Below, one piece after another: positions 1-64,000 of a stretch of 64,000 nt of DNA. A model generated the notes under the pieces. That model worked only from the letters and a program-made list of their open reading frames with translations. It did no database searches and was not told where the DNA came from. The translations under genes and the position numbers were made by a program. Within the stretch, counting starts at the first letter, position 1; each line of letters starts with the position of its first letter. Source of the stretch: Candidatus Zixiibacteriota bacterium (lineage in GTDB: Bacteria > RBG-13-66-14 > B26-G2 > WVWN01); NCBI GenBank assembly GCA_030613505.1, contig JAUWLW010000009.1, positions 1,110 through 65,109 on the forward strand, read 5' to 3'.

Positions 1-3000
1 GCGACCGGCGACGTAGGCGAGCCGGAGTTGCTAATGCGCCGCGTCCACGTCGCCGCGCCGCCCGAGGCCCACGTTTCGGTCGAAGTCGAGAGGGTGTCGT
101 TCGACGTGCGGACGGGCGTCGACTTGTACCCGCGGCCTCGACTGAAGGTCGAGGAGCGCCACGGCGAGCAGACGTTGAGCGAAGAGTTTGCCTACGACGC
201 GGTGGCGTACCGCGAAGGTACGTACCCCGCCAAGTTCGCCGAGCTCGAGGGCGAAGACGTGATGCGCGGCTATCGGTTGATATCGGTCGCGGTTTACCCC
301 TATCAATACCAACCGGCCGCCGGTACGCTGCGGGTAGTCAAAAGCGTAGTCGTACGGGTATCGTTCCGGGGCGGCGTCCGCCGGCCCAACGCCCGATATC
401 CGGCCCGCCCGGCCGAGGACGGCATCTTCACCCGGGTCGTTCCGGCGGTGGTCCTCAACCACGAGGTCGCGTCGCGGTGGCCTTTCGCCGGCGGCATCGC
501 GCCCGCCCGAGACGGCGACGTTTGGCCTACGGACTTCGCCGGCAAGGCGGCGGTGAAGGTAGTAGTGGAGGAGGAGGCGTTGTACCGCCTTAGTTACGCG
601 GAGTTGAAGGCCACCGGCCTCCCGGTGGACACCCTCAACCCCGCCAACTTGCGCTTTTTCGCCGGCCCCGCCAAGCGCCTGCCCCGCGACTTCAACTACG
701 AGCCGCCGGGCTTGACCGAGCTCCCGATTTACGTAGCCGGTCAGGGCGACGGCCGCTTCGACGCGAGCGACTACGTCGAGTTCTACGGCCACGGCTGCGA
801 CTTCTTCGAGCATATCGAGCCCGGTGAAAACGGCGCGCAGAAATTCTCCAAGAATCGGTTCACGAGGTACAACTTCTATTGGCTCGTGGCGGACGCCGTG
901 CCCGGAAAGAGGATGACGGCGGCGGCCGTCGCGCCTACGGGCGGGACTAAACCCGCCTACTTCTGGGACCGATTACGCCTGGAGGAAGATAATCAAGACG
1001 TAGCCGAAACCGAGAACGCAATACTGGAAGAGGACGAGTACTGGTATTGGCGCATATTCAACGCGCCCACCGGGCCGTCGCGGATAAAATCGTTCACCTT
1101 TAAGGACCCGGTCAACGGCGCGGGCGCGCCGAAGACGTATTTACAGATAATGGTCCGCGAGCAAGAGGGCTTGGAGGGCAACGGCCCCCACCACACCATC
1201 GTTTATCTGAATTACCCGGATAAAAACCATATAATTTTCGAAGAAGATAATTACAAAGCGGACGTCGAGACGTACTTCCACCGCCGGTTCCCGAGCAGGC
1301 ACCTCATCGACGGCCAAAATCGCCTTTACTTCGAGGAGGTGGGGGACCGGGCGCCCATCGACTTCATAATGCTCGACCACTTCGAGTTCGAGTACCCGCG
1401 GCACTTCCGCGCATACCAGGACTACCTCCATTTCTCCAATCCGCCCGGTACGAACGGCAAGGTCCTCTTCGAAATCCCCGGCTTTACTACCGATGACCTG
1501 GTCGTCTACGACGTTACGCGGGGCCGGCGGCTGGCGGCTTTCGAAGTTAAGGCCGCGGGTAACGAGTACACGCTTCGGTTCACGGACGACATACCTTCGG
1601 GTCAGCGCTGGTACGTGGCGGCGTCGCCGTCGGCGGCCCGCAAGCCGCGGGACGTTTATCTGGACGCCGGCTCGAAGCTGCGCGACGTGGACGAGAACGT
1701 CGACTTGGTCGTCGTCGTTTACGACGGTTACTACGACAACGTAATGCCGCTGGTTAACCTGCGCCGGGCCGCGGGCCTCAACGTCCTCGTCGCCCGCGTT
1801 ACGGACGTCTACGACGAATACTCGTGGGGGTTGTACGACCCGGGCGCGACGCGGTTATTGGTGAAAGACGTCTACCGTAAGGCGATCTACCGCCCGGGCG
1901 GCGAGCTCCCCGACCACCTCTTCCTGGTGGGCGATGCCTATTTAGACCATCGGGATAACTACGGGAACTTTGCCAACCGCGAGCTTTGGCGCGAGTTCGG
2001 CCGCAACCAGGTCCCCACGTACTACATCAACACGTCGTCCAGCGGCCGTACCTCCTCGGATAACTATTTCGTCGCGATGAGCGCCAGCCTGGCCCCGGAC
2101 CTGGCGGTAGGCCGCTTTCCCGCCCCGTTCGACGATAACATCGACGCCATCGTGGAGAAGGTCGTGGCGTACGAGCGCCACGCGGCCAACGGCCCCTGGA
2201 ATAACCGCGTAATCCTCGTCGCCGACAACGACGACAAGACCGAGTCGGGCGGCGGCCGGGGCGACTTTACCCGGGATAACGAAAACCTGGAGGAGGAGTT
2301 TACCCCCTTGGGTTTCGAGGTCCGCAAGGAATATATCGAATGGCTGACACGCCGTTTCCCCGTCGACAGAATAGAAGAAACGGGTTTCGACTTCATGTCC
2401 CGGGGCGAGCGCCAATATTGGGTCGGTAGGATTATGAAGCCCGATTTCTTGAAGGGCTTCAACGGCATAATCATGCACTACGCCGGCCACGGCGGCCCCC
2501 AAGTTTGGTCCCACGAGAACCTCTTCCTCCACCATAAGGACCTGCCGCCGGTAGACGACGTCGACGCCCTCGAGAACGCCCCGTACTTGCCCGTCATCAT
2601 ACAATGTTCTTGTTCGACCGCCTATTTCGACCAGTGGTACGGGACGGAAAACGAGCCGCTGGATTTCGGGCAATGTATCAGCGAGTACATCTTGCAAGTG
2701 CCGCGTAAGGGCGGGGTCGCGGCGTTGGGCTCGACCCGCCTCGGGTACGAGGGCGCACAACACGCTTTCCTCCAAAGTTTCTACGGCTACGTCTTCCCCA
2801 AGAAGAAGGCGCGGTGGAGCGGCGTAACGGTGGGCGAAGCCCATCTGGTGGGTAAAATAAAAGTCGGCGAAACCATCCGCGACATGTTCGTACTGCTCGG
2901 CGACCCGTCGATGACGCTCGCCACGCCGCGGCCGGGGTTGAAGTTAACCCCCAATAAGGCTAAGGTGAAGCGGGGCGAGAAGGTCAAGGTCGCCGGTACG

Positions 3001-4137
3001 GTGCCCAACAACTTCAACGGCAAGGCCGTGGTGCAGCTTTTCGACCGGCCTTGGTACTTCTACAGCGGCGACATGGACAGGGACATCTACCGGGACCGGT
3101 TGCTCGCTACGACGGATGTCGAGGTCTTGAACGGCCGCTTCGACGCGACGTTGGTCGTGCCGACGATGCCCGTCAATCCTATCCCGAGCTTCGACGCCGG
3201 GCCTCCCGTTGCCGCGGGAGAAGCGGCTCCGGCGGGGGCGGCGTCCGCGGCGGCCGATAACGCGGCCGCGGCCGCGGAGGGGGCCGGACCGCCGGCGCCG
3301 GCCGCGGCGTCGCCGTACCGCGTCCCGTCGCTCGCGCCCGTCGCCGAGGACGGCGTAGTTCACGTTAAAGCCGTGGCTTACGGGACCGGCTTCCGCCGGG
3401 TATACGTCTGCAACGAGGACGTAACGGTCAACGTGGCAGGGGAGGTTAGCTCCGGCGACAACGTCGGCCCGGATATCGACGTCTACTTGAACGATTATTC
3501 CTTCCGCAGCGGCGACCCCACCGACCCGACCCCCACGCTTCTGGTCGACGTGCGCGACGAGAGCGGCGTCCTCGTCGCGCGCAACCTCGAGGCCATAGAT
3601 AAGGATAAGGGCGAGAGAACCTTCGTGCCCTTCTCCGCCCGCATAACTAAACCCGACCCCAAATCGACGCCGACCGTTCTGGACCTCACTTATTATTACA
3701 AGGCCAAGGTGGGCGATTACCGCGGCGGCTCGGTGGAGAAAGAGATTTCGCTGGCAGACGGCGTGAGTACAATCGCCGTGACGGCGTACGACAGCTTGGG
3801 CAATAAGAGCCAGCGGAAGGTCCAATGCGTCGTGAGCGGGGCGTTGGGCATGGCGGAAGTGATGAATTGCCCGAACCCGTTCAAGGACGATACCTACTTC
3901 ACGTTCGTAGCCTCGAGCGACGTCGACAGCCTGGTCATTAAGATCTACACCGCCACCGGGCGCTTGATCCAGAAATTGGAAACCGGCGGCCTGCCGGCGG
4001 GCTACAACCAGATCCACTGGGACGGCCGCGACGGCGACGGCGACCGCATAGCCAACGGCGTTTACTTCTATAAAATCATCGCCCGGGCCGGCGGTGAGAA
4101 GATCGTCGCCCGGCAGAAGATGTTTAAACTGAGGTAG
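1..4137 (+). CDS. Peptidase C25 (gingipain-like) family cysteine protease, 5'-partial. It has an Ala/Pro-rich linker and a C-terminal FlgD-Ig/T9SS-CTD-like sorting domain.
   Basis: The reading frame is open from nt 1, so the gene starts upstream of the window. No signal peptide is visible. C25 catalytic dyad context is present: 'HYAGHGGPQVW' (His) and 'IIQCSCSTAYFD' (Cys). The N-terminus resembles a gingipain propeptide. A low-complexity linker 'AAGEAAPAGAASAAADNAAAAAEGAGPPAPAAASP' is present. The last ~90 aa ('CPNPFKDDTYFTF...ANGVYFYKIIARAGGEKIVARQKMFKLR') match the C-terminal domain shared with the proteases at 8642, 50503 and 52348. Confidence 0.7.
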   Translation, partial: ATGDVGEPELLMRRVHVAAPPEAHVSVEVERVSFDVRTGVDLYPRPRLKVEERHGEQTLSEEFAYDAVAYREGTYPAKFAELEGEDVMRGYRLISVAVYPYQYQPAAGTLRVVKSVVVRVSFRGGVRRPNARYPARPAEDGIFTRVVPAVVLNHEVASRWPFAGGIAPARDGDVWPTDFAGKAAVKVVVEEEALYRLSYAELKATGLPVDTLNPANLRFFAGPAKRLPRDFNYEPPGLTELPIYVAGQGDGRFDASDYVEFYGHGCDFFEHIEPGENGAQKFSKNRFTRYNFYWLVADAVPGKRMTAAAVAPTGGTKPAYFWDRLRLEEDNQDVAETENAILEEDEYWYWRIFNAPTGPSRIKSFTFKDPVNGAGAPKTYLQIMVREQEGLEGNGPHHTIVYLNYPDKNHIIFEEDNYKADVETYFHRRFPSRHLIDGQNRLYFEEVGDRAPIDFIMLDHFEFEYPRHFRAYQDYLHFSNPPGTNGKVLFEIPGFTTDDLVVYDVTRGRRLAAFEVKAAGNEYTLRFTDDIPSGQRWYVAASPSAARKPRDVYLDAGSKLRDVDENVDLVVVVYDGYYDNVMPLVNLRRAAGLNVLVARVTDVYDEYSWGLYDPGATRLLVKDVYRKAIYRPGGELPDHLFLVGDAYLDHRDNYGNFANRELWREFGRNQVPTYYINTSSSGRTSSDNYFVAMSASLAPDLAVGRFPAPFDDNIDAIVEKVVAYERHAANGPWNNRVILVADNDDKTESGGGRGDFTRDNENLEEEFTPLGFEVRKEYIEWLTRRFPVDRIEETGFDFMSRGERQYWVGRIMKPDFLKGFNGIIMHYAGHGGPQVWSHENLFLHHKDLPPVDDVDALENAPYLPVIIQCSCSTAYFDQWYGTENEPLDFGQCISEYILQVPRKGGVAALGSTRLGYEGAQHAFLQSFYGYVFPKKKARWSGVTVGEAHLVGKIKVGETIRDMFVLLGDPSMTLATPRPGLKLTPNKAKVKRGEKVKVAGTVPNNFNGKAVVQLFDRPWYFYSGDMDRDIYRDRLLATTDVEVLNGRFDATLVVPTMPVNPIPSFDAGPPVAAGEAAPAGAASAAADNAAAAAEGAGPPAPAAASPYRVPSLAPVAEDGVVHVKAVAYGTGFRRVYVCNEDVTVNVAGEVSSGDNVGPDIDVYLNDYSFRSGDPTDPTPTLLVDVRDESGVLVARNLEAIDKDKGERTFVPFSARITKPDPKSTPTVLDLTYYYKAKVGDYRGGSVEKEISLADGVSTIAVTAYDSLGNKSQRKVQCVVSGALGMAEVMNCPNPFKDDTYFTFVASSDVDSLVIKIYTATGRLIQKLETGGLPAGYNQIHWDGRDGDGDRIANGVYFYKIIARAGGEKIVARQKMFKLR

Positions 4138-4150
4138 CGTGGTAAACGAT

Positions 4151-5128
4151 ATGAAACCGTTATTTATTGCCGCGGTCCTTCTCGCGATAGCGGCGGCGAG
4201 CGCAAATGCCGACGAAAATAAATACGCCGCCGATTGGATGACGTACGGCGCCGGCGCCCGGGCGCTGGGGATGGGCGGCGCGTTCGTCGCCGTGGCCGAC
4301 GACGCTACGGCCGCCTATTGGAACCCAGCCGGGATGCCCTCGGTGGAGCGGGCCGCCTTCTCCGCCATGCACTCCTACACCTTCAACGGCCTCGCCGCGT
4401 ACGACAGCATTTACGGCGCGTATAACCTCGGCAAGTACGGCGCCGTGGGCGGCGGCCTGTTGATGTGCGCCGTCGACGATATTCCCATTACGGGCTGGAA
4501 CGACCCCGAATCGCCGAACAGGAGGCCCGTGTTGAAAGGGTACGCGGATTCGGGGGATTACGCCGTATACGGCTCGTACGGCCGCGAGTTGTTGCCCAAG
4601 TTTAACGTCGGCGCGAGCGGCATCTTTATAATGGGCCGGCACCTGGAAGACTTCGAAGAAGACGCCAACTCCTCCGGCCAGGCGCTCGACGTCGCGGCCA
4701 AGGCGGGCCCGTTCGGGCCGTTCACCGTCGGCGTGAACGTCCAGAATATATATTCCAATCTGAAATGGGATACCGGTAAGAAAGAGACGATTCCCACCAA
4801 CGTCAAGTTGGGCGGAGCGTACCGGCGCGCGGTCTCGAAGTGGGACAGCGAGTTCACGCTGGCCGCGGACTGCAACGTCAAGTTCGCGGGCTACGACTTC
4901 GCCTCTCAGCTCGCCGCGGGCGACGCGAGCTTCGACTTCTGCGGCGGCGGCGAGTGGTGGTACCGGAGGACGGTAGCGGTGCGATTGGGGAGCGAGCGTT
5001 CCGCCTTGACCGGCGGCGTGGGGCTCGCGGTGAGGGCGCTGGGCGCTTCCTTCGGCATCGACTACGCTTTTCTCTCTGACACCGGGCTCGAGTCCAGCCA
5101 CCGGGCGTCGGCCTCGGCCGCCTTCTAG
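4151..5128 (+). CDS. Outer-membrane beta-barrel protein, PorV/FadL-like (candidate shuttle for CTD cargo).
   Basis: Signal peptide 'MKPLFIAAVLLAIAAASANA'. Signature motif 'GAGARALGMGGAFVAVADDATAAYWNPAGM', which I recall from PorV(LptO)/FadL-like barrels. Alternating amphipathic strands. Ends in a C-terminal Phe (beta-signal). It lies 2 nt downstream of the C25 gene stop. A GTG at 4139 is an alternative start. Confidence 0.5.
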   Translation: MKPLFIAAVLLAIAAASANADENKYAADWMTYGAGARALGMGGAFVAVADDATAAYWNPAGMPSVERAAFSAMHSYTFNGLAAYDSIYGAYNLGKYGAVGGGLLMCAVDDIPITGWNDPESPNRRPVLKGYADSGDYAVYGSYGRELLPKFNVGASGIFIMGRHLEDFEEDANSSGQALDVAAKAGPFGPFTVGVNVQNIYSNLKWDTGKKETIPTNVKLGGAYRRAVSKWDSEFTLAADCNVKFAGYDFASQLAAGDASFDFCGGGEWWYRRTVAVRLGSERSALTGGVGLAVRALGASFGIDYAFLSDTGLESSHRASASAAF

Positions 5129-5176
5129 CGCAGCGCCAGAGGACCCGCGGCCCGCAACCTACAGGGGTTGATTAAA

Positions 5177-5380
5177 ATGTTCGGTTCGATCGGCATTCAG
5201 GAAGTATTACTTATACTGCTTATCGCGCTGCTTTTATTCGGCGCCAAACGCCTGCCGGAGATAGGCCGCGGCCTGGGCAAGGGCATTCGCGAATTTAAGA
5301 AAGCCTCGCGGGATATTAGCGGTAAAATTACCGAAGAAGCGGAAGACAAGGAGCCGGGGAAGAACGAATCAACGCCGTAA
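5177..5380 (+). CDS. tatA: Twin-arginine translocase subunit TatA/E.
   Basis: '[43 protein letters not shown]' is the canonical TatA TM helix plus amphipathic helix. A GGGG RBS-like run lies ~9 nt upstream of the ATG at 5177. A TTG at 5168 is an alternative start. Confidence 0.85.
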
Positions 5381-5437
5381 ACGGGCGGCGCGGGAAATCC
5401 GGCGGGCGCCCCTTCCTCCAATTTAATTCCGTAACTT

Positions 5438-6220
5438 ATGGGCGATAAATTGCTCGCGCTCGACGTGGGCAACACGTCTATCGCCGGCGGATACTTCGTC
5501 GGCGGTCGACTCGAGTTTCACGTTGACTTCTCAAGCGACGCGTCGCGGACCGCGGACGAATACGGGGCGCAGCTGCGGCACCTGGTGGAGCTCAACGGCG
5601 GCGCCGCGGCCGCCTTGCCGTCCGTAATGTGCTCGGTGGTGCCGCCGCTCACGTCGTGCCTGGCGGCGGCGCTCGAGAAATATTTCGGCGTAGCGCCGGT
5701 GGTAGTGGGCGACGACTACGACGCGTTGGGCATCGAGGTGCGCTATGAGAACGTGGCGGAGGTGGGCCCGGATCGCGTCGTCAACGCCCTGGCGACGCGC
5801 GAGTTGTACGGCGCGCCGGCGGTGGCGGTGGATTTCGGCACGGCCACTAATTTCGACGTCGTGGCCGCCGACGGCGCGTACGTCGGGGGCGTGATAGCGC
5901 CCGGCGTCGTCGTCTCGGCCAAGAGCCTTTTCGCGGAGGCGGCCCGCCTGGGCGCGGTGGGCCTTACGATGCCGCCGCGGGTGGTGGGGCGAAACACGGA
6001 CGAGGCTTTGCGCGCGGGCATCATCCTGGGCGCGGCGGGCGCCGCCGACGGGATAGTCGAAGCCATACGGGAGGAGAGGGGGGAGCGCGGCGCGTTGGTC
6101 GCGACCGGCGGCCTGGCGAACGTCGTAGCGCCGGTTATGAAGACGGCGCCGCGCGTCGACGCGGACCTCACGTTGAAAGGGCTCGCGCTGTCGTTCGAGC
6201 GGTTGGGCGGCGCGACGTAA
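5438..6220 (+). CDS. coaX: Type III pantothenate kinase.
   Basis: 'LLALDVGNTSI', 'GPDRVVNALA' and 'AVDFGTATNFDV' are CoaX/Bvg accessory factor family motifs. Length 260 aa. Confidence 0.8.
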   Translation: MGDKLLALDVGNTSIAGGYFVGGRLEFHVDFSSDASRTADEYGAQLRHLVELNGGAAAALPSVMCSVVPPLTSCLAAALEKYFGVAPVVVGDDYDALGIEVRYENVAEVGPDRVVNALATRELYGAPAVAVDFGTATNFDVVAADGAYVGGVIAPGVVVSAKSLFAEAARLGAVGLTMPPRVVGRNTDEALRAGIILGAAGAADGIVEAIREERGERGALVATGGLANVVAPVMKTAPRVDADLTLKGLALSFERLGGAT

Positions 6221-6230
6221 AACCACGACT

Positions 6231-7013
6231 ATGAGACGTTGCGGGATTTTGTGGCTTGCGGCGGCCGTTTTTATTTTCACGGCCGCGTGCCGCCGCGGCG
6301 AAGAGGGTGCCGAGAGCGCGGCGCCGGGAGAAGGGTACACGCCGCCGCCGGTGGAGTACGTCGTCGGAAAGATGGACGTGGACGACGACGCCGCGGAACC
6401 GTCGGTGCGTATGAACATAGCCGTCGACCCGTCGACGCCGGCCAAGGATATCGAGCGACTGTTGAACTACTTCGACAAGGAGCGGTACGACGAGTACGAT
6501 ATCGTTTGGGTTAACGTCTACTTCGACGTTGCCAAAGCGCGTTCGCCCGAGGCGGATACGCTGGCGCTGGTGGCGACGCTGCGCGTAAACCGCCCCGGGT
6601 TCCGTGAGCTCAAGCTCTCGGAAGATTTACTGGACCCGGAAGGAACGTTGGGCGGCCGACCCGAAGTCACTACTCAGACCGAGGAAACCCTTTACCTCGG
6701 CCGCCGCGGTCGGATGTTCGACTCCGGCAAGCAAGCGCAAACCCTCGTCGACATGATGGAAGATAAACCCGGCCACGCCCTCTACAGAGTCGTGTGGCAG
6801 AGCCCCGGTAATGCCCAATTGACGTACAGCGTTGAACAGGAGATGTTGGTGCGCGTCCGGACCGGCGTCTCGCGTGAGACGTGGGCCGAGATGTCGTACG
6901 AGGGCTTGGAACGCGCCGCGAGGGGCGCCGGCTTCGGCGGCAAGCGGCGCCACGGCGCCAACTACGTTTACGTTCGGGAAACGGCGGACGAGGCCGAGGG
7001 CGGAGGTGAGTGA
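6231..7013 (+). CDS. Hypothetical lipoprotein.
   Basis: Signal peptide with lipobox 'FIFTAAC'. I recognise no other motif. Confidence 0.4.
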   Translation: MRRCGILWLAAAVFIFTAACRRGEEGAESAAPGEGYTPPPVEYVVGKMDVDDDAAEPSVRMNIAVDPSTPAKDIERLLNYFDKERYDEYDIVWVNVYFDVAKARSPEADTLALVATLRVNRPGFRELKLSEDLLDPEGTLGGRPEVTTQTEETLYLGRRGRMFDSGKQAQTLVDMMEDKPGHALYRVVWQSPGNAQLTYSVEQEMLVRVRTGVSRETWAEMSYEGLERAARGAGFGGKRRHGANYVYVRETADEAEGGGE

Positions 7014-7022
7014 CGCCCTAGC

Positions 7023-8021
7023 TTGCTCGCGCGCGACGTACGCGTCGGCATCACGACTACCCTTCCTATAGAGGTCCTCTGGGCGGCGGGCTATAGGCCG
7101 GTGGACCTCAATAATTTATTCATAGGCCGCGGCGACGCCGAACGCGCGGTGCAAGAGGCCGAAAGCGTAGGTTTCCCGCGTAGCACCTGCGCTTGGATAA
7201 AGGGGATCTACGCCACCGTTAAGGAGGAGGGTTTCGGCCGCGTCGTTGTCGTGACCGGGGGCGACTGTTCCAACGCCGCCGCGCTGGGCGAGGTCTTGGC
7301 GGACGAGGGCGTCGACGTCGTCGCGTTCGCGTTTCCTTCACGGCCGGACCGGGCCGCGACAACCCTCGCCGTAGAGGCGCTCGCCGGCCGATTCGAAACG
7401 ACCGTAAGCGCCGCTGAAGGAGTTTTCGCGCGCCTCTCGCGAAGCCGGGCGCTCCTGGCGGAGGTGGACGAGCTGACGTGGCGCGAGGGCATCGTGTCCG
7501 GCCGCGAGAACTTCGATTGGCTGCTGAAGGCTTGCGATTTCGGCGTCGGGGTCGAAGAATTTGAAGAAGAAGCGACGCGGTTCTTGGCGGAAGTGCGCGG
7601 CCGGCGCGGGCAAACGAAGCGCGTCCGCCTGGGCGTAGCCGGCGTTCCCCCCATCAACGACGACCTCTTTGAGTTTCTGGAGAGTTTGGGGGCCGCGGTC
7701 GTATTCAACGAGCTGCCGCGGCAATTCGCGCTCTTGGCCGGCGGCGACGACCTGGCCGACGCGTACACTCGTTATACCTACCCTTACGGCGCCGGGACCC
7801 GCATAGCCGATATATTGGAAGAGGTAGAACGCCGCGGCGTGCAGGGCTTGGTGCATTACGTCCAATCCTTCTGTTACCGCGGGATCCAGGATATTCTCGT
7901 ACGCCGCGCCGTGCCGGTCCCGGTCTTGACGCTGGAGGGCGAGCGGCCCGGGCCGCTGTCGGCGCAGCAGCGTCTGCGGCTCGAAACGTTCGTCGAGATG
8001 TTGGCCGGGGGTACTCGTTAG
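7023..8021 (+). CDS. 2-hydroxyacyl-CoA dehydratase / benzoyl-CoA reductase subunit family protein (HgdB/BcrC-like).
   Basis: Pattern 'CAWIKGIY...VVVTGGDCSN' and overall alpha/beta layout resemble HGD-D family subunits. It is shorter (332 aa) than typical subunits and no activase gene is nearby. Assignment by recall only. Confidence 0.4.
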   Translation: MLARDVRVGITTTLPIEVLWAAGYRPVDLNNLFIGRGDAERAVQEAESVGFPRSTCAWIKGIYATVKEEGFGRVVVVTGGDCSNAAALGEVLADEGVDVVAFAFPSRPDRAATTLAVEALAGRFETTVSAAEGVFARLSRSRALLAEVDELTWREGIVSGRENFDWLLKACDFGVGVEEFEEEATRFLAEVRGRRGQTKRVRLGVAGVPPINDDLFEFLESLGAAVVFNELPRQFALLAGGDDLADAYTRYTYPYGAGTRIADILEEVERRGVQGLVHYVQSFCYRGIQDILVRRAVPVPVLTLEGERPGPLSAQQRLRLETFVEMLAGGTR

Positions 8022-8092
8022 AGCGGCGGTGCGACGTCGTTAGCTTGAGCCGCGCCGCAATTATGAAAATGAGGGGGTTTCGACATTTTAAT

Positions 8093-8121
8093 TTGACAAC
8101 GGCGGCGATTTAAGTTATAAT
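8093..8121 (+). promoter_or_regulatory. Consensus sigma70 promoter: TTGACA, 17-nt spacer, TATAAT.
   Basis: TTGACA at 8093-8098, a 17-nt spacer (8099-8115) and TATAAT at 8116-8121. An AGGAGG RBS at 8144-8149 and ATG at 8155 follow. A perfect consensus promoter is conspicuous in a 65% GC genome. Confidence 0.7.
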
Positions 8122-8140
8122 GATATTAATAATCATTATC
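8122..8140 (+). promoter_or_regulatory. Fur-box-like operator.
   Basis: 'GATATTAATAATCATTATC' matches 17 of 19 positions of the Fur consensus GATAATGATAATCATTATC. It lies immediately downstream of the -10 hexamer and contains the near-palindrome TAATAATCATTATCA. Confidence 0.6.
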
Positions 8141-8154
8141 AATAGGAGGTTTCG

Positions 8155-8619
8155 ATGCGGAAAGCGTTTGTTGGGCTAGCGGCTTTACTCGCGACGTGGG
8201 TCGCGGCTGCGTCGGCGGCGATGCTGCCAATTACGACCGCTGAGCTGGCGGACCACGCGACGTTGGTCGTCGCGGGGACGGTGGAAGACGTGACGTCGTA
8301 CGCGCCCGACGCCGCCGGGATAATTTTCTCCGAGGCGAAGGTTAGGGTCGGCGATACGGCGGTAGGGTCGAACGCGGACGAGTACGTTACGGTGCGGTAC
8401 ATGGGCGGCGAATACGGCGGCCTGGCGCTCGTAATTATGGAAGAGGCGACGTTCGAGGTCGGCGAAGAGGTAGTTCTGTTCCTCGCCCCCGTAGACGGCG
8501 GCGCGTACAAGTGCCCGGACGGCGCTCAGGGTAAAATGTCGGTGGTTGACGGAACCGTTCTACCGGCCGGAAAAACGTTAAACCAATTCTTGGCCGAGGT
8601 AGCGGCCGCGGGCCGTTAG
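8155..8619 (+). CDS. Small secreted hypothetical protein (154 aa), first gene behind the Fur-box promoter.
   Basis: Signal peptide 'MRKAFVGLAALLATWVAAASAA'. Strong RBS. I recognise no domain. Confidence 0.55.
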   Translation: MRKAFVGLAALLATWVAAASAAMLPITTAELADHATLVVAGTVEDVTSYAPDAAGIIFSEAKVRVGDTAVGSNADEYVTVRYMGGEYGGLALVIMEEATFEVGEEVVLFLAPVDGGAYKCPDGAQGKMSVVDGTVLPAGKTLNQFLAEVAAAGR

Positions 8620-8641
8620 ACTTGACCGGAAGGGTGCGCAA

Positions 8642-9853
8642 ATGAAGAAGGTATTTTTAATCGCTTTGATTATAGCCATAGCGGCGCCGGCGTTCGGCTT
8701 TAAGGTCTTCTATTACGGCGGCAAGATAGTAAAGCACGGTGAGGAGCAGATCCCCTGGACGATGAGGTTCAACAACCTCGGCACGCCGGACTGCGCGAAA
8801 GAGTTCGCCGCGCTGGCTTCGTCGCTTAATACCTGGTCCAACGTTACCAAGCAGTGGTACCGCAACAAACGCGGCGTTAATACGAGCACTATCAATTACG
8901 GCTACGACGGCGTTAACCTCTGCGTTTGGTATGAGCCCGGATACTCGGGTCAGGGAGGCTGGCCGTGGGCGGCGGGCGCCATCGCCGTGAACATCTTCTG
9001 GATGACGGACGCCGGTACGTTTTATAAGGTAGTCGAAAACGACGTCTGCTTCAACGGCCATAACTTCACCTGGTCCGACAAGGGCGAGGTGTACCGGATG
9101 GATGTCCAGAACATAGCGACCCACGAATTCGGTCACAACCTCGTCCTGGCCGATTTGTACGACGCCGCCTCGCGGGATTTTACGATGTACGGTTACGCGT
9201 CTACCGGCGAGACGAAGAAGCGTACGCTGCATCAGGACGATATAAACGGCATCCGATTCTTATATCCCAACGACGAAATTACGCTGGAGTCGTTCACCGC
9301 GACGGCGCGCGAGGGCCGGGTGCTGGTGGCGTGGAAGGTCTCGCGCGAGGAGAACCACGCCGGCTACAACCTCTACCGCTTGGAGGACGTGGGGGGCGGC
9401 GCCGACTACGTGAAATTGAACGAGGCGCTGATCGTAGGGCGCTCGCCGTACGAGTTTGAAGACGGCGGCGTGAAAGCGGGCACGGCGTACAAGTACCTGC
9501 TGGAGTCCGTGGACCTGAGCGGCGGCAAGGAGCGCTTCGGGCCGGCGCGGGTGGAGGTCCCGACGGCGCAGAAGCGGGTATTCGCGCTGGCGCAGAGCTA
9601 CCCCAACCCGGCGCGGACGGCGGCGACGATAAAGTTCGCGCTGCCGGAGGCGACGACGGCCGAGCTGGAGGTATACGATTTGAGCGGCCGGCGGGTGGCT
9701 ACGCTGTACTCCGGTGCGGCGGAGGCCGGGGAACGCGAGGTGGTGTGGAACCTGGCGGGCGACGACGGCTCCGCGGTGGCGCCCGGGGTGTACATATACC
9801 GGCTGCGGACGCCGGGCGACGTCGCCGCGCGCCGGCTGGTCGTGGCCCGGTAA
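8642..9853 (+). CDS. Secreted metzincin-like zinc metalloprotease with a C-terminal FlgD-Ig/T9SS-CTD-like domain.
   Basis: Signal peptide 'MKKVFLIALIIAIAAPAFG'. Variant metzincin motif 'HEFGHNLVLAD' (HExxHxxxxxD, lacking the canonical Gly) with a downstream Met-turn candidate 'FTMYGY'. The C-terminal ~90 aa ('YPNPARTAATIKFALPEATTAELEVYDLSGRRVATLY...GVYIYRLRT') and the preceding ~100 aa domain are homologous to the C-termini of the M14 paralogs. Confidence 0.65.
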   Translation: MKKVFLIALIIAIAAPAFGFKVFYYGGKIVKHGEEQIPWTMRFNNLGTPDCAKEFAALASSLNTWSNVTKQWYRNKRGVNTSTINYGYDGVNLCVWYEPGYSGQGGWPWAAGAIAVNIFWMTDAGTFYKVVENDVCFNGHNFTWSDKGEVYRMDVQNIATHEFGHNLVLADLYDAASRDFTMYGYASTGETKKRTLHQDDINGIRFLYPNDEITLESFTATAREGRVLVAWKVSREENHAGYNLYRLEDVGGGADYVKLNEALIVGRSPYEFEDGGVKAGTAYKYLLESVDLSGGKERFGPARVEVPTAQKRVFALAQSYPNPARTAATIKFALPEATTAELEVYDLSGRRVATLYSGAAEAGEREVVWNLAGDDGSAVAPGVYIYRLRTPGDVAARRLVVAR

Positions 9854-10032
9854 ACGGTGGCTTGGTGTGTACGCGTCGGCATGGGCGGGCTCCGGCCCGC
9901 CCTTTTTCCGACTTGGGGCGTTAAACGGCTTTTTCGGCGGCACCGTCTAAAGTCGGCGCGGCGTTTGGCATTGCAAACGCGTGGCGGCGGTGTTAAAATT
10001 ATCGTGGAAATTGTAATGTTTTCCGGAAGGAA

Positions 10033-10491
10033 TTGGCCCCGATGAGGCTGTTGGTTGGGATTTTAACGGCTTTGGCTTTGGCCGGCGCGGCATGGCCCGG
10101 CGGCAAAGAAGCTTTTATCGATTACTACGCCACCGCGTCCTCCCTGATCAGTTCGCTTAACAACGCGGCCGCGGACGTGGAACGGTTGAATCTACAAAGC
10201 GGCGACTTCTCAGACGACGTCGCCGGCGACATCAAGTCCCGGCTCGTAAAAGCCCGCGAGGGTTTCAATTCCATTTTGACGTACGACGACCACACGAACG
10301 AATTGAACGAAGGGTACGTGCTCTACATAGATAAGATGTTGTTGGCGTTAATGGTAGCCAAAGAATATCGCGAAAAAGGAGAGCCTGAAAAGCGCGACCG
10401 CCTGGTCAAAATTACGGCCGAGGCCGGCGGGCTGCGGACCGAACTAAACGATAAGGTCCAGCGCGATAAAAAGAAATGGGGGCTCGACTAG
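10033..10491 (+). CDS. Hypothetical secreted protein.
   Basis: Signal peptide 'MRLLVGILTALALAGAAWPG'. The mature part is charged and helical. No recognised domain. Confidence 0.4.
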   Translation: MAPMRLLVGILTALALAGAAWPGGKEAFIDYYATASSLISSLNNAAADVERLNLQSGDFSDDVAGDIKSRLVKAREGFNSILTYDDHTNELNEGYVLYIDKMLLALMVAKEYREKGEPEKRDRLVKITAEAGGLRTELNDKVQRDKKKWGLD

Positions 10492-10512
10492 CGCCGGGGG
10501 TATTTAAAAGAT

Positions 10513-11238
10513 ATGAGGACAGTAAACGTCATAAAAAGAGTTACGGCGGCCGCCGTTCTGATATCAGTTATGATGCTGGGCTTGGCTTGCTACGAACGTT
10601 TCATCGTCATTCAGGTGAAGAAGCCGCCCGAAATCGACCCGTCGGTGTACAAGCGGGTCGGCGTGCTGCCGTTCGAGGGCGAGGAGGACGAGGGCCTTTT
10701 GGCCTCGAAGGCGGTGCGCGAGAAGATGGCGGCTGAGGAAAATTTCCTCGTCGAACCCGCCGAGACGGTCGAGGCCGCCCTCGACCGGGTCGATTTCTTC
10801 GATCCGTCGAGTAGGGACCAGGCCGTGGCTTTAGGCGCCGAGTTGGGGGTGGACGCGGTGCTCATCGGCGAAGTCGAATTTATACAGCGGACCTATAGCC
10901 CGGAGGGCGACGTCCGCAACGAGCTCTACACCGCGGATCGCCGGGCGATAGCTCCGTTCGAGCTCGGGACGTCGTACGCCACGCGGTACATGGACGTGAA
11001 TTTAAGGTATACCTTGCGGCTGACCGTCAAAGCGCTCGACGTCAGGACGGGGCGTTTGATGCGCCGGCGGGAATTCGAAGCGACGACGATGAATACCTAT
11101 AAACAACGCGAAGTTACCGAGGCCTCTTTTAAGGAAAAAGAGATCTTCGATGAGCTGCTCGAAGAAGTTGTGGATGACTTCGTATACACGCTCCAACCCC
11201 ACGACGTGGCACAGACGCGTGAAGTTGCGAGGTTTTAA
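10513..11238 (+). CDS. Lipoprotein with a TolB-N/LpoB/CsgG-like alpha/beta domain. Hypothetical.
   Basis: Lipobox 'LGLAC'. 'VGVLPFEGEEDEG...LGAELGVDAVLIGEV' resembles small periplasmic lipoprotein domains that dock on envelope machines. Its 3' end overlaps the start of the next gene by ~20 nt. Confidence 0.4.
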   Translation: MRTVNVIKRVTAAAVLISVMMLGLACYERFIVIQVKKPPEIDPSVYKRVGVLPFEGEEDEGLLASKAVREKMAAEENFLVEPAETVEAALDRVDFFDPSSRDQAVALGAELGVDAVLIGEVEFIQRTYSPEGDVRNELYTADRRAIAPFELGTSYATRYMDVNLRYTLRLTVKALDVRTGRLMRRREFEATTMNTYKQREVTEASFKEKEIFDELLEEVVDDFVYTLQPHDVAQTREVARF

Positions 11239-14200
11239 ATACAAACTGGCATGGGCCTTGGCTCTCGGGGTCGTTTTTACCGCCGCGCGCGCGGCGGCTT
11301 TCGGTAAGTCCGTCGTCCGCAACGAGAAGTTGTCCTGGCGGATCCTGCCCACCGAACATTTCGACATCTATTACTACGAGGAGGAAGATTTTCTCCTCGA
11401 TTGGGGGGCCGAGATTGCCGAGGACGCCTACATCAAGATGTCGGACGAGCTGGGGTACGATTTGAATAAGCGTATCCCGATAATAATTTTCATGTCGGCG
11501 CGCCATTTCGAACAAAACAACATAAGTCCGGTATCGGGGGAGGGCGTGGGCGGTTTTTCGGAACCGCTTAAGAGCCGCCTCGTGATGCCGTACAACGGCT
11601 CCCAGCGCCAGTTCGAGGATACCATGGTCCACGAAATGGTGCATATCTTCCAATTTAACATGCTGTTCCCGACCATGGGCGCGGTATTTACGGCCGCGGC
11701 GCCGCCGGACTGGTTTATGGAGGGGATGGCTACCTACTACGGTAACGATATCGATCCGGAAGGCGAGATGGTCTTGCGCGACGCCGTCATGAGCGAGAGC
11801 GTCCCCGACCTCGAGCGACTGAACGATTTCCGGTATTTACCCAGCCCGTACCTCGGTTATAAGCTAGGCCAGTCGGTAATGGTGTATTTAGTCGAGACGT
11901 ACGGCGACGACGCACCGGCCGAGCTACTGCGGGCGTTCGGCGGCACGACGTTGAGGAGGCCCGATACCGCTCTGGACGACGCGTTCGGCATCAAGCTCGC
12001 CGACCTCAGCGAGGATTGGAAGGTTTGGCTCCGGCGACGCTATTGGCCTCTTATAGGCGAAAAGGACCAGCTCAAGGATTTCGCGACCGAGCTGACGCCC
12101 AAAGATGACAGGCGCGATTATATTACGTATTTCAAGCCGAAGTGGTCGCCCTCGGGCGATTTGGTGGCGTGCCTAACGGTCAAGGAGCGCTTCCTGGACA
12201 TCTTCCTCGTGAACGCCGAGACCGGCGAGAGGTTCGAGAATCTCACCAAGGGTTATTCGCTGTCGAAGTACGAGTACATAATGTATTTGCAGAACGGCCT
12301 CAGCTGGTCCCCGGACGGCAACTTTATCGCTTTCGTCGGCAAAAAGGGAACCTACGACCAGATATTCATATTGAACGTTTTCAACCGCAAGATCGCTCGG
12401 CGCTATAACCCCGAGTTCGAGGATGTCCTCTCGCCGGCGTACTCGCCCGACGGGACCAAGATCGCTTTCGCCGGCATCAAACGCGCGAAGAGGGATATCT
12501 ACGTTCTGGACGTGGCGTCGGGCGCGATTACGCCCGTTACCGACGACTTCTACTCCGACGGCTATCCCAATTGGTCGCCGGACGGCGAGTACATTTACTA
12601 CGCCTCCGAACGGCAGACGTTCCACAACATATTCCGCGTACGGCCCGACGGCACGGGCCGGGAGCAGATCACCTTCGGCGATCACGAGAACGTTTCGCCC
12701 GCGGTATCCCCCGACGGCTCGCGGTTGATGTTCGTATCGGACCGCGCGGACGGCATCTTCAATATTTTCGCGATGGATTTGGAGACACGGGACTTAGGCC
12801 GGTATACCGACGTCGTGACCGGCGTTATGGACGCGGCCTGGTCCCCCGACGGCGAGACCATAGCGTTTACGTCTTTCGAGAACATGACGTATTCCATCTG
12901 GGCCATGCCGTGGCGGAACGAGCCGGTGGCGGAGGTCGCGCTCGAGCGTCCGGAGCCGGGCGACTACGGGTACGCGGAGTGGCTGGCGCGGCGCGGCGAC
13001 CGGGGCGAGGGCGGGGATGAAGTCGAACTGTCGGTCGGCGGTGAACCCGCGGGCGTTGCCGTGGCCTTCGCCGGCGAGGAGGAATCGGGGGCGGGCGCCG
13101 GCGGCGAGGAGAGCGAGGCCGGCGAGGAGGAGGAGCTCGAGCCGCCGACGGTCCGGGACCTCGTCGTTTCCGATATCGTGGCCGACTCGCGGAAGTACGG
13201 CATCAAGTTCAGCCCCGATTACCTCTACACGACGTTTTCCTATACCTCGGGCGGCATTTTGGCCAACTATACCGTATTCGGTTTGAGCGACATCCTCGGC
13301 AGCCACCGCATCGACATCCTCTTCGATTTGACAACCATCGGCTCTTTTAACGATTTAAGCCTCGCGTTGGATTACTATTACATGACGAGGCGCACGTCGT
13401 ACGTCTTCTCGGCGATAACCTGGCGGGATTGGTATGTAGCTAACGAGATCGGCTTCGACGAGCGCCTTTCGGGCGGGTCGGCGGTCGCCTATTATCCGTT
13501 GAACATGAGGAACCGGGTGGGCGTCGGCCTTTACGGTCACCACCGCCGGCGGATATACTATGACTACGAGCTGGAAAAGGAGATACCGTCCCGGGACGAC
13601 AATATGTTGGGCGCGTTGGCCAGTTTCACCCGCGATACGTCGCAGTGGGGGTACTATCACCCCACCGCGGGCACCCGTTTGGCCTATACCGTCCGCCAGA
13701 CGGTGCCGGCCACGTCGCAATCGTTGTATTATACCGAACAGATCCTCGACGCCCGGCGGTATATTAGGATATCCCGGCGGATTAGCCTGGCTTTCCGGGC
13801 CGCGGCCGGCCTCGGCTCCGGCCGCGCCCCCGAGAACTTCTTCATAGGCGGCGGCTCGACGCTGCGCGGCTACCGTTACGACGAGATCTACGGCACGCGT
13901 TTCGGCCTGGGCAGTTGCGAGTTCCGGTTCCCGATCGTCGATTACGTCGTGTGGCCCATAGAGGGTTTCGCCATCGGCGGTTTCCGCGGCCTTTTCTTCG
14001 TAGACCTCGGCTCCGCGTGGGCGGACTACGACAACGAGTCCATCTACCCCGACGACCGCCAGTGGCACACCGACGACGAGGACCTCGAATACGACCGCTT
14101 CACGTTCGCCACGTCCGAAGGCGGGTGGCACCTGGTCCACGGCAAGATGGCGTTCGGGACCGGTTTCAGGTGGTGGCTGGGGTACTTCGACCTGAAGTTC

Positions 14201-14278
14201 GATTGGGGTTGGCGCACTAACCTCCGCGACGTGGAGAAGCCGCCGCGCTTCCACTTCACGCTGGGCGCCGATTTCTAA
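11219..14278 (+). CDS. Multidomain outer-membrane protein: N-terminal gluzincin-like peptidase, TolB-like PD40 beta-propeller, acidic linker, and C-terminal Omp85-family beta-barrel.
   Basis: Start chosen at GTG 11219, giving the signal peptide 'VKLRGFKYKLAWALALGVVFTAARAAAFG'. The ORF is open from 11150. 'HEMVHIFQ' plus downstream 'FMEGMATYY' form an HExxH...E gluzincin motif. Repeated 'WSPDG/YSPDG/VSPDG' PD40 blades are present. Acidic linker 'GEEESGAGAGGEESEAGEEEELEPP'. The C-terminal ~340 aa carry Omp85 hallmarks 'GGGSTLRGYRYDEIYGTRFGLGSCEFRFPI', 'GGFRGLFFVDLGSAW' and a terminal '...FHFTLGADF' beta-signal. Confidence 0.7.
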   Translation: MKLRGFKYKLAWALALGVVFTAARAAAFGKSVVRNEKLSWRILPTEHFDIYYYEEEDFLLDWGAEIAEDAYIKMSDELGYDLNKRIPIIIFMSARHFEQNNISPVSGEGVGGFSEPLKSRLVMPYNGSQRQFEDTMVHEMVHIFQFNMLFPTMGAVFTAAAPPDWFMEGMATYYGNDIDPEGEMVLRDAVMSESVPDLERLNDFRYLPSPYLGYKLGQSVMVYLVETYGDDAPAELLRAFGGTTLRRPDTALDDAFGIKLADLSEDWKVWLRRRYWPLIGEKDQLKDFATELTPKDDRRDYITYFKPKWSPSGDLVACLTVKERFLDIFLVNAETGERFENLTKGYSLSKYEYIMYLQNGLSWSPDGNFIAFVGKKGTYDQIFILNVFNRKIARRYNPEFEDVLSPAYSPDGTKIAFAGIKRAKRDIYVLDVASGAITPVTDDFYSDGYPNWSPDGEYIYYASERQTFHNIFRVRPDGTGREQITFGDHENVSPAVSPDGSRLMFVSDRADGIFNIFAMDLETRDLGRYTDVVTGVMDAAWSPDGETIAFTSFENMTYSIWAMPWRNEPVAEVALERPEPGDYGYAEWLARRGDRGEGGDEVELSVGGEPAGVAVAFAGEEESGAGAGGEESEAGEEEELEPPTVRDLVVSDIVADSRKYGIKFSPDYLYTTFSYTSGGILANYTVFGLSDILGSHRIDILFDLTTIGSFNDLSLALDYYYMTRRTSYVFSAITWRDWYVANEIGFDERLSGGSAVAYYPLNMRNRVGVGLYGHHRRRIYYDYELEKEIPSRDDNMLGALASFTRDTSQWGYYHPTAGTRLAYTVRQTVPATSQSLYYTEQILDARRYIRISRRISLAFRAAAGLGSGRAPENFFIGGGSTLRGYRYDEIYGTRFGLGSCEFRFPIVDYVVWPIEGFAIGGFRGLFFVDLGSAWADYDNESIYPDDRQWHTDDEDLEYDRFTFATSEGGWHLVHGKMAFGTGFRWWLGYFDLKFDWGWRTNLRDVEKPPRFHFTLGADF

Positions 14279-14469
14279 TGGTCGTGGCCGGAAGTTACGT
14301 CGAAATCGACCGCCGGCGGTGCGACTTGTGCGGCGCGTGCGTCGCGGTATGCGCGCCGCTCGCGCTCCGCATCGAGGGTGAGATGCTCGCGTACGACGCC
14401 GATGCCTGTACGGCCTGCGGCGACTGCCTTATAACCTGCCCGGTGGAGGCGCTTACGGCGGGGGAGTAG
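14278..14469 (+). CDS. 2x[4Fe-4S] ferredoxin (63 aa).
   Basis: Two CxxCxxCxxxCP motifs: 'CDLCGACVAVCAP' and 'CTACGDCLITCP'. Its ATG overlaps the TAA stop of the upstream gene (TAATG). Confidence 0.7.
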   Translation: MVVAGSYVEIDRRRCDLCGACVAVCAPLALRIEGEMLAYDADACTACGDCLITCPVEALTAGE

Positions 14470-14543
14470 GTAGGCCGCGGAGCTCGGCGAGATTATTTGG
14501 GGTTGCCGCGGCGACCCCTTTTTAGTAGAATAACGTGCCTTCG

Positions 14544-14629
<86 letters not shown>

Positions 14630-14649
14630 AATTTTTCGCGGGATTCCCG

Positions 14650-14913
14650 ATGGCGTCTCGAGCCGATAAAATACGGTTGTTGGTCGCCGGCCTGGTGGCC
14701 AGGCCTCGTCTCGAGGGTTACCTCTCGAGCCGGCGCGTGCGCCTCGAGCCCCGCCAGGAGCGCTTCTTCGACCGGCCCTTCATGTGCCTGCTCGAGGAAC
14801 GCGGCGCGCTGGTGCCGGTTACGGTGGCGTTCGGCGAGGAGGAATGGGACGCGGCGGCGGCCGCCGCCGAGAGGGCCGGCGTCGAGGCCGACGCCCTCGG
14901 GATAAAAAACTGA
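14650..14913 (+). CDS. Hypothetical small protein between the two tRNA-Ser genes.
   Basis: ORF with ATG at 14650 ('MASRADKIRLLVAGLV...'). The longer version in the track would start inside the tRNA. No recognised domain. It may not be a real gene. Confidence 0.25.
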   Translation: MASRADKIRLLVAGLVARPRLEGYLSSRRVRLEPRQERFFDRPFMCLLEERGALVPVTVAFGEEEWDAAAAAAERAGVEADALGIKN

Positions 14914-14931
14914 ATACGACGCAGGTTCCGC

Positions 14932-15020
14932 GGAGAGGTGTCCGAGCGGCTTAAGGAGCACGCCTGGAGAGCGTGTGGGCCCGTTGGGCCTCGTGGGTTC
15001 GAATCCCACCCTCTCCGCCA
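14932..15020 (+). tRNA. tRNA-Ser (anticodon GGA), with encoded CCA.
   Basis: Acceptor stem GGAGAGG/CCTCTCC, identical to the first tRNA. Anticodon stem-loop 'cacgc CTGGAGA gcgtg'. Long variable arm. T-arm 'gtggg ttcgaat cccac'. 3'-GCCA. Confidence 0.8.
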
Positions 15021-15036
15021 TTCTAAAAACTCCGCT

Positions 15037-15210
15037 TTATTTCTCCAACGTTTCTCTTAATTCTTTAGCGTTTATCACCGCGTACGCCTCGGCGTCGTTG
15101 TTGAAGTACTCGTAAACGCTGTGGCTCTTCGGTACGTCTTCGGGATAGAAGCGGCCCTTCCGGTGGTCGTAGTTCCACCCGGAGGTCCCGATTAGGTATT
15201 CGGCGCTCAC
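15037..15210 (-). pseudogene. Truncated DUF72 (UPF0759) family gene remnant (56 codons).
   Basis: Its GTG start overlaps the PRTase stop (GTGA). The N-terminus 'YLIGTSGWNYDHRKGRFYPEDVPKSHSVYEYF...' matches the conserved DUF72 start 'IGTSGWSY..W.G.FYPEDLP', as I recall it. DUF72 proteins are ~250 aa, but this ORF stops after 56 aa, 17 nt from the tRNA-Ser(GGA) 3' end. Confidence 0.45.
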
Positions 15211-15830
15211 GTCGGCCTCGCCATTATTTCCAGCACTTCTTCGTCGCCGACGTCGTACCAGTTCCGATAGACTTGCGCCACCGCCTGGAAGAACGGCGGC
15301 ACCTCCAATACGACCAGCTCGTCGACCATACCCGCGATCTCGTTCGCGACCTCCCTCCCCGCGACCGGCACCGCGACGACGATCTTGGCGGCGTTCTTGT
15401 TTTTGCAGAGCATAATGGCCGCGCGCATTGTGGAGCCCATGGCGAGGCCGTCGTCGACGAGTATGACCGTTCTCCCGGATATCTCGGGTAACGGTTTCCC
15501 CTTTCGCAAAACGTCGATTCTTCTTATAATCTCGCGGAGCTGTTCTTTCTTGATTTTTTCGATTCTTTTTCGCCCGAGCCACGCGGCGGCCCGTTCGAAT
15601 ATAAAAGTGCTGCCGTCTTCGGCGACGGCGCCGAACCCGGCCTCGGGATTGTGGGGGTAGGGTAGTTTCCTGGCTACGAGCAACGAGAAATCGACGCCCA
15701 GGTATTTCGCGACTTCGTACGCCACTTCGACGCCGCCCCGCGGTATGGCCAGGACCAGAACGTCTTCGCCTTTATATTTCTCTAAAGCTCGGGCCAGTCT
15801 TTCGCCGGCGTCTTTTCTGTCCTCGAACAC
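15207..15830 (-). CDS. Phosphoribosyltransferase-domain protein.
   Basis: 'DVLVLAIPRGGVEVAYEVA' and PRPP-binding loop 'VILVDDGLAMGSTMRAA'. 207 aa. Confidence 0.65.
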   Translation of the reverse strand: MFEDRKDAGERLARALEKYKGEDVLVLAIPRGGVEVAYEVAKYLGVDFSLLVARKLPYPHNPEAGFGAVAEDGSTFIFERAAAWLGRKRIEKIKKEQLREIIRRIDVLRKGKPLPEISGRTVILVDDGLAMGSTMRAAIMLCKNKNAAKIVVAVPVAGREVANEIAGMVDELVVLEVPPFFQAVAQVYRNWYDVGDEEVLEIMARPT

Positions 15831-16054
15831 GGCGGCCTTCCGTTTGTTAATCGGGGTTACTACGCCTTTTCTCGTACGGCCTGGACCTATTGAATTATTG
15901 CGGCCTTAGGGCTTGCGCCGTCGGCTTTTTAACGTAATAATACGTTACGACGTACGATAGCATTTCGGCCCCGTTCTTACAAGGCCGGCGCCGTTTAACC
16001 CAGCACGGCGGTACGCGCCGCCGACGGTTGTTCTTTGGGCCGCCCCTATTCGAT

Positions 16055-16885
16055 ATGAGAGAGCGAAATCCCTTTGACGATCACGAATCGCCCATCAAGC
16101 TCGTCGTCGCGGACTTGGACGGGACGATAACGGCGGACGAGGTCAAGCCGCTCGACTGCCAGGGGCTGAGCGTCCTCAGGCGGTACAACGACCTCTCCCG
16201 ACGCGAAGAGGACCGGACGTTTCCGCCCATTTCCCTTGCCACCGGTAGGCCGCACTCGTACCTGGAGGCGTTCGCGCGTTTTATCGCGACGCCGCTGCCG
16301 TCGCTCTTCGAGTCCGGCTGCGGGATGCACTTGCCGACGGCGCCGCTCGGTCACGAGTACCTCTTCCACCCGGCGTTGGCGAGCCCGCGCGTTTCGGAGG
16401 CGCTCGAGCGGTTCCGCGCCTGGGCCGACGACGAGCTGGTGGCGAAGCGCGGCGCGGGCGTCATAATCGGGAAGGAGTATTCCGTCAGCCTGGCGGCGGG
16501 CGATCGTTGTTCGGTGGAGGAGCTGCTCGAGGCGACGCGGGCCATGCCCGCCGATTTAGCGCCGCTCTTCGTCGTAACGCGGTCCGTCGGCGTCGTCGAC
16601 GTCACGCCGCGGCCGGTAGACAAAGGGTCCGGGTTCGATTGGCTTATAGGGTATTTGCGGGACGAGCTCGGCCTCGACGTCGCCGCGGCCAACGTCGTGG
16701 CCGTCGGCGACTCCTATAACGATCTGCCTTTGCTGGGGAAGGTCGGGATATCCTGCGCCGTACCGGACGCCGCCCCGGCGGTGCGCGACGCCGCCGACTA
16801 CGTCGCCGCGGGGCGTACCGCCAGCGGCGTCGTGGAGATAATCGAGCTCGCCGCGGCGTTGAACCGGGGACTCGGGTACCGCTAG
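16055..16885 (+). CDS. HAD-superfamily hydrolase, subfamily IIB (Cof/MPGP-like).
   Basis: Motif I 'VVADLDGTITAD' and motif IV 'GDSYNDLPLL'. ATG at 16055. The longer track ORF starts at 16028. Confidence 0.65.
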   Translation: MRERNPFDDHESPIKLVVADLDGTITADEVKPLDCQGLSVLRRYNDLSRREEDRTFPPISLATGRPHSYLEAFARFIATPLPSLFESGCGMHLPTAPLGHEYLFHPALASPRVSEALERFRAWADDELVAKRGAGVIIGKEYSVSLAAGDRCSVEELLEATRAMPADLAPLFVVTRSVGVVDVTPRPVDKGSGFDWLIGYLRDELGLDVAAANVVAVGDSYNDLPLLGKVGISCAVPDAAPAVRDAADYVAAGRTASGVVEIIELAAALNRGLGYR

Positions 16886-16891
16886 GGAAAT

Positions 16892-18664
16892 ATGGCCAAA
16901 GTCCGGAAGCTCGACGAAGCAACGATAGCGCTCATCGCCGCGGGCGAAGTGGTGGAGGGCCCGTGGTCGGTCGTCAAGGAGCTTACCGAGAACAGCCTCG
17001 ACGCCGGCGCGGGGCGCGTCGACGTATCCGTCGACGGCGGCGGCTTCAAAGAGATAAAGGTGACGGACGACGGCTGCGGCATGGGCGAGGAGGACCTGGC
17101 GTTAGCGTTCGAGCGTTACGCGACCAGCAAAGTCGCGGGTCCCGAGGACCTCGACGCCGTCGCGACGTTGGGGTTTCGGGGCGAAGCGCTGCCGGCCATA
17201 GCCGCGGTCTCGCGGGTGACGGTCTATACGCGGGCCGAGGACGAACCGACGGGGTTGAAGGCGGAGGTCGCGGCCGGGACGGTGGCCGTTTCGCGGGAGG
17301 GCGCGCCGCCGGGGACGACGGTAATAGTCCGCGACCTTTTTTACAACGTCCCGGTGCGTCGTAAGTTCGCGGGCCGGCCGGCCAGCGAGTGGCGCCGCGC
17401 CGCGGAAGCGTTCAAGCGCCTAGCGCTCGCCCGGCTGGCGCCGGCGTTCTCGCTCACCAAGGACCGCCGCCTGCAATACACTACCTCGGCCGACGCCACC
17501 GCGCGGCAGCGCGTCGGCGAGGTCCTGGGGTGGGAGCTGTTGGACCAATTGATCCCCGTCGCCGCCCAAAGGGGCGATTTTTCTCTGGAGGCCTACCTGT
17601 CGCCGGCGTCGGCCTCGTACGGGACTACCGGCAATATTTACACCGTCGTGAACGGCAGGCCGGCTCGCGCCAAGCCGGTATTCAAGGGCGTTATGTCGGC
17701 CTACGACGGTAGGCTGGAGCGCGGCCGGTACCCCCTGGTTGTGCTCTACCTCGACGTCCCGGCGGAAGCCGTCGACGTCAACGTACACCCCCGCAAGGAG
17801 GAGGTCCGGTTCGCAGACGGGGCCGCGGCGTTCGAATTCGTAAGTCGCGCGCTACGGGAGGAGCTGGCGCGCGTGGGCGTCGTGGTGCCGTCGACTACTT
17901 TCGAGATGCCGTCGCGAAAGGCTCCATCCGGCTCGCCGGAGGTGACGGCGGCGATTCGGGAAAGCGTCCAGGGCTACCTGAAAAGACACGGCCTGTGGCC
18001 GGAAGGTATGTTCGGCGGCGTCGGAAGCGGTGAAGTGAAGGCAGAGGCCGCGGCCGCGCCGGCGGGCGTCGCCGTCGCCGAGCGCTCGCCGGATGGCGGC
18101 TCGGTGGAAGTGTTGGGCCAGCTCGATAATACGTACGTTATCGTACGCCGGGGAGGCGACCTGGTCGTCGTAGACCAGCACACCGCCCACGAGCGGGTCA
18201 TCTACGACCGCCTGGCCCGGGCCGCGGGCGACGCCGGCCGCCAGGAGCTCCTTATGCCGGTTACGGTGTCGTTGGGGGCGGCCGCGGCGGCGGATTTGCG
18301 GCCGTGTCTTCAAGCGCTCAACGACTTGGGGTTCGGGGTCGAAGAGTTCGGCGGCGACGCCTTCGTACTGCGCGGCCATCCCAACGACGTACGCGTCGGC
18401 GACGTCGAAAAGTTTTTAGCGCGCGTGGTAACAGATTTCGTTGAGGAGGGACGACCCGCGGAGCTGGAGAGACGCCGAGAGTCCGTGCTCAAGGGTGTGG
18501 CTTGCCACGGCGCCGTGAAGGCCGGCGAGCGTTTGGAGCACGCGGAGATGGCGGCGCTGGTACGCGACCTCTTCGCTTCGCCCTCGCCGGACGTCTGCCC
18601 CCACGGCCGGCCGACCATGGTCAACCTCGCGGCGCGGGATTTGGCGCGTCTATTCCGGCGTTAA
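16892..18664 (+). CDS. mutL: DNA mismatch repair protein MutL.
   Basis: N-terminal GHKL ATPase motifs 'IAAGEVVEGPWSVVKELTENSLDAGA' and 'DDGCGM'. C-terminal dimerisation region. 590 aa. Confidence 0.85.
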   Translation: MAKVRKLDEATIALIAAGEVVEGPWSVVKELTENSLDAGAGRVDVSVDGGGFKEIKVTDDGCGMGEEDLALAFERYATSKVAGPEDLDAVATLGFRGEALPAIAAVSRVTVYTRAEDEPTGLKAEVAAGTVAVSREGAPPGTTVIVRDLFYNVPVRRKFAGRPASEWRRAAEAFKRLALARLAPAFSLTKDRRLQYTTSADATARQRVGEVLGWELLDQLIPVAAQRGDFSLEAYLSPASASYGTTGNIYTVVNGRPARAKPVFKGVMSAYDGRLERGRYPLVVLYLDVPAEAVDVNVHPRKEEVRFADGAAAFEFVSRALREELARVGVVVPSTTFEMPSRKAPSGSPEVTAAIRESVQGYLKRHGLWPEGMFGGVGSGEVKAEAAAAPAGVAVAERSPDGGSVEVLGQLDNTYVIVRRGGDLVVVDQHTAHERVIYDRLARAAGDAGRQELLMPVTVSLGAAAAADLRPCLQALNDLGFGVEEFGGDAFVLRGHPNDVRVGDVEKFLARVVTDFVEEGRPAELERRRESVLKGVACHGAVKAGERLEHAEMAALVRDLFASPSPDVCPHGRPTMVNLAARDLARLFRR

Positions 18665-18685
18665 GGGTGGGGACGCCGGTATGAG

Positions 18686-18715
18686 AAAGCCGCGGCTCGG
18701 CCGCGGCGTTTTTTA
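18686..18715 (+). terminator. Rho-independent terminator after mutL.
   Basis: Palindromic stem GCCGCGGC-tcg-GCCGCGGC followed by GTTTTTT. Confidence 0.6.
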
Positions 18716-18717
18716 AT

Positions 18718-19503
18718 CTAGACGCGCGATTTGACGCGGCTTCGTCGGCGTCGGACGATTTCGCCGGCGAGGCGCATGTACGCTTGCGCACCCGCCGACC
18801 GGCCGTCGAAGGTGATGGCCGGTTTTCCGCTGGCGGGCGCTTCGGCCAAAGCTACGCTCCGGGGTATTACGGTTTTGAATACGAGCCTGCCGAAGCGGCG
18901 GCGAAGGTCGCTCTCGACTTCGTGGGCGAGTTTCGTCCGCTCGTCATACATCGTCAACAAAAACCCCTCGATTTCGAGGTCGGGATTTACGCTGAGGCGG
19001 ACTGTTTTGACGAGGCGGATAAATTGATCGAAGGCGTGGTAGGAATAAAATTCCGCTTGCACGGGGATTAGGACGGAATCGGCTGCGACGAGCGCCGATA
19101 CCATCAAATGCCCCATACTCGGCGGCGAATCCATTATTATGTATTCGTAGTCGTCGTCGAGTTCTTCCACCGAGCGGGCGAGCATAGTGCGGTTGAGGGA
19201 GGTCCGCATTATCTCGTCTTCGGCGTTGTTCGACCAGATGTTGTTGGGTATGACGTAGAGGTTGGGTATTTCGGTCTCGTGTATGCTGCCGGAGGCGGGG
19301 AAGTTGCGCATGAATATCTCGTACACGCCGCGGTAGAGCAAATCCTGGTTGAAGTCCAACGCCACGCTGGCACAGGCTTGGGGGTCGAGGTCGACGAGAA
19401 GCGTATTTTTCTCCGCGACCGCGAGCGAGGCGCTCAAGTTCACCGCGGTGGTAGTCTTCCCGACGCCGCCTTTTTGGCTGGCTACGGCGATTTTACGTGC
19501 CAT
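18718..19503 (-). CDS. ParA/Soj-family ATPase (orphan; no parB in the window).
   Basis: Deviant Walker A 'ASQKGGVGKTTTAVNLSASLA'. 261 aa. It lies immediately downstream of, and co-oriented with, the giant coiled-coil gene. Confidence 0.8.
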   Translation of the reverse strand: MARKIAVASQKGGVGKTTTAVNLSASLAVAEKNTLLVDLDPQACASVALDFNQDLLYRGVYEIFMRNFPASGSIHETEIPNLYVIPNNIWSNNAEDEIMRTSLNRTMLARSVEELDDDYEYIIMDSPPSMGHLMVSALVAADSVLIPVQAEFYSYHAFDQFIRLVKTVRLSVNPDLEIEGFLLTMYDERTKLAHEVESDLRRRFGRLVFKTVIPRSVALAEAPASGKPAITFDGRSAGAQAYMRLAGEIVRRRRSRVKSRV

Positions 19504-19534
19504 TAAGGTATAAGCTCCCGGCTCGCTGGTTGGG

Positions 19535-22500
19535 TTAGGCCGGCGGTTTGGTTTCGCTTGTGCGCTTCAGCGCTTCGTTTAAGATGACGTCGGAGCGCGC
19601 GAGTTTTTTCTGCAGGTCGTCGAGGCGGTCGCTGGTCGATTTTAAATTCGCCATTTTGGCGTCGATGTCTTTGGCGAGAAAGCTCACTTGGGCGAGCTTT
19701 TCGGCGACGGCGTCCACCCGTTTTTCTTCGTTCCGCAGCTGGCCCATTTTCTCTTCCAGGGCCGCCGCGGCGCGATTTATCTGTTCGAACCTGGCCTCGA
19801 CTTTCTTGAGGTCGGCGCGTTTGGCGTTCACGTCGCGAACGGCCGCGGCGACGTCTTTGCGCGTCTCCGAAAGTTCGCTTAGCTGGCCCCGGATCTGGTT
19901 TATGGCCTCCGCCTCGCCCTTGAGGTCCGTCATACCGTCTTGGACCAGGTCGTAATAGGCTTTGAGGTCGCGGACTTCGCGTTCGACCGCCGCCACTTCG
20001 TCCCGCCGTTGGCCCAGGACGCGCAGGCGTTCGTCGAGGTCTTCGGCCAACATGGTGAGGGCGTTCACGCGTTCGTCGACGGCGACGATGTCCTGGCTCC
20101 GCCGCTCGACGAGGGTGGCTTTGCGGGTCGCTTCCTGGGAGGCATCCAGGATCTTCTCGAGGACGCGATTGACTTCTTTCTCCGTATCAGCGGCTTGCGC
20201 GGCGTGGGAGGAGACGCGGTCGTTGACGTCCGTTACCTCGGCGCGGAGCTCTTCGATCTTTTCCACTTCGCCGGCCAGCTCGTGCCTCAACTTGCCCTGG
20301 GCCGCCAGGGCTTTTTCGACCGCGGCGGCGCTCTCCTCGAGGGTGACGACTTTTTCGGCCAGGCGGTCGATCTCCTTCTCGGATTTGAACGTTGCCCGAC
20401 GTTTGTCATCGAGAAGGGAGAGGTCTCGGTTGAGGTCGTCGAGGCGGGAGCTCAGCGCGTCGAGTTTGGCGTCCTCGCGGAGTACCGTCATCATGCGCCC
20501 GTCGATGTCTTTGAGGAGAGTGTCGATTTTTACGGTCTTGTCGTGGACGCTGGTAACCAGCTCCTCGCGGAGCCGGATCTCCTCCTGGCGTCGTTCGACT
20601 TGCTCGAGCGCTCCCTGCACGGATTTGTTCATACGGGCGAAATCTTCTTGCGTTCGGCCGCGTTCCGTCCGATATTCGCCGAGTTCGCGCGACGCGGCCT
20701 CGGATACGCGGCCAAGCTCCTCCTGCGCCTTTTGAATATTCTTGATCTCCTGCGCCGCGGCCTCGACCCTGCCTGCGTCGGCCGTTATCTCGCGGATTTT
20801 ATTTTCGACCTCGTCGAGGCGAGAGGCTCGAGCGGTGAAGGCCGCTTCGCGCGCTTTGTTCTCCGAGATTTGGTCGGCGACGGCGCGGGACATCGCGTCC
20901 GCCTCGGCCAGCCGCGTCTCGAGCATGCCGATTTTATCGTGTAATTTCTCCATCGCAGGCGCTTGGGCTTGGACTTCGGCCAGGTCCGCCTTGACGGCCC
21001 GGAGCACCTCAGCTCGGTTATCTATGGCTTCCAGGGACGCTTCGGCTTCGTCCAGTTTGCTTTCGGCGAAGCCTAGTTTGCCGACGAGGTCTTCGGCGGT
21101 GCGCGATACCTTGTCGAAGTCGGCCCGGACGGTGCGGAACTCGGCCATCTGGCGTTCGAACGTCGCCACTTCGCGTGCGAAATCCTCTTGGCGGCCTTCG
21201 ACATCGGCCAGCTTTTCCCGGATGCCTTGAACTTCGCGGAAGCGGTCGCGCGTTTCGGCCAGCGTCTCCTCCAGGTCGGCGACGCGCTTTTCGCCGTCGC
21301 GCACCATCTTCTGTTCTTCGGCCAGCTTCTTGATCCGAACGTCCATTTCCCACAGCAGGACGTCGAGCTTACCCGACTCCTCGTTGGCCTTGGTGATAAG
21401 TTCGCGTTGGTCTTCCAGCACGTGGATCTTGGTATTGATATGTTCGATAAGCGCGTTTAAGCGGTCGACGTTTTGCGACGCTTCGGTGTAGCGTTCGCGC
21501 TCGAGGCGGAGGGCGCCGAAATCCTCTTGGATTTTAGCGAGCGATTTATCGAGGGTTTGAGCTCGGTCGGCCGCGTTGTTAAGCTCCTTCTGAGCCGCTC
21601 CGAAGCGAGTGTTGAAGTCGCCGAGTTTTTCGTCGATGCCGTTCATTTTCCCGAGTACGGCGTCGGCGCGTTTTTCGGCGCCGGCGAGCTCGGCGACGCG
21701 CTTTTCGAAGCCCTCGACTTTCTGGTCGATCTTAGTCGTACGGCCGGCCAGCGCGCCCACGCGACGTGAAGCGTCACTTACGCCGGCGTCGGCGTCTTTG
21801 AGCTCTTTGTGGATGTTATCTAGCGAACTTTTTACGCCGGCTACGTCTTCGCGGTACTTTTGGGCTTCGCCGCGGACGCGATTGAGCTCGCTCTGGGCAG
21901 CTTTACCCTCGGCGGCAGCTTCTTTCGCCGCTTGGGTCGTGGTTTCGATCCGGGTTTTTATGGCGTCGATATTTTTCGCGGCCCTGGCTGCCTCGCTTAG
22001 TTTGCTCTCCAGGGGGGCGATTTTCGTGGCGACCTCTTCGGCCCGTTCGCGCAGCGTTTCCGTTTTGTTAGATAACGTCGTGATGGTTTTGGCGCGCTTC
22101 TCGAGTTGACCCAAGCCGCCCTCGATGTCCTTTAGGCGGTGTTCGATTCCGTCGCTCGAGATTTTGAGGGTACCCTTAAGGTTGGACAACGCGGTGGTTT
22201 GTTGGTCGGCAGTTTTTTTAGTATCGGCCAGCGACGATTTGATTTCGGCAAGGGTTTGTTTATTGGCTTCGTTAACCTTGGCGGTCTTTTCGGCGGCGGC
22301 ACCTGCGGCGCGGAGCTCGGCGCGGAATTCGGTCATTCGGCCGGCGGCTTTTTCAACGTTGTCCAGTTTGGCCCGGGCGGCGGCGATATCCTTTTCGACC
22401 GCTTTTAACTTCTTGGCCTGGTCGCCCACGCCTGCTACGTCTTTTTTGACGGATTTCAGCTCGGCATCGGCCCGGCCTATGCCCTGCACCGCGGTTTTGA

Positions 22501-23080
22501 CCGCTTTGTCCAGATCGACGATTTGCGTCGCCAACGACGACACGCGGTCGGCCGACTCGCGAACGCGGGCCGTAATTTTGTCCTCGGTACCTGCCAGCCT
22601 TTGGGTTATTTTAGCTATCTCCGCGTCCGTTCTCCGCAATTCGCCGAGTTTGGCCTCGAGTTTCGAAACGTCGCCGGCGGCGCGGCTTACGCTCTCGTTT
22701 AACGTACGCGCTTTTTTCTCGAGGGTAAGGAGGTCGGCCTGCTTTTCAGCCAGCGCGTTAAGTTGTTTCTCGACTTCTCCGGTTTTCGCGGCGGCCGCCG
22801 CGGTTTTTTCGGCGGTGGCGTCAACCTGCGCCGGCAGGCCTTTCGAGCTCTTGACCGCTCCGGCCAACGACGCGGCAGCAGCCTCGAACTCCTTGATTTT
22901 ATTGTCGAGTTCGTCCGCTTTTTTGAGGTCGCGTTCGACTTTGGCCGCCCGAGCCGTTAGCTTCTTTTCCTGGTCCGAGGCTTTGTCGATTAGCTTTTTA
23001 AATTCGGCCGCCCGCTTATCGAAATACTCGCCGACCAGTTCCGGCGTTAACTCCTTCTTTTTTCCAAACAAGGGGGCCAT
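19535..23080 (-). CDS. Giant coiled-coil protein (1181 aa), Ala/Glu/Lys/Leu-rich, with no ATPase head.
   Basis: Near-continuous heptad-like composition throughout ('LKKADELDNKIKEFEAAAASLAGAV...'). No Walker motif, TM segment or signal peptide. N-terminus 'MAPLFGKKKELTPELVGEYF'. A 31-nt gap separates it from the parA-like gene. Confidence 0.6.
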   Translation of the reverse strand: MAPLFGKKKELTPELVGEYFDKRAAEFKKLIDKASDQEKKLTARAAKVERDLKKADELDNKIKEFEAAAASLAGAVKSSKGLPAQVDATAEKTAAAAAKTGEVEKQLNALAEKQADLLTLEKKARTLNESVSRAAGDVSKLEAKLGELRRTDAEIAKITQRLAGTEDKITARVRESADRVSSLATQIVDLDKAVKTAVQGIGRADAELKSVKKDVAGVGDQAKKLKAVEKDIAAARAKLDNVEKAAGRMTEFRAELRAAGAAAEKTAKVNEANKQTLAEIKSSLADTKKTADQQTTALSNLKGTLKISSDGIEHRLKDIEGGLGQLEKRAKTITTLSNKTETLRERAEEVATKIAPLESKLSEAARAAKNIDAIKTRIETTTQAAKEAAAEGKAAQSELNRVRGEAQKYREDVAGVKSSLDNIHKELKDADAGVSDASRRVGALAGRTTKIDQKVEGFEKRVAELAGAEKRADAVLGKMNGIDEKLGDFNTRFGAAQKELNNAADRAQTLDKSLAKIQEDFGALRLERERYTEASQNVDRLNALIEHINTKIHVLEDQRELITKANEESGKLDVLLWEMDVRIKKLAEEQKMVRDGEKRVADLEETLAETRDRFREVQGIREKLADVEGRQEDFAREVATFERQMAEFRTVRADFDKVSRTAEDLVGKLGFAESKLDEAEASLEAIDNRAEVLRAVKADLAEVQAQAPAMEKLHDKIGMLETRLAEADAMSRAVADQISENKAREAAFTARASRLDEVENKIREITADAGRVEAAAQEIKNIQKAQEELGRVSEAASRELGEYRTERGRTQEDFARMNKSVQGALEQVERRQEEIRLREELVTSVHDKTVKIDTLLKDIDGRMMTVLREDAKLDALSSRLDDLNRDLSLLDDKRRATFKSEKEIDRLAEKVVTLEESAAAVEKALAAQGKLRHELAGEVEKIEELRAEVTDVNDRVSSHAAQAADTEKEVNRVLEKILDASQEATRKATLVERRSQDIVAVDERVNALTMLAEDLDERLRVLGQRRDEVAAVEREVRDLKAYYDLVQDGMTDLKGEAEAINQIRGQLSELSETRKDVAAAVRDVNAKRADLKKVEARFEQINRAAAALEEKMGQLRNEEKRVDAVAEKLAQVSFLAKDIDAKMANLKSTSDRLDDLQKKLARSDVILNEALKRTSETKPPA

Positions 23081-23283
23081 AACAGGACCTCCCGGCGGGC
23101 GCGACGTAACGCTCGACCGCCTACGCGCCGGCCAGACGTACGGAAGTTGAGTTTATATTATGATTTATAAAAATCCCTTAGAACTAAGAATATAGAATAA
23201 TTAGCCAATAGCGTCAACCGAAAAATATTATCTTTCGTCTATCGCCCCGCGGATAGACCGATGTAAGACGTTTAGCTCGGTTT

Positions 23284-23862
23284 TTAGAAGAACCAGTTTG
23301 TTACGCGCGACCGCACAAACGCCGCTGCCGCGACGGCGACGATTTGAATCAGTACCGCCGTTTCGCCTGCGAGAGCGACGCCGAACCGCCACCGGCTTTG
23401 GGTTCCCGCGGGGCGGCTCGTAAAGCGGGGAAGCCATATGGGAACCGTACCGCGATAGGCGCGGTATTCCCAGCTGAAGCGTCGCCCCAGGTCGCGGTCA
23501 CGCGCGCCCTGTATAAGCGAGTATAGCGCGATGAAGACTAACGCCGTCGCCAGCGGCAGCCACGGTAGAAGGCCCCCCGCCCATAGCGAGAGGCCGACGG
23601 CCACGGCGACGTTGCCGATATGCTTCGGGTTCCGCACCCAGCGGTACGGCCCGGCCGCCGAAAGATCGGCGATCGCTTCCGCCGCGTCTACACGGGCCCA
23701 CGTGCCGCCGTAACCCGAGGCCCACAGCCTCAACGCCTCGCCTGCTAAGGCAACCGCGGCGCCGAGCCACAACCAGGGGGTACGGCCTTCGGCGAAAAAC
23801 ATCACAACCGCCGTCCAAAGGACGACCGTGACGAATCGCGTCACTAAGAGAGTACGGGTCAC
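23284..23862 (-). CDS. ICMT/PEMT-family membrane methyltransferase-like protein.
   Basis: Multi-TM protein. 'GPYRWVRNPKHIGNV' (RHPxY-G-like) and 'RRFSWEYRAYRGTVP' resemble the isoprenylcysteine carboxyl methyltransferase / phospholipid methyltransferase C-terminal motif. Confidence 0.5.
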   Translation of the reverse strand: MTRTLLVTRFVTVVLWTAVVMFFAEGRTPWLWLGAAVALAGEALRLWASGYGGTWARVDAAEAIADLSAAGPYRWVRNPKHIGNVAVAVGLSLWAGGLLPWLPLATALVFIALYSLIQGARDRDLGRRFSWEYRAYRGTVPIWLPRFTSRPAGTQSRWRFGVALAGETAVLIQIVAVAAAAFVRSRVTNWFF

Positions 23863-23930
23863 GTTATTCGGTATAGCCCAAAGCGGCGGCGACCGAGCCG
23901 GCGCGGGTTAACGCCGGTTGCCTTTGCGCG

Positions 23931-24851
23931 TTACTTCCCCGCGAGGCGGCGCTGGAGGCGGTCCAGCATTTCGACCAGGCCGTCGATTACGGCGCCCGAA
24001 TCGACGACCTTCTCGGCTTCGGCCAGGGCATCCTCGTACCGGCCTTGCGCTTCCAGCGCCGCGGCGAGGTAGTAGCGCGCTTCGCCGTCGCCGGGTTTGC
24101 GCTCGAGCACTACGCGGTAGTGTTTCTCGGCGCCGGCGTAATCGCCCTGCATGAAGAGGATGCCGGCGAGGTTATAATTGGCCGTTAAGTTGGCCGGTTC
24201 GAATGCCAGCGCGTTCTCCAAGTGTGCTCGAGCCACGTCGTATTTGCGTTCGTTCATCTCCAGCAAGCCCAGGTACGACATGGCGAGCGCGTTCTCGGCG
24301 TCGGCCGTCAGCGCCCGCTCGAGCTTGGCGCGGGCTTCGCCGGCGTTACCGGCCATGAGTTCTAAATACGCGAGGCCGGTAAGGGCTCTCGATTCTCCGG
24401 GTATTTGGGCGAGGACCTGTTCGAACGTCGCCCGGGCGTCGTTGTCGCGGCCCGCGTCGAGATAAGCTTGGCCCAGCGCCAGGAGTATCGTCGCGTCGCC
24501 GGGGCGTTCTTTTAACGCCGCCCGGTAATTTACGATCGCGGCGTCGTACCGGCCAAGCGTATCCAACGCGAAGCCTTTGTAATAGAGTACCTCGACGGTA
24601 AAGGTCCCGGCGACGTCGCGGGCCATTGCGTCGTCCAACGCCTCGAGCGCTTCTTCGGCTTTGCCGCCCAGGATCAGCGCCCGAACGAATTGCAGCTTGC
24701 TCGCGAGCTCGGCTTCGCCGGGCGGGAGCTCTTCGCGCGGGACGCGCAAAAGTTCCAAATCGGCCAGCGACGGGCCGTCGCCTGTAGCGGCGGCGGCGAG
24801 CGTCGCGGCCGCAAACGCGGCCAACGCGGCGGCGAGCAGTCTTCTTCTCAC
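23931..24851 (-). CDS. Secreted TPR-repeat protein.
   Basis: Signal peptide 'MRRRLLAAALAAFAAATLAAAATG'. Multiple 34-aa TPR-like repeats ('AEALEALDDAMARDVAGTFTVEVLYYKGFALDTLGRYDAAIVNYRAA...'). Confidence 0.6.
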   Translation of the reverse strand: MRRRLLAAALAAFAAATLAAAATGDGPSLADLELLRVPREELPPGEAELASKLQFVRALILGGKAEEALEALDDAMARDVAGTFTVEVLYYKGFALDTLGRYDAAIVNYRAALKERPGDATILLALGQAYLDAGRDNDARATFEQVLAQIPGESRALTGLAYLELMAGNAGEARAKLERALTADAENALAMSYLGLLEMNERKYDVARAHLENALAFEPANLTANYNLAGILFMQGDYAGAEKHYRVVLERKPGDGEARYYLAAALEAQGRYEDALAEAEKVVDSGAVIDGLVEMLDRLQRRLAGK

Positions 24852-25050
24852 GGTATTAATTCAAACACCCCGGGGCGGCCAAGTCAAGGTCAAAGACGGG
24901 AAAAACGGGAGAAAACCGGCGTTCGGGTGGGATTTCGAAGGGGCCGGCCTAAGGGTATTCCGTTTAAGCCGTAAGCGGTGGGTGTAATAAGAGGAGGCCA
25001 GAAAAGGTTTGATATGGGACGCTTAAATGTTTTATAATAGATCTTTTAGT

Positions 25051-25617
25051 ATGAAGATACTCGTACATGCCTGCTGCGGGCCTTGTTTAGTGGCGCCGGC
25101 ACGCGCGTTAGCGGCGGAAGGGCACGAAATACTGGCATATTGGTACAACCCGAACGTCCAGCCGTACCGCGAGAACCGCAAAAGGCTCGCCGCCTTCAGG
25201 GAAGCCGCTAACCGCGACGGTTGGCCCGCCGACGTCGACGACCGCTACGACGTGGATTTTTTCCTGAAGGAGGTTGCCGTTCGCCGGGAAGGCCGTTGCC
25301 CGCGTTGCTACTACGAGCGGCTCTCGCGGGCCGCGGCGCGGGCGGCGGCGAACGGCTGCGACGCCTTCACGACGACGTTACTGATATCACGTCACCAAGA
25401 CCGTGAGGCCCTGCTGGAGGCGGGAGCGCGGGCGGGCGCAGCAGCCGGCGTCGCGTTTATGGGGAGCGACTTCAGGCCTTTGGACGGCGAGAGCCACCGC
25501 CTCGCCCGCGAGATGGGCCTTTACATCCAGGGTTACTGCGGCTGCATATATAGCGAGGAGGAACGTTACCGAAAGCGGGAGGACGTTGACTCGAGCGAAG
25601 TTCGATCTGGCGGTTAA
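25051..25617 (+). CDS. queH: Epoxyqueuosine reductase QueH (DUF208).
   Basis: 'MKILVHACCGPC', 'YWYNPNVQPYRE' and C-terminal 'CPRCYYERL' match the QueH pattern. ATG at 25051. The track ORF starts at 25027. Confidence 0.7.
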   Translation: MKILVHACCGPCLVAPARALAAEGHEILAYWYNPNVQPYRENRKRLAAFREAANRDGWPADVDDRYDVDFFLKEVAVRREGRCPRCYYERLSRAAARAAANGCDAFTTTLLISRHQDREALLEAGARAGAAAGVAFMGSDFRPLDGESHRLAREMGLYIQGYCGCIYSEEERYRKREDVDSSEVRSGG

Positions 25618-25645
25618 TGTCCCGCTGGTGTGGAAGCATCTGAGG

Positions 25646-26185
25646 ATGCCGGCGCAGGAGGCGGCGGGCGAACTCCGCCGCGAATTTGACGACGTTTACC
25701 GGCGAGCCCGGGCCGTGCTCGAGCCGAGGTATTCGTACGCTCGCGCGGCCGTCGTCGCGGCCCGCGGCCGGACGTTGGAATTGGAGGGCGTCGTCTTCGA
25801 AAGCGCGGACCTCGTAGAGATGGCGGCCGGCGCTTCCGCCGTCGTGGCCATGGCGGCGACGGTGGGCGACGGCATCGACGGGTTGGCGCGCGAGTACGAC
25901 GGCCGGGGCGAAACGTTCGCGATGACGGTGGCCGACGCCGTCGGCTCAGTGGCGGCGGAGGAGCTTATGTCGCGGCTGCACGCCTTCGTCGGCGCCGAAG
26001 CCGAGCGCGCGGGCGAGCTGGTAACGCGGCGCGTTAGTCCCGGCTACGGCGACTTTGAGCTCGCGGCCCAGGAGCGCCTGCTCCGGCTGGCCGGCGGCTT
26101 CGAGTTGGGAATCAGCTTGACCGAGAATTATATGATGGTTCCGCGCAAGAGCGTGACCGCGGTCGCGGCGGTTAAGGCGAGATGA
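25646..26185 (+). CDS. Stand-alone methionine synthase activation (AdoMet-binding, Met_synt_B12-like) domain protein.
   Basis: 'RRVSPGYGDFELAAQERLLRLAG...LTENYMMVPRKSVTAV' resembles the MetH C-terminal reactivation domain. Its stop overlaps the metH start (ATGA, 26182-26185). The start is uncertain: an ATG lies at 25646, but the ORF is open from 25403. Confidence 0.55.
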   Translation: MPAQEAAGELRREFDDVYRRARAVLEPRYSYARAAVVAARGRTLELEGVVFESADLVEMAAGASAVVAMAATVGDGIDGLAREYDGRGETFAMTVADAVGSVAAEELMSRLHAFVGAEAERAGELVTRRVSPGYGDFELAAQERLLRLAGGFELGISLTENYMMVPRKSVTAVAAVKAR

Positions 26186-28575
26186 AACTTAGGCGCGAAC
26201 AATTCAAGACTTTGGCCCGGAAGCGCGTTTTACTTCTAGACGGCGCGATGGGCACGCTGCTTCAGCGCGAAGGGTTGCCGGCCGGCGAGCCGCCGGACGG
26301 GTTCAATATACACCGCCCGGACGCGGTGCGCGCGTCGTACGCGGCCTACGTCGCGGCCGGCGCCGATATAATTTTAACCAATACCTTCGGCGCGACGAGG
26401 CGACGGCTCGCGCTCTATCGCCTCGCCTCCCGCGCCGACGAGATAAACCGCGCCGGGGTCGTGCTGGCGCGGGAGGCCGCGGCCGATAAAACCTGGGTGG
26501 CCGGCGACGTGGGCCCGTTGGGCGAGTATCCCGAGCCGTTGGGCGCGCTATCTTTCGACGAGGCGTACCGCGAATTCTACCGCCAGGCGCGGGTGCTGGC
26601 CGACGCCGGCGTGGACCTCGTCGTCGTCGAAACGATGTCGGACCTGCGCGAGGCCAAGGCCGCGGTGGTAGCGGCGCGCGCGGCTTTCGACGGCCCCGTC
26701 GTCGCCTTTATGACGTTCGACGACGGCGGCCGCGCCGTTACCGGGACGCCGCCCGAGGTGGCCGCCGTAACGCTCGTCGCCGCGGGCGCGGATGCGGTAG
26801 GGGCCAACTGTTCGGTGGGGGCGCGGGAGCTCGTGCCGGTTATTCGGGCGATGGCGGCCGCGGTGGACGTTCCGGTGTGTGCCAAGCCGAACGCCGGCCT
26901 GCCCAGACTCGTGGCGGGCAAGACGGTGTTCCGGCAGACGCCGGCCCAATTCGCGTCGTGGGTGCCGAAGCTCGTGGCTGCCGGCGCCGCGGTGGTGGGC
27001 GGTTGCTGCGGCACGACCCCCGAACACGTGCGCTTGGCGGCGAAAGCGGCCAGGGGTTTGAAGCCGCCGAGACGACGCCGGGGAGAGCGTAGGTCCACGC
27101 TTGCCAGCCGCACGCGGTTGGTTGTCGCGGGCGCGGGCGCGCCCGTCGTCGTGGGCGAACGTATTAACCCGACGGGCCGGCGCGAGCTTACGCGGGAGCT
27201 TGCGAAAGGCTCTTTCGATTTGGTAGCGAGCGAGGCCGAGGCGCAGGTGGCCGCGGGCGCGGCCGTCGTCGACGTAAACGTGGGCGACGGGGACGGCGCC
27301 GCGGGCACGATGGCGGCCGCGGTACGCGCGATTCAGGACGCCGTGGACGTGCCGGTTTCGGTAGACTCCGCCAGGCCGGAGGTGCTGGAGGCGGGCTTGA
27401 AGGCGGCGGTGGGGAAGCCGTTGTTGAACTCCTGCCCGGCGTCGGGGCGGGCGATGGCTAAGCTTCTGCCGTTGGCGCGCCGCTGGGGGGCGGCGGTCGT
27501 GGGTTTGGCGATGGACGCCCGCGGCATCCCGGCGACCTCGGCCGAACGGTTCAAATTGGCCGAAAAGTTTGTAGGCCGGGCGCTGGACGAGGGTATCGCG
27601 CTCGACGACATATACGTCGACCCGTTGATGTTGACCGCGGCGCAGGGCCGTGCGGCCCAAGCCTTCGAGACCCTGCGTGAGATAAAGAAGACCCTCGGCG
27701 TGCGGACGATTATGGGTGTGAGCAACGTGTCCCACGGCCTTCCGAGGCGAGACTTGTTGAACGCCGCGGCGTTTCTGTACGCCGCGGGCGCGGGCCTCGA
27801 CCTCGCCATCGTCGATCCCCTCGACGAGCGGATACGGGAAGCGATGGGTACGGCGTCGGCTTTGGCGGGCGGCGAGCGCGAAGTGGCTGCGTACGTCGAA
27901 GCGTTTTTGGAAAAACCTTCACGGAAAAAGGTAAGGAAGAGGAAGGTTCCGACGCCGGGCAACGAGCTGTACGAGGCGGTCGTCGACGGCCGGCGCGAGC
28001 GGGCGGCGGCCGCGGCCGCTCGAGCCGTTAAAAATTCCCCCAAGCCGTTTGCCATAAATAATAAATTTATCGTGCCGGCGCTGGAGGAAGTGGGTCGCCT
28101 TTTCGAGAGGAAAGAGTATTATCTTCCGCAGGTAATAAGGGCGGCTGAAGCGGGGCAAGCGGCGTTTAGCGTTATTGAGAAAGCAACCGATAAAGAGTCG
28201 CGCCGTCCGGCGGGCCGCGTCGTCTTCGCGACCGTGGCGGGCGACGTCCACGACATCGGAAAGAACGTCGTCGCCGCGGTGCTGCGCAGTCACGGCTTCG
28301 ACGTTTACGATTTGGGGAAGAACGTTTCCACGCCGCGCGTGGTCGAGAGCGCCAAGGCGCGGCGGGCGGACGTCGTGGCGTTGTCGGCGCTGATGACGAC
28401 GACGATGCCCGAGATGGGCAAAGTCGCGGAGGCGCTGCGGGAGCGCGGCGTCAAGGCGCGCTTGCTGGTTGGTGGCGCCGTCGTTACGGAAAAGTACGCC
28501 AAGGAGATAGGTGCCGCGTACGCGCGCGACGCCGTCGCGGCGGCGCGCGTCGCCAAACGTCTGGTTCGACGATAA
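26182..28575 (+). CDS. metH: Cobalamin-dependent methionine synthase MetH lacking the activation domain. It carries the Hcy-binding, pterin-binding, B12 cap and B12-binding modules.
   Basis: N-terminal 'LLLDGAMGTLLQ' Hcy S-methyltransferase domain. Pterin-binding barrel. 'VVFATVAGDVHDIGKNVV' DxHxxG cobalamin-binding motif. It ends after the B12 domain at 797 aa. Confidence 0.8.
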   Translation: MKLRREQFKTLARKRVLLLDGAMGTLLQREGLPAGEPPDGFNIHRPDAVRASYAAYVAAGADIILTNTFGATRRRLALYRLASRADEINRAGVVLAREAAADKTWVAGDVGPLGEYPEPLGALSFDEAYREFYRQARVLADAGVDLVVVETMSDLREAKAAVVAARAAFDGPVVAFMTFDDGGRAVTGTPPEVAAVTLVAAGADAVGANCSVGARELVPVIRAMAAAVDVPVCAKPNAGLPRLVAGKTVFRQTPAQFASWVPKLVAAGAAVVGGCCGTTPEHVRLAAKAARGLKPPRRRRGERRSTLASRTRLVVAGAGAPVVVGERINPTGRRELTRELAKGSFDLVASEAEAQVAAGAAVVDVNVGDGDGAAGTMAAAVRAIQDAVDVPVSVDSARPEVLEAGLKAAVGKPLLNSCPASGRAMAKLLPLARRWGAAVVGLAMDARGIPATSAERFKLAEKFVGRALDEGIALDDIYVDPLMLTAAQGRAAQAFETLREIKKTLGVRTIMGVSNVSHGLPRRDLLNAAAFLYAAGAGLDLAIVDPLDERIREAMGTASALAGGEREVAAYVEAFLEKPSRKKVRKRKVPTPGNELYEAVVDGRRERAAAAAARAVKNSPKPFAINNKFIVPALEEVGRLFERKEYYLPQVIRAAEAGQAAFSVIEKATDKESRRPAGRVVFATVAGDVHDIGKNVVAAVLRSHGFDVYDLGKNVSTPRVVESAKARRADVVALSALMTTTMPEMGKVAEALRERGVKARLLVGGAVVTEKYAKEIGAAYARDAVAAARVAKRLVRR

Positions 28576-28590
28576 GGGAAGGGACTGCCG

Positions 28591-29541
28591 ATGAAGATAC
28601 TGATCACGGGCGTTACCGGCTTCGCGGGCAGCCACCTGGCCGATTTCGCGCTGGCCCAGGAGGGCGTCGACGTCTACGGCACGGCGCGCTGGCGCAGCCC
28701 CAGCCAAAATATTGAACATATCGCGGATAAGATAACGGTCATAGACGCGGACTTGAGGGACGCGTCGTCGATCGAGTCCCTGGTAGCGGATATAAAGCCG
28801 GCGCGGATATTCCATTTGGCGGCTCAATCGTACGTGGTCTCGAGTTGGAAGCTGCCGTCGGAGACGATAACCACCAATATCGTGGGAACCGTCAACATAT
28901 TCGAGGCGGTCCGCCGGGCGAAGTATTCCCCCCGCATCCTGGTCGCCTGCTCCTCCGAGGAATACGGTTACGTCGAGCCCGACGAGGTCCCCATCACGGA
29001 GGAGAACCCGCTGCGGCCGTTGAGCCCGTACGGCGTGAGCAAAGTGGGCCAGGACCTGTTGTCGTACCAGTACTTTAAGTCGTACGACCTGGACGTGATC
29101 CGCACCAGGGCGTTCAACCATACCGGCCCGCGGCGAGGCAGGGTCTTCGTATGCTCCAACTTCGCGATCCAAATCGTCGAGGCGCAGAAGGGGCTCCGGC
29201 CGCACGTCAGCGTGGGCAACCTCGACGCCGTGCGCGACTTCACCGACGTACGCGACACGGTGCGCGCGTACTGGCTCGCGCTCGAGGCCGCGGAAGCGGG
29301 CGACGTCTACAATATATGCAGCGGCACGGGGTTCAGCATCCGGGAAATTTTAGAGAGGTTGATCGCGATAAGCGGCGCCGACGTCAAAGTCGAGGTCGAG
29401 CCGGATCGGCTCCGGCCCTCCGACGTGCCGCTGCTCGTGGGCGACAACGCCAAGTTCGTAAAACAAACCGGTTGGCGTCCCCAAATACCGTTCGACCAAA
29501 CCCTTTCAGACGTATTGGCTTACTGGAGAGAGAGGATATGA
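28591..29541 (+). CDS. NAD-dependent epimerase/dehydratase (extended SDR; GDP-mannose 4,6-dehydratase-like).
   Basis: 'ILITGVTGFAGSHLADFAL' Rossmann motif. 'YGVSK' YxxxK catalytic motif. The stop overlaps the ugd start. Confidence 0.6.
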   Translation: MKILITGVTGFAGSHLADFALAQEGVDVYGTARWRSPSQNIEHIADKITVIDADLRDASSIESLVADIKPARIFHLAAQSYVVSSWKLPSETITTNIVGTVNIFEAVRRAKYSPRILVACSSEEYGYVEPDEVPITEENPLRPLSPYGVSKVGQDLLSYQYFKSYDLDVIRTRAFNHTGPRRGRVFVCSNFAIQIVEAQKGLRPHVSVGNLDAVRDFTDVRDTVRAYWLALEAAEAGDVYNICSGTGFSIREILERLIAISGADVKVEVEPDRLRPSDVPLLVGDNAKFVKQTGWRPQIPFDQTLSDVLAYWRERI

Positions 29542-30866
29542 GGATAGCCGTCGTAGGAACGGGATACGTGGGCCTGGTTACCGGCGCGTGCTTCGCCGAT
29601 TTGGGGAACGCCGTTATTTGCGCCGACATAGACAGCCGTAAGATAGAGATGCTCACGCGCGGCGAAACGCCCATATTCGAGCCGGGCCTGGTGGAGAAGG
29701 TCCGCATTAACTCGCGGGTCGGGCGGCTGTCGTTTACCGACGACGTCGCCGACGCGGTAAAGAAGTCGAAGATTATTTTCGTAGCCGTCGGGACGCCGCC
29801 GGGGCCCAACGGCGAGGCGGACCTGAGCCAGGTGCGGGCCGTGGCCGAGACGGTCGGCGAGGCTATGGACGGCTACCGCTCGGTGGTCAATAAATCGACG
29901 GTCCCGGTGGGTACCGGCGACATCGTGAGCCAGATCATCGCGGAGAAGTCGGGGGGCGCTTATACCTACGACGTCGTTTCCAACCCCGAGTTCTTGCGGG
30001 AAGGTTCCGCCATCCACGACTTCATGGAGCCGGACCGCATCGTCATCGGGTGTTCGAACGCCGCCGCGGGGGAGATGGTGGCCGAGCTTTACGCGCCGCT
30101 CAACGCCCCTATTATCATTACCGACCTGCTATCGGCCGAAATGATTAAATATACCTCCAACGCTTTCCTGTCCCTTAAGATCTCGTTCATAAACGAGATT
30201 GCGAACATCTGCGAGCGGGTGGGCGCGGACGTGCGCGAGGTGGTTGAGGGCGTCACCAAAGACAGCCGCATCAACCCGGCGTTTTTCGGCGCCGGCGTCG
30301 GCTACGGCGGCTCTTGCTTCCCCAAGGATACCCTCGCGCTGGTAGATATCGCGGCAAAGGCCGGTTACGATTTCAAAGTACTCAAGGCCGTTATAGATGT
30401 CAACGATGGCCAGCGCGACCTCTTCGTGAAGAAGATTGCCGCGCGCTTAGGTAAACTAAAGGGGAAAAAGGTCGCTGTGTGGGGGTTGTCGTTTAAACCC
30501 AACACCGACGACATTCGCGAATCGCCGGCGCTGGACATTATCCAAAAACTGCTCGACGGCGGCGCCGCCGTAACGGCTTACGACCCGGTCGCGATGGACG
30601 CGGCTAAGGAAGTGCTCCCCGGCGTGGGTTACGCCGACGACCCCTACGCTGCAGCGGAAGGCGCCGACGCCTTGGCCGTAGTTACGGATTGGAACGAGTT
30701 CAAGGAAGCGGACTTCAAAGGCCTGGCCAAGGCGATGCGGCGGCCGTTGATCTTCGACGGCCGGAACATATACGACCCGGCCAAGGTCGAGGCCGCGGGC
30801 CTGGAGTACGTCGGCGTGGGCCGGCGGCCCGGCGCCGCGGCGCCGGAAGCGGATATAAAACCTTAG
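29538..30866 (+). CDS. ugd: UDP-glucose 6-dehydrogenase.
   Basis: 'MRIAVVGTGYVGLVTGACFADLGN' and the catalytic 'GGSCFPKD'. ATG at 29538 overlaps the upstream stop (ATGA). Confidence 0.85.
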   Translation: MRIAVVGTGYVGLVTGACFADLGNAVICADIDSRKIEMLTRGETPIFEPGLVEKVRINSRVGRLSFTDDVADAVKKSKIIFVAVGTPPGPNGEADLSQVRAVAETVGEAMDGYRSVVNKSTVPVGTGDIVSQIIAEKSGGAYTYDVVSNPEFLREGSAIHDFMEPDRIVIGCSNAAAGEMVAELYAPLNAPIIITDLLSAEMIKYTSNAFLSLKISFINEIANICERVGADVREVVEGVTKDSRINPAFFGAGVGYGGSCFPKDTLALVDIAAKAGYDFKVLKAVIDVNDGQRDLFVKKIAARLGKLKGKKVAVWGLSFKPNTDDIRESPALDIIQKLLDGGAAVTAYDPVAMDAAKEVLPGVGYADDPYAAAEGADALAVVTDWNEFKEADFKGLAKAMRRPLIFDGRNIYDPAKVEAAGLEYVGVGRRPGAAAPEADIKP

Positions 30867-30882
30867 CCTGAAAGGTCTGACG

Positions 30883-31824
30883 ATGACGCGTTACGTTATA
30901 ACCGGCGGCGCGGGGTTCATAGGCTCCCACCTCGCCGAACGCTTGCTGCAAGAGGGGAACGACGTCGTCGTTCTCGACAACCTCGTCACGGGCGATCCCG
31001 ATAACGTAGAAATCCTAAGCCGGTACGAGGGCTTCGAGTTCCTGGACGTCGACGTCGCCCGGCCGTACGAGCTGGACGGCCCGGCCGATTACGTTTTACA
31101 CGTCGCGAGCCCGGCCAGCCCCGACGACTTCGGGCGGCTGCCGTTCGAGATCATGGCCGTTAACTCGGAGGGGACGCGCCTCGCCGCGGAGTTGGCGCTC
31201 GAGCGCGGGGCGCGGTTTCTGTTCGCGTCGACGAGCGAGGTCTACGGCGACCCGGAGGTCCACCCCCAGGGCGAAGATTATTGGGGCCACGTCAACGCCT
31301 TCGGCCCCCGCGCCGTATACGACGAGTCGAAGCGTTTCGGCGAGGCTTTGGTCGCGGCCTTTAAACGCCACCGCGACCTGGACGTGAGGGTAGTGCGGAT
31401 CTTCAACACCTACGGCCCCCGCATGCGTCCCTCCGACGGCCGCCTGGTACCCAATTTGATATCGCAGGCGCTGGCCGGGAGGCCGCTGACGATTTACGGC
31501 GACGGTTCGCAGACGCGCTCGTTCTGCTACGTGAGCGATATGGTGGATGGGATTCTGGCTCTCCTCTATTCCGACGTAGCGGAGCCGGTCAACGTCGGCA
31601 TGCCGGAGGAGATAACCATTCTCGAGATGGCGGAGATGATACGGGACGCCGTCGACGGCGATTTGGAAATCGTATATCGGCCGCTTCCCGTTGACGACCC
31701 CCGCCGCCGCCGGCCCGATATCACCCGTGCTACCGAGCTGTTGGGTTGGCGGCCCCAAGTGCCCGTCTCGGAGGGTTTGCCCAAGGCGATCGAGTGGTTT
31801 CGCGAAAAATTGGGTAAAGCTTAA
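30883..31824 (+). CDS. uxs: UDP-glucuronate decarboxylase (UDP-xylose synthase).
   Basis: 'YVITGGAGFIGSHLAERLL'. 313 aa. Typical UXS/ArnA-decarboxylase-like sequence directly after ugd. Confidence 0.7.
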   Translation: MTRYVITGGAGFIGSHLAERLLQEGNDVVVLDNLVTGDPDNVEILSRYEGFEFLDVDVARPYELDGPADYVLHVASPASPDDFGRLPFEIMAVNSEGTRLAAELALERGARFLFASTSEVYGDPEVHPQGEDYWGHVNAFGPRAVYDESKRFGEALVAAFKRHRDLDVRVVRIFNTYGPRMRPSDGRLVPNLISQALAGRPLTIYGDGSQTRSFCYVSDMVDGILALLYSDVAEPVNVGMPEEITILEMAEMIRDAVDGDLEIVYRPLPVDDPRRRRPDITRATELLGWRPQVPVSEGLPKAIEWFREKLGKA

Positions 31825-32252
31825 TCGGGATAATCTTCGGGGAGAGCTTTTTTGCTGACGTCGAGATAGGTTTGGAGGATTAGGGCCGCCGCGGCCGCGT
31901 CGGCCGTTTTTTTTATTTTTTTAGCGGAGGCGCCGGCGGCGCGCAGTTTTTCTTCCGCGCGTTTGGTGGTGAACCGTTCGTCTATCAACTTCACCGGGAC
32001 CGAGACCCGGCGCTGTACGTCGCGGGCGAATTCCTGGACCCGCTCCGTTGCGGGCCCCTCTTGGCCGGTGAGCGTCAGCGGGTAGCCGACGACGATCTCC
32101 ACGGCGCCGGTTATCGAGGCGGCGTTGACGATGTTCGCCGCGGCTTTATCGTCGTTTTTTATAACCTTATAAGGCGAAGCGATGGTCCCGGTTTCGTCGG
32201 ATACGGCCAGGCCGATGCGCTCCTCGCCCCAGTCTACGCCTAAAGCTCGCAT
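31821..32252 (-). CDS. ruvX: Putative pre-16S rRNA nuclease / Holliday-junction resolvase-like protein YqgF.
   Basis: 'MRALGVDWGEERIGLAVSD' RNase H-like fold start. 143 aa. Confidence 0.75.
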   Translation of the reverse strand: MRALGVDWGEERIGLAVSDETGTIASPYKVIKNDDKAAANIVNAASITGAVEIVVGYPLTLTGQEGPATERVQEFARDVQRRVSVPVKLIDERFTTKRAEEKLRAAGASAKKIKKTADAAAAALILQTYLDVSKKALPEDYPD

Positions 32253-32311
32253 TAAAGTGTATTATACATAAAAAGAGCAGCCGGTTCAACGTCGTGCTGC
32301 GGCCATTTCGC

Positions 32312-32340
32312 TTGATTGTGGCATCGTCTTACTTTATAAT
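32312..32340 (+). promoter_or_regulatory. Sigma70-like promoter (TTGATT, 17 nt, TATAAT) upstream of mtnP.
   Basis: TTGATT at 32312-32317, a 17-nt spacer and TATAAT at 32335-32340. A ~120-nt leader separates it from the TTG start at 32461. Confidence 0.5.
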
Positions 32341-32460
32341 ATGCGGACGCCGGGCCGAGGAGTATCGGCTATCGGTATTGGCGGCGGCTTACTATTCCGG
32401 CGTCGCAATGTTGTCTTCCCCGGATGGTAATCTTCGTTCTCGTCCAAGGAGGTTCGAAAC

Positions 32461-33318
32461 TTGAGTAAGGCGGCGACGGCCGTTATCGGCGGCTCCGGCC
32501 TTTACGAAATTGAGGGCTTCGACGTCGACGAGCGGCGCCGGCTCGAGACGCCGTACGGCCCTCCCTCGGACGACTTGATAATCGGCACGTTCGCCGGCGG
32601 GCCGGCGGTCTTCCTTCCGCGCCACGGCGCGGGCCACCGCCTCCCCCCGGGCGGCGTTAACTTCCGCGCCAATATTTGGGCGCTCAAGTCGTTAGGCGTG
32701 GAGCGTATCTTGAGCGTGTCCGCGGTGGGCAGCCTGAAGACGGAGGTCAAGCCCCGCGACTTCGTCATACCCGACCAGCTGTACGATAACACGAAGCATC
32801 GCGCGTCGACCTTCTTCGATGCCGGGTTGGCGGTCCACGTGTCGCTGGCGGACCCGTACTGCCCCCGGGTGCGGGAACTGGCGACGGCGGCCTGCGAGCG
32901 CCGGGGCGTGGCGGTGCACGGCCGGGGTACGTACGTTTGTATGGAGGGGCCGCAATTTTCGACCCGCGCCGAATCCAACGTCTACCGCCATCTCGGCTTC
33001 GACGTCATCGGCATGACCAGCGCCACGGAAGCCAAGTTGGCGCGCGAGGCCGAAATGTGTTACGCCACGGTAGCGCTCGTAACCGACTACGACGTGTGGT
33101 TCGAGGCCGAGGACGTTACCATAGGTATGATTTTGGATAATATGAGGGCCAACGTCGCCAACGTCAAGGCCGTAGTCGAAGAGGTCCTGCCGGAGCTCGC
33201 CGCGGCCGGCGCGTGCGACTGCCAGCGGGCGCTCGAGGGTGCGATCGTGACGGACCTCGAGCTCGTGCCGGACGAGGTCAAGGAGCGGTTGCGGCCTATC
33301 CTGGCGAAGTACTTATGA
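32461..33318 (+). CDS. mtnP: S-methyl-5'-thioadenosine phosphorylase.
   Basis: 'AVIGGSGLYEIEGF' and purine nucleoside phosphorylase family II motifs. TTG start preceded by AGGAGG. Confidence 0.75.
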   Translation: MSKAATAVIGGSGLYEIEGFDVDERRRLETPYGPPSDDLIIGTFAGGPAVFLPRHGAGHRLPPGGVNFRANIWALKSLGVERILSVSAVGSLKTEVKPRDFVIPDQLYDNTKHRASTFFDAGLAVHVSLADPYCPRVRELATAACERRGVAVHGRGTYVCMEGPQFSTRAESNVYRHLGFDVIGMTSATEAKLAREAEMCYATVALVTDYDVWFEAEDVTIGMILDNMRANVANVKAVVEEVLPELAAAGACDCQRALEGAIVTDLELVPDEVKERLRPILAKYL

Positions 33319-33331
33319 GGTTCCGCCCCTA

Positions 33332-34405
33332 ATGACGCCGCGTCCTGTCGAAGTAATCCTACGTAACGTCTTGGAGGAAGTCGAGCCCTTCTTCGAGGTG
33401 GAGAAGTTTTACGGCCGGCCGCCGGGCGTGGTTCTGGTGGGGAAATTCAAGGCCGGCGGTCACGACGCCGTCGCCCGGCACTTCGAACCGCTCGGTTATT
33501 ATACGAAGGCGACGCCGCTCGCGGGAGAGCGGTGGTTGGTGGAGGTCAGCCCGCGGCGATTAGAGCGGCCGCGCCGGCGGATACTCGTCAACGTGCTTCT
33601 GTTCGTCGCGACCATAGGGACGACGCTCGGCGCCGGGACGTGGCAACGAGGCGGCAACCTGCTCCGGCCGGAGGATTGGCTTTTGGGGGTCCCTTTCTCG
33701 GCCTCGATTATGGCCATCCTGTTGTGCCACGAGATGGCGCATTTCTTCGCCTCGATGAGACATCGGGTGCGCGCGACGTTGCCCTATTTTCTGCCTGTAC
33801 CGCACCCGTTATTGGGGACCTTCGGCGCGGTGATTAAGATAGAGTCGCCCATCCCGGACCGTCGGGCGCTATTGGACATCGGCGCTGCCGGGCCGCTGGC
33901 GGGCTTCCTGGTCGCGGTTCCGTTGACGGTCATAGGCCTCCATTATTCGGCGGTGGTCTCGCCGGGGGCGGCCGGCGCCGGCACCGTTATCTTCGGCGAC
34001 TCATTGATATTCAAGTTTTTAACGTACGTCGTAAAAGGGCCGCTCGGCAGCATGGACGTATCGCTTCACCCGCTGGCGCTCGCCGGGTGGATCGGCCTGT
34101 GGGTCACGTCCGTCAACCTGCTTCCCATAGGCCAGCTCGACGGCGGCCACGTATCGTACGCGTTGTTCGGCAAGTATAGCGTCTGGGTGGCGCGCGCGGC
34201 GTTCCTGGCGCTAATCCCGCTCGGCTTCGTCTGGACGGGGTGGTTCTTCTGGGCTTTTTTAATTATACTATTCGTCCGGCTGAGGCACCCGCCCCCCATA
34301 GACGACGCCGTCCCGCTCACGCCGCTGAGGCGGCTCGTGGCGTGGGTCGTCTTCGCGATCGCGGTCCTGACGTTCATCCCGGCGCCGATAAATATATTAT
34401 CTTAG
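33332..34405 (+). CDS. Site-2 protease family (M50) membrane metalloprotease.
   Basis: 'HEMAHFFAS' HExxH in a TM helix. Downstream 'LLPIGQLDGGHV' LDG motif. Polytopic. Confidence 0.75.
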   Translation: MTPRPVEVILRNVLEEVEPFFEVEKFYGRPPGVVLVGKFKAGGHDAVARHFEPLGYYTKATPLAGERWLVEVSPRRLERPRRRILVNVLLFVATIGTTLGAGTWQRGGNLLRPEDWLLGVPFSASIMAILLCHEMAHFFASMRHRVRATLPYFLPVPHPLLGTFGAVIKIESPIPDRRALLDIGAAGPLAGFLVAVPLTVIGLHYSAVVSPGAAGAGTVIFGDSLIFKFLTYVVKGPLGSMDVSLHPLALAGWIGLWVTSVNLLPIGQLDGGHVSYALFGKYSVWVARAAFLALIPLGFVWTGWFFWAFLIILFVRLRHPPPIDDAVPLTPLRRLVAWVVFAIAVLTFIPAPINILS

Positions 34406-34420
34406 TAATTAGGAGATACT

Positions 34421-35314
34421 ATGCCCAACGACGACGGACCCGAAAAGGAACCTCCGGCTGAGGAGGCGGCGAAGCTCGAGCGCTTCAAGCAGCGCCTCGA
34501 GCTCGAAAAGCGCATCGCCGAGCGGATGAAGCTCATCCGCCACAAGATCTTAGTGGCGTCCGGCAAGGGCGGCGTCGGTAAGACGACGGCGGCCGTAAAC
34601 CTGGCGCTCGCGTTGGTCCAAGCGGGGGACAGCGTGGCGCTGCTGGACGCGGATATCCACGGCCCGGGCGTACCGCTGATGCTCGGCATGGCGGACGTCA
34701 AACCCATCGGCGGTAAGGGCGGCATAAACCCGACGGCGTACGATGAGAAGCTGGTCGTGATGAGCATGGCTTTCCTCGTCGCGGGCGAGGCCGACGCCGT
34801 CATATGGCGCGGGCCGCTCAAGATGGCGATGATAGACAACTTCCTGGCCGACATTAATTGGGGCGAGCGCGATTGGCTCGTGGTGGATACGCCGCCCGGA
34901 ACCGGCGACGAGATTTTATCACTGGCGCAGCGGATTAAGGATGCCGACGGCCTGATAATGGTGACGACGCCCCAGGTGGCCGCGGTGGCGTCGGCGCGCA
35001 AGAGCCTGACGTTCGCCGTAAAAACAAAAATGCCGGTTTTGGGCGTGATCGAGAACATGGGCCCTTTTCCCTGTCCGGCGTGCGGGCATAAAATCGAATT
35101 GTTCGGCGGCGGCGGCGGCGAGCGCGTCGCGGCCGACTTCGGCGCCCGTTTCCTGGGGGCTGTTCCCTTCGACCCCGACGTCGTCCCGGAGTCGGACCGC
35201 GGCCAACCTGTTATGGTGGCCCGTCCCGAGAGCGCGACCGCGCGGGCTTGGAGAGAGATCGCCGTGAAGGTTCGGGAAGCGGTCGCGGGGTCGGCTAAGG
35301 AAACGCAGAAATAA
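34421..35314 (+). CDS. apbC: Mrp/NBP35-family Fe-S cluster carrier ATPase.
   Basis: Walker A 'ILVASGKGGVGKTTAAVNLALAL'. C-terminal 'CPACGHKIELFG' CxxC. Confidence 0.8.
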   Translation: MPNDDGPEKEPPAEEAAKLERFKQRLELEKRIAERMKLIRHKILVASGKGGVGKTTAAVNLALALVQAGDSVALLDADIHGPGVPLMLGMADVKPIGGKGGINPTAYDEKLVVMSMAFLVAGEADAVIWRGPLKMAMIDNFLADINWGERDWLVVDTPPGTGDEILSLAQRIKDADGLIMVTTPQVAAVASARKSLTFAVKTKMPVLGVIENMGPFPCPACGHKIELFGGGGGERVAADFGARFLGAVPFDPDVVPESDRGQPVMVARPESATARAWREIAVKVREAVAGSAKETQK

Positions 35315-35361
35315 CGTGCAAGCTTGGTCAGAGGTCATACGGCGTAAACGTTACGCGCGAG

Positions 35362-36486
35362 GTGAACGTCTTGGCGGCGAAAGATAAAGAAAAAACGAAA
35401 CTAGCCGTCCTGTTCGGCGGGCGGTCCGGCGAGCACGAGGTATCCATTATTTCGGCGCGCTCAATGATGGCCGCGGTGGACGGCAAGAGGTTTGAGGTAC
35501 TGCCGATTTACATATCGCCCGAGGGTAGTTGGTACTTCTGGGCCGGCTTCATGCAGGGCGTCGCGCGCCCGGACGCGAGCGAGCCGTCGTACACGCCCGT
35601 CGCGGACCCGCAGCGGCGCGCTTTTCTGGTACGCCTCGACGGCGGCGGCGAGTTGGAGGCCGACGTCGTCTTCCCGCTGTTGCACGGCCCGTACGGCGAG
35701 GACGGGACGATTCAGGGCTTGCTAGAGTTAGCGGCGATGCCGCACGTAGGGTCCGGGCCGCTGGCCGCGGCCCTCGCCATGGACAAGGAAATGTCCAAGG
35801 ACGTCTTACGGGCGAAAGGCATATCGACGGTGGACTACTTCGCGGTCGCGCGGCGGCGCTTCGAGGAGGAGCCGGACCGGGTTACGCTGGAGGTCGAGCA
35901 GAGGTTGCGGTATCCTTTATTCGTGAAGCCCGCGAACCTCGGCTCGAGCATCGGTATATATAAGGTCAAGGACCGCGACTCCTTGAAGAAGGCGCTGGCC
36001 GACGCGGCGCGTTACGACGCCAAGATCCTTTGCGAGCAGGCGGCCAAAGGCCGCGAGTTCGAATGCGCGGTCTTGGGCAACTACGCGCCGGAGGCGTCGC
36101 CGGTGGGCGAGATCGTGCCGGCGGGGGAGTTCTACGACTACGAGGCCAAGTACGTCCGCGACGACGCCGAGCTCCACGCCCCGGCGGCCGTGGACCAAGA
36201 GCTCGCGCGACGGGTGCAGGACTTGGCGCTGCGCGCGTTCCACAGCCATGGCTGCGCCGGCCTCGCGCGCGTCGACTTCTTCTACTTGCCGGACCGCGAC
36301 CTCTTGTTGGTCAACGAGTTAAACACCATGCCCGGCTTTACGCCCATAAGTATGTACCCCAAGTTGTGGGAAGTGGGCGGCCTTAAGTACGCCAAGCTCA
36401 TCGAGCGCCTGGTGGATTTGGCGTTCGAGCGCCACGCCGAACTTATGCGTAATCTCATAAAGTACGAAGACGCGGTAGAAATTTAA
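35362..36486 (+). CDS. ddl: D-alanine--D-alanine ligase.
   Basis: 'KLAVLFGGRSGEHEVSIISA' and ATP-grasp motifs ('FVKPANLGSSIGI', 'ELNTMPGFT'). GTG start at 35362. A TTG at 35371 is an alternative. Confidence 0.85.
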   Translation: MNVLAAKDKEKTKLAVLFGGRSGEHEVSIISARSMMAAVDGKRFEVLPIYISPEGSWYFWAGFMQGVARPDASEPSYTPVADPQRRAFLVRLDGGGELEADVVFPLLHGPYGEDGTIQGLLELAAMPHVGSGPLAAALAMDKEMSKDVLRAKGISTVDYFAVARRRFEEEPDRVTLEVEQRLRYPLFVKPANLGSSIGIYKVKDRDSLKKALADAARYDAKILCEQAAKGREFECAVLGNYAPEASPVGEIVPAGEFYDYEAKYVRDDAELHAPAAVDQELARRVQDLALRAFHSHGCAGLARVDFFYLPDRDLLLVNELNTMPGFTPISMYPKLWEVGGLKYAKLIERLVDLAFERHAELMRNLIKYEDAVEI

Positions 36487-36510
36487 AGACGAAACGGAAG
36501 AGGTGGCGAA

Positions 36511-36936
36511 TTGTTATTCTTATTAACTTCGACGGCTCACGCGATGGGCGGGGCCGGCGGCGGCGAAGGACAGGGCGGCGGCTTCTCCATCATCCTGCCG
36601 CTCCTCCTGATCATGGTCATCTTTTACTTCCTGCTGATCCGGCCTCAACAGCGCTCCGAGAAACGCAAAAAGGAAATGATCTCCTCGGTTAAGAAAGGCT
36701 ATCGCGTGATAACCGCGGGCGGCATCCGCGGCACGGTGGCGAAGGTCTACGAGAAAGACAAGATCGTGGTGGTGACCGTCGCGAAAGGCGTCGACATCGA
36801 AGTAGCGTTGGCGAAGATCGAAGCCGCGGCACCGCCTGGGGAAGACATCGCCGTCGGCGGAGCCGAGCGCAGAGAGGATAAGTCGGCCGCCAGGCCCAAG
36901 GAGCGCAAGGGGCTTCGGCGCCCTCGCCGTAGGTAG
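36511..36936 (+). CDS. yajC: Preprotein translocase subunit YajC.
   Basis: 'IILPLLLIMVIFYFLLIRPQQRSEKRKKEMISSVKKGYRVITAGGIRGTV' is the YajC signature. The start is uncertain: the N-terminal extension is Gly-rich. Confidence 0.75.
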   Translation: MLFLLTSTAHAMGGAGGGEGQGGGFSIILPLLLIMVIFYFLLIRPQQRSEKRKKEMISSVKKGYRVITAGGIRGTVAKVYEKDKIVVVTVAKGVDIEVALAKIEAAAPPGEDIAVGGAERREDKSAARPKERKGLRRPRRR

Positions 36937-36938
36937 AA

Positions 36939-37649
36939 GTGGTTGAGCACCGGAAAGAAGCGGGCGCCGGCGCCGGTGGCGCGCGGCGGCTGGTCACGGT
37001 CGGCACTTTGAAGGCCGACGCCGAGGTCGCGGCGTACCTCGCCGAGGCGGACCGGGTCCTCGCGGTGTTGGGCTTTACGGAGCACGGCGAAAGACACGCC
37101 GCCATGGTGGCCGATCGCGCGCGCTCTATAATATCAGCGTTCGGTTACAAGGAACGGCGGGCCGAACTCGCGGCCGTCGCCGGCCACCTTCACGATATCG
37201 GAAACGTCGTCAACCGCCACAACCACGAGGCGCTGTCGGCGCTGTTGGCCCACGATATCCTGGGGCGGCTCGGTATGGACATCGCCGAGACGCTGCAGGT
37301 TATGACGGCCATCGGCAATCACGACGAGGGCTCGGGGGTCCCGGCTAGCGTTATAAGCGCGGCGCTAATCATTGCCGACAAGTCGGACGTGCGACGGGAC
37401 CGCGTTCGGAACCCGTCTATGATATCCTTCGACATCCACGACCGCGTGAACTACGCCGTGAAGCGCAGCGAACTGGAGGTAGACGGCGAGGCCAAGGTAA
37501 TTACGCTCAGGCTCGATATCGATACGTCGATATCGCAAGTCATGGAGTACTTCGAGACTTTCCTCTCGCGGATGATAATGTGCCGGCGGGCGGCGAGGCG
37601 GCTGGGGTGCAACTTCGGCCTTATCATTAACGACGTTCAAATGTTGTAG
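36939..37649 (+). CDS. HD-domain phosphohydrolase.
   Basis: 'HGERHAAMVADRA' H..H motif and 'AGHLHDIGN' HD motif. Confidence 0.65.
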   Translation: MVEHRKEAGAGAGGARRLVTVGTLKADAEVAAYLAEADRVLAVLGFTEHGERHAAMVADRARSIISAFGYKERRAELAAVAGHLHDIGNVVNRHNHEALSALLAHDILGRLGMDIAETLQVMTAIGNHDEGSGVPASVISAALIIADKSDVRRDRVRNPSMISFDIHDRVNYAVKRSELEVDGEAKVITLRLDIDTSISQVMEYFETFLSRMIMCRRAARRLGCNFGLIINDVQML

Positions 37650-37672
37650 GAGTAGTCTGACGGGGTGATGTT

Positions 37673-38410
37673 ATGCGACGCGTATTTAGGGTGCCGTTGC
37701 TCGCCTGGGCCTTGTGTTTGGCGGCCGGGTGCGGCGGCGCGGCCGAGAAAGAGGCGCGCGTGAACGACGACGCCGAAATGTGGCGCCGCCTTAACGCGAT
37801 GGTGGACAGCCAGATCGAGGGTCGGGGAGTGTCGGACCCCGCGACGCTGGCGGCCATGCGCAAGGTCCCGCGCTGGGAATTCGTCCCGGCGGGTATCAAA
37901 GACCGCGCGTTCGAAGATAACCCGTTAGCCATAGGCGAAGGACAGACGATATCGCAGCCGTACATTGTCGCCTACATGACCGAGGCGTTGAAACTGGAGG
38001 CCGACGATAAAGTGCTGGAGGTCGGGACCGGCTCGGGATACCAGGCGGCGATCCTCGGCGTAATCGCCGCCGAGGTCTATACTATAGAGATCGTACCGCC
38101 GCTGGCCGAGGACGCCCGGGCGACGCTGGAACGCTTGGGTTACGATAACGTCCACGTCCTTGTCGGCGACGGTTACCGCGGTTGGCCCGAGGAAGCACCA
38201 TTCGACGCCATTATCGTAACCTGCGCTCCCGACCACGTCCCGCAGCCGTTGCTGAACCAGCTCGCCGACGGCGGCCGGCTGGTTTTGCCGCTCGGGGGCC
38301 GGTATCCGCAGATGCTCAAGTGCTATACGAGACGTGGCGATACTTTCGAGGAAGAAAACCTCGAGCCGGTACTGTTCGTCCCCATGACGGGGGAAGCGCA
38401 AGAGAAATAA
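37673..38410 (+). CDS. pcm: Protein-L-isoaspartate O-methyltransferase with an N-terminal lipoprotein-type signal peptide.
   Basis: 'GEGQTISQPYIVAYMTEAL' and AdoMet motif 'VLEVGTGSGYQAAIL'. N-terminus 'MRRVFRVPLLAWALCLAAGCGG' (lipobox). Confidence 0.8.
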   Translation: MRRVFRVPLLAWALCLAAGCGGAAEKEARVNDDAEMWRRLNAMVDSQIEGRGVSDPATLAAMRKVPRWEFVPAGIKDRAFEDNPLAIGEGQTISQPYIVAYMTEALKLEADDKVLEVGTGSGYQAAILGVIAAEVYTIEIVPPLAEDARATLERLGYDNVHVLVGDGYRGWPEEAPFDAIIVTCAPDHVPQPLLNQLADGGRLVLPLGGRYPQMLKCYTRRGDTFEEENLEPVLFVPMTGEAQEK

Positions 38411-38450
38411 CCGTTCTAACCGCGTTGGGCCGTCGGGCCGGCGCGCGGAG

Positions 38451-38852
38451 GTGTTCCGCATGGCGAACGAGAGAGACTTGGAAAGGTTTTTCGAGGACCT
38501 GGGGTACGACTTCGAAATGCTGGGCCCGCAGATGTGGGTCGTGGACGCCGGGGCCGAGGGCGGCTTCGGCAAAGTCGTCGTGAGCTATAGCCCGCCGCTG
38601 GTCGTGCTGCGGCTCAAGGTGGTGGAGCTGGCCAAAGGCGGGGAAGACGCCAAGCTCTTCCGGATGCTGCTGGAGGCGAACGCCCGCGACGTCGTTCACG
38701 GCGCTTTCGGCCTGGAAGACAAGGCCATCGTAGTGGTCGATACGTTGGAGGCGGAATACCTGGACGCCGTCGAACTTCAAGCGTCGGTGGATGGAATGGC
38801 GTTCGCCGCGGCGACGGTTTTACCTCGCCTTAAAGAGTTCGGCCTGAAGTAA
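38451..38852 (+). CDS. YbjN-like (putative sensory transduction regulator / T3SS-chaperone-fold) protein.
   Basis: 133 aa, acidic. Pattern consistent with the YbjN family. It lies directly upstream of pspA. Confidence 0.4.
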   Translation: MFRMANERDLERFFEDLGYDFEMLGPQMWVVDAGAEGGFGKVVVSYSPPLVVLRLKVVELAKGGEDAKLFRMLLEANARDVVHGAFGLEDKAIVVVDTLEAEYLDAVELQASVDGMAFAAATVLPRLKEFGLK

Positions 38853-38865
38853 GGAGGAGGCCGCT

Positions 38866-39615
38866 ATGGGTGTTTTGGAACGGATCGCGAAGATCATCGA
38901 AGCGAATCTAAACGCGATGCTCTCGTCGGCGGAAAACCCCGAGAAGATGCTCGAGCAGTTAATGGTGGACATGCGCGAGCAATACCGCGAGGCCCAACGG
39001 CAGGTTACGGTCGCGATCGCCGACGAAAAGCGTCTCGAGGCGAAGTACCGCAAAGCCAAGGACGGGGCGGACGAGTGGCAGCGGCGCGCCGTCTTGGCGC
39101 TGCAGAAGGGCCGCGAAGATTTAGCGCGCGAGGCGTTGCTCCGCAAGCAGGAAGGAGCGGCGGCCGCGACGGAATACCTAACCCAACTCGAGCAGCAGAG
39201 TATCCTCGTCGAACGCTTGAAACGGGGGCTCGTCGCGCTCGACCGGAAGATAGACGAGGCGACGCGCAAGAAGGACCTCATCATCGCTCGCCAGAAGCGC
39301 GCCGAGGCCGCCCGGACCATCAATCGCGCCGTTTCCTCCATCGACGACCGGAGCGCCTTCGAGGCGTTGGCTCGGGTGGAGGAAAAAGTGGCCCGCCTCG
39401 AGGCGACCACCGAAGCCGAGGCGGAAGTCGCCGCGCTCGAAAGCGTCAAGAACCTGGAGGAAGAGTTTAAAAAACTCGAAACCGGCGACGTAGACGTCGA
39501 GCTCAAGGCGCTGAAGGCGTCGCTGGGCCTGGCGTTGGCGGCGGGCGAGATGCCCCAGGCCCTCCCGGAGGGCGACGAGGACGAAAGTGAGGAAAAGGCC
39601 GACGCCGACGCCTGA
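38866..39615 (+). CDS. pspA: PspA/IM30/Vipp1 family protein.
   Basis: 'MGVLERIAKIIEANLNAMLSSAENPEKMLEQLMVDMREQYREAQRQV' is the canonical PspA N-terminus. Coiled coil throughout. 249 aa. Confidence 0.85.
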   Translation: MGVLERIAKIIEANLNAMLSSAENPEKMLEQLMVDMREQYREAQRQVTVAIADEKRLEAKYRKAKDGADEWQRRAVLALQKGREDLAREALLRKQEGAAAATEYLTQLEQQSILVERLKRGLVALDRKIDEATRKKDLIIARQKRAEAARTINRAVSSIDDRSAFEALARVEEKVARLEATTEAEAEVAALESVKNLEEEFKKLETGDVDVELKALKASLGLALAAGEMPQALPEGDEDESEEKADADA

Positions 39616-39624
39616 GCCGCGCCT

Positions 39625-40284
39625 ATGAACTGGAAGGTAATACTCCGCCCTATAAGCCTGCCGGTTTTTCTGGCTAGTCTCATCTTCTTGCCGTTCTTCC
39701 CGGTCGTGACGGCGGCGGGCGCCGTTTTCTACGGCGGCGCGTTGTATTGGGCTTACCACCGCGAACGCAACAAAGCGCTCCCGCGGGGGACGGTGGACGA
39801 GGTCAGCAAGCTGCCGTATCGGCGCCGCAAGCTCGCGAATCACGCCATCGCCGCGGCCCGCGATATCGAGCGTCGCCTGTCGCGCCTCCCCAAAGATATG
39901 GTGGAGCGGATGCCGCTCCGGGCGGAGGATGCCGGCCGCCTCGCGGCCGCGGTCGTCTACTACCTGCGCGAGGAAGGCGAGGCCCGGAAGCTGGTGAAGG
40001 CCGGCGCGGGCGGCGAAGCCGGGGAGCTCGCCAAAAAAGCCGCGGCCGACGCTGAACGGACATTCTCGAAAATGCAGGAATTGCAGAATGCGCTGACGGC
40101 GCTTGCTCTGGCCAGCGCGCACGTCGACCGCGAAATGCTGGCCGCCGAGGCGGACGACGCCGCGGAAGAGATAAAAGGACTGCGGCGAGCCATGGAGGAA
40201 GCTCGAGCCGAGCTCGGCGCCGCCCCCGAAAGGCCCGCGCTCGAGGGCGGCTCGGGGCGTTGGCAAGGCGGCGAGGGCGATTAG
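39625..40284 (+). CDS. PspA-associated membrane protein (two N-terminal TM helices plus a cytoplasmic helical domain). Hypothetical.
   Basis: TM1 'ISLPVFLASLIFLPFFPVV' and TM2 'AGAVFYGGALYWAY', followed by a charged helical domain. It lies 9 nt after pspA. Confidence 0.45.
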   Translation: MNWKVILRPISLPVFLASLIFLPFFPVVTAAGAVFYGGALYWAYHRERNKALPRGTVDEVSKLPYRRRKLANHAIAAARDIERRLSRLPKDMVERMPLRAEDAGRLAAAVVYYLREEGEARKLVKAGAGGEAGELAKKAAADAERTFSKMQELQNALTALALASAHVDREMLAAEADDAAEEIKGLRRAMEEARAELGAAPERPALEGGSGRWQGGEGD

Positions 40285-40303
40285 CGCCGCGGCGCGGCGG
40301 GTA

Positions 40304-41344
40304 TTGTTTTGCCTTTGCGCGGCCGCGGCGGCCGCGAACGGCCGGTCCCTCGAGGCCGTAAACTATTGGAACGGCGTCCTCGGCGCGTCGGGCGAATTCC
40401 GCACCGTCTTCGACAATACCGAGTATTCAACCGTCCGTTTGGAGAAGTTGGACGAACGGACGTATTTCTTTTCGGACCTGACGCTGTATGCCGATTTCCA
40501 CGTGGCCGAGGGCGTATTGGTGCAGGCGGGGGGAAAAGTCCGCTACGATTTCGGCGACGACGTCGCCGACGGCCCGGGCCCCCGCGCGTACCTCCGCTTG
40601 CGCGGCACTCTTGACACCGAGCACCACCACTGGACCTTCGGCCACTTCCGCGATTCGACGTCGCCGCTCACTTTCGAACAACGCGACTACGACGACGAGC
40701 TGGCCGGCATGCGGTACCGCCTTACGTGGGGGCCCAGCGACAGCCGGCTCTTCCTCGCGCGGACGTCGACAGTGGGCGAGGAGAGGTACGAGACGTTCGC
40801 CGGCGGCGGTCGCTTTTCGCTGCGGCCGTGGGAGAAAACCGTCCTGGCGGCCAACCTGGGCGGCATCCACCAGGGCGGCTTCGACGCCGGGAGGGGTTCG
40901 GCCCCGCTCGGCGGCCGTAAGCGTGAGGCGGGCGTGGGTTCGCTCGATTTCGAACAGGGGATAATATGGGGCCTTTTCGCGTCCGGCGAGGCCGCCCTCT
41001 CTATGGACCGGGGCGACAGGGAAGAGGGTTCGCTGCGGGACAACGCCTTTTGGGCCGGCGGCGGATGGCGGCGTGGCCCGTTCGAGGTGAGCGGCCGCTT
41101 CTACCGCGTGGGGTGGGCGTTCGCGACGCCGTGGGGCGTGAGGTTTCTGCGAAACGAGGAGGGGTCGATTATATTGAGCGACTTTTACGCGTGGACCGCG
41201 CGCGGCGCCGCCTCGTTCGACGTCTTCGAAACCGCCAGGCTTACGTTGGCGCTCGAGGGGGGCGTCAAATATAAAGAGGAGAACTTCGCCGAGCAGGATT
41301 ACAATTTCAACATCGAGTTAATCAAGTTCGAGGTTTACTTATAG
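40304..41344 (+). CDS. Hypothetical exported/outer-membrane-like protein.
   Basis: TTG start with a short hydrophobic N-terminus. Gly/aromatic-rich. Ends '...IELIKFEVYL'. No recognised domain. The start is uncertain. Confidence 0.35.
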   Translation: MFCLCAAAAAANGRSLEAVNYWNGVLGASGEFRTVFDNTEYSTVRLEKLDERTYFFSDLTLYADFHVAEGVLVQAGGKVRYDFGDDVADGPGPRAYLRLRGTLDTEHHHWTFGHFRDSTSPLTFEQRDYDDELAGMRYRLTWGPSDSRLFLARTSTVGEERYETFAGGGRFSLRPWEKTVLAANLGGIHQGGFDAGRGSAPLGGRKREAGVGSLDFEQGIIWGLFASGEAALSMDRGDREEGSLRDNAFWAGGGWRRGPFEVSGRFYRVGWAFATPWGVRFLRNEEGSIILSDFYAWTARGAASFDVFETARLTLALEGGVKYKEENFAEQDYNFNIELIKFEVYL

Positions 41345-41360
41345 AGGTCGTTTCTCCGAT

Positions 41361-41404
41361 AAAAACGCCGCCCGCCCGGGCGGCTTTATTCTTCTCTTGG
41401 CGGT
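41361..41404. terminator. Bidirectional hairpin terminator between the convergent genes.
   Basis: AAAAAC-GCCGCCCG-cc-CGGGCGGC-TTTATTCTTCTCTT. Confidence 0.55.
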
Positions 41405-41424
41405 TTCTTTAGGCCCGTGTGAAC

Positions 41425-42762
41425 TTAGGTTCGTCCGAGTATGTTAGCGACTACCGCGGCCAGGTCCGCGCGCGGTACCTCCACTTGTTCCCGTTTCGCC
41501 AGGTCCTTCAATTGAACGACGCCCTTTGCGACCTCGTCAGGGCCGACGACGACGACGAAAGGGATCCCTTTGGCATCCGCGTAGCCGAACTGCTTGGCGA
41601 GTTTGGCGGAGGGCTCGAGGTAAACCTCGCAAGTCGCGCCGGCCGCTCTTATCTCCGCGGCGACTTCCAATGCGTCTTGCAGGACGCTCTTGTCATATAC
41701 CGCGACGAGTACGTTCGCGGCGTCGCCGCCGGCGGTTTCGCGGTCCGCGAGGAGCGTTATGATGCGCTCCAGACCGAACGACGTTCCGGTCGCGGGGAGG
41801 TCCGGTCCTCCCAGCTGCGCGATTAGCTGGTCGTAGCGGCCTCCCCCCGCCACCGAGCCTACGCCCCCCTCGACGACGAACGCCTCGTAGATGGGGCCGG
41901 TGTAGTAGTCCAGGCCGCGGGCCATATGGAGGTCGAAGCTCACGACGTCGTCGGGGACGCCGAAGTGATGGACGTATTCGGCCAAATTATGCATATCGGC
42001 GACGCCCTCGCGGCCTTCGTCGTAGTCGCCGGCGAACGCCTGAGCCGCAGTTAGATAATAATTGAAGCGGCCGCTGTTCTTCGGGTCGAATAACACATTC
42101 ATAATTTCGTCGGCTGCGGGTTCCGGTACGTCGCTCGCCGCAAGCTCGGCCTCGACGCCGTCGCGGCCTACTTTGTCGAGTTTGTCCATAGCTCGGATAG
42201 CCGCGAATTTAAGCTCGGCCGGGACGCCGGCATAATCCATGAAGGCCGACAGTATTTTGCGGTGATTTACGCTTATGCGATAATTTTTAAAACCCAAAGC
42301 CGCGAGCGTTTCGTGCATGACGGCGACCATCTCGGCGTCGGCGAGTACGGACGCCGTCCCGACGCAGTCGACGTCGCATTGGACGAACTCGCGGAAGCGG
42401 CCTTTTTGCGGCCTCTCGGCGCGCCACACGGGCTGGATCTGGTAACGCTTGAACGGTTTGGGAAGGTCTTGGTTCGCGGCCATAACGCGCGCCAGCGGGA
42501 CGGTGAGGTCGTAGCGCAGGCCCAGGTCGGCCTCGCCGCGCTCGCCGGCGGCGCCGCGCTTCAGGATGCGGAAGATGAGTTGGTCCGCCTCGTCGCCGTA
42601 CTTGCCGGTCAGGACGTCGAGGCGCTCGAGCGCCGGCGTCTCCAGCGGCGCGTAGCCGAAGCTCTCGAAGACGCGCTTGACGGTCTCGATCACGCCGGCG
42701 CGGGTGCGGATCTGCGCCGGCAGGTAGTCGCGCGTTCCTTTGGGCGGTAGGGGTTTCATCAC
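41425..42762 (-). CDS. hisS: Histidine--tRNA ligase.
   Basis: 'KPLPPKGTRDYLPAQIRTRAGVIETVKRVFESFGYAPLETPALE' class II aaRS motif 1. HisRS-specific motifs. 445 aa. Confidence 0.9.
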   Translation of the reverse strand: MMKPLPPKGTRDYLPAQIRTRAGVIETVKRVFESFGYAPLETPALERLDVLTGKYGDEADQLIFRILKRGAAGERGEADLGLRYDLTVPLARVMAANQDLPKPFKRYQIQPVWRAERPQKGRFREFVQCDVDCVGTASVLADAEMVAVMHETLAALGFKNYRISVNHRKILSAFMDYAGVPAELKFAAIRAMDKLDKVGRDGVEAELAASDVPEPAADEIMNVLFDPKNSGRFNYYLTAAQAFAGDYDEGREGVADMHNLAEYVHHFGVPDDVVSFDLHMARGLDYYTGPIYEAFVVEGGVGSVAGGGRYDQLIAQLGGPDLPATGTSFGLERIITLLADRETAGGDAANVLVAVYDKSVLQDALEVAAEIRAAGATCEVYLEPSAKLAKQFGYADAKGIPFVVVVGPDEVAKGVVQLKDLAKREQVEVPRADLAAVVANILGRT

Positions 42763-42797
42763 CTGTAGTTGTGCGCGGTCCCGTGGAGCGGTCGGCG

Positions 42798-44330
42798 TTA
42801 TTCCAACTCCCCCGCGACCTTCTCGGCCGCGGCCAGGACCTCACCCGACTTCACGAGCTCGGCCACGCGGTTGATGTCGTATTGCGTCGGCCGGTCCTTC
42901 TCCATAAAGTCGACGTGCTGGCGGACCAGCTTGTGCACCGCCCCCGCGGCGGCGCCGCCCTTGAGCGGCCGCCGGTGGTCCATCGCCTGGCACGCCGCTA
43001 TAAGCTCAATCGCTATGATGTACCAGGCGTTGCGCAATATCTGCTTCGTCTTGATAGCGGTGTTCATCCCCATGGAGACGAAGTCCTCCTGGTCCGCGGC
43101 GGCGGGTATGGAGCCGGTGGCCGCGGGGTGGCATAGGACGCGGTTCTCGTTGACCAGCATGCCGGCGGTGTACTGCGTGAGCATCAGGCCGCTGAACATG
43201 CCGGCGCCGTGTATCAGGAACGCCGGGAGCCCCTCGCTCAGGTTGGGGTTCATCAGGCGGTTGAGGCGCCGCTCCGAGAGGACGCATACCGTAGTCGCCG
43301 CGGTGCCGACCAGCTCGAGGGCGAAGGCCAGCGGCGTCCCCTGGAAGTTGGCCCCGGTGACCACTTCGTCGTCGTCGGGGAAGAAGAGCGGGTTGTCGCC
43401 GGCGCCGTTGAATTCGATCTCGAACATTTGCCGCGCCCAGTCGAAGGCGTCCTTGGCCGAGCCGACTACCTGGGGCGTGGAGCGGAGGCTATACGCGTTC
43501 TGGACTTTCTTCTTGCCCATCTTGCCGGGGATGAGCATCTCGGAGCCGTCGACCAGGCGGCGGATGTTGCTCGCGCATTTGACGGCGCCCGGGTAGCCGC
43601 GGGCTTTGTGAAGGCGTTCGTCCAGGCAAAGCGTATTGAGGTTCAGGACCTCGAACGTCATGGCGGCGATGACTTCCTGCGTCTTGGCCCAACGGTAGGC
43701 GTCGTGGACCTCGAGGGCGCCCATGCCGGCGATGACGTTGGAGCCGTTGATGGTGGCGAGGCCGTCGCGGGCCTCGAAGACGATGGTGGGTACGCCGGCG
43801 GCATCCATGGCCTTTTTACCTTCCATTCGCTTGCCGCCGAAGAAAGCCTCGCCCTCGCCTATGAGCACGAGCGCCACCTGGCTCATGGGCGAGAGGTCGC
43901 CGGAGGCGCCCACCGAGCCGTACCGGAATACGACCGGCGTAACGCCCTTATTGAGCATGTCGACGAGGGTCTCTACCACTACCGGCCTGAGCCCCGAAAA
44001 GCCGACGCAGTGACAGTTGACGCGGGTGGCCATCGCGGCGCGGATGTCGTCGACGTCGCAGGGCTCACCGCAGCCCGCGGAGTGGGAGTACACGAGGTAG
44101 CGTTGGAATTCCTGCGTTTGCTCGGGCGTGAGGACTACTTCCGAAAACTCGCCGATGCCGGTCGTCACGCCGTACATGACCTCGCGCTTCTCCAATTTGT
44201 CGTCCAGCATCGCGCGGCATTTACGAATCCGTTCCCACGCGTCCTCGGTCACCTCGACCGGCTCGCCGCCGCGCGCGATTTTAACTAGACTCTCGATCGT
44301 AAGCGATTTACCGTCGAGTTTAGCCGTCAT
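42798..44330 (-). CDS. hutH: Histidine ammonia-lyase family (MIO-dependent ammonia-lyase/aminomutase).
   Basis: MIO-forming 'GSVGASGDLSPMSQVAL' (Ala-Ser-Gly). Overall HAL/PAL architecture. 510 aa. Substrate assignment tentative. No hutU/hutI in the window. Confidence 0.75.
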   Translation of the reverse strand: MTAKLDGKSLTIESLVKIARGGEPVEVTEDAWERIRKCRAMLDDKLEKREVMYGVTTGIGEFSEVVLTPEQTQEFQRYLVYSHSAGCGEPCDVDDIRAAMATRVNCHCVGFSGLRPVVVETLVDMLNKGVTPVVFRYGSVGASGDLSPMSQVALVLIGEGEAFFGGKRMEGKKAMDAAGVPTIVFEARDGLATINGSNVIAGMGALEVHDAYRWAKTQEVIAAMTFEVLNLNTLCLDERLHKARGYPGAVKCASNIRRLVDGSEMLIPGKMGKKKVQNAYSLRSTPQVVGSAKDAFDWARQMFEIEFNGAGDNPLFFPDDDEVVTGANFQGTPLAFALELVGTAATTVCVLSERRLNRLMNPNLSEGLPAFLIHGAGMFSGLMLTQYTAGMLVNENRVLCHPAATGSIPAAADQEDFVSMGMNTAIKTKQILRNAWYIIAIELIAACQAMDHRRPLKGGAAAGAVHKLVRQHVDFMEKDRPTQYDINRVAELVKSGEVLAAAEKVAGELE

Positions 44331-44726
44331 CTAAGGGCCTCCTGTAAAGCAGCCGTCGAGCCGGGCCGCCGGGGCCCGACGTAAAGGGCTCTCGGCGATT
44401 TTTCGTGGTAGATGCTACGGCTTCCGCCGCGGGGTTTATCGATATTTAACTTAAACGGCCAACATTGTGGCTTGGCGGTAAACTAATCGGCGGTGATTCT
44501 ATCACTTACGAGCCGGAGTCGCAATATATTATTAAATATCCGGGCGACTTTTTTACGCGTTTTAGAGCTCATAGTTAACCTTTTCAACATTATCGTATTT
44601 ATGTTAATATAAAGGGTGGTAACAGGGCGTCGGCGGCGAGGCCGGGAGGGCTTCGCGTAACTTGTCGTGTAGTAGTAATAGTAAGGAGATACCGTACCGG
44701 TTTTTAGCAAGCGGTTCGAGCGGCGG

Positions 44727-46493
44727 ATGTGGGCCGCGGCTCCCGAAATAAAGGCGCTTTTGAAGGCGGCGCCGACGTTTGAGGAAGCCCGGCTGGCCGT
44801 TTTCGATTACCTCGAGGCGCGGAAGCGCGAAGTCCGGGCCGAGGAAGTCGACCTTCCCAGCTGGGAGTGGGAAGTCGTCGACGATTGTATCGACGTACTG
44901 AAAAACATTTTTTCGGCTTATTACGAAAAGTCGGCGAAATTCAGCGGCCTGCGGACCCTTTGGCAGCTGGCGCGGGGCAAGTATTCGGGGAGGCGCAAGG
45001 AGCTGTCGCCCGGGTTATTTGAGGAATTCCGACACCTTTTCCTGGGGATAGCGGGTAGGTCGCCGATCTACGAAGGCAAGGAGCTGCCGACGTATGCCGG
45101 ACTGCACGGCCGCAAGGCCGCGCTCGCGCGTTCACGGGACCTCGACCTCCTCGCGGGCGAATTGGAGGAGGGCCTGGCGCGGTATCCGTCGGGCCTCGAT
45201 GAAGATTTAATTGCAGAACGACGACGCAACGCAACGCGCGTAAGGAAACTCTTCGGCGCCACGGACGACGAGTGGGACGATTGGCATTGGCAGTTCGGTA
45301 ACGTCATTCGCGACCGCAAGACGCTACAGAAAATAATTACGCTCTCGCGCGAGGAGGCGAAGGCCGTCGACCTCGCCGCCGAGAAGGGCGTACCGTTCGG
45401 CATCACGCCGTACTACGCGTCGCTGATGCGGCGCCGTGTATCGCGGTCCCGCGTCCACGCCACCCGGGCGCAGGTGATCCCGCCGCTGGCGTACGTCCAA
45501 AGTATGGTTAAGTTCCGCGGCCGGCTCGAGTTCGAATGCGACTTCATGCTCGAGCGCGATACGTCGCCCGTGGACCTCGTGACGAGGCGTTATCCCACCA
45601 TCGCGATCTTAAAGCCCTACAGCGGTTGCTTTCAAATCTGCGTTTATTGCCAGCGCAACTGGGAGGTCACCGGGACCGACCGCGTCGGGGCCGCGGCGCC
45701 CAAGAGGAAGCTCGACGCCGCCCTCGATTGGCTCGAGGCCACGCCTGCGGTCAACGAGGTCCTGGTTACCGGCGGCGACCCGCTCGCGCTGAGTGACGAC
45801 CGCCTGGAGTACATTATGGACCGGCTGGCGGCTATGTCCTCCATAGCAAGGGTGCGCCTCGGGACGCGGGCGCTGGTCGTCGCGCCCATGCGCGTTACGC
45901 AGGACCTGGCCGACCTCATAGCCCGTTATAACGAGCCCGGGCGGCGCGAGGTCGTCGTCGTGACCCATTTCGAACATTCCGCGGAGGTCACGCCGGAGGC
46001 GATGCGCGCGGTGCGGCGGTTCGGCCGGCGGGGCATCGCGGTTTACAATCAGGCGGTATTCACTTTCGCCAACTGCCGCCGCTTCGAGATGTGTAAGTTG
46101 AGATTCGACCTAAGGCGCATCGGCATCGACCCGTACTACCTCTTCAACGCCAAGGCCAAGGAGGAGCTCGACGTCTACCGCGTGCCGCTAGCGCGCCTGG
46201 AGCAGGAGCGCAAGGAGGAGGCGCGGCTGCAGTCGGGCGTCGTGCGGACCGACGCGCCGGTGTACAACATCCCGCGCCTCGGCAAGCACAACGTCATCGC
46301 CTGGCAGCATCACCGCGTCATCGCCGTCCTTCCGGACGGTCGCCGCGTGTACGAGTTCCAGCCATGGGAGAAGAATATCTCGCCGGAGGAGGTTTTCGTC
46401 GAGGCCGACGTCTCGATTTACGACTTTTTAGAATACCTCAAAGGCCGTGGCGAAAACGTAGACGAGTACAAGACGATTTGGTATTATTTCTAG
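44727..46493 (+). CDS. KamA-family radical-SAM aminomutase (lysine 2,3-aminomutase-like) with a ~170-aa N-terminal extension.
   Basis: 'WDDWHWQFGNVIRDRKTLQKII...GVPFGITPYYASLM' parallels the KamA N-terminus ('WNDWLWQL...ITPYYASLM'). Radical-SAM 'CFQICVYCQRNW' (Cx3Cx2C). 'VTGGDPLALSDDRLEYIM'. The first ~170 aa have no KamA counterpart. Confidence 0.7.
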   Translation: MWAAAPEIKALLKAAPTFEEARLAVFDYLEARKREVRAEEVDLPSWEWEVVDDCIDVLKNIFSAYYEKSAKFSGLRTLWQLARGKYSGRRKELSPGLFEEFRHLFLGIAGRSPIYEGKELPTYAGLHGRKAALARSRDLDLLAGELEEGLARYPSGLDEDLIAERRRNATRVRKLFGATDDEWDDWHWQFGNVIRDRKTLQKIITLSREEAKAVDLAAEKGVPFGITPYYASLMRRRVSRSRVHATRAQVIPPLAYVQSMVKFRGRLEFECDFMLERDTSPVDLVTRRYPTIAILKPYSGCFQICVYCQRNWEVTGTDRVGAAAPKRKLDAALDWLEATPAVNEVLVTGGDPLALSDDRLEYIMDRLAAMSSIARVRLGTRALVVAPMRVTQDLADLIARYNEPGRREVVVVTHFEHSAEVTPEAMRAVRRFGRRGIAVYNQAVFTFANCRRFEMCKLRFDLRRIGIDPYYLFNAKAKEELDVYRVPLARLEQERKEEARLQSGVVRTDAPVYNIPRLGKHNVIAWQHHRVIAVLPDGRRVYEFQPWEKNISPEEVFVEADVSIYDFLEYLKGRGENVDEYKTIWYYF

Positions 46494-46553
46494 GGGCTAG
46501 CGCGCCCGCGTCGGCCGGCCCGATTAAAGCGTTGTACATAAAGACATTTTAAG

Positions 46554-46589
46554 ATAAAAAAGCCGCCCCGCCGGGCGGCCGTTTGCTTT
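46554..46589. terminator. Bidirectional rho-independent terminator.
   Basis: AAAAAAA-GCCGCCC-cgcc-GGGCGGC-CGTTTGCTTT, between the convergent KamA-like and porin genes. Confidence 0.65.
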
Positions 46590-46601
46590 CCATAAAACGT
46601 C

Positions 46602-47663
46602 TTAGAACCTGACCTGGAACTGCGCGGAAATTTTGTCGTTGTCTATCTCGTCGCCCTCTTCTGTGAAGTGCTGGTAGTTGGCCATGAGCTTGCAGTGGTG
46701 GCCCGGGTCGAAGTGCAGGTTCACGCCGCCGGTGACGGCGTCCGCGGCGTCGTCCGGTATGTTACGGGCGGCGTCGTAGCGTTCCCAACGCGCCGCCGGT
46801 TCTACGATCTGGAGCCAGGGCCAGGGGAGCGGGTGCTTATAACTCCCATGGAGGTAACACCCGGCGTCCGAAAGGTCTACGGTGCCGCCGCCGGCGGGCT
46901 GCTGGAAGGTTTGCTCGCGGTAGAGGAGTTCTCCCTGGAAGGTGAAGCGCTCGTGGTCGAAGGCGACGCAGCCGCCGTAGCGGGCGCCGTCGCCGGTCCC
47001 GTAGGGGGCCGTGTACGGCTTACCCAGGTAGTAGTATCCCTCAAACGTTAGGCCCTTTGTCGTCGCCCAGGGAAGCGGGTTGCCGGCGACGCGGACGGCG
47101 ACGTCCTTGGCGACGTTCTCGTCGACGCGGTTCGGGCCGGAGCCGTTTACGGCCGCGACCGCCAACGATACCCAGTCCGGCCTGTCGTGGGATTGGAGTT
47201 TGAACTCGAGCTGGGCGCCGACGTCGCGCCCGAGCGGCGGCGCGACGTTTAACGTTACCATGGAGCGGTCGATTAAGAGCAACTTCGACGTCGACGTGTA
47301 CGACTCGCGGCTGAACGGCACCAAGAATTGCCCCGCCCGGAATTCTGTATACGGGATAACGTCAAGCGTACCGTACGCGTCCATTAGGGGCTTGGCACAG
47401 GCGACGTCGAAGTATATGGAGTATCCGGCGTACTTGAAGACGTCGCCCCGGAAAATAAGGCTGGCCGACCTGAGGCTGAAGGTGCTCACGGTCGGCGCGC
47501 CGACCGCGAGCTCGTCGCCGTTTTGGTACGCGTACCGGCCTATGGCGTAGCCGGATATTATCAGGTTGCCGTGGGTGGATTTGACTACTTCGTAATCGGC
47601 AGCGGCGCCGGCGACCGATATTAGAAGGATCGATATGAGATAAGGTGCGGACCTTCGAGCCAT
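46602..47663 (-). CDS. Outer-membrane porin-like beta-barrel protein.
   Basis: Signal peptide 'MARRSAPYLISILLISVAGAAA'. Alternating beta-strand pattern. C-terminal '...ISAQFQVRF'. Confidence 0.55.
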   Translation of the reverse strand: MARRSAPYLISILLISVAGAAADYEVVKSTHGNLIISGYAIGRYAYQNGDELAVGAPTVSTFSLRSASLIFRGDVFKYAGYSIYFDVACAKPLMDAYGTLDVIPYTEFRAGQFLVPFSRESYTSTSKLLLIDRSMVTLNVAPPLGRDVGAQLEFKLQSHDRPDWVSLAVAAVNGSGPNRVDENVAKDVAVRVAGNPLPWATTKGLTFEGYYYLGKPYTAPYGTGDGARYGGCVAFDHERFTFQGELLYREQTFQQPAGGGTVDLSDAGCYLHGSYKHPLPWPWLQIVEPAARWERYDAARNIPDDAADAVTGGVNLHFDPGHHCKLMANYQHFTEEGDEIDNDKISAQFQVRF

Positions 47664-47677
47664 AAATTATCATCCCG

Positions 47678-49246
47678 TTATATTGTCCAGAGCAACGTCA
47701 AGAGGGCGCAGAGGGCCGTAATGCTTAGGGAGACGAAGATAGTCTTGCGGAGGACGTTGCTTTCTTCGCCTATGGCGTCAATGATGGCTGCGGCGTTCTG
47801 GAGCTTGGCCGGGCTTATGACGGAGGCGAGGCCGCCGCCGATGCCGGAGGCCGCCGCCCAGACGAGGCCGACTATTTTTATTTTTTCCGCGAACGTCGCG
47901 GTGTCGACGTGCAGTTTGGTGAGCATCGCGATAGACGACGTCTCCGAGCCCGAGATGAAGCCGCCCAGGAGACCCAGGAAGGGGGCGACGAGGCCGTAGA
48001 GGTCGCCGAAGGTCGAGGCCGCGCCGTGGGCCAAGACGAAGACCATATTATGAAAAGGAACGGGCAATTCCCACCCCGTGGGGCCGGCGACTTTCCCTGA
48101 ATGATTGATGACGTAGGCCACGGCGAAGTATACGGCCGCGGCTATCGCCGGGCGCCAGGATCGGCGTACCCATTTCCGCGCCGCCCGGGAGAACTCTTCC
48201 CGCGTCGGCCTGAGGAACGGTAGCGCGAGGAACGTGGTTACCGTGACCCAGAAGTACGCCTGCCAGAAGAAGCGGATTTTGACCGGGGCCCCCGGTACGA
48301 CCTCGAGCGGCATGGCGAGCTTTTTGAATACGAGATCGAAGAACGGCAGGCTCGGCGTATTGGTCAGCGCCGCGGCAACGACTAGTATTATCCAGGGCGA
48401 GACGGCCGCGGCCAGCGACATGCGCGCCCGCGCCGCGCTATCCGCTTCGGTCGGTTCGCCGCGCTCGTAGAACTTTTGCCCCCGCAGAGATACGTACGCC
48501 GCCATGACGACGACGACCGCGGCGCCGGCAGCCACGCCGGTAAGCGTCGTCATGCCGACGCGGTTCATCCCTATGGCGACGAAACCCGCGGTGAGGCCGG
48601 CCACGAGCGTCGGTACGGCCCCCTTCAGCATAAGCTTGAATCGGCCCACGAGGTAGAGCATGCCGAACGCGATGCCGGTGGACATGACGGGCATGAAACG
48701 CGCGAAGTACCAGCCCGCCTCGTTGGGTTCCATGCCGGTGAGCGAGGCGAATACTACGACCGGGATGCCGAGCAGCGCGTACGTGCAGAGGGCGTCGTAA
48801 CCGAGAGCCGGCAAGGCGATGGCGACGAAGGAGGAATAGCCGAGCGCGATCATAATGGGCGGCAGTATCGACACCGGCGTGGCGCCCAGGGAGGCGAGCA
48901 GGGTCCCGAAGCCGATGTTGATGATGAGGATCTGGACGACGCGGTCGTTGCGCGCGATCCCCTTTAGCGTCGCCACCAGTCGCGTCACCGCGCCGCACTC
49001 CAACATGACGCCCATTTGAAACAACGACGCCACGACCATGAGCGTAATGGGTAGCGACTCGACTACGCCTGCGACGCTCGCGACCAAGCAGACGCGGGGA
49101 GACGTTTTGAAATAGAAAATGGCGACGGCGAGCGTGAAGAACCAGCCTATAACGCCGGCCGTATCCGCGGCCTTTTTCAGGAACGCGATGAGGCAGAAGA
49201 TAACTATTACGGGCGATAACGCAAAAAGGACGGCGAGCCACGACAT
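47678..49246 (-). CDS. lctP: L-lactate permease (LctP family).
   Basis: Polytopic protein of ~520 aa with LctP-like helices. Start set at ATG 49246, preceded by GGAGG. The track ORF extends to 49339. Confidence 0.6.
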   Translation of the reverse strand: MSWLAVLFALSPVIVIFCLIAFLKKAADTAGVIGWFFTLAVAIFYFKTSPRVCLVASVAGVVESLPITLMVVASLFQMGVMLECGAVTRLVATLKGIARNDRVVQILIINIGFGTLLASLGATPVSILPPIMIALGYSSFVAIALPALGYDALCTYALLGIPVVVFASLTGMEPNEAGWYFARFMPVMSTGIAFGMLYLVGRFKLMLKGAVPTLVAGLTAGFVAIGMNRVGMTTLTGVAAGAAVVVVMAAYVSLRGQKFYERGEPTEADSAARARMSLAAAVSPWIILVVAAALTNTPSLPFFDLVFKKLAMPLEVVPGAPVKIRFFWQAYFWVTVTTFLALPFLRPTREEFSRAARKWVRRSWRPAIAAAVYFAVAYVINHSGKVAGPTGWELPVPFHNMVFVLAHGAASTFGDLYGLVAPFLGLLGGFISGSETSSIAMLTKLHVDTATFAEKIKIVGLVWAAASGIGGGLASVISPAKLQNAAAIIDAIGEESNVLRKTIFVSLSITALCALLTLLWTI

Positions 49247-49376
49247 CGGCGCGAGACCTCCGGAAAAATAAATTAAATTAAAACTAACACGGCCGGACGA
49301 CCTAGGCAAGGCAAATAATATTGCTACGTACGTTGCCAAGTTAACCTAATATCGAAGCCGATACCGGCCCAAATGG

Positions 49377-49402
49377 AAAACCGCCCCCGAGAGGGCGGCG
49401 TT
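49377..49402 (-). terminator. Hairpin terminator after the proline dehydrogenase gene.
   Basis: CCGCCC-ccgaga-GGGCGG, with a UUUUCC run on the minus-strand transcript. Confidence 0.4.
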
Positions 49403-49421
49403 TATAGGGGGCCTTTCCGGG

Positions 49422-50330
49422 TTATGTAAGTTCGTATTTAACGAAGATGTTGCGGAAGATTTGACCGGCGAGGCGGGGATTTTCCTTCAGGCGACGGGTG
49501 GAGTACGCGTACCAGGCGGTCCCGAAGGGGACGTAGATGCGGAGCTTGTGGCCCGCTGCCACGATTGTATCGCGGAGTTTGGCGTCCACGCCCAGGAGCA
49601 TCTGGAATTCATATTGATCGCGCTCGAGGCCGTACTCGTAGACCGCGCGCAACCCCTCCCAGACCATCTTCTCGTCGTGGGTAGCGATGCCGACGTAGCA
49701 CCCGCCGTCCAGAAGGACGTCGAGCAGGAGGCTGAAGTTGGCGTTTACTACGGCTTTGTCCTTGTAGGCCAGTTCCCGCGGCTCGTTGTAGATACCCTTG
49801 CACAGGCGAAGGTTGGCCTTGGCCGCGGCGAGCCCCGCGCAATCGGCCAGGCTGCGACGGAGGTACGATTGGATAACGGTGCCGACGTTGTCGTACCTCT
49901 CGCGAAGGGCGTAATATACGTCGAGGGTATCCTGGGTGCAAGAAGAGTCTTCCATGTCGACGCGGACGAAGTTGCCGTAGCGCTTAACCTCGTCGCAAAT
50001 GGCGGCGACGTTTTCCCGGCAGAACGCCTTGTCTATTTTTAAGCCTAACATAGTCGGTTTGAGGGAGATATTCGAGTCGAGTTTTTCGGCGTCTATAGCC
50101 GCGAGGACTTTCTTGTAGGCCTCCACCGCGGCCAACGCTTCGTCGCGGTCGTCGATTTCCTCGCCAAGGATGTCTATCGTGGCGCATATTCCGCGATTGT
50201 TTAACGCTTTGACAACGCGGACGGCGTCTTCCAGTTTGTCGCCGGCGATGTAGCGGCCGGCGAAGCGCCGCACCAGCGGCCGTGGAACGAGCGGCAGCGT
50301 CGCGACGATGGCTTTGTTGAACAAGCTCAT
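49422..50330 (-). CDS. Proline dehydrogenase (monofunctional PRODH).
   Basis: TIM-barrel PRODH pattern 'ATIDILGEEI...LSIKPTALG'-like and 'RLCKGIYNEP'. 302 aa. Confidence 0.7.
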   Translation of the reverse strand: MSLFNKAIVATLPLVPRPLVRRFAGRYIAGDKLEDAVRVVKALNNRGICATIDILGEEIDDRDEALAAVEAYKKVLAAIDAEKLDSNISLKPTMLGLKIDKAFCRENVAAICDEVKRYGNFVRVDMEDSSCTQDTLDVYYALRERYDNVGTVIQSYLRRSLADCAGLAAAKANLRLCKGIYNEPRELAYKDKAVVNANFSLLLDVLLDGGCYVGIATHDEKMVWEGLRAVYEYGLERDQYEFQMLLGVDAKLRDTIVAAGHKLRIYVPFGTAWYAYSTRRLKENPRLAGQIFRNIFVKYELT

Positions 50331-50502
50331 CCGGTGCTCCTCCTGCGACGGTAGAATGAACGTTAAGTCCGTACTTTACGGCGGCGTTGTACCCGCCGAC
50401 GGCATCCACTTAATATATCGTAACGAAGGCCGGCTATCAAGCCCCGGTAACGATAGACGGGGCCCGAGCCTTCCGATAGCCGTTAGCGTACGTAGGCGAA
50501 TT

Positions 50503-52254
50503 TTAACGAGTGATTACCAATCGCCGGTTTAGCGTTCCGTTGGCCGTTCGGAGGCGGTAGACGTAAACGCCGGGCGCCAGCGGCCGGCCCGCCTCGTCGG
50601 CTACGTTCCAGGCGATCTCTTTGGCGCCGGCGGCGGCGTGGCCTTCGTAGAGGGTCCGTATTTTGCGGCCGGCGTAGTCGTAGACCTCGAGCGCGACGGC
50701 CCCGGGTTGGGCCAGCTCGAACTTGATGGTCGTGGCGTCTCGGGCCGGGTTAGGCCGGTTCTGATAAAGGGCCGCGCCTTTCGGCAGCGCCTTGCCCGAC
50801 GCCCGCCCCTTGACCGGGCCGAAGGTCGACGTTTCCCCCTTCAAGTCCACGCCCTCGAGCAGGTACTCGTAATCGCGGCCCGCTTCGACGCCCCGGTCGA
50901 CGTAGTTATATGGCGAGCGGCCGGCGACGAGGTTCTCGTTGAGCTTCGCGTAATCGACCGTCGCCGGTCCTTCCGCGGTCGGCCGGCGGTAGAGGTTGAA
51001 GCCCGCCACGTCGCGTTCGTTCGCGACTTCCCAATGAAGCGTTACGCCGCCGGCGGCGGCCTCGGCCCGGAACGACGTTACGTTTACGGGTAACTCCGAA
51101 AAGCCGAGCTTAAGGAGTTTGAGAAGCACCGGATATTGTTCGGCGCAGGTGATGGGGATTTGGTAGGCCGGCGGTTGTTGGGAGGTATCGATCTCGAACG
51201 TGAAGCCCCAGCACTTGTCGTGGCCTTTACCGTCGTATTCCCAATCGCACGCCGTCCCGCTCCCCAGGTAGCGCAACGTTTCCCAGAAATTGCCGTGCCG
51301 CCACCCCGATAAAGTTTCTATGAGATATAACGAGACGTTTTTGAAGTACGTATAATCGGGCTCGGGGGGATGGCCGTAATCGTGGTTCCAGGGATACATG
51401 CAATATCGGCCGGACGAGTGATAATTTAGGGCGTAATTAAACTGGTGTTCGTTGCTATTGACGAGGTCGCGGATAGCTTGGGTTTCCGGTTCCGAAAAGG
51501 CGTAGGGGCCGCAATAGGTAGAGGCGTTCGGGTTGTGACTGCACCCCGGTACTTTACCCCACTCGTAGTCGTAATTACGGTTGAGGTCGACGCCGTAGCT
51601 CCCGCCGCCGTTGTCTCGGCGGTTTTTTCGCCACCTGTTGTAAACCTTGAAGACGTGGTTGTGGCCGTCAGGGTTAAGCATGGGGATTATCCAGGTCTCG
51701 ACGTTATCGACTATCAGCTTGACGTCGGGATCGGTCGGGTATTTCTCGCATAATTTCTTGGCGAGGTAAAGCGGCACCTCGACCGTCATGATCTCGTTGG
51801 CGTGGTGGTTGCCGTCTATGAGGATATCCTTTTCGGCTGCCTCGTGCGTCGCGACGTTGTCTGATATCTTCAGCGCCCAGATTTCGCGTTTCTCCCACGT
51901 ATCGCCGACGTCGTAGAGCCTGCAGATATTCGGGTAGGTGCTGGCGAGCCCTTGTAATATGGAAACCATCTCGTCGTACTCGGTATACTCGGAGGGCGGC
52001 GCGTCGGCGGTATCGATTTCGTCCAGAACGTCGTAGGAGATACTTTTAAGGCCAAGGACGGCGAGGTCGTCGGCCGACGCGTATAGGTCAAAGTGACCGG
52101 CGGCGTCCGCCCCGGCGACGTCGAAATCGTAGCGTCGCAGGTCGGCCATAAGGCGAGCCGGGTCGGCGTACGCGCGCGTTAAGTAAACGGTATCCGCGGC
52201 GGCTCCCGCGGCCAACGCAGCGACCACGGTTACAAATAATACTACGCTTTTCAC
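50503..52254 (-). CDS. Secreted M14 zinc carboxypeptidase with a C-terminal FlgD-Ig/T9SS-CTD-like domain (paralog 1).
   Basis: Signal peptide. 'GNHHANEIMT' HxxE zinc site. 'MLNPDGHNHV'. The C-terminal '...YQNRPNPARDATTIKFELAQPGAVALEVYDYAGRKIRTLY...GVYVYRLRTANG' domain is present. Confidence 0.8.
   Translation of the reverse strand: MKSVVLFVTVVAALAAGAAADTVYLTRAYADPARLMADLRRYDFDVAGADAAGHFDLYASADDLAVLGLKSISYDVLDEIDTADAPPSEYTEYDEMVSILQGLASTYPNICRLYDVGDTWEKREIWALKISDNVATHEAAEKDILIDGNHHANEIMTVEVPLYLAKKLCEKYPTDPDVKLIVDNVETWIIPMLNPDGHNHVFKVYNRWRKNRRDNGGGSYGVDLNRNYDYEWGKVPGCSHNPNASTYCGPYAFSEPETQAIRDLVNSNEHQFNYALNYHSSGRYCMYPWNHDYGHPPEPDYTYFKNVSLYLIETLSGWRHGNFWETLRYLGSGTACDWEYDGKGHDKCWGFTFEIDTSQQPPAYQIPITCAEQYPVLLKLLKLGFSELPVNVTSFRAEAAAGGVTLHWEVANERDVAGFNLYRRPTAEGPATVDYAKLNENLVAGRSPYNYVDRGVEAGRDYEYLLEGVDLKGETSTFGPVKGRASGKALPKGAALYQNRPNPARDATTIKFELAQPGAVALEVYDYAGRKIRTLYEGHAAAGAKEIAWNVADEAGRPLAPGVYVYRLRTANGTLNRRLVITR
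50556..51204. repeat. ~650-bp segment ~97% identical to 52401..53049 (3' third of the tandem M14 genes).
   Basis: Direct comparison of the two stretches shows only scattered single-nucleotide differences at a constant offset of 1845 nt. Additional short identical blocks occur near 51780-51900 and 53620-53740. Confidence 0.8.
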
Positions 52255-52280
52255 GCCGTCACCTCCTCGGGGTAACCGTT

Positions 52281-52317
52281 AAAAAAGCCCGGTTCGGCGC
52301 GAGCGCCGCCGGGCTTT
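52281..52317 (-). terminator. Rho-independent terminator of M14 paralog 2.
   Basis: On the minus strand: GCCCGGCGGCGCTCGCGCCGAACCGGGC followed by TTTTTT. Confidence 0.65.
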
Positions 52318-52347
52318 CGTCATTATTATCTGTTAGGTCGTCTCAAG

Positions 52348-54096
52348 TTAACGGGTTACGACCAAGCGCCGACTGAGCGTTTCGGCGCTCGTCCGCAGCC
52401 GGTAGACGTAAACGCCGGGCGCCAGCGGCCGGCCCGCCTCGTCGGCTACGTTCCAGGCGACCTCTGTGGCGCCGGCGTCGGCGTGGCCTTCAAAAAGCGG
52501 CCGTATTTTGCGGCCGGCGTAGTCGTAGACCTCGAGCGCGACGGCCCCGGGTTGGGCCAGCTCGAACTTGATGGTCGTGGCGTCTCGAGCCGGGTTAGGC
52601 CGGTTCTGATAAAGGGCCGCGCCTTTCGGCAGCGCCTTGCCCGACGCCCGTCCCTTGACCGGGCCGAAGGTCGACGTGCCCCCCTTCAAGTCCACGCCCT
52701 CGAGCAGGTATTCGTAGTCGCGGCCCGCCTCGGCGCCGCGGTCGACGTAGTTATACGGCGAGCGGCCGGCGATGAGGTTTTTGTTGAGCTTCGCGTAATC
52801 GACCGGCGCCGGCCCTTCCGCGGTCGGCCGGCGGTAGAGGTTGAAGCCCGCCACGTCGCGTTCGTTGGCGACTTCCCAGTGAAGCGCTACGCCGCCGGCG
52901 GCGGCCTCGGCCCGGAACGACGTTACGTTTACGGGTAACTCCGAAAAGCCGAGCTTAAGGAGTTTGAGGAGCACCGGATATTGTTCGGCGCAGGTGATGG
53001 GGATTTGGTAGGCCGGCGGTTGTTGGGAGGTATCGATCTCGAACGTGAAACCCCAATCTTTGGGGTGGCCTTTACCGTCGTATTCCCAGTCTACGGCGTT
53101 GCCGGAGGCCAAGTAGCGAAGGATTTCCCAGTCGTTGCCGTGCCGCCAGCCTGGCAAGGTCTCGAGCAGGTACGTCGCGACGTTCTTGTAATACGTGTAA
53201 TGGGGCTCCGGCGGGTGGCCGTAGGTATAAGCCCACGGGTAGAGCATGGCCCGGCCGGAGGAGTGGTAGTTTAACGTATACGCGAATTGGTGGTTAACGT
53301 CGTTGATGAGGTCCCGGATCGCCTGGTTCTCCGGTTCGGAAAAAGGGGAGGGGCCGCAGTAAGTCCTATCATTGGGGTTATGGCTCGCGCCGGATTCGCC
53401 CCAGTGATAGTCGTAGTTGCGGTTGAGGTCGACGCCGTAGATGCCGCCGCCGTTGTCGCGGCGGTTCTTACGCCACCTGTTATCCTCCGTGAAAACCCAG
53501 TTGTGGCCGTCCGGGTTGAGCATGGGGATTATCCATGTCTCGACGTTATCGACTATCAGCTTCACGCCGGGGTCGGTCGCGTATTTCTCGCACAAGTTCT
53601 TGGCGAGGTAAAGCGGCACCTCGACCGTCATGATCTCGTTGGCGTGGTGGCAACCGTTTATAAGGATGTCTTTCTCCGCCGTCTCGTGCGTCGCGACGTT
53701 GTCTGATATCTTCAGCGCCCAGATTTCACGCTTCTCCCAGGTGTCGCCGACGTCGTAAAGTTTACAAATATTGGGGTAGGTATTCGCGAACCCTTGCAAT
53801 ATCGGTACCATCTCATGGTACTCAGTGTACTCCGGAGGAGGTGCGTCGGAGGTATCGATTTCGTCCAGAACGTCGTAGGAGATACCTTTAAGGCCAAGGA
53901 CGGCGAGGTCGTCGGCCGACGCGTATAGGTCGAAGTGGTCGCCGGGTACGGCGCCGTCTACGTCGAAGTCGTACTCCGCCAGATCGGTCATAAGGCGGGA
54001 CGGGTCCGCGTAGGCGCGCGTCCAATAAAGCGTGTCCGCGGACGCGCCGGCGGCCAGGGCGGTTCCTAAGATTGTGACAACTACTATAGCTCTCAT
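52348..54096 (-). CDS. Secreted M14 zinc carboxypeptidase with a C-terminal FlgD-Ig/T9SS-CTD-like domain (paralog 2).
   Basis: Same motifs as paralog 1 ('NGCHHANEIMT', 'MLNPDGHNWV'). ~75% aa identity over the catalytic domain. Near-identical C-terminal third. Confidence 0.8.
   Translation of the reverse strand: MRAIVVVTILGTALAAGASADTLYWTRAYADPSRLMTDLAEYDFDVDGAVPGDHFDLYASADDLAVLGLKGISYDVLDEIDTSDAPPPEYTEYHEMVPILQGFANTYPNICKLYDVGDTWEKREIWALKISDNVATHETAEKDILINGCHHANEIMTVEVPLYLAKNLCEKYATDPGVKLIVDNVETWIIPMLNPDGHNWVFTEDNRWRKNRRDNGGGIYGVDLNRNYDYHWGESGASHNPNDRTYCGPSPFSEPENQAIRDLINDVNHQFAYTLNYHSSGRAMLYPWAYTYGHPPEPHYTYYKNVATYLLETLPGWRHGNDWEILRYLASGNAVDWEYDGKGHPKDWGFTFEIDTSQQPPAYQIPITCAEQYPVLLKLLKLGFSELPVNVTSFRAEAAAGGVALHWEVANERDVAGFNLYRRPTAEGPAPVDYAKLNKNLIAGRSPYNYVDRGAEAGRDYEYLLEGVDLKGGTSTFGPVKGRASGKALPKGAALYQNRPNPARDATTIKFELAQPGAVALEVYDYAGRKIRPLFEGHADAGATEVAWNVADEAGRPLAPGVYVYRLRTSAETLSRRLVVTR
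52401..53049. repeat. Second copy of the ~650-bp near-identical segment (see 50556..51204).
   Basis: As above. Confidence 0.8.
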
Positions 54097-54359
54097 CTGA
54101 GCTCCTCGTTCAGGTTTACAGGGCGGGCCTTTATACGTTTACTAAATAACGCCATCGTGGCGCAACGTATCGCTTTACCTATAGCGTTACCCCAAGCTTA
54201 TTAATAAATAATCCTCATTGTCAACAATTAATATATTAGGCGCTCGGAAGCCCTAAACCTTTATTATTCAATAAGATACGTGTGTTAAGCAAGTTTTTTT
54301 CCACATACTATTAACATAGTCGTTATTTGGCGGAAGCGCCTTATTTCTTTGGGGTTGCG

Positions 54360-55964
54360 CTAATTATTCGTTAATGATGAAACCTTGTCAGGACGTAATA
54401 TCGTATCCTTGGCACACCTTTCGTCGTCGCGGTTCGGGTGGTCCAAATTGAAGTGAAGGCCGCGGCTTTCGGGGCGGGCTTGCGCGGAATGTACGATTAA
54501 TTGGGCCACCGTTACTATGTTATGGAGCTCGACCAGGTCGTGGTTCAGGTTGGCGGTGGCGATAAGCTTATCCACGTTGCGACGGATGACCGCCAGCCGT
54601 TCCGCCGCCATCTCGAGACGGCGGTCACTCCGCACGATGCCGACGAAGTCCCTCATCGTTCGCCGCACCAGGTACCAGTCGTGAGAGACCGCTACCGGCT
54701 CGTGGTCGTTGACGCGCTTGCCGTTCCACGCCACGGCCGCTTCCGCCTCCGGAGCGAGGCCTATTTCTTCCGCCGCGGCATCGGCGGCCCGTTTGGCGAA
54801 GACGACCGCCTCCAGGAGAGAGTTCGAGGCCAGGCGGTTGGCGCCGTGAAGGCCGGTGCAGGCGACTTCTCCCACGGCGTAGAGCCCCGGCAATTCCGTA
54901 CGGCCGGAGAGGTCCGTCAGTACGCCGCCGCAGCAATAATGGGCCGAAGGGGCTACCGGCGCGGGTTCCACCGCCAGGTCGATGCCGTATTCGAGGCATT
55001 TGGAATAAATATACGGAAATCTTTTCTCCAATTTCTCCTTGCCCATATCCGTGACGTCGAGAAAGACGTGGTCCGTCCCGGCCTTCTTCGTCTCCTGGTC
55101 GATAGCGCGAGCCACGACGTCGCGCGGTCCCAGGTCCGCATCCTGATGATAATTTACCATGAACCGTTCGCCGTTTTTATTGAGTAAAACGCCCCCCTCG
55201 CCGCGAAGCGATTCCGAGAGAAGGAATGACCGTTCGGGAAGCGTTTTGGCGCCCGGGCGGAAGAGGCAGGTGGGGTGGAACTGGAAGAACTCCATATTGG
55301 CTACGGCGACGCCGGCGCGCCAGGCCGCGGCGATGCCGTCGCCGGTGCTCACGTCCGGGTTCGAGGTGATGAGGTAGACTTTACCGGCGCCGCCGGTCGC
55401 GAGGACCGTCGCTCGCGCGGCGAACGACATTACGTTGCCGTCGGCGCTCAGGACGTACGCCCCCCGGCACCGGCGGCCTTCGCCGTCCCCCCTCACGACT
55501 AAGTCGAGCGCGAGGTGGTTTTCGAAAATGTCGACGTTGGCCCGTCGACTCAGCGTGTCTATCAGCGCATCTTCTATCGCTTTACCGGTCAAGTCCGCGG
55601 CGTGCAGGATGCGCCGGCGCGAGTGCCCGCCCTCCATCCCCAGGTCGTAGCCGCCGTCCTGTTCTTTGGTGAACTCGACGCCCAGTTGGGCGAGTTCCAC
55701 CACCCGCCGGGGCCCTTCGCGCACTACCGTTTCGACCACGTCTTCGTGGCACAGGCCCGCGCCGGCTCGGATGGTGTCCTGGGCGTGGAGATTTACGTCG
55801 TCGTCGGGCGACGTGACGGCGGCGATGCCGCCCTGGGCGAGTGCGGTGGAGCTGTCCGTAAGGCCGCGTTTGGTGACCAGGCCCACGCGGCCGCGGTCGC
55901 CGAATTCCAACGCCGTATATAGGCCCGCCAGCCCCGAGCCGATTACGAGAAGGTCGAAATCCAT
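54360..55964 (-). CDS. nadB: L-aspartate oxidase.
   Basis: 'MDFDLLVIGSGLAGLYTALEF' FAD-binding. 'RPESRGLHFNLDHP' fumarate reductase/succinate dehydrogenase flavoprotein family C-terminus. ATG at 55964. Confidence 0.85.
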   Translation of the reverse strand: MDFDLLVIGSGLAGLYTALEFGDRGRVGLVTKRGLTDSSTALAQGGIAAVTSPDDDVNLHAQDTIRAGAGLCHEDVVETVVREGPRRVVELAQLGVEFTKEQDGGYDLGMEGGHSRRRILHAADLTGKAIEDALIDTLSRRANVDIFENHLALDLVVRGDGEGRRCRGAYVLSADGNVMSFAARATVLATGGAGKVYLITSNPDVSTGDGIAAAWRAGVAVANMEFFQFHPTCLFRPGAKTLPERSFLLSESLRGEGGVLLNKNGERFMVNYHQDADLGPRDVVARAIDQETKKAGTDHVFLDVTDMGKEKLEKRFPYIYSKCLEYGIDLAVEPAPVAPSAHYCCGGVLTDLSGRTELPGLYAVGEVACTGLHGANRLASNSLLEAVVFAKRAADAAAEEIGLAPEAEAAVAWNGKRVNDHEPVAVSHDWYLVRRTMRDFVGIVRSDRRLEMAAERLAVIRRNVDKLIATANLNHDLVELHNIVTVAQLIVHSAQARPESRGLHFNLDHPNRDDERCAKDTILRPDKVSSLTNN

Positions 55965-56066
55965 AATCCCGTAATTATAACATTCGTTATCATAAAACGC
56001 AAAAATAATCAAAAAGGGCGGCCGCGAGGCCGCCCTAGGGAATGCCGGTTTCGCAGCGATTAAACG

Positions 56067-56867
56067 CTACAACGTAATACGTATGCCGCCTTCGAAGACA
56101 AACGCGGTTCTAATTTCCTGATCTTCCTCGATTCCCCGGTACTCCCCGCCGCCGAAGAAGATTAAAGTGGTCCAATCGAAATACGGTACGAAGCGGCTCT
56201 CGGCGATCCTTACGTCGAGACCGCCCCCGGGCCGGACGTACCACCGTTCGATTGTTTCCGAATACCAACGGGTGAGTTCGTAGTCTTCGTACGCGTAGCC
56301 AAACCCAACGGTAGCGTGCGGTTTTAAGAAATACGACCGCGAGTAGGGTATTATATAAGGCCTTAATTCCAAGCCGACCAAGAAACCCAAACCATCCCCG
56401 TGGAAAAAACCTGATAGTTCCGGCCCGAATGCGAAATAGTCGCTGACGTTAAAGACAAGGTCCGCGGTTGGGGCCACGCAGGTTCTACTACCGAACCAAC
56501 CGCCTACCCCCAACGATAGCGTAAGTAGGCTGCGTTCCCAACGACTTTCCGCGGGTCGCGTTTCTGCTATTTCGGTTAACCTAAACCGGCAATACGCGCA
56601 ATAGACGTCGCCCTGCTCGGTTTTTTCGCCGCATTTAGGACAGTAGTTATAATCCGTCCTTAACTCCGGTAGTTTTTTACCGCAATTCGCGCAATAAATC
56701 GCGCCCGTCGCGTTTTTCGCGCCGCACGCGGGGCACGTTTGGGTTTCGTCTGCGGCGGCCGTTAATGTAAGCGCTTTGGCTTCAGTACTGGCGGATCCCG
56801 GCGCGAAAGCCCCGAAGCAGGTTAAACAAACTGTTGTTACGAATAGTAATAGCGTCTTCGTATTCAC
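56067..56867 (-). CDS. Exported double-zinc-ribbon protein with a C-terminal beta-rich domain. Hypothetical.
   Basis: GTG start at 56867 after GGAGGG. Signal peptide 'VNTKTLLLFVTTVCLTCFGAFA'. Two CxxC-N10-CxxC ribbons: 'CPACGAKNATGAIYCANCG' and 'CPKCGEKTEQGDVYCAYC'. Confidence 0.5.
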   Translation of the reverse strand: MNTKTLLLFVTTVCLTCFGAFAPGSASTEAKALTLTAAADETQTCPACGAKNATGAIYCANCGKKLPELRTDYNYCPKCGEKTEQGDVYCAYCRFRLTEIAETRPAESRWERSLLTLSLGVGGWFGSRTCVAPTADLVFNVSDYFAFGPELSGFFHGDGLGFLVGLELRPYIIPYSRSYFLKPHATVGFGYAYEDYELTRWYSETIERWYVRPGGGLDVRIAESRFVPYFDWTTLIFFGGGEYRGIEEDQEIRTAFVFEGGIRITL

Positions 56868-57142
56868 GTACACCCTCCGTATCTTTTTGTATTGAAGTAC
56901 CTTGGAGGAGTTACACAACCTCCGACGTTATACGCCGCAGTCCCGGTTGTGGAACCCTTATCCTATCGCCCGCATAAAACCCCTTTAGAAGCTAAATAGC
57001 GGGACCTCTATTTTAACGGCGAATCTTTCCCGTTCCAAGGATCTCCGGGCGCATGGCAAACGTATTTGAGTATCGTCGTCATGGCCCGGACGCGACGCGT
57101 AGACCGGCTCGGTTTTGACCGCGAGGCCGACGATAAACACAA

Positions 57143-57775
57143 CTAAACCCCCAGGCACATAACGCCGCCCGCGATATAAATCGCCTTCGAATCTTCGCCG
57201 ATACCCAAGGCCGTGATGCCGGGGCCGATTACGAGCCACATCACGAGGCCGGCAACCCACAATCCCGTCCTCGCGTGGCCCGGCTCGATCATCGTCCCCT
57301 TGGGGATATAACCTCTCCCCGGTACGTAAACCAATTCCAGTTCGGCGGTTCGGGCCCCGGCGGCGGAGAAGCCGTACCCGCAATCGCCGCAGAACCTCGC
57401 CCCCTTCTCGTTGACGAAACCGCACGTAGGGCACACCCTTGCGTACGTTAAGCCTGCGTCGGACGCACCCGTTCCTTTATTCGTTCCGCATTGCGAACAG
57501 TATTTCGCGTCGGCCGGGTTTACGTAGCGGCAGTTAACGCACGTCCAAGTCTCTCCGGCCGCGGCGACGTCGGATATCCCCGCCAATATCTCGTCGTACG
57601 TAATTTGCGCGTACGTCAGCGGATCGTATTCGATTATGGGGAGTTCTTCGGTGACTGTCGCCCCGCGCTCTTCGCTGAGACGGTTCCACGGTACGGCCCA
57701 CGCGATATTAGCCCACAAAAGCGCTGACGCAAGGATAAGAACGAACGCGCCGTTAACCTTTAAAATGCGACCCAT
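57143..57775 (-). CDS. Exported/membrane-anchored double-zinc-ribbon protein, paralogous in architecture to 56067..56867.
   Basis: Hydrophobic N-terminus 'VNGAFVLILASALLWANIAWA'. 'CVNCRYVNPADAKYCSQCG' and 'CPTCGFVNEKGARFCGDCG'. C-terminal TM 'GLWVAGLVMWLVIGPGITALGIG'. Confidence 0.5.
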   Translation of the reverse strand: MGRILKVNGAFVLILASALLWANIAWAVPWNRLSEERGATVTEELPIIEYDPLTYAQITYDEILAGISDVAAAGETWTCVNCRYVNPADAKYCSQCGTNKGTGASDAGLTYARVCPTCGFVNEKGARFCGDCGYGFSAAGARTAELELVYVPGRGYIPKGTMIEPGHARTGLWVAGLVMWLVIGPGITALGIGEDSKAIYIAGGVMCLGV

Positions 57776-58036
57776 CCAAGTAGCCTCCTCTCTAAATAAA
57801 CTAATTTCGTAATTATTTCAAAATACCTAACACTCTTCCGAATGTCAAGAACTTTCCTATATATGATACGTTTTGTTAAGATTGAGGGGGGTGTTAAGCG
57901 GTATTCTCGGTTTAATGGCTGTAGCGTTTCGAAAACTTCGCGTCGAAGACCTCCGGCCGATGTGGCTTCCGTAATATTCCATAAAAGAACGGGCGGCCTC
58001 GCGGCCGCCCGAAAGAACGATTGCGCGTACGGGGTG

Positions 58037-59023
58037 CTACAAATTAATGAATCCGCCGTACGTGAGCGTGATGTACATACCCTGCGGCGAGTTGTTGCCC
58101 ATTACCGGGTACATAAACTTCAAACCGAGGGCGCTGCTTTCGTCGAGCTGATATTTCGGGTAAAGGCCCAGGTATAGGGTCGAGTGGTCTACGCCTTCGG
58201 GTTTGGGCTCCGTTTCCGGCCAGTTATCCGGGTACGCGAGATCGTCCTTCATCGACATCTCGTAACCGATGGGCACGTAGATCTGGAAAGCCTGGTCGCG
58301 GCTAACGGCAATACCCGGCTCGGCGTGCAGATATATCATCAAGCCCGGCGTGACGTCGTAGTCTCTCCAATCGAGTTCGGGAAAGGGTCCTGGTTTGACT
58401 ATTACGTAGTCTGCAACAGTTTTCTTCATGCGGTAGCGGAAGCCGGCCTGGCCGCTCATTACGAACTTCGTCGATTCGCCGTACTTGCCGGCGACGAGCG
58501 CCACGTCGATATCCATTTGGTCGTCGCCCAGGTTGGGTTTTTCGTCCTTGTAGTCTACTTTGCCGACCGGAATCTTAACGGCTAAGCGGGGCCCGAGGTA
58601 GAAGTCGGTGGCCGTTTCCCAAAGGCCGCGGGCTTTGACCCAGATGTCGCCTAGTCCCATGGCGTTTACGGTTTTCTCCTCGGTTGTACCGGGTTTCCAA
58701 GTCTCGCTCGGCCGTAGAATCTGGAGCGTGACGTCCGCCATGATGTGCTCGTTAAACGCGTAGCCGACGTCGAGCGGGACGAGGAGTGCGTTGGGTTTGC
58801 TCTTCCAATCGTCGCTATCGCCGGCGTCGTCGAAGCCTTTACTAGCCGCCCAGTACCCGGCGCCGGCGTTAATGTGGAGCGTTTCGGGTACGATGGGCAG
58901 GCCGCCCGGGTCAATGGAGATGAGGCCGTCGTACGGTGCGTATTCCGGCATGGTGTAGCCGAAGGCCGCGCCCACGGCTATAAAGGGTACGGCTGACAGT
59001 AGAACTAAGCGCGATAATTTCAT
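58037..59023 (-). CDS. Hypothetical outer-membrane/exported beta-rich protein.
   Basis: ATG at 59023 after GGAGGAAAG. Signal peptide 'MKLSRLVLLSAVPFIAVGAAFG'. Alternating Tyr/Gly-rich strands. Confidence 0.45.
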   Translation of the reverse strand: MKLSRLVLLSAVPFIAVGAAFGYTMPEYAPYDGLISIDPGGLPIVPETLHINAGAGYWAASKGFDDAGDSDDWKSKPNALLVPLDVGYAFNEHIMADVTLQILRPSETWKPGTTEEKTVNAMGLGDIWVKARGLWETATDFYLGPRLAVKIPVGKVDYKDEKPNLGDDQMDIDVALVAGKYGESTKFVMSGQAGFRYRMKKTVADYVIVKPGPFPELDWRDYDVTPGLMIYLHAEPGIAVSRDQAFQIYVPIGYEMSMKDDLAYPDNWPETEPKPEGVDHSTLYLGLYPKYQLDESSALGLKFMYPVMGNNSPQGMYITLTYGGFINL

Positions 59024-59294
59024 GCTTTCCTCCTTCTCGTTTGAGGTTAGCTTTCTTACGGACATATTATGAAATCGATTGCTTAAAAGCAAGTTTTTTT
59101 TAGGTTAAAATCCGCGGCGGCGTGCGGCCCGCCGAAAAGCCTTGACATGGAAGCTATACGTTATTAGAATTTAAGGCGCTGGCTGGCGTGCGCGGCTGTT
59201 AATAATTAGCGAGTTTCGGTTGTTTCAAGCGAACGCAAACGGTAAAAAACGACCGTCCTACGACGGGTTTTTTTTTCGCGGGTAGTATCCGAAC

Positions 59295-60278
59295 GTGTCG
59301 ACAATAACGAAGGTAATTTTCGTCTCGTTCGCGGCTGCGGCCTTGATCGGTTGCGGCCGCGGCGCGCGCGACGCGGAGTGCTTCGACGTAGCGGTAGTGA
59401 TGGACGCCGGCGGCTTGGGGGATAAGGGAAAAAACGACATGGTCTGGCGGGGGTGCCAGCGTTTCGCGGAGGAGAGCGGCGTCGCGGCCAGGGTTGGTAG
59501 CTACGAACCCGTTACGGAGGCCGAAGGTCGCGCGTACCTACGCGAAGCGAGCGATGGCGGCGCCGACGTAATAATCGTCGCGGCCCCGATATGGGAGGAT
59601 TACGTCCACGGCTTGGCCCGAGAATACCCCCGTATAGTTTACGTCGTCGTGGACGGCGAGAGAGGCGCGTCCAACGTTAAGTCGTTGAGCTTTCCGGCCG
59701 CCGACGCCGGGTACTTGATGGGGGTGGCCGCCGCGGCCGCGGTCCCGGCGGGGAATTACGCGTTCCTGGGGGGTCGTAAAGACGCCTCCACCGAGAAACT
59801 TGCCGGCGGGTACCGCAAGGGGATTATGTCCGAGAACCCGTCGTCGGCGGTAGCCGTGGTTTATGCCGGCGACGATTTCGCCGCCCCGGTCGCACGCGGT
59901 CGGGTTCGCGCCCTCGCGGGGGAGCTTTTCGACGACGGCGCCGCGGTGATTTTCGCCGCCGCGGGCGTGGCCAACGCCGACGTCGCCGCTGTCGCCAAAG
60001 AAAGGGATAAACTATTAATCGGTTACGAGTCGAATCAGAATTACCTCGAGCCGGGATACGTCATAACGTCGTTGAATATCAGGTGGGATAACGTCGTATT
60101 CGAGGAGCTGCGCAAAACCGCGTCCGGCGATTTCAAAGGGGGCGAGCGCGAGATCAGCATCGCGAGCGAGCACATCTCTTATCCCATCGACGACAACAAC
60201 CGCTCGTTAATCCCGGCCGAAGCGGTGCGAAAAATAGAGGCCGCGCGCCAGCGGCTGGCGGCCGGGACGGTTGAGTAG
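59295..60278 (+). CDS. BMP-family (PnrA/Med-like) ABC transporter substrate-binding lipoprotein.
   Basis: Lipobox 'ALIGCG'. 'VAVVMDAGGLGDKGKND', 'DVIIVAA' and 'LIGYESNQN' match the basic-membrane-protein family pattern. Confidence 0.6.
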   Translation: MSTITKVIFVSFAAAALIGCGRGARDAECFDVAVVMDAGGLGDKGKNDMVWRGCQRFAEESGVAARVGSYEPVTEAEGRAYLREASDGGADVIIVAAPIWEDYVHGLAREYPRIVYVVVDGERGASNVKSLSFPAADAGYLMGVAAAAAVPAGNYAFLGGRKDASTEKLAGGYRKGIMSENPSSAVAVVYAGDDFAAPVARGRVRALAGELFDDGAAVIFAAAGVANADVAAVAKERDKLLIGYESNQNYLEPGYVITSLNIRWDNVVFEELRKTASGDFKGGEREISIASEHISYPIDDNNRSLIPAEAVRKIEAARQRLAAGTVE

Positions 60279-60289
60279 AGCGGTTTCCC

Positions 60290-60961
60290 GTGGCGGCGAC
60301 GAAAGGCGTGGATATAGCCGGGTCCGAGGTGGAAGGGGTAGCCCGGGACGGCGGCGCGGCTCTCGTCGGCGTCGCTGCGGTAGGCGGCGGCGTACCCGGC
60401 GAGTTCGCCGGTTTCCCGCGGGCCGTTGTGGCGGCGGTGCCTTTATCGCGGGGCGTGGTAGCGACGTGCGTAACGGCGCCGACGCGTATCTATGCGTATC
60501 ATTATCGCGTCGTGAACGCCGTCCTCGACAACGTCGCGTGCCGGCTGGCGTCGTTTTTGGAAAGCAGCGGTTATGCGACGTTGGCCGTTCCGGCGTCGCA
60601 AATTGTCGACAGGGACCGCGTCGTCGGCTCGGTAAGCCATCCCCGCCTGGCGCAGCTCGCCGGGCTTGGATTTATAGGCCGCCACAACTTGCTCGTTACG
60701 CCGCGGTTCGGCGCCGCGGTGCGGCTGGTAAGCGTTTTCACGAACGCGCCGCTCGAAGCGGACGAACCGGCCGCGGGCGGTTGCGGCGATTGCGACGCGT
60801 GCCGGCTCGCGTGCCCGGCGGGCGCCGTAGGCGAGGGGCCGGAGCTTTGGGACCGCGCCCGTTGCCTCGAGAAGTTGCGCGATTTTAAAAAGCGGATTAC
60901 GAACCAGTACATATGCGGCGTATGCGTCCGCGTGTGCACCGGCGCCGGGGCCATTTTTTGA
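60290..60961 (+). CDS. QueG-like 4Fe-4S protein (short, epoxyqueuosine-reductase-like).
   Basis: 'LAGLGFIGRHNLLVTPRFGAAVRLVSVFTNAPLEADEP...CGDCDACRLACPAGA' parallels the QueG core ('AGLGWIGKH...CGxCxxCxxxCP'). A second partial 'CGVCVRVC' is present. At 223 aa it is much shorter than canonical QueG. Confidence 0.45.
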   Translation: MAATKGVDIAGSEVEGVARDGGAALVGVAAVGGGVPGEFAGFPRAVVAAVPLSRGVVATCVTAPTRIYAYHYRVVNAVLDNVACRLASFLESSGYATLAVPASQIVDRDRVVGSVSHPRLAQLAGLGFIGRHNLLVTPRFGAAVRLVSVFTNAPLEADEPAAGGCGDCDACRLACPAGAVGEGPELWDRARCLEKLRDFKKRITNQYICGVCVRVCTGAGAIF

Positions 60962-60964
60962 TGT

Positions 60965-62440
60965 ATGTCTCCTGAGACCGCCATCGCAGGGCAAAGGATT
61001 TACCACCGCGTCGTCGGCATCGTCAAACTGGTGGTGGATTTCCTACTGCTCAATCTCTCGACCTTGGTCGTCCTCTTATTTCAGGAAAGGATATTGGGGG
61101 TGGCCGATTTCTTGCGCGAGCCGATGTCCGATCCCGCCGTCGGCCAATTCTTCGGCCTGGCCACCTACCTCAAAGTCTCCCTGGTCTATAGTTTCGTGAC
61201 CGTCGCGGTTTTTTTCAACCGCGGTTTGTACGTCCGCCAACGTTCGATGGCGCGGCTCGACGAGCTATACCTCGTAATGAAATCGCTGATCATCTCGGCC
61301 TTTTTGATGATGGCGATTTCGGTTTTATTTCCCCAACTGCCGTATGCCCGCGCTATTATCGTAAGCAATTTTTTCCTGAGCCTCGTCCTCATCGACCTAT
61401 GGCGCATCACTTTGCGTAAAGTCGTAGGTTTTCTCGCGGAACGCGGCGTGGGGTTGATACGCGCCGTAATCTACGGCGCCGGTAAGAGCGGTCGTATACT
61501 CTCCAATCAAATCAAATTGCACTCCGAGTTCGGTTATTCCATTGTGGGCTATATAGACGACGACCCGGCCAAGAAGGGCCAAGTCTACGAAGACATCGGG
61601 GTTCTGGGGGCGTTTGAGAAGCTACCCGAAATTATAGTCTCCCACGACGTCGACGAAGTTTTGGTGGCTATTCCCTCCGCGGCGCACCGCCATCTGCTGC
61701 ACGTCGTCTTCGAGCTTCGCGAGAGGCGGATACCGTTTATGGTTATCGCCGACCTCTTCGAGCTGGTAACGCGCCGCGTCTCCGTAATGCAAATCGGCTC
61801 CATCCCCCTCTTGCGCTTGTGGCGCTCGCCGCTCGAGGGCTGGCAGGGATACATAAAACGGGCCATAGACATCGCGGGGGCCCTCGCCGGCATTATTATA
61901 TTTTTACCTTTTTGGCTTTTGATAATTATACTCATAAAGCTCGACTCCAGAGGCCCCATGTTCTACCGCCAGGAGCGCCTGGGTAAGGGCGGCCGGCCGT
62001 TCAAAATTTTCAAGTTCCGCTCCATGGTCGTCGGCGCCGACGAAATGCTGCCGGAGCTCGCCGAGTTCAACGAGATGGACGGGCCTATATTCAAGATTAA
62101 AAAGGACCCGCGCATCACCCACGTTGGGCGCCTATTGCGCAAGTTTAGCATCGACGAGTTCCCTCAGCTTATCAACGTTTTGAAGGGGGATATGTCGCTT
62201 GTGGGGCCGCGGCCCCCTATACCGGATGAGGTCGAGGAATACGAGCGTTGGCAGATGAAGCGCTTGACGGTCCCGCAAGGCGTCACTGGCTTGTGGCAGG
62301 TCAGCGGCCGCAACCTGTTAACGTTCGAGGAGATGGTCCGCCTCGACATTTATTACATCGAGAACTGGTCGCTGTGGCTCGACCTCAAGCTCCTCCTCAA
62401 GACGATCCCGGTGGTGGTTTTGATGCGGGGGGCTTATTAA
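60965..62440 (+). CDS. Polyprenyl-phosphate sugar phosphotransferase (WbaP/exopolysaccharide 'bacterial sugar transferase' family).
   Basis: Multi-TM N-terminus. Central NAD-binding-like 'VIYGAGKSGR'. C-terminal 'KRAIDIAGALAGIIIFLPFWLLIIILIKLDSRGPMFYRQERLGKGGRPFKIFKFRSM...PRPP' signature. Confidence 0.8.
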   Translation: MSPETAIAGQRIYHRVVGIVKLVVDFLLLNLSTLVVLLFQERILGVADFLREPMSDPAVGQFFGLATYLKVSLVYSFVTVAVFFNRGLYVRQRSMARLDELYLVMKSLIISAFLMMAISVLFPQLPYARAIIVSNFFLSLVLIDLWRITLRKVVGFLAERGVGLIRAVIYGAGKSGRILSNQIKLHSEFGYSIVGYIDDDPAKKGQVYEDIGVLGAFEKLPEIIVSHDVDEVLVAIPSAAHRHLLHVVFELRERRIPFMVIADLFELVTRRVSVMQIGSIPLLRLWRSPLEGWQGYIKRAIDIAGALAGIIIFLPFWLLIIILIKLDSRGPMFYRQERLGKGGRPFKIFKFRSMVVGADEMLPELAEFNEMDGPIFKIKKDPRITHVGRLLRKFSIDEFPQLINVLKGDMSLVGPRPPIPDEVEEYERWQMKRLTVPQGVTGLWQVSGRNLLTFEEMVRLDIYYIENWSLWLDLKLLLKTIPVVVLMRGAY

Positions 62441-62462
62441 ACCTCTGCTGTTTTTAATTTTA

Positions 62463-62486
62463 ACCCGCCTGGCGGCGGGTTTTTTA
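62463..62486 (+). terminator. Rho-independent terminator after the sugar transferase gene.
   Basis: ACCCGCC-tggc-GGCGGGT followed by TTTTTTATT. Confidence 0.65.
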
Positions 62487-63467
62487 TTGCGTTTGAATAT
62501 CTTTAGCGGAGGGCCCGTCCCGTGCCGCGCGGGCCTCCGTTTTCGAGCCGGCGCCCGCGGCCGCCGCCGCCAGGAGGAGTTCCGCCGCCACCGCGACTAT
62601 CCGGCTCGCCACCGCCAGGAACGCCGCGTCGCCCGGCGGCATGTAACGCTGCAGCAGTATTACGAGCAAACCTTCTCGCACACCCAGGCCCGAGGGCGCG
62701 AAGACGGCGACGTACCCTAGGACCGCGGCCGCGACGTACGCCGCCCCCACTTGGGCCGCCGCGGCCGCCCCGAGCGGGACGAAGGCCGCGGCGAAGAACG
62801 CGAAGAAGACGCCGAGCGAGACACAATAGGCCGCGTACGCGAGGGCGAACGCCGCCGACCCGCGCCGGCCTATGAACATCTCCGTCCCTAATTCCCCCAG
62901 CCGCATCTTTTTAAGGGGCCATGCGAGGAGGCGTCGCAGGACCGCCGGTTGGATTAACATAGCGAGCGCTAAGGCCCCCGCCGCGGCGAGCCCGAGCCCT
63001 GCCCAAGAGAACGCGCCCGTCAAGAGAGCCGCCGCCAAAGCGAGCGCTACCGCCACGCCGCCGACGGCGGCGAAGACGTTCTCGTAGGCCACCGCGAGCG
63101 CGGCCGTCAACCGCGGAACGCCCCGCCGTTCGTACATGTATATTTTACCGACGATGACCGCGAAGCGGCCCGGGACGTACCGGCCGAGGAGGCTGTAGAA
63201 GAAGGGGCGGAGGCCGGCGCGAAAGCTGAGGCGGTACCCGACGCGGCGCAGTACGGCCAGCGAGACCTTGTAGAGGTAGAAGTACGAGCCGAGCAGCGCG
63301 AGGGCGGCGGCGACGAGTGAACCCGCTCGCGGCGGCTGCCAACCCGCCCGTACGTCCGGCCAATTGTCGACCAGCACTTTTCCGACGAAGAAGACGGCCG
63401 CGGCGACGAGTATTAATTTAGCCGCCGTCCAAAGGGCCCGCCGCCAACTGCGGTTATTAGTTGTCAT
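62484..63467 (-). CDS. Lysylphosphatidylglycerol-synthase-TM-like (UPF0104) flippase-like membrane protein.
   Basis: Polytopic. 'WRRALWTAAKLILVAAAVFFVGKVL' and 'LLGRYVPG' are typical of UPF0104 proteins found beside glycosyltransferases. Confidence 0.5.
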   Translation of the reverse strand: MTTNNRSWRRALWTAAKLILVAAAVFFVGKVLVDNWPDVRAGWQPPRAGSLVAAALALLGSYFYLYKVSLAVLRRVGYRLSFRAGLRPFFYSLLGRYVPGRFAVIVGKIYMYERRGVPRLTAALAVAYENVFAAVGGVAVALALAAALLTGAFSWAGLGLAAAGALALAMLIQPAVLRRLLAWPLKKMRLGELGTEMFIGRRGSAAFALAYAAYCVSLGVFFAFFAAAFVPLGAAAAAQVGAAYVAAAVLGYVAVFAPSGLGVREGLLVILLQRYMPPGDAAFLAVASRIVAVAAELLLAAAAAGAGSKTEARAARDGPSAKDIQTQ

Positions 63468-64000
63468 GTTCTCGCCGCCGGAGTATAAATATCCTCGTCG
63501 GCGCGGCCGCGGGTACGACGCGGGTCAAGGCCGCCAGTAAACGCCGGAGCGGCCGCCACCGCGGCACGACGTCGTCCGCGGCGAATTTACGGGGGTCCGC
63601 GACCAACGCGGCTGTGTATTCCCGCACGCCGAACGGCTCAAGTAATTGAAAGAGTTTACGGTAGCTCAAAAGGTCCACGTCGTATTCCTCGGCCCGCCCG
63701 GCCGCGCGTAAATACGCGTTCGCGGCGCGCCGCGGCAGCCAGGAGAGGAACGGCAAATGGTAGTGAGGCTCGAGTAATTGGTACTTGCCGGCCGCCGCTA
63801 AGTAAACCACGGCGTTCGGCTTGAGCAGGCGGCGGACTTCGGCGAAGAACGTCCCGACGTCGCGGACGTGCTCGTAGACGTGGTTGACGATTATCAAATC
63901 GAAAGCGCCGTCGTCGAAAGGAAGGCGCGGCGACGCGTGGCGTACGAATTCAAGGTTGGAGTAACGGAAGCGGCGCGCGGCGTCGATAGCGACGGCGTCG
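63457..64000 (-). CDS. Class I SAM-dependent methyltransferase, 5'-partial (continues beyond the window end).
   Basis: 'PFDDGAFDLIIVNHVYEHVRDVGTFFAEVRRLLKPNAVVYLAA' is the methyltransferase-type-11 post-I/II motif. The frame is open to nt 64000. Confidence 0.55.
   Translation of the reverse strand, partial: DAVAIDAARRFRYSNLEFVRHASPRLPFDDGAFDLIIVNHVYEHVRDVGTFFAEVRRLLKPNAVVYLAAAGKYQLLEPHYHLPFLSWLPRRAANAYLRAAGRAEEYDVDLLSYRKLFQLLEPFGVREYTAALVADPRKFAADDVVPRWRPLRRLLAALTRVVPAAAPTRIFILRRREHDN

Follow-up and report, generated by a model that had tools for sequence, protein, structure and literature searches.

Background

The MIO family of ammonia-lyases and aminomutases and the KamA family of radical-SAM enzymes both contain known members that form β-amino acids. 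The described MIO enzymes most relevant to the locus analyzed here are the histidine ammonia-lyases (HutH; P. putida 1B8F, T. cruzi 6V6H and T. acidophilum 7TQR) and the MIO aminomutases SgTAM (2OHY), PaPAM/AdmH (3UNV) and Taxus PAM. In the tyrosine- and phenylalanine-specific members of this family the selectivity pair is His-Leu or Phe-Leu; the corresponding residues of the P. putida histidine ammonia-lyase (HAL) are a Ser-His pair, accompanied by Tyr53, Asn195, Gln277, Tyr280, Arg283, Phe329 and Glu414.

Among the KamA-family enzymes, lysine 2,3-aminomutase (LAM) of Clostridium subterminale (2A5H) has a C-terminal Zn-Cys site. We take its PLP-binding lysine to be Lys337, and Asp293 and Asp330 to be the residues that bind the ε-ammonium group of lysine. 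The second described relative, Eam of Clostridioides difficile (represented by the glutamate 2,3-aminomutase profile TIGR04368), is a protein of about 420 amino acids. The presence of lysine and asparagine at the positions of LAM Asp293 and Asp330, respectively, is said to have been recognized by Ruzicka and Frey in 2007 as the signature of glutamate 2,3-aminomutases.

Gene layout of the locus

The locus is part of a 64-kb window, that is, the whole stretch of DNA that was analyzed. On the minus strand, a gene for a HAL-type MIO enzyme (42798–44330; 510 amino acids) is followed by hisS, the gene for histidine-tRNA ligase (41425–42762; 445 amino acids). Divergently oriented, on the plus strand, is the gene for a KamA-family radical-SAM protein (44727–46493; 588 amino acids), hereinafter the long-form KamA. 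The minus-strand spacer between the stop codon of the HAL gene and the GTG of hisS at 42762 is 35 nt long (42763–42797), or 38 nt if translation of hisS starts at the adjacent ATG (42759), and contains neither a terminator-like hairpin nor an obvious Shine-Dalgarno sequence. Bidirectional terminator-like hairpins are located downstream of hisS (41367–41384) and between the KamA gene and a convergent porin gene (46562–46579). An earlier note on this DNA described the HAL-family gene, with its GASGDL motif, as preceding hisS by 35 nt in the same orientation and as separated from the KamA gene by a leader of about 395 nt. The coordinates, the motif and the co-orientation, with no terminator between the two genes, are correct, and the leader (44331–44726), which has an AT-rich center, measures 396 nt. 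The reported absence of hutU, hutI and hutG was also confirmed among the approximately 48 large ORFs scanned in the 64-kb window, and the same ORFs yielded no ablB-like acetyltransferase or ligase, genes for which the note had advised a search.

The product of hisS is an ordinary histidyl-tRNA synthetase. In a profile search it matches TIGR00442 with 384.5 bits (cut-off 286.75) and carries PF13393 together with the HGTP_anticodon domain (PF03129); every HisZ model scores far under its cut-off.

Architecture of the long-form KamA

The long-form KamA consists of four segments, all encoded on the plus strand. Residues 1–128 (44727–45110) comprise a family-specific, all-helical N-terminal domain for which neither a fold match nor a Pfam match was obtained. 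Residues 129–171 (45111–45239) contain two helices and the motif RYPSGLD, and align with positions 3–45 of TIGR04368. The radical-SAM/PLP core encompasses residues 172–520 (45240–46286), as delineated by TIGR00238 and the alignment with 2A5H. The remaining portion (46287–46493, stop codon included) is a family-specific β/α domain with the motif EFxPWEK ... WYYF, no Pfam match and no conserved cysteines. The match to TIGR00238 (308.8 bits; cut-off 199.2) is confined to residues 172–519 and that to the LAM structure to residues 177–490, in agreement with the earlier placement of the start of the KamA-like part, which includes WDDWHWQF (residues 183–190) and ITPYYASLM (226–234), near residue 175. 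When the AF2 model of the protein (pLDDT 89, pTM 0.90) was used as the Foldseek query, LAM 2A5H was the top match (E 5e-23, TMt 0.75).

An internal start codon, which would abolish the N-terminal extension, is ruled out by three observations: position 44727 is the first start codon after an in-frame stop; for most of the 120 best homologues (48–91% identity) query coverage is 100%, the lowest value, 92%, coming from partial sequences; and conserved residues are found right from the N-terminus on. End-to-end alignments are obtained with thousands of homologues of about 597 amino acids from at least 590 species. The hosts belong to mostly uncultured, anaerobic groups, including KSB1, Calditrichota, Bacteroidales, Ignavibacteria, Zixibacteria, Marinimicrobia, Desulfobacterota and Coatesbacteria. 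Hence the 170-residue extension proposed previously is real and conserved in homologues, but only residues 1–128 or so are unique to the family, because residues 129–171 have a counterpart in the N-terminal portion of TIGR04368.

Eam and the long-form KamA share the radical-SAM and PLP-dependent KamA-family core. Compared with Eam, the long form is larger (about 597 amino acids), with approximately 128 extra N-terminal residues that make up a separate helical domain and with a different C-terminal domain, the profile match ending at positions 331–342 of 404. Compared with LAM, to which it is 28% identical over residues 177–490, it is extended by the N-terminal domain and by a new domain at the C-terminus; the LAM-type Zn-Cys site is apparently absent, since no cysteine other than the three cluster ligands is invariant. 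The C-terminal domain is also found in a 704-amino-acid 'KamA family protein' of Bacteroidales, WP_009275016.1 from Parabacteroides distasonis, which has the same overall architecture, with RxPxGLD in the N-terminal extension, Lys/Asn at both specificity positions of the KamA core and EYxTIWxY in the C-terminal domain. This protein, also uncharacterised, is just 27% identical to the long-form KamA, contains several large insertions and scores under the cut-off of TIGR00238 (140 versus 199 bits).

Candidate substrates of the long-form KamA

The CxxxCxxC motif, the carboxylate-binding arginine, the GGD motif and the PLP lysine of LAM are conserved in the long-form KamA. Cysteines C301, C305 and C308 (45627–45650) align with C125, C129 and C132 of LAM; R310 is the equivalent of the carboxylate-binding arginine; the sequence TGGDP occupies residues 348–352; and K520 (46284–46286), which falls in an invariant Gly-Lys column that a LAM-like protein (DAPGGGGK) and BlsG have as well, is the equivalent of the PLP lysine. 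At the two positions assigned above to substrate binding the proteins differ: K476 (46152–46154) takes the place of Asp293 in the alignment with 2A5H, and N514 (46266–46268) that of Asp330 in the alignment with the LAM-like protein and BlsG. C301, C305, C308, R310, N514 and K520 are present in all 198 family sequences and K476 in 197 of them; a second invariant lysine, K478, adjoins K476.

Many members of the family are annotated by JGI as lysine 2,3-aminomutase, and both the fold and the cofactor motifs match those of LAM. Nevertheless, that the long-form KamA is an ordinary enzyme of this kind, making β-lysine, is barely credible, given that it scores 179.8 bits against the AblA/LAM equivalog TIGR03820 (cut-off 525.4), that Asp293 is replaced by lysine and Asp330 by asparagine in essentially all 198 sequences, and that neither ablB nor lysine-fermentation genes were found nearby.

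The best equivalog match is TIGR04368, with 218.1 bits (cut-off 650) over residues 129–477 and profile positions 3–331; other long-form members score between 233 and 249 bits. Among the KamA types tested, only the long form matches the first 45 or so positions of this profile: three further members (P0031, P0068 and P0115) also start at positions 1–4, whereas the matches of the LAM-like protein, BlsG and other KamA types begin only at positions 45–52. Because Lys476 and Asn514, the combination reported to be the signature of Eam, replace the LAM aspartates, and because the N-terminal segment is shared with TIGR04368, the substrate is most likely acidic. On these sequence features, a 2,3-aminomutase for an acidic amino acid (glutamate) is the most likely identity of the protein, which would convert L-glutamate to β-glutamate. 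At the same time, a score of 218 bits where 650 are required indicates that the family is not orthologous to the characterised glutamate 2,3-aminomutase, and the substrate could differ from glutamate.

The latter possibility deserves separate consideration. The long-form KamA might be an aminomutase, or another radical-SAM/PLP enzyme, that acts on aspartate, 2-aminoadipate, glutamine, a γ-glutamyl compound or a residue within a peptide or protein, with the N-terminal domain recognizing a larger substrate. A TIGR04368 score of just one third of the cut-off, the additional 128-residue domain together with the distinct C-terminal domain, the invariant K478 beside K476, and the lack of a conserved neighbor that would point to a free-amino-acid pathway are all compatible with such an activity. 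However, R310 (for the α-carboxylate) and K520 (for PLP) are retained as in aminomutases of free amino acids, and the closest characterised profile, its specific N-terminal segment included, is still that of glutamate 2,3-aminomutase; we consider a non-glutamate substrate rather unlikely.

If the long-form KamA is, as seems most likely, a radical-SAM, PLP-dependent 2,3-aminomutase of an amino acid, SAM bound to a [4Fe-4S] cluster on C301, C305 and C308 would give rise to a 5'-deoxyadenosyl radical, and this radical would take the β-hydrogen of the substrate, held as an aldimine with the PLP that rests on K520, with a shift of the amino group from C2 to C3 as the outcome. The helical domain of residues 1–128 is predicted to pack on the core and may have a role in oligomerization or regulation.

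MIO enzyme: lyase or aminomutase

The MIO enzyme matches PF00221 with 547 bits; its GASGDL motif corresponds to residues 141–146, and the MIO triad A142-S143-G144 is encoded at 43899–43907. It exceeds the cut-off of the HAL subfamily model NF006871 (540.5 bits; cut-off 524) and falls 12 bits under that of the hutH equivalog TIGR01225 (526.7; cut-off 539.15), whereas the scores against the models for tyrosine aminomutase (TIGR03832, 398.4; cut-off 501) and phenylalanine aminomutase (TIGR04475, 350.7; cut-off 800, and TIGR04473, 143.9; cut-off 1250) are far under the respective thresholds. The best solved relatives are the HALs 6v6h and 7tqr. The MIO aminomutases have the same fold and MIO motif, and SgTAM 2OHY ranks as the third-best solved relative (309 bits), but the selectivity pair of the MIO enzyme, S82-H83 (44082–44087), is of the HAL type. 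Together with this pair, Y53, N195, Q277, Y280, R283, F329 and E415 are aligned with and identical to the residues of T. cruzi HAL 6v6h. The Ser-His pair is present in all 17 HAL orthologues that were aligned and printed; many members of this clade have Ala-Cys-Gly in place of Ala-Ser-Gly. The HAL-type selectivity pair, the HAL catalytic residues and the contrast between the HAL subfamily and aminomutase scores lead us to reject the aminomutase reading that the earlier note had offered as an alternative. As judged by these residues and profile scores, the enzyme is probably a histidine ammonia-lyase that would convert L-histidine to urocanate and ammonia.

With HutH, the MIO enzyme has in common the Ala-Ser-Gly triad, the Ser-His pair and the catalytic residues; it differs in its location outside a hut operon and in having QEDF for QEDH and VQN for VQD. 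The genes of this HAL clade usually stand alone. No urocanase was found among 111 immediate neighbors of HAL orthologues, and HutI-like genes lie within 6 kb of the HAL orthologue in three of 80 loci; at one locus (L086), HutI-like and FTCD_C genes are directly upstream.

Conservation of the gene arrangement

The long-form KamA gene stands alone, without a conserved neighbor: a BLAST-based ORF cluster recurs in its neighborhood in 12 of 80 loci at most, and a given Pfam family accounts for at most six of 111 immediate neighbors. Of 80 genomes with a member of the KamA family, one (L001) has KamA, HAL and hisS adjacent to each other, and among 80 metagenome loci with HAL orthologues, hisS is near in two and a KamA-family gene in one. 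The same divergent layout recurs in L001, L082/L083 and L091, which are the closest relatives. Elsewhere in Coatesbacteria the three genes are rearranged, and the arrangement can also be interrupted: in L089 and L090, KamA is accompanied by neither HAL nor hisS, and in L081 and L084, where HAL and hisS are separated by one gene (NADase_transloc) and by three unrelated genes, respectively, KamA is not nearby.

The divergent leader was compared with Rfam, which returned nothing at the gathering threshold and one chance-level match (E about 1). Its fold z-scores of -0.09 and +0.02 indicate no excess folding, and a mean column identity of 56% among four close relatives, with no conserved blocks, indicates poor conservation. 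A riboswitch is therefore not recognizable there by any of these three approaches. A promoter scan identified a single sigma-70-like site, assigned to HAL (minus strand, 44524–44496).

These data bear on the proposal that the two divergent enzymes, HAL acting as an MIO aminomutase or lyase, belong to one pathway of the β-histidine or β-lysine type under the control of the shared 396-nt region, possibly via a riboswitch. The divergent arrangement with a long spacer, its repetition in L001, L082/L083 and L091, and the established presence of β-amino-acid-forming members in each family would all fit. Yet the layout is limited to one sub-clade and lost in other Coatesbacteria, the MIO enzyme has HAL-type selectivity residues and scores far under the aminomutase cut-offs, the lysine-binding aspartates are replaced in KamA, the 64-kb window contains no acetyltransferase, ligase or transporter partner, and the leader has none of the features of a conserved regulatory element that were sought, that is, Rfam match, excess folding or conserved blocks. 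By comparative genomics, a joint β-amino-acid pathway is largely refuted, and we regard it as very improbable.

The connection between HAL and hisS is more persistent. In the window and in L001, L082, L091, L081, L084 and L097, that is, in every Coatesbacteria-type context seen, HAL precedes hisS with both genes on one strand, and in all six contexts of this type the distance is at most a few kilobases. The junction is 23–74 nt long in L001 and L082, contains a restriction-modification (R-M) cassette in L091, and is expanded by three unrelated genes, about 4.5 kb, in L084 and L097. Such persistence could be a sign of weak functional coupling, as opposed to drift alone, and the two genes may be co-transcribed here, although the link is loose. 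A stronger version would hold that, in Coatesbacteria, HAL and hisS are a true operon for histidine homeostasis, with KamA unrelated, in which joint transcription partitions free histidine between tRNA charging and catabolism. The 35-nt gap without a terminator and the invariant order and orientation speak for such an operon. Against it, the junction tolerates the R-M cassette, NADase_transloc and the three-gene inserts, hisS is near HAL in only one further locus of the 80 beyond the Coatesbacteria-type lineage, and hisS, as an essential gene, would presumably require constitutive expression; we consider the operon improbable.

Implications

Since three unrelated genes adjoin only in one bacterial lineage, they do not appear to constitute a joint β-amino-acid pathway. 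The explanation that we favor as probable is that hisS, HAL and the long-form KamA are functionally independent, with their adjacency a case of lineage-specific synteny in a Coatesbacteria-type genome and with KamA probably being a glutamate 2,3-aminomutase.

The more interesting object here is the long-form KamA family rather than the gene trio. We tentatively suggest, short of considering it probable, that the proteins of about 597 amino acids represent a distinct, uncharacterised class of radical-SAM/PLP aminomutases that act on their own to form β-glutamate or another acidic β-isomer, with the N-terminal domain governing activity or assembly. If this is the case, β-glutamate, or another acidic β-isomer, would be made in these organisms as a stand-alone osmolyte or as an entry into catabolism.

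Gene arrangement and its conservation

The ORF map places hisS, which encodes histidyl-tRNA synthetase (HisRS), at 41425-42762 and the HAL gene, a MIO-family gene of the histidine ammonia-lyase type, at 42798-44330, both on the minus strand and 35 nt apart, with the 588-aa KamA-family gene at 44727-46493 on the plus strand across a divergent spacer of 396 nt. This agrees exactly with the layout described in the earlier note, and the motifs quoted there are in place (GASGDL at HAL residues 141-146, WDDWHWQF and ITPYYASLM at KamA residues 183-190 and 226-234). The divergent orientation and the long spacer had hinted at a beta-amino-acid pathway shared by the two enzymes, a proposal for which comparative genomics gave no backing: HAL and hisS lie within 8 kb of long-form KamA in one of 80 long-KamA genomes, the nearest Coatesbacteria (L001), and the arrangement is broken up within that group. 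Loci L082 and L083 retain the layout of the window. At L091 (KamA 84% and HAL 90% identical) a restriction-modification cassette (N6_N4_Mtase and NotI) stands between HAL and hisS; at L081 (CP070755.1) HAL is followed by a NADase_transloc gene and then hisS, with KamA absent nearby and the long KamA of that genome (P0031) apparently elsewhere on the same chromosome; three genes separate HAL from hisS at L084 and L097; and L089 and L090 (KamA 73% and 56%) have neither HAL nor hisS at the locus. The KamA-HAL-hisS layout is unstable within the Coatesbacteria-type lineage, where the sole persistent feature is a HAL gene a few kb upstream of hisS. No terminator was found between HAL and hisS in the window, which leaves their co-transcription possible there; that the junction tolerates insertions speaks against an operon of an obligatory kind. 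The gene cluster as such is unremarkable, and the locus is best read as three independent genes: hisS, a histidase gene and a long-form KamA gene, the last two each standing alone.

The restriction-modification pair of L091 (L091:2055-3948) is of type II, a methyltransferase with a NotI-like endonuclease, and sits exactly in the HAL-hisS junction; a similar Mtase and NotI pair adjoins the long KamA gene at the unrelated locus L090.

The surroundings are of a housekeeping kind (ddl, yajC, PCMT, pspA, mutL, metH and proline dehydrogenase, plus T9SS-tailed peptidases), and the nearest genome is CP070633.1, the chromosome of a Candidatus Coatesbacteria MAG (KamA 77%, HAL 83% and hisS 69% identical). 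Pfam and NCBIfam scans of the window (64 kb), covering its roughly 48 large ORFs, detected no hutU, hutI or hutG, as had been noticed for the vicinity of HAL, nor either of the further genes considered at that stage, an ablB-like acetyltransferase or an amino-acid ligase.

A riboswitch in the 396-nt spacer, also considered earlier, was rejected. Rfam searches, run over the whole window at the gathering threshold and over 44200-44850 at E ≤ 10, returned no match in the spacer except one at E ~1; no excess folding was found, the folding energy equalling that of shuffled sequences in both directions; and alignment with three relatives gave a column identity of 56% over the four sequences, the one clear conserved block being the HAL ribosome-binding site. 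A GC-rich hairpin on the minus strand (CGTCGGGCCCCGGCGGCCCGGCTCGACG, 44340-44375) lies immediately 5' of that site, and the relatives are GC-rich at this position too, possibly with a hairpin, but the sequence itself is not conserved.

Several other features of the window may be recorded. Methionine synthase is apparently split and permuted (25403-28575): the MetH activation domain (Met_synt_B12) is in a 260-aa ORF that precedes, with a 4-nt overlap, a 797-aa ORF for the Hcy-, pterin- and B12-binding domains. Several T9SS cargo proteins are encoded at 28-5128 and 50503-54096. One is a 1369-aa gingipain-like C25 peptidase, adjoining a PorV-like gene; there are also two M14 carboxypeptidases in tandem and an M10-like peptidase, all ending in FlgD_ig/Por_Secre_tail domains. 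These genes suggest that the Coatesbacteria-like genome has a type IX secretion system. At 7023-8021 an isolated gene resembling the D component of 2-hydroxyglutaryl-CoA dehydratase (PF06050) hints at fermentation of amino acids; its immediate neighbours include no detected partner subunit or activator, the two adjacent ORFs having no Pfam match. Two adjacent zinc-ribbon (DZR) proteins are encoded where the GC content of the window is lowest (56067-57775; 0.54 versus about 0.62), and two tRNA-Ser genes with anticodons CGA and GGA lie on the same strand about 300 nt apart (14544-15020).

The MIO enzyme

By every test run, the MIO enzyme is predicted to be a histidine ammonia-lyase. It passes the HAL subfamily model NF006871 (540.5 versus a cut-off of 524), falls 12 bits short of the cut-off of the hutH equivalog model, and scores far under those of the tyrosine/phenylalanine aminomutase and lyase models. 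The closest solved structures are the histidases 6V6H and 7TQR, and in the alignment with histidases the enzyme keeps the Tyr53 loop, the Ser82-His83 selectivity pair, Asn195, Gln277/Tyr280/Arg283, Phe329 and the Glu of 'QED'. The selectivity pair of the MIO family is Ser-His in HAL, His-Leu in TAL and Phe-Leu in PAL. Orthologues at 63-68% identity, spread across many phyla, bear the NCBI name histidine ammonia-lyase. The alternative of a MIO aminomutase, raised in the earlier note, is not supported by these results. As for a hut context, a survey of 80 metagenome loci of HAL orthologues shows that the clade is usually stand-alone: HutI-like genes occur within 6 kb of the orthologue in three of the 80, and no urocanase was found among 111 immediate neighbours. 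At L086 the HAL orthologue directly follows an imidazolonepropionase-like (HutI-like) amidohydrolase gene and an FTCD_C gene.

The MIO-forming Ala-Ser-Gly is replaced by Ala-Cys-Gly ('GSVGACGDL') in 75 of the 120 closest HAL homologues (P0121-P0240) and is present in the remaining 45, window included (43899-43907, minus strand). The switch also occurs inside Coatesbacteria, where P0140 (81% identity) has Ala-Cys-Gly. Since the S143C mutant of P. putida HAL is reportedly active, the Ala-Cys-Gly homologues probably still form MIO; a natural Cys-type HAL clade seems little described.

The long-form KamA

The N-terminal extension of the long-form KamA proteins, a radical-SAM/PLP aminomutase-type family of about 597 aa, is genuine. 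Nearly all of the best 120 database homologues (48-91% identity) are 588-600 aa long, most of them spanning 100% of the query, and in alignments of 25 and of 66 members the conserved columns begin at the N-terminus, with Y115, R135 and L139 invariant, R129 and S136 almost invariant, and all five before W183/W188; an internal true start, under which there would be no extension, is ruled out by these columns and by the full-length homologues. Between an in-frame stop and the ATG at 44727 there is no other start codon. Close relatives start 11 codons upstream of this ATG, with 'VPVFSKRFERRMW', and the window encodes in frame at 44694-44726 'VPVFSKRFERR', which matches the N-terminus of those 599-aa relatives exactly. 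GTA stands where their start codon would fall, which makes the ATG at 44727 the first usable start, and the KamA start appears to have moved to an internal Met in the window genome.

The N-terminal domain is new. It is all-helical (pLDDT 84-97), and searching 1.84 billion cluster representatives with a profile gave just 279 matches, the full-length ones about 600 aa and the many short ones resembling contig-end fragments, so that an independent occurrence of the domain, for which the earlier note had allowed, was not seen. Four longer 'fusions' were checked: two look like gene-call run-ons (TetR; DnaJ + M54), and the other two gave no Pfam match. The region had been described as a 170-aa domain of unknown function; the extension stands, but only residues ~1-128 are unique to the long form. 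Long-form proteins align with TIGR04368, the glutamate 2,3-aminomutase (Eam) model, from profile position 1-4, whereas LAM-like, BlsG and two other KamA proteins align only from position 45-52; residues 129-171, including 'RYPSGLD', are therefore common to the long form and the Eam type.

Long KamA passes the KamA family model (308.8 versus a cut-off of 199.2) and none of the equivalog models. AlphaFold2, supplied with a 66-sequence alignment, gave a confident single-chain model (pLDDT 89, pTM 0.90) whose sole strong fold match is lysine 2,3-aminomutase (LAM; 2A5H, TMt 0.75). In the 2A5H alignment C301/C305/C308 fall on the cluster cysteines C125/C129/C132, R310 on Arg134 and K476 on Asp293; against a Deinococcus LAM-like protein, a BlsG and other KamA proteins, N514 aligns with the Asp of 'VVDAPGGGGK' (LAM Asp330) and K520 with the invariant PLP lysine. 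All of these residues are invariant in 198 long-KamA sequences save K476, which is found in 197. With the cysteines, R310 and K520 conserved, the cofactor apparatus of a PLP/radical-SAM aminomutase is predicted to be intact, whereas the lysine-binding aspartates of LAM are replaced by Lys and Asn, the pair that Ruzicka & Frey (2007) are said to have found to set glutamate 2,3-aminomutase apart from LAM.

The best equivalog match is likewise TIGR04368, at 218-249 bits versus a cut-off of 650, and long KamA is therefore not an Eam orthologue. Residue identities and profile behaviour point to glutamate or another acidic amino acid as the likeliest substrate, a reading that we place somewhat short of an even chance because of the failed equivalog test. 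A search for an Eam reference sequence, by tblastn against plasmids and NCBIfam typing of four candidates, brought up LAM-like proteins, BlsG and KamA proteins of no assigned type, and nothing else. One 'KamA family protein' from Bacteroidales, 704 aa long and 27% identical, has the same architecture as long KamA and likewise the Lys/Asn pair.

Distribution and significance

With one genome scanned per species, long KamA was present in at least 590 species, with hosts in KSB1, Calditrichota, Bacteroidales, Ignavibacteria, Zixibacteria, Marinimicrobia, Desulfobacterota, Aminicenantes, Spirochaetota, Myxococcota and others. BLAST clustering of all ORFs in 80 loci and a Pfam census of 111 immediate neighbours revealed no consistent neighbour, the top ORF cluster occurring in 12 of the 80 loci and the top Pfam family in 6 of the 111, so that function is not readable from context. 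Synteny is at clade level only: 9 Bacteroidales loci, for example, have a saccharopine-dehydrogenase-like pair, and 6 loci have PorP/SprF.

The former pair, which by eye resembles lysine-ketoglutarate reductase and saccharopine dehydrogenase, lies 0.1-3 kb downstream of long KamA; each gene cluster has 9 members, and both genes are found in 8 Bacteroidales-labelled loci only (L012, L014, L037, L045, L047, L049, L058 and L061). Pfam detects in it only AlaDh_PNT domains, in three immediate neighbours. A saccharopine-type pathway connects lysine and glutamate; the pairing may be plain synteny.

Databases name long KamA 'lysine 2,3-aminomutase', although it lacks the lysine-binding residues and carries a glutamate-type signature and a new N-terminal domain. 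So far, beta-glutamate metabolism is known from methanogens, macrolactam producers and a few clostridia. The interest of the locus is modest overall, and its chief worth is that it draws attention to a large aminomutase family that is mis-annotated and has a new domain; if these proteins do prove to be 2,3-aminomutases of glutamate or another acidic amino acid, a widespread mis-annotation would be corrected and beta-glutamate metabolism would reach many uncultured bacterial phyla.

Follow-up and report, generated by a model that had tools for sequence, protein, structure and literature searches.

Concerted evolution of duplicated protein-coding genes is reported to be rare in prokaryotes and to involve mostly core complexes and pathways. 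The available text of the survey by Wang and Chen (2018; PMC6053082) describes 26 prokaryotic genes, together with tufA/tufB, whose duplicates have undergone long-lasting concerted evolution; it proposes gene balance as the reason for conversion and names no peptidase. Among eukaryotes, the portions available of the relevant reports describe conversion limiting the divergence of the tandem paralogs TLR1 and TLR6 in mammals (PMC2077338), as well as conversion and mosaic divergence of the tandem HMA4 paralogues of Arabidopsis halleri (PMC3749932; bioRxiv 10.1101/2025.10.29.685298).

The locus described here, a tandem pair of M14 peptidase genes, resembles the tufA/tufB-type cases, as far as the available text of that survey describes them, in that old duplicates appear to be kept alike within genomes by recurrent conversion, and the diagnostic signs are the same, namely, paralogs more similar than orthologs, conserved synteny, and similarity that extends to synonymous sites. 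Unlike those cases, the M14 genes are tandem, their products are predicted to be secreted, and the conversion is partial, surrounding a conserved divergent core. With TLR1/TLR6 and HMA4, so far as those reports are available, the pair shares the combination of tandem paralogs and interlocus gene conversion, but those systems are eukaryotic and depend on meiotic or mitotic recombination, whereas the M14 pair is bacterial and its protected part is the specificity pocket. The phenomenon itself is already known; the pair is a new, well-resolved example of it and a clean case of gene-family evolution.

Architecture of the carboxypeptidase gene pair

The window, by which we mean the entire 64-kb stretch of DNA analyzed, comes from an uncultured Zixibacteria bacterium and carries on its minus strand two neighboring genes for predicted secreted zinc carboxypeptidases of 582 and 583 aa, separated by 93 nt (Table 1). 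These ORFs bear out the original prediction of two tandem M14 genes of this size. The upstream (B-type) and downstream (A-type) products have an identical domain order, with a predicted signal peptide, a pro-segment, a Peptidase_M14 domain, a β-sandwich, and an FlgD-Ig/T9SS type A C-terminal sorting domain. Inspected by eye, the N termini are hydrophobic and end in AGASA/DT or AGAAA/DT. Pfam profile searches recovered PF00246 in both A (E = 7e-71) and B (E = 8e-72), with bit scores for the pair of 239.6 and 242.6 against a cutoff of 21.6 and 284 of the 286 profile positions covered. At the C terminus, TIGR04183 lies above its cutoff of 23 bits in both A (34.5) and B (31.1), FlgD_ig scores 29.6 and 25.9 bits in the paralogs against a cutoff of 27, and PF18962 (Por_Secre_tail), at 23.4 and 21.7 bits, falls under its cutoff of 27. 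By the TIGR04183 match, A and B are predicted to be T9SS-type sorting-domain proteins.

Table 1. Features of the locus, in window positions and in the order of transcription
Feature	Position	Strand	Content or evidence
nadB-like L-aspartate oxidase-like flavoprotein, upstream anchor	54360..56012	-	ORF; Pfam FAD_binding_2 and Succ_DH_flav_C on L001 counterpart
B-type paralog (upstream)	54096->52348 (52348..54096)	-	582 aa, ATG start; ORF list
5' partly homogenized region of B (codons 51-228)	53413..53946	-	Groups by genome; informative sites
Divergence island in B (codons 229-349)	53050..53412	-	S1' pocket positions A, A, N, V
3' homogenized block of B (codons 350-582)	52351..53049	-	Evidence as for the A block
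Terminator-like hairpin, GC-rich, then T6	about 52281-52318 (52281..52318)	-	Within the 93-nt spacer; sequence, scan, fold
A-type paralog (downstream)	52254->50503 (50503..52254)	-	583 aa, GTG start; ORF list
5' partly homogenized region of A (codons 51-228)	51571..52104	-	Pro-segment and first catalytic half
Divergence island in A (codons 229-350)	51205..51570	-	H279, Tyr329 loop, N290, G331, T334, C336
3' homogenized block of A (codons 351-583)	50506..51204	-	Catalytic-domain end, β-sandwich, sorting domain
Proline dehydrogenase (ProDH), downstream anchor	49422..50330	-	ORF; Pfam Pro_dh

The zinc ligands (H151, E154, and H279 in A, an HxxE motif with a distal His, corresponding to H69, E72, and H196 of carboxypeptidase A) are shared by both paralogs and by every one of the 32 relatives. 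Residues E354, R212, N225, R226, and Y329, the equivalents of Glu270, Arg127, Asn144, Arg145, and Tyr248 of carboxypeptidase A (CPA), are likewise present in both, and no catalytic residue has been lost from either. On this sequence evidence, A and B appear to belong to peptidase family M14, subfamily M14A, as carboxypeptidase-T-like enzymes (MEROPS M14A type). The nearest solved structure to A is that of carboxypeptidase T (CPT; E = 1.8e-51), and the catalytic domain of the Thermoactinomyces vulgaris enzyme (PDB 1OBR, 6F6Q) is 30-33% identical to that of the pair, with its H69/E72/H204, R129, N146, R147, Y255, and E277 all matched. An AF2 model of A, built from a 27-sequence family alignment (mean pLDDT, 71), matched the folds of procarboxypeptidases A and B and of CPT in a fold search in which the zymogens align over ~400 columns; like the pancreatic procarboxypeptidases A and B, the pair possesses an N-terminal pro-segment. 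Because residues 195-255 of the model have a pLDDT of <50, we used it for the domain layout and fold match only and discarded it as a view of the pocket or of any disulfides that the A-type cysteines might form. What distinguishes the pair from CPT and the procarboxypeptidases is the presence of two extra C-terminal β-sandwich domains, one of which is of the T9SS sorting type. An exact look-up of protein B returned no match, because the catalogued contig holds a homogenized variant.

The intergenic hairpin reads, on the minus strand, GAAAGCCCGGCGGCGC-UCGC-GCGCCGAACCGGGCUUUUUU. The predicted fold of the 93-nt spacer has an energy of -33.7 kcal/mol (z = -2.9), in agreement with the terminator hairpin originally placed between the genes at 52287..52314, which is real. 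The spacers of the related contigs L002, L088, L004, and L091 have a hairpin at the equivalent place with a different stem sequence. An RBS (GAGGAGG) lies 3' of the hairpin and precedes the GTG start of A, and a promoter scan gave weak consensus hits only, with no clear promoter for this downstream gene.

Mosaic divergence within and between genomes

Over their whole lengths, A and B are 83.7% identical at the nucleotide level, and this figure conceals a mosaic. The central island is 66.9% identical, the preceding region (codons 51-228) is 86.9% identical, and the 3' block (codons 351-583) is 93.8% identical (95.8% over codons 351-565); the 5' ends are 67% identical and, like the spacer, are unique sequence. 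Of the earlier claim of a ~650-bp block of ~97% identity, the block (50556..51204 versus 52401..53049) is real at 649 nt, but its identity is 95.8% (622/649). The ~75% put forward for the catalytic half agrees with the 77.4% that we obtained over codons 1-345, and the shorter identical islands were recovered at codons 50-85 (92%) and 150-180 (93%). Pairwise alignment confirms that the pattern is not haphazard: the max-chi-square breakpoint, at codon 349 (chi2 = 86.8), was matched in 0 of 2,000 permutations (largest value, 32.2), and the longest identical run, of 87 nt, in 0 of 5,000. The proportion of synonymous differences (pS) falls from 0.76 over codons 200-345 to 0.11 over codons 345-530 (Fisher p = 1e-23), and the mosaic is therefore not explained by protein constraint. 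Nonsynonymous divergence (pN) in the island is 0.17 versus a pS of 0.76. GC-biased conversion was considered and dropped, as GC3 falls below that of the flanks in the A-type island but not in the B-type island.

All of the sequences compared are metagenome assemblies. Both copies extend far enough for comparison in the window and in L001, which is nearly identical to it, in L002, in L088, and in L004; in L091, the upstream copy is cut, and the homogenized 3' block and spacer alone were usable. Across four independent assemblies, the paralogs are about 90% identical outside the island and about 65% identical in codons ~229-350, with nearly equal borders, the two-breakpoint fits in the four genomes giving codons 230-337, 230-337, 229-348, and 223-352. 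Within-genome identity in L002, L088, and L004 is 87-100% from codon 360 onward (L091 contributing to the 3' block only) and 57-71% in codons ~240-330. For codons 360-470, it is 93-97%, whereas comparisons among the window, L088, and L004 give 70-75%.

Phylogenies of the segments conflict. Neighbor-joining trees of codons 225-345 recover a B clade (bootstrap, 92%) and an A clade (100%) and give 0% to any within-genome pair, whereas trees of codons 360-470 and of codons 50-224 unite the L088 pair and the L004 pair at 100% and give 0% to the type clades. Informative sites in window-L088 quartets behave in the same manner: 43 group by type versus 9 by genome in codons 201-350, against about 6 by type versus 213 by genome outside them, among which are about 150 by genome versus 3 by type in the 3' block and 46 by genome versus 0 by type in codons 51-200. 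Escape of the first ~50 codons is confined to the close comparison with L002 (29 by type, 0 by genome); deeper ones group this segment by genome. At synonymous informative sites outside the island, 14-24 group by genome versus 0-1 by type, the window-L088 quartets giving 14 and 22 by genome against 0 by type. Within it, the comparison of the window with L002 yields 32 such sites by type and 0 by genome; saturation leaves this signal weak at the deepest comparisons (11:4:4, 9:6:5, and 3:6:4).

An island that groups by type between flanks that group by genome indicates that the genes were duplicated long ago and have since undergone interlocus gene conversion repeatedly, i.e., partial concerted evolution. 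Paralogs exceed orthologs in similarity throughout the converted region, synonymous sites included, and the breakpoints are supported, as would be expected under concerted evolution. Since the island keeps the orthology signal and the genes always stand in the order nadB - B - A - ProDH, the duplication predates the speciations. Divergence of the flanks between genomes tracks that of nadB and ProDH. The nadB genes are only 75-87% identical among genomes whose island types are each monophyletic, and the recent duplication that had been proposed is rejected. The accompanying view, that conversion homogenizes the C-terminal domains while the catalytic part diverges, agrees with the comparative data, except that homogenization extends beyond the 3' third: the 3' block is one flank only of a central divergent island, codons ~51-228 are also partly homogenized, and codons ~229-350 alone escape in every genome compared.

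The conserved gene order at the locus is nadB - M14 gene(s) - ProDH - lactate permease. The nadB gene lies upstream of the M14 gene(s) at each related locus that reaches far enough, the position of ProDH is kept in L002, L006, L024, L027, L087, L088, and L091, and all tandem loci have the B-type gene upstream and the A-type gene downstream. Copy number in relatives, a comparison that the original prediction had recommended, varies: the tandem recurs in L002, L088, and L004, and other related contigs have a single copy, a mosaic hybrid, or a decayed copy. The single copy of L087 is a hybrid with an upstream-like 5' end and a downstream-like island, and that of L092, located between nadB and ProDH, is a B/A/B mosaic. 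These hybrids could reflect collapse during assembly instead of true deletion.

The divergence island and the S1' pocket

Thirteen amino acid sites separate the two types. All lie within residues 234-336, and among them are four of the five classical S1' pocket positions, which are strictly type specific in 9 A-type and 19 B-type proteins (A/A/N/V in the upstream type and N/G/T/C in the downstream type). There seem to be three pocket versions at the locus, the third being N/G/T/D with an Asp like that of carboxypeptidase B (CPB). The pocket residues of the pair differ from those of CPA (Ile255), CPB (Asp255), and CPT (Asp260, Thr262). The island is bounded by invariant motifs, DLNRNYDY at the 5' edge and WGFTFEIDTSQQPPAYQIP at the 3' edge. 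Given the type-specific residues at S1' positions, it is plausible that this arrangement keeps the substrate specificities of the two enzymes distinct. Swapping pocket residues in CPT left its specificity unchanged, and pocket residues alone do not set it (PMC6937156).

Origin and maintenance of the mosaic

We consider it very likely, from the sequence comparisons, that A and B are old tandem duplicates whose flanks have undergone repeated interlocus conversion and whose pocket-bearing island is held apart, probably by selection. Homologous recombination between the direct repeats, presumably of the RecA type, would repeatedly copy one gene onto the other, such that codons ~51-228 and ~351-583 would evolve in concert within each genome, while the ~120-codon island (codons ~229-350) would escape conversion in all lineages examined and persist in two conserved versions. 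The edges at DLNRNYDY and WGFTFEIDTSQQPPAYQIP would supply the near-identical DNA at which conversion tracts begin or end, the ~35% divergence within the island would block heteroduplex formation, and rare tracts crossing the island would probably be removed by selection for two substrate preferences. Unequal crossovers arising from the same recombination would account for the single-copy hybrid genes in relatives.

One concern is assembly, in that strain variants of a single gene might have been stitched in tandem or cross talk between repeats might have created the block. The source of the window is a short-read metagenome contig. L001 (NODE_47; coverage, 9.4) is 99.36% identical to the window over 21.7 kb, and within the two genes it differs from the window at 10 sites, all 10 being nonreciprocal changes to the state of the paralog. 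Each sits between identical runs of 87, 81, 80, 62, or 61 nt, and flanking runs of at least 55 nt are the signature of bulge removal in a k = 55 de Bruijn assembly; because they match the positions expected of bulge collapse, we rejected these homogenizations as evidence of conversion. As they are the sole strain-level events, and the 3' block still has differences at 27 of its 649 sites (dS, about 0.12), the description of the conversion as "ongoing" goes further than the data. Some near-100% stretches in other assemblies could likewise be inflated. Bulge collapse, however, erases isolated differences and cannot raise about 74% identity to about 95%, and swaps of variants between copies leave the per-site identity unchanged. 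Moreover, the tandem, the mosaic, its borders, and the hairpin spacer recur across samples and sources (window/L001, L002, L088, and L004, with the 3' block and spacer in L091), and the unique 5' ends and spacer also tell against stitching. With neither N nor ambiguous bases anywhere in the window, there is no N run to betray a scaffolding join at the block, a gapless join being invisible in sequence alone. We regard an artifact as very improbable.

Equally improbable is a duplication that was recent, or independent in each lineage, followed by rapid divergence of the catalytic segment, with the flanks alike because they are young. The high flank identity and the weak synonymous type signal of the island at the deepest comparisons are in keeping with it; against it, one and the same gene pair combines saturated island divergence (pS, 0.76-1.0) with a flank value of 0.11, the island types are monophyletic over genomes and constant in upstream/downstream position, the synonymous island sites in the comparison with L002 favor type over genome by 32 to 0, and the same 13 diagnostic residues would have to arise each time. 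Selection at the nucleotide level on the C-terminal block, by an overlapping RNA or antisense element and with no conversion, might be suggested by the antisense ORFs of 151 aa in both blocks. Such ORFs are expected by chance in high-GC DNA. This explanation is refuted by the between-genome divergence, since a constraint of that kind would also conserve the block between genomes rather than only within them, and the 5' flank behaves alike.

A different question is whether, with conversion real, the island persists only since its divergence mechanically blocks recombination, the paralogs being redundant. An island mismatch of about 35% is far above the tolerance of homologous recombination, the borders fall at invariant protein motifs that provide identical DNA anchors, and several lineages live with one copy of either type. 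Yet both types are kept with their catalytic residues intact, the pN of the island is low relative to its pS, the pocket residues are strictly conserved and type specific over many genomes, and the island had to diverge first in the face of flank conversion, which selection explains more easily. We consider a purely mechanical cause unlikely, though it deserves to be taken seriously. A more specific form of the reading with selection, in which the island is a specificity cassette kept apart by selection for two C-terminal-residue preferences while conversion homogenizes the secretion, anchoring, and scaffold parts, seems to us evenly poised on the sequence evidence.

To the known cases of concerted evolution, the locus contributes two tandem genes for predicted secreted hydrolases, in which the reach of conversion and the points where it stops are directly visible over several lineages as two converted flanks and a protected island with reproducible borders, with hybrid single copies and a decayed copy as the expected by-products. 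Whole-gene trees of such a pair would falsely suggest lineage-specific duplications, and the comparison with L001 is a reminder for annotation and phylogeny that short-read assemblers can erase differences between paralogs. If the pocket differences alter substrate preference, the pair would offer matched enzymes whose differences are almost confined to the specificity segment, which would be useful for the study of M14 specificity. Should the island indeed be a specificity cassette, Zixibacteria would keep a few interchangeable carboxypeptidase pockets on one shared chassis that evolves in concert. This would be a natural case of enzymes evolving by modules, and one in which conversion and selection could be weighed against each other quantitatively.

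Architecture and identity mosaic of the gene pair

ORF analysis and pairwise alignment bear out the tandem M14 carboxypeptidase paralogs of 582 and 583 aa with a near-identical 3' block, as described in the original prediction. The downstream gene (A) and the upstream gene (B) are arranged head to tail between an L-aspartate-oxidase-like gene (nadB) and a proline dehydrogenase (ProDH) gene. Both products match the Peptidase_M14 profile nearly end to end (E ~1e-71) and terminate in a FlgD-Ig/T9SS type A sorting domain, with a TIGR04183 score exceeding the cutoff. The nearest solved structure is carboxypeptidase T (CPT; E = 1.8e-51). AlphaFold2 modeling (moderate quality, pLDDT 71) gives a beta-alpha-beta segment at the N-terminus, followed by the catalytic domain and a pair of C-terminal beta-sandwiches. 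Procarboxypeptidases A/B (~400 columns aligned) and CPT match this model best in structure, and A and B therefore look like secreted zymogens. Each gene contains an internal direct repeat with copies 66-73% identical; one copy codes for "...AAGG..HWEVANE" in the middle beta-sandwich and the other for "...AAGA..AWNVADE" in the sorting domain, which suggests that the two C-terminal domains are old duplicates of one another. The hairpin predicted between the genes is present in a 93-nt spacer with a folding energy of -33.7 kcal/mol (z = -2.9). The 263-nt intergenic region upstream of B is AT-rich (GC ~41% versus ~60% around it) and is probably the site of the promoter for the pair; a promoter consensus scan of this region gave weak matches only.

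The overall nucleotide identity of A and B is 83.7%, and the window contains no N. Over the 3' block, identity is 622/649, or 95.8% (27 differing sites, dS ~0.12), slightly lower than the ~97% first estimated. The maximum chi-square breakpoint falls at codon 349 (chi2 86.8, matched by 0/2000 permutations), the longest uninterrupted match spans 87 nt (equaled in 0/5000 permutations), and the uneven identity along the pair is not a product of chance. Protein constraint as its cause is ruled out by the synonymous differences per synonymous site, which are 0.76 in codons 200-345 versus 0.11 in codons 345-530 (Fisher p = 1e-23).

Coordinates of the M14 gene pair and associated features (window positions unless a locus or codon range is named; L handles denote related loci on other assemblies)
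Feature	Position	Strand	Details
Gene B	54096->52348	minus	ORF, 582 aa, ATG start
Gene A	52254->50503	minus	ORF, 583 aa, GTG start, GAGGAGG upstream
3' block, A / B	50556..51204 / 52401..53049	minus	649 nt
Hairpin	~52281-52318	minus	GC-rich, then T6; spacer between B and A
Internal repeat, A	50594-50637 / 51017-51060	minus	423 nt apart
Internal repeat, B	52439-52482 / 52862-52905	minus	423 nt apart
5' end	codons 1-50 (A numbering)		A vs B nucleotide identity 66.7%
5' flank	codons 51-228 (A numbering)		A vs B nucleotide identity 86.9%
Island	codons 229-350 (A numbering)		A vs B nucleotide identity 66.9%
3' flank	codons 351-583 (A numbering)		A vs B nucleotide identity 93.8%
Island borders, two-breakpoint likelihood fit	window, codons 230-337
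Island borders, two-breakpoint likelihood fit	L002, codons 230-337
Island borders, two-breakpoint likelihood fit	L088, codons 229-348
Island borders, two-breakpoint likelihood fit	L004, codons 223-352
A-type island	51205-51570
Intergenic region	54097-54359		upstream of B
Sites differing from L001 in the genes	52461-52500, 52969, 50743
Segment divergent from L001	40500-44500
M14 genes of L089	3190-4926, 6001-7743		ProDH between
M14 ORF of L010	5941-7014		CP070633.1
M14 gene of L092	1980-3731		JAUWDM010000013.1 (GCA_030608805.1)
M14 gene of L027	6096-7268		Ga0307380_10000166

Region-dependent relationships across related loci

Close homologues carry Zixibacteria labels, and the gene order nadB - M14 - ProDH - lactate permease is kept across Zixibacteria contigs, with variable M14 content at the locus. 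Tandem pairs are found in the window, the near-identical contig L001 (ENA ERZ25748748 NODE_47; 99.36% identity across 21.7 kb), L002, L088, L004, where the contig end truncates the downstream copy, and L091, whose upstream copy is truncated. A single M14 gene is present in L006/L024, L087, L092, and L027. All sufficiently complete tandem pairs have the same within-genome profile: identity drops to 57-71% in codons ~240-330, is high in much of 60-210, and reaches 87-100% from codon 360, with a mismatch in the four-genome fit of 0.34-0.36 within the island versus 0.09-0.12 outside.

In codons 225-345, the nearest sequence is the same-position gene of other genomes (73-95% identity within type versus 62-69% between types), whereas in codons 360-470 and 50-224 it is the other copy of the same genome (93-97% and 87-91%, respectively, versus 70-79% for distant genomes). 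Bootstrapped neighbor-joining trees of the island recover type clades at 92% (B) and 100% (A) and within-genome pair clades at 0%; those of the flanks recover type clades at 0% and within-genome pairs at 100% (L088, L004). The six window/L002/L091 sequences form a single clade in the C-terminal tree (99.7% support). Informative sites in the window-L088 quartet favor type over genome by 43 to 9 in codons 201-350 and genome over type by 213 to ~6 outside them, and the window/L004 and L088/L004 quartets behave in the same way. Synonymous third positions alone give 14-24 genome-type sites versus 0-1 type sites in the flanks. Flank divergence between genomes follows that of nadB and ProDH (75-87%). 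The grouping of the island by type, together with flanks that group by genome and track these neighbors, indicates that the duplication predates the divergence of the compared lineages and that the flanks have since been homogenized in each. The synonymous type signal in the island is strong for the window and L002 (32:0) but made weak by saturation in the deepest pairs (11:4:4, 9:6:5, and 3:6:4), for which the proposed old duplication draws on all sites plus the conserved gene order.

Gene conversion as the cause of the mosaic is thus supported by region-dependent trees, quartets, and synonymous sites, but the duplication is old rather than recent, as the island types cluster across genomes. 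Conversion of the last third was correctly anticipated; the catalytic half does not diverge as a whole, since the 5' flank is also converted and only the island escapes in all genomes compared.

In a more distant lineage (L089, and likewise L090 and L026), ProDH lies between two M14 genes whose identity in 30-codon bins is 50-82%, and 50-70% in most bins; this binned comparison found no high-identity C-terminal block. A syntenic locus (L010; nadB 77% identical) on a 2.3-Mb chromosome labeled Candidatus Coatesbacteria, unlike the Zixibacteria labels of other relatives, has an M14 ORF of just 358 aa without the C-terminal domains.

The island and the S1' pocket

By alignment to CPT and carboxypeptidase A (CPA), the island holds the S1' pocket as well as the zinc ligand H279 and the mobile Tyr329 loop. 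The catalytic residues H151, E154, H279, R212, N225, R226, Y329, and E354 are intact in both paralogs and all relatives. The residues at the equivalents of CPA 207, 250, 253, and 255 separate the types without exception: they are N, G, T, and C in nine A-type proteins and A, A, N, and V (L in one) in 19 close B-type relatives; the B-type residues recur in three more distant proteins. The equivalents of CPA 202 and 203 are C and M/I in A-type and M/L and L in B-type proteins. In a whole-protein scan, the two types share no residue at 13 sites, every one of which falls in residues 234-336. The island pN of 0.17 versus a pS of 0.76 points to purifying selection on each type. Position 255 is the classical determinant, being Ile in CPA and Asp in carboxypeptidase B (CPB). 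In CPT, however, rebuilding the CPB pocket left specificity unchanged (PMC6937156), and we therefore reasonably infer, rather than report as a result, that A and B would differ in substrate preference.

The second M14 gene of the L089 lineage has a CPB-like pocket (N/G/T/S/D) with Asp at the CPA-255 position, which on sequence grounds appears to be a third pocket type. The A-type island has a third-position GC of 0.64-0.76 versus 0.75-0.93 in the converted flanks in all lineages, a drop not found in the B-type island of the same lineages. Cysteines at 238, 285, and 336 are also specific to the A-type.

Single-copy forms, assembly, and concerted evolution

That the tandem mosaic as a whole is an assembly artefact is contradicted by its recurrence in assemblies of different samples and sources and by the unique sequence of the 5' ends and spacer; moreover, an exchange of variants between the copies would leave their per-site identity unchanged. 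The overall pattern is therefore not an artefact. Collapse during assembly may, on the other hand, account for hybrid single copies on short contigs. In the L087 copy, the first ~45 nt are similar to the upstream gene of the related L088, and the island is of the downstream type. L092, close to the window (nadB 97.6% identical), has a single M14 gene with nadB and ProDH on either side, which is a mosaic of the window's genes, resembling B over nt 1-215, A over nt 247-1050, and for the most part B again over nt 1130-1730; it could be a copy-number polymorphism from unequal crossover or an assembly collapse. The lone B-type gene at the syntenic locus of L027 is decayed: there is a frame disruption upstream, one in-frame deletion removes the Tyr-loop segment, and a second, of ~150 aa, fuses the two internal repeats, which are also present in the window. 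These three forms are what would be expected of unequal crossover between direct repeats combined with conversion.

The ongoing conversion of the original prediction is not demonstrated. Within the two genes, the window and L001 differ at 10 sites, all rendering the L001 copies mutually identical, and each has an identical run of 55 nt or longer on either side, the signature of de Bruijn bulge collapse. Bulge removal of the SPAdes type acts at exactly such places. We therefore rejected these differences, the sole apparent within-population evidence, as a sign of present-day conversion. Taken with the 27 differences in the block, they leave a homogenization that is recurrent across evolutionary time, with activity in the present population unproven, and warn that paralog differences can be erased in short-read assemblies. 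Elsewhere, of the 140 differences from L001, over 100 are concentrated in the region of histidyl-tRNA synthetase, aromatic ammonia-lyase, and neighbors, the other ~17 kb being almost identical; this segment may be recombined or strain-variable.

PMC6053082 documents long-lasting concerted evolution of protein genes in prokaryotes and calls it rare; it is exemplified chiefly by tuf and 25 further genes, most of which belong to core complexes and pathways. Interlocus gene conversion between tandem paralogs, including mosaic divergence, has been reported in eukaryotes, for instance for TLR1/TLR6 and HMA4. The original observation holds, and its interpretation is supported once the age of the duplication, the conversion of both flanks, and the unproven present activity are corrected. 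The locus involves no new mechanism and is a new, unusually well-resolved bacterial example of a known process, in which the comparisons support conversion in both flanks of a conserved island bearing the predicted specificity pocket.
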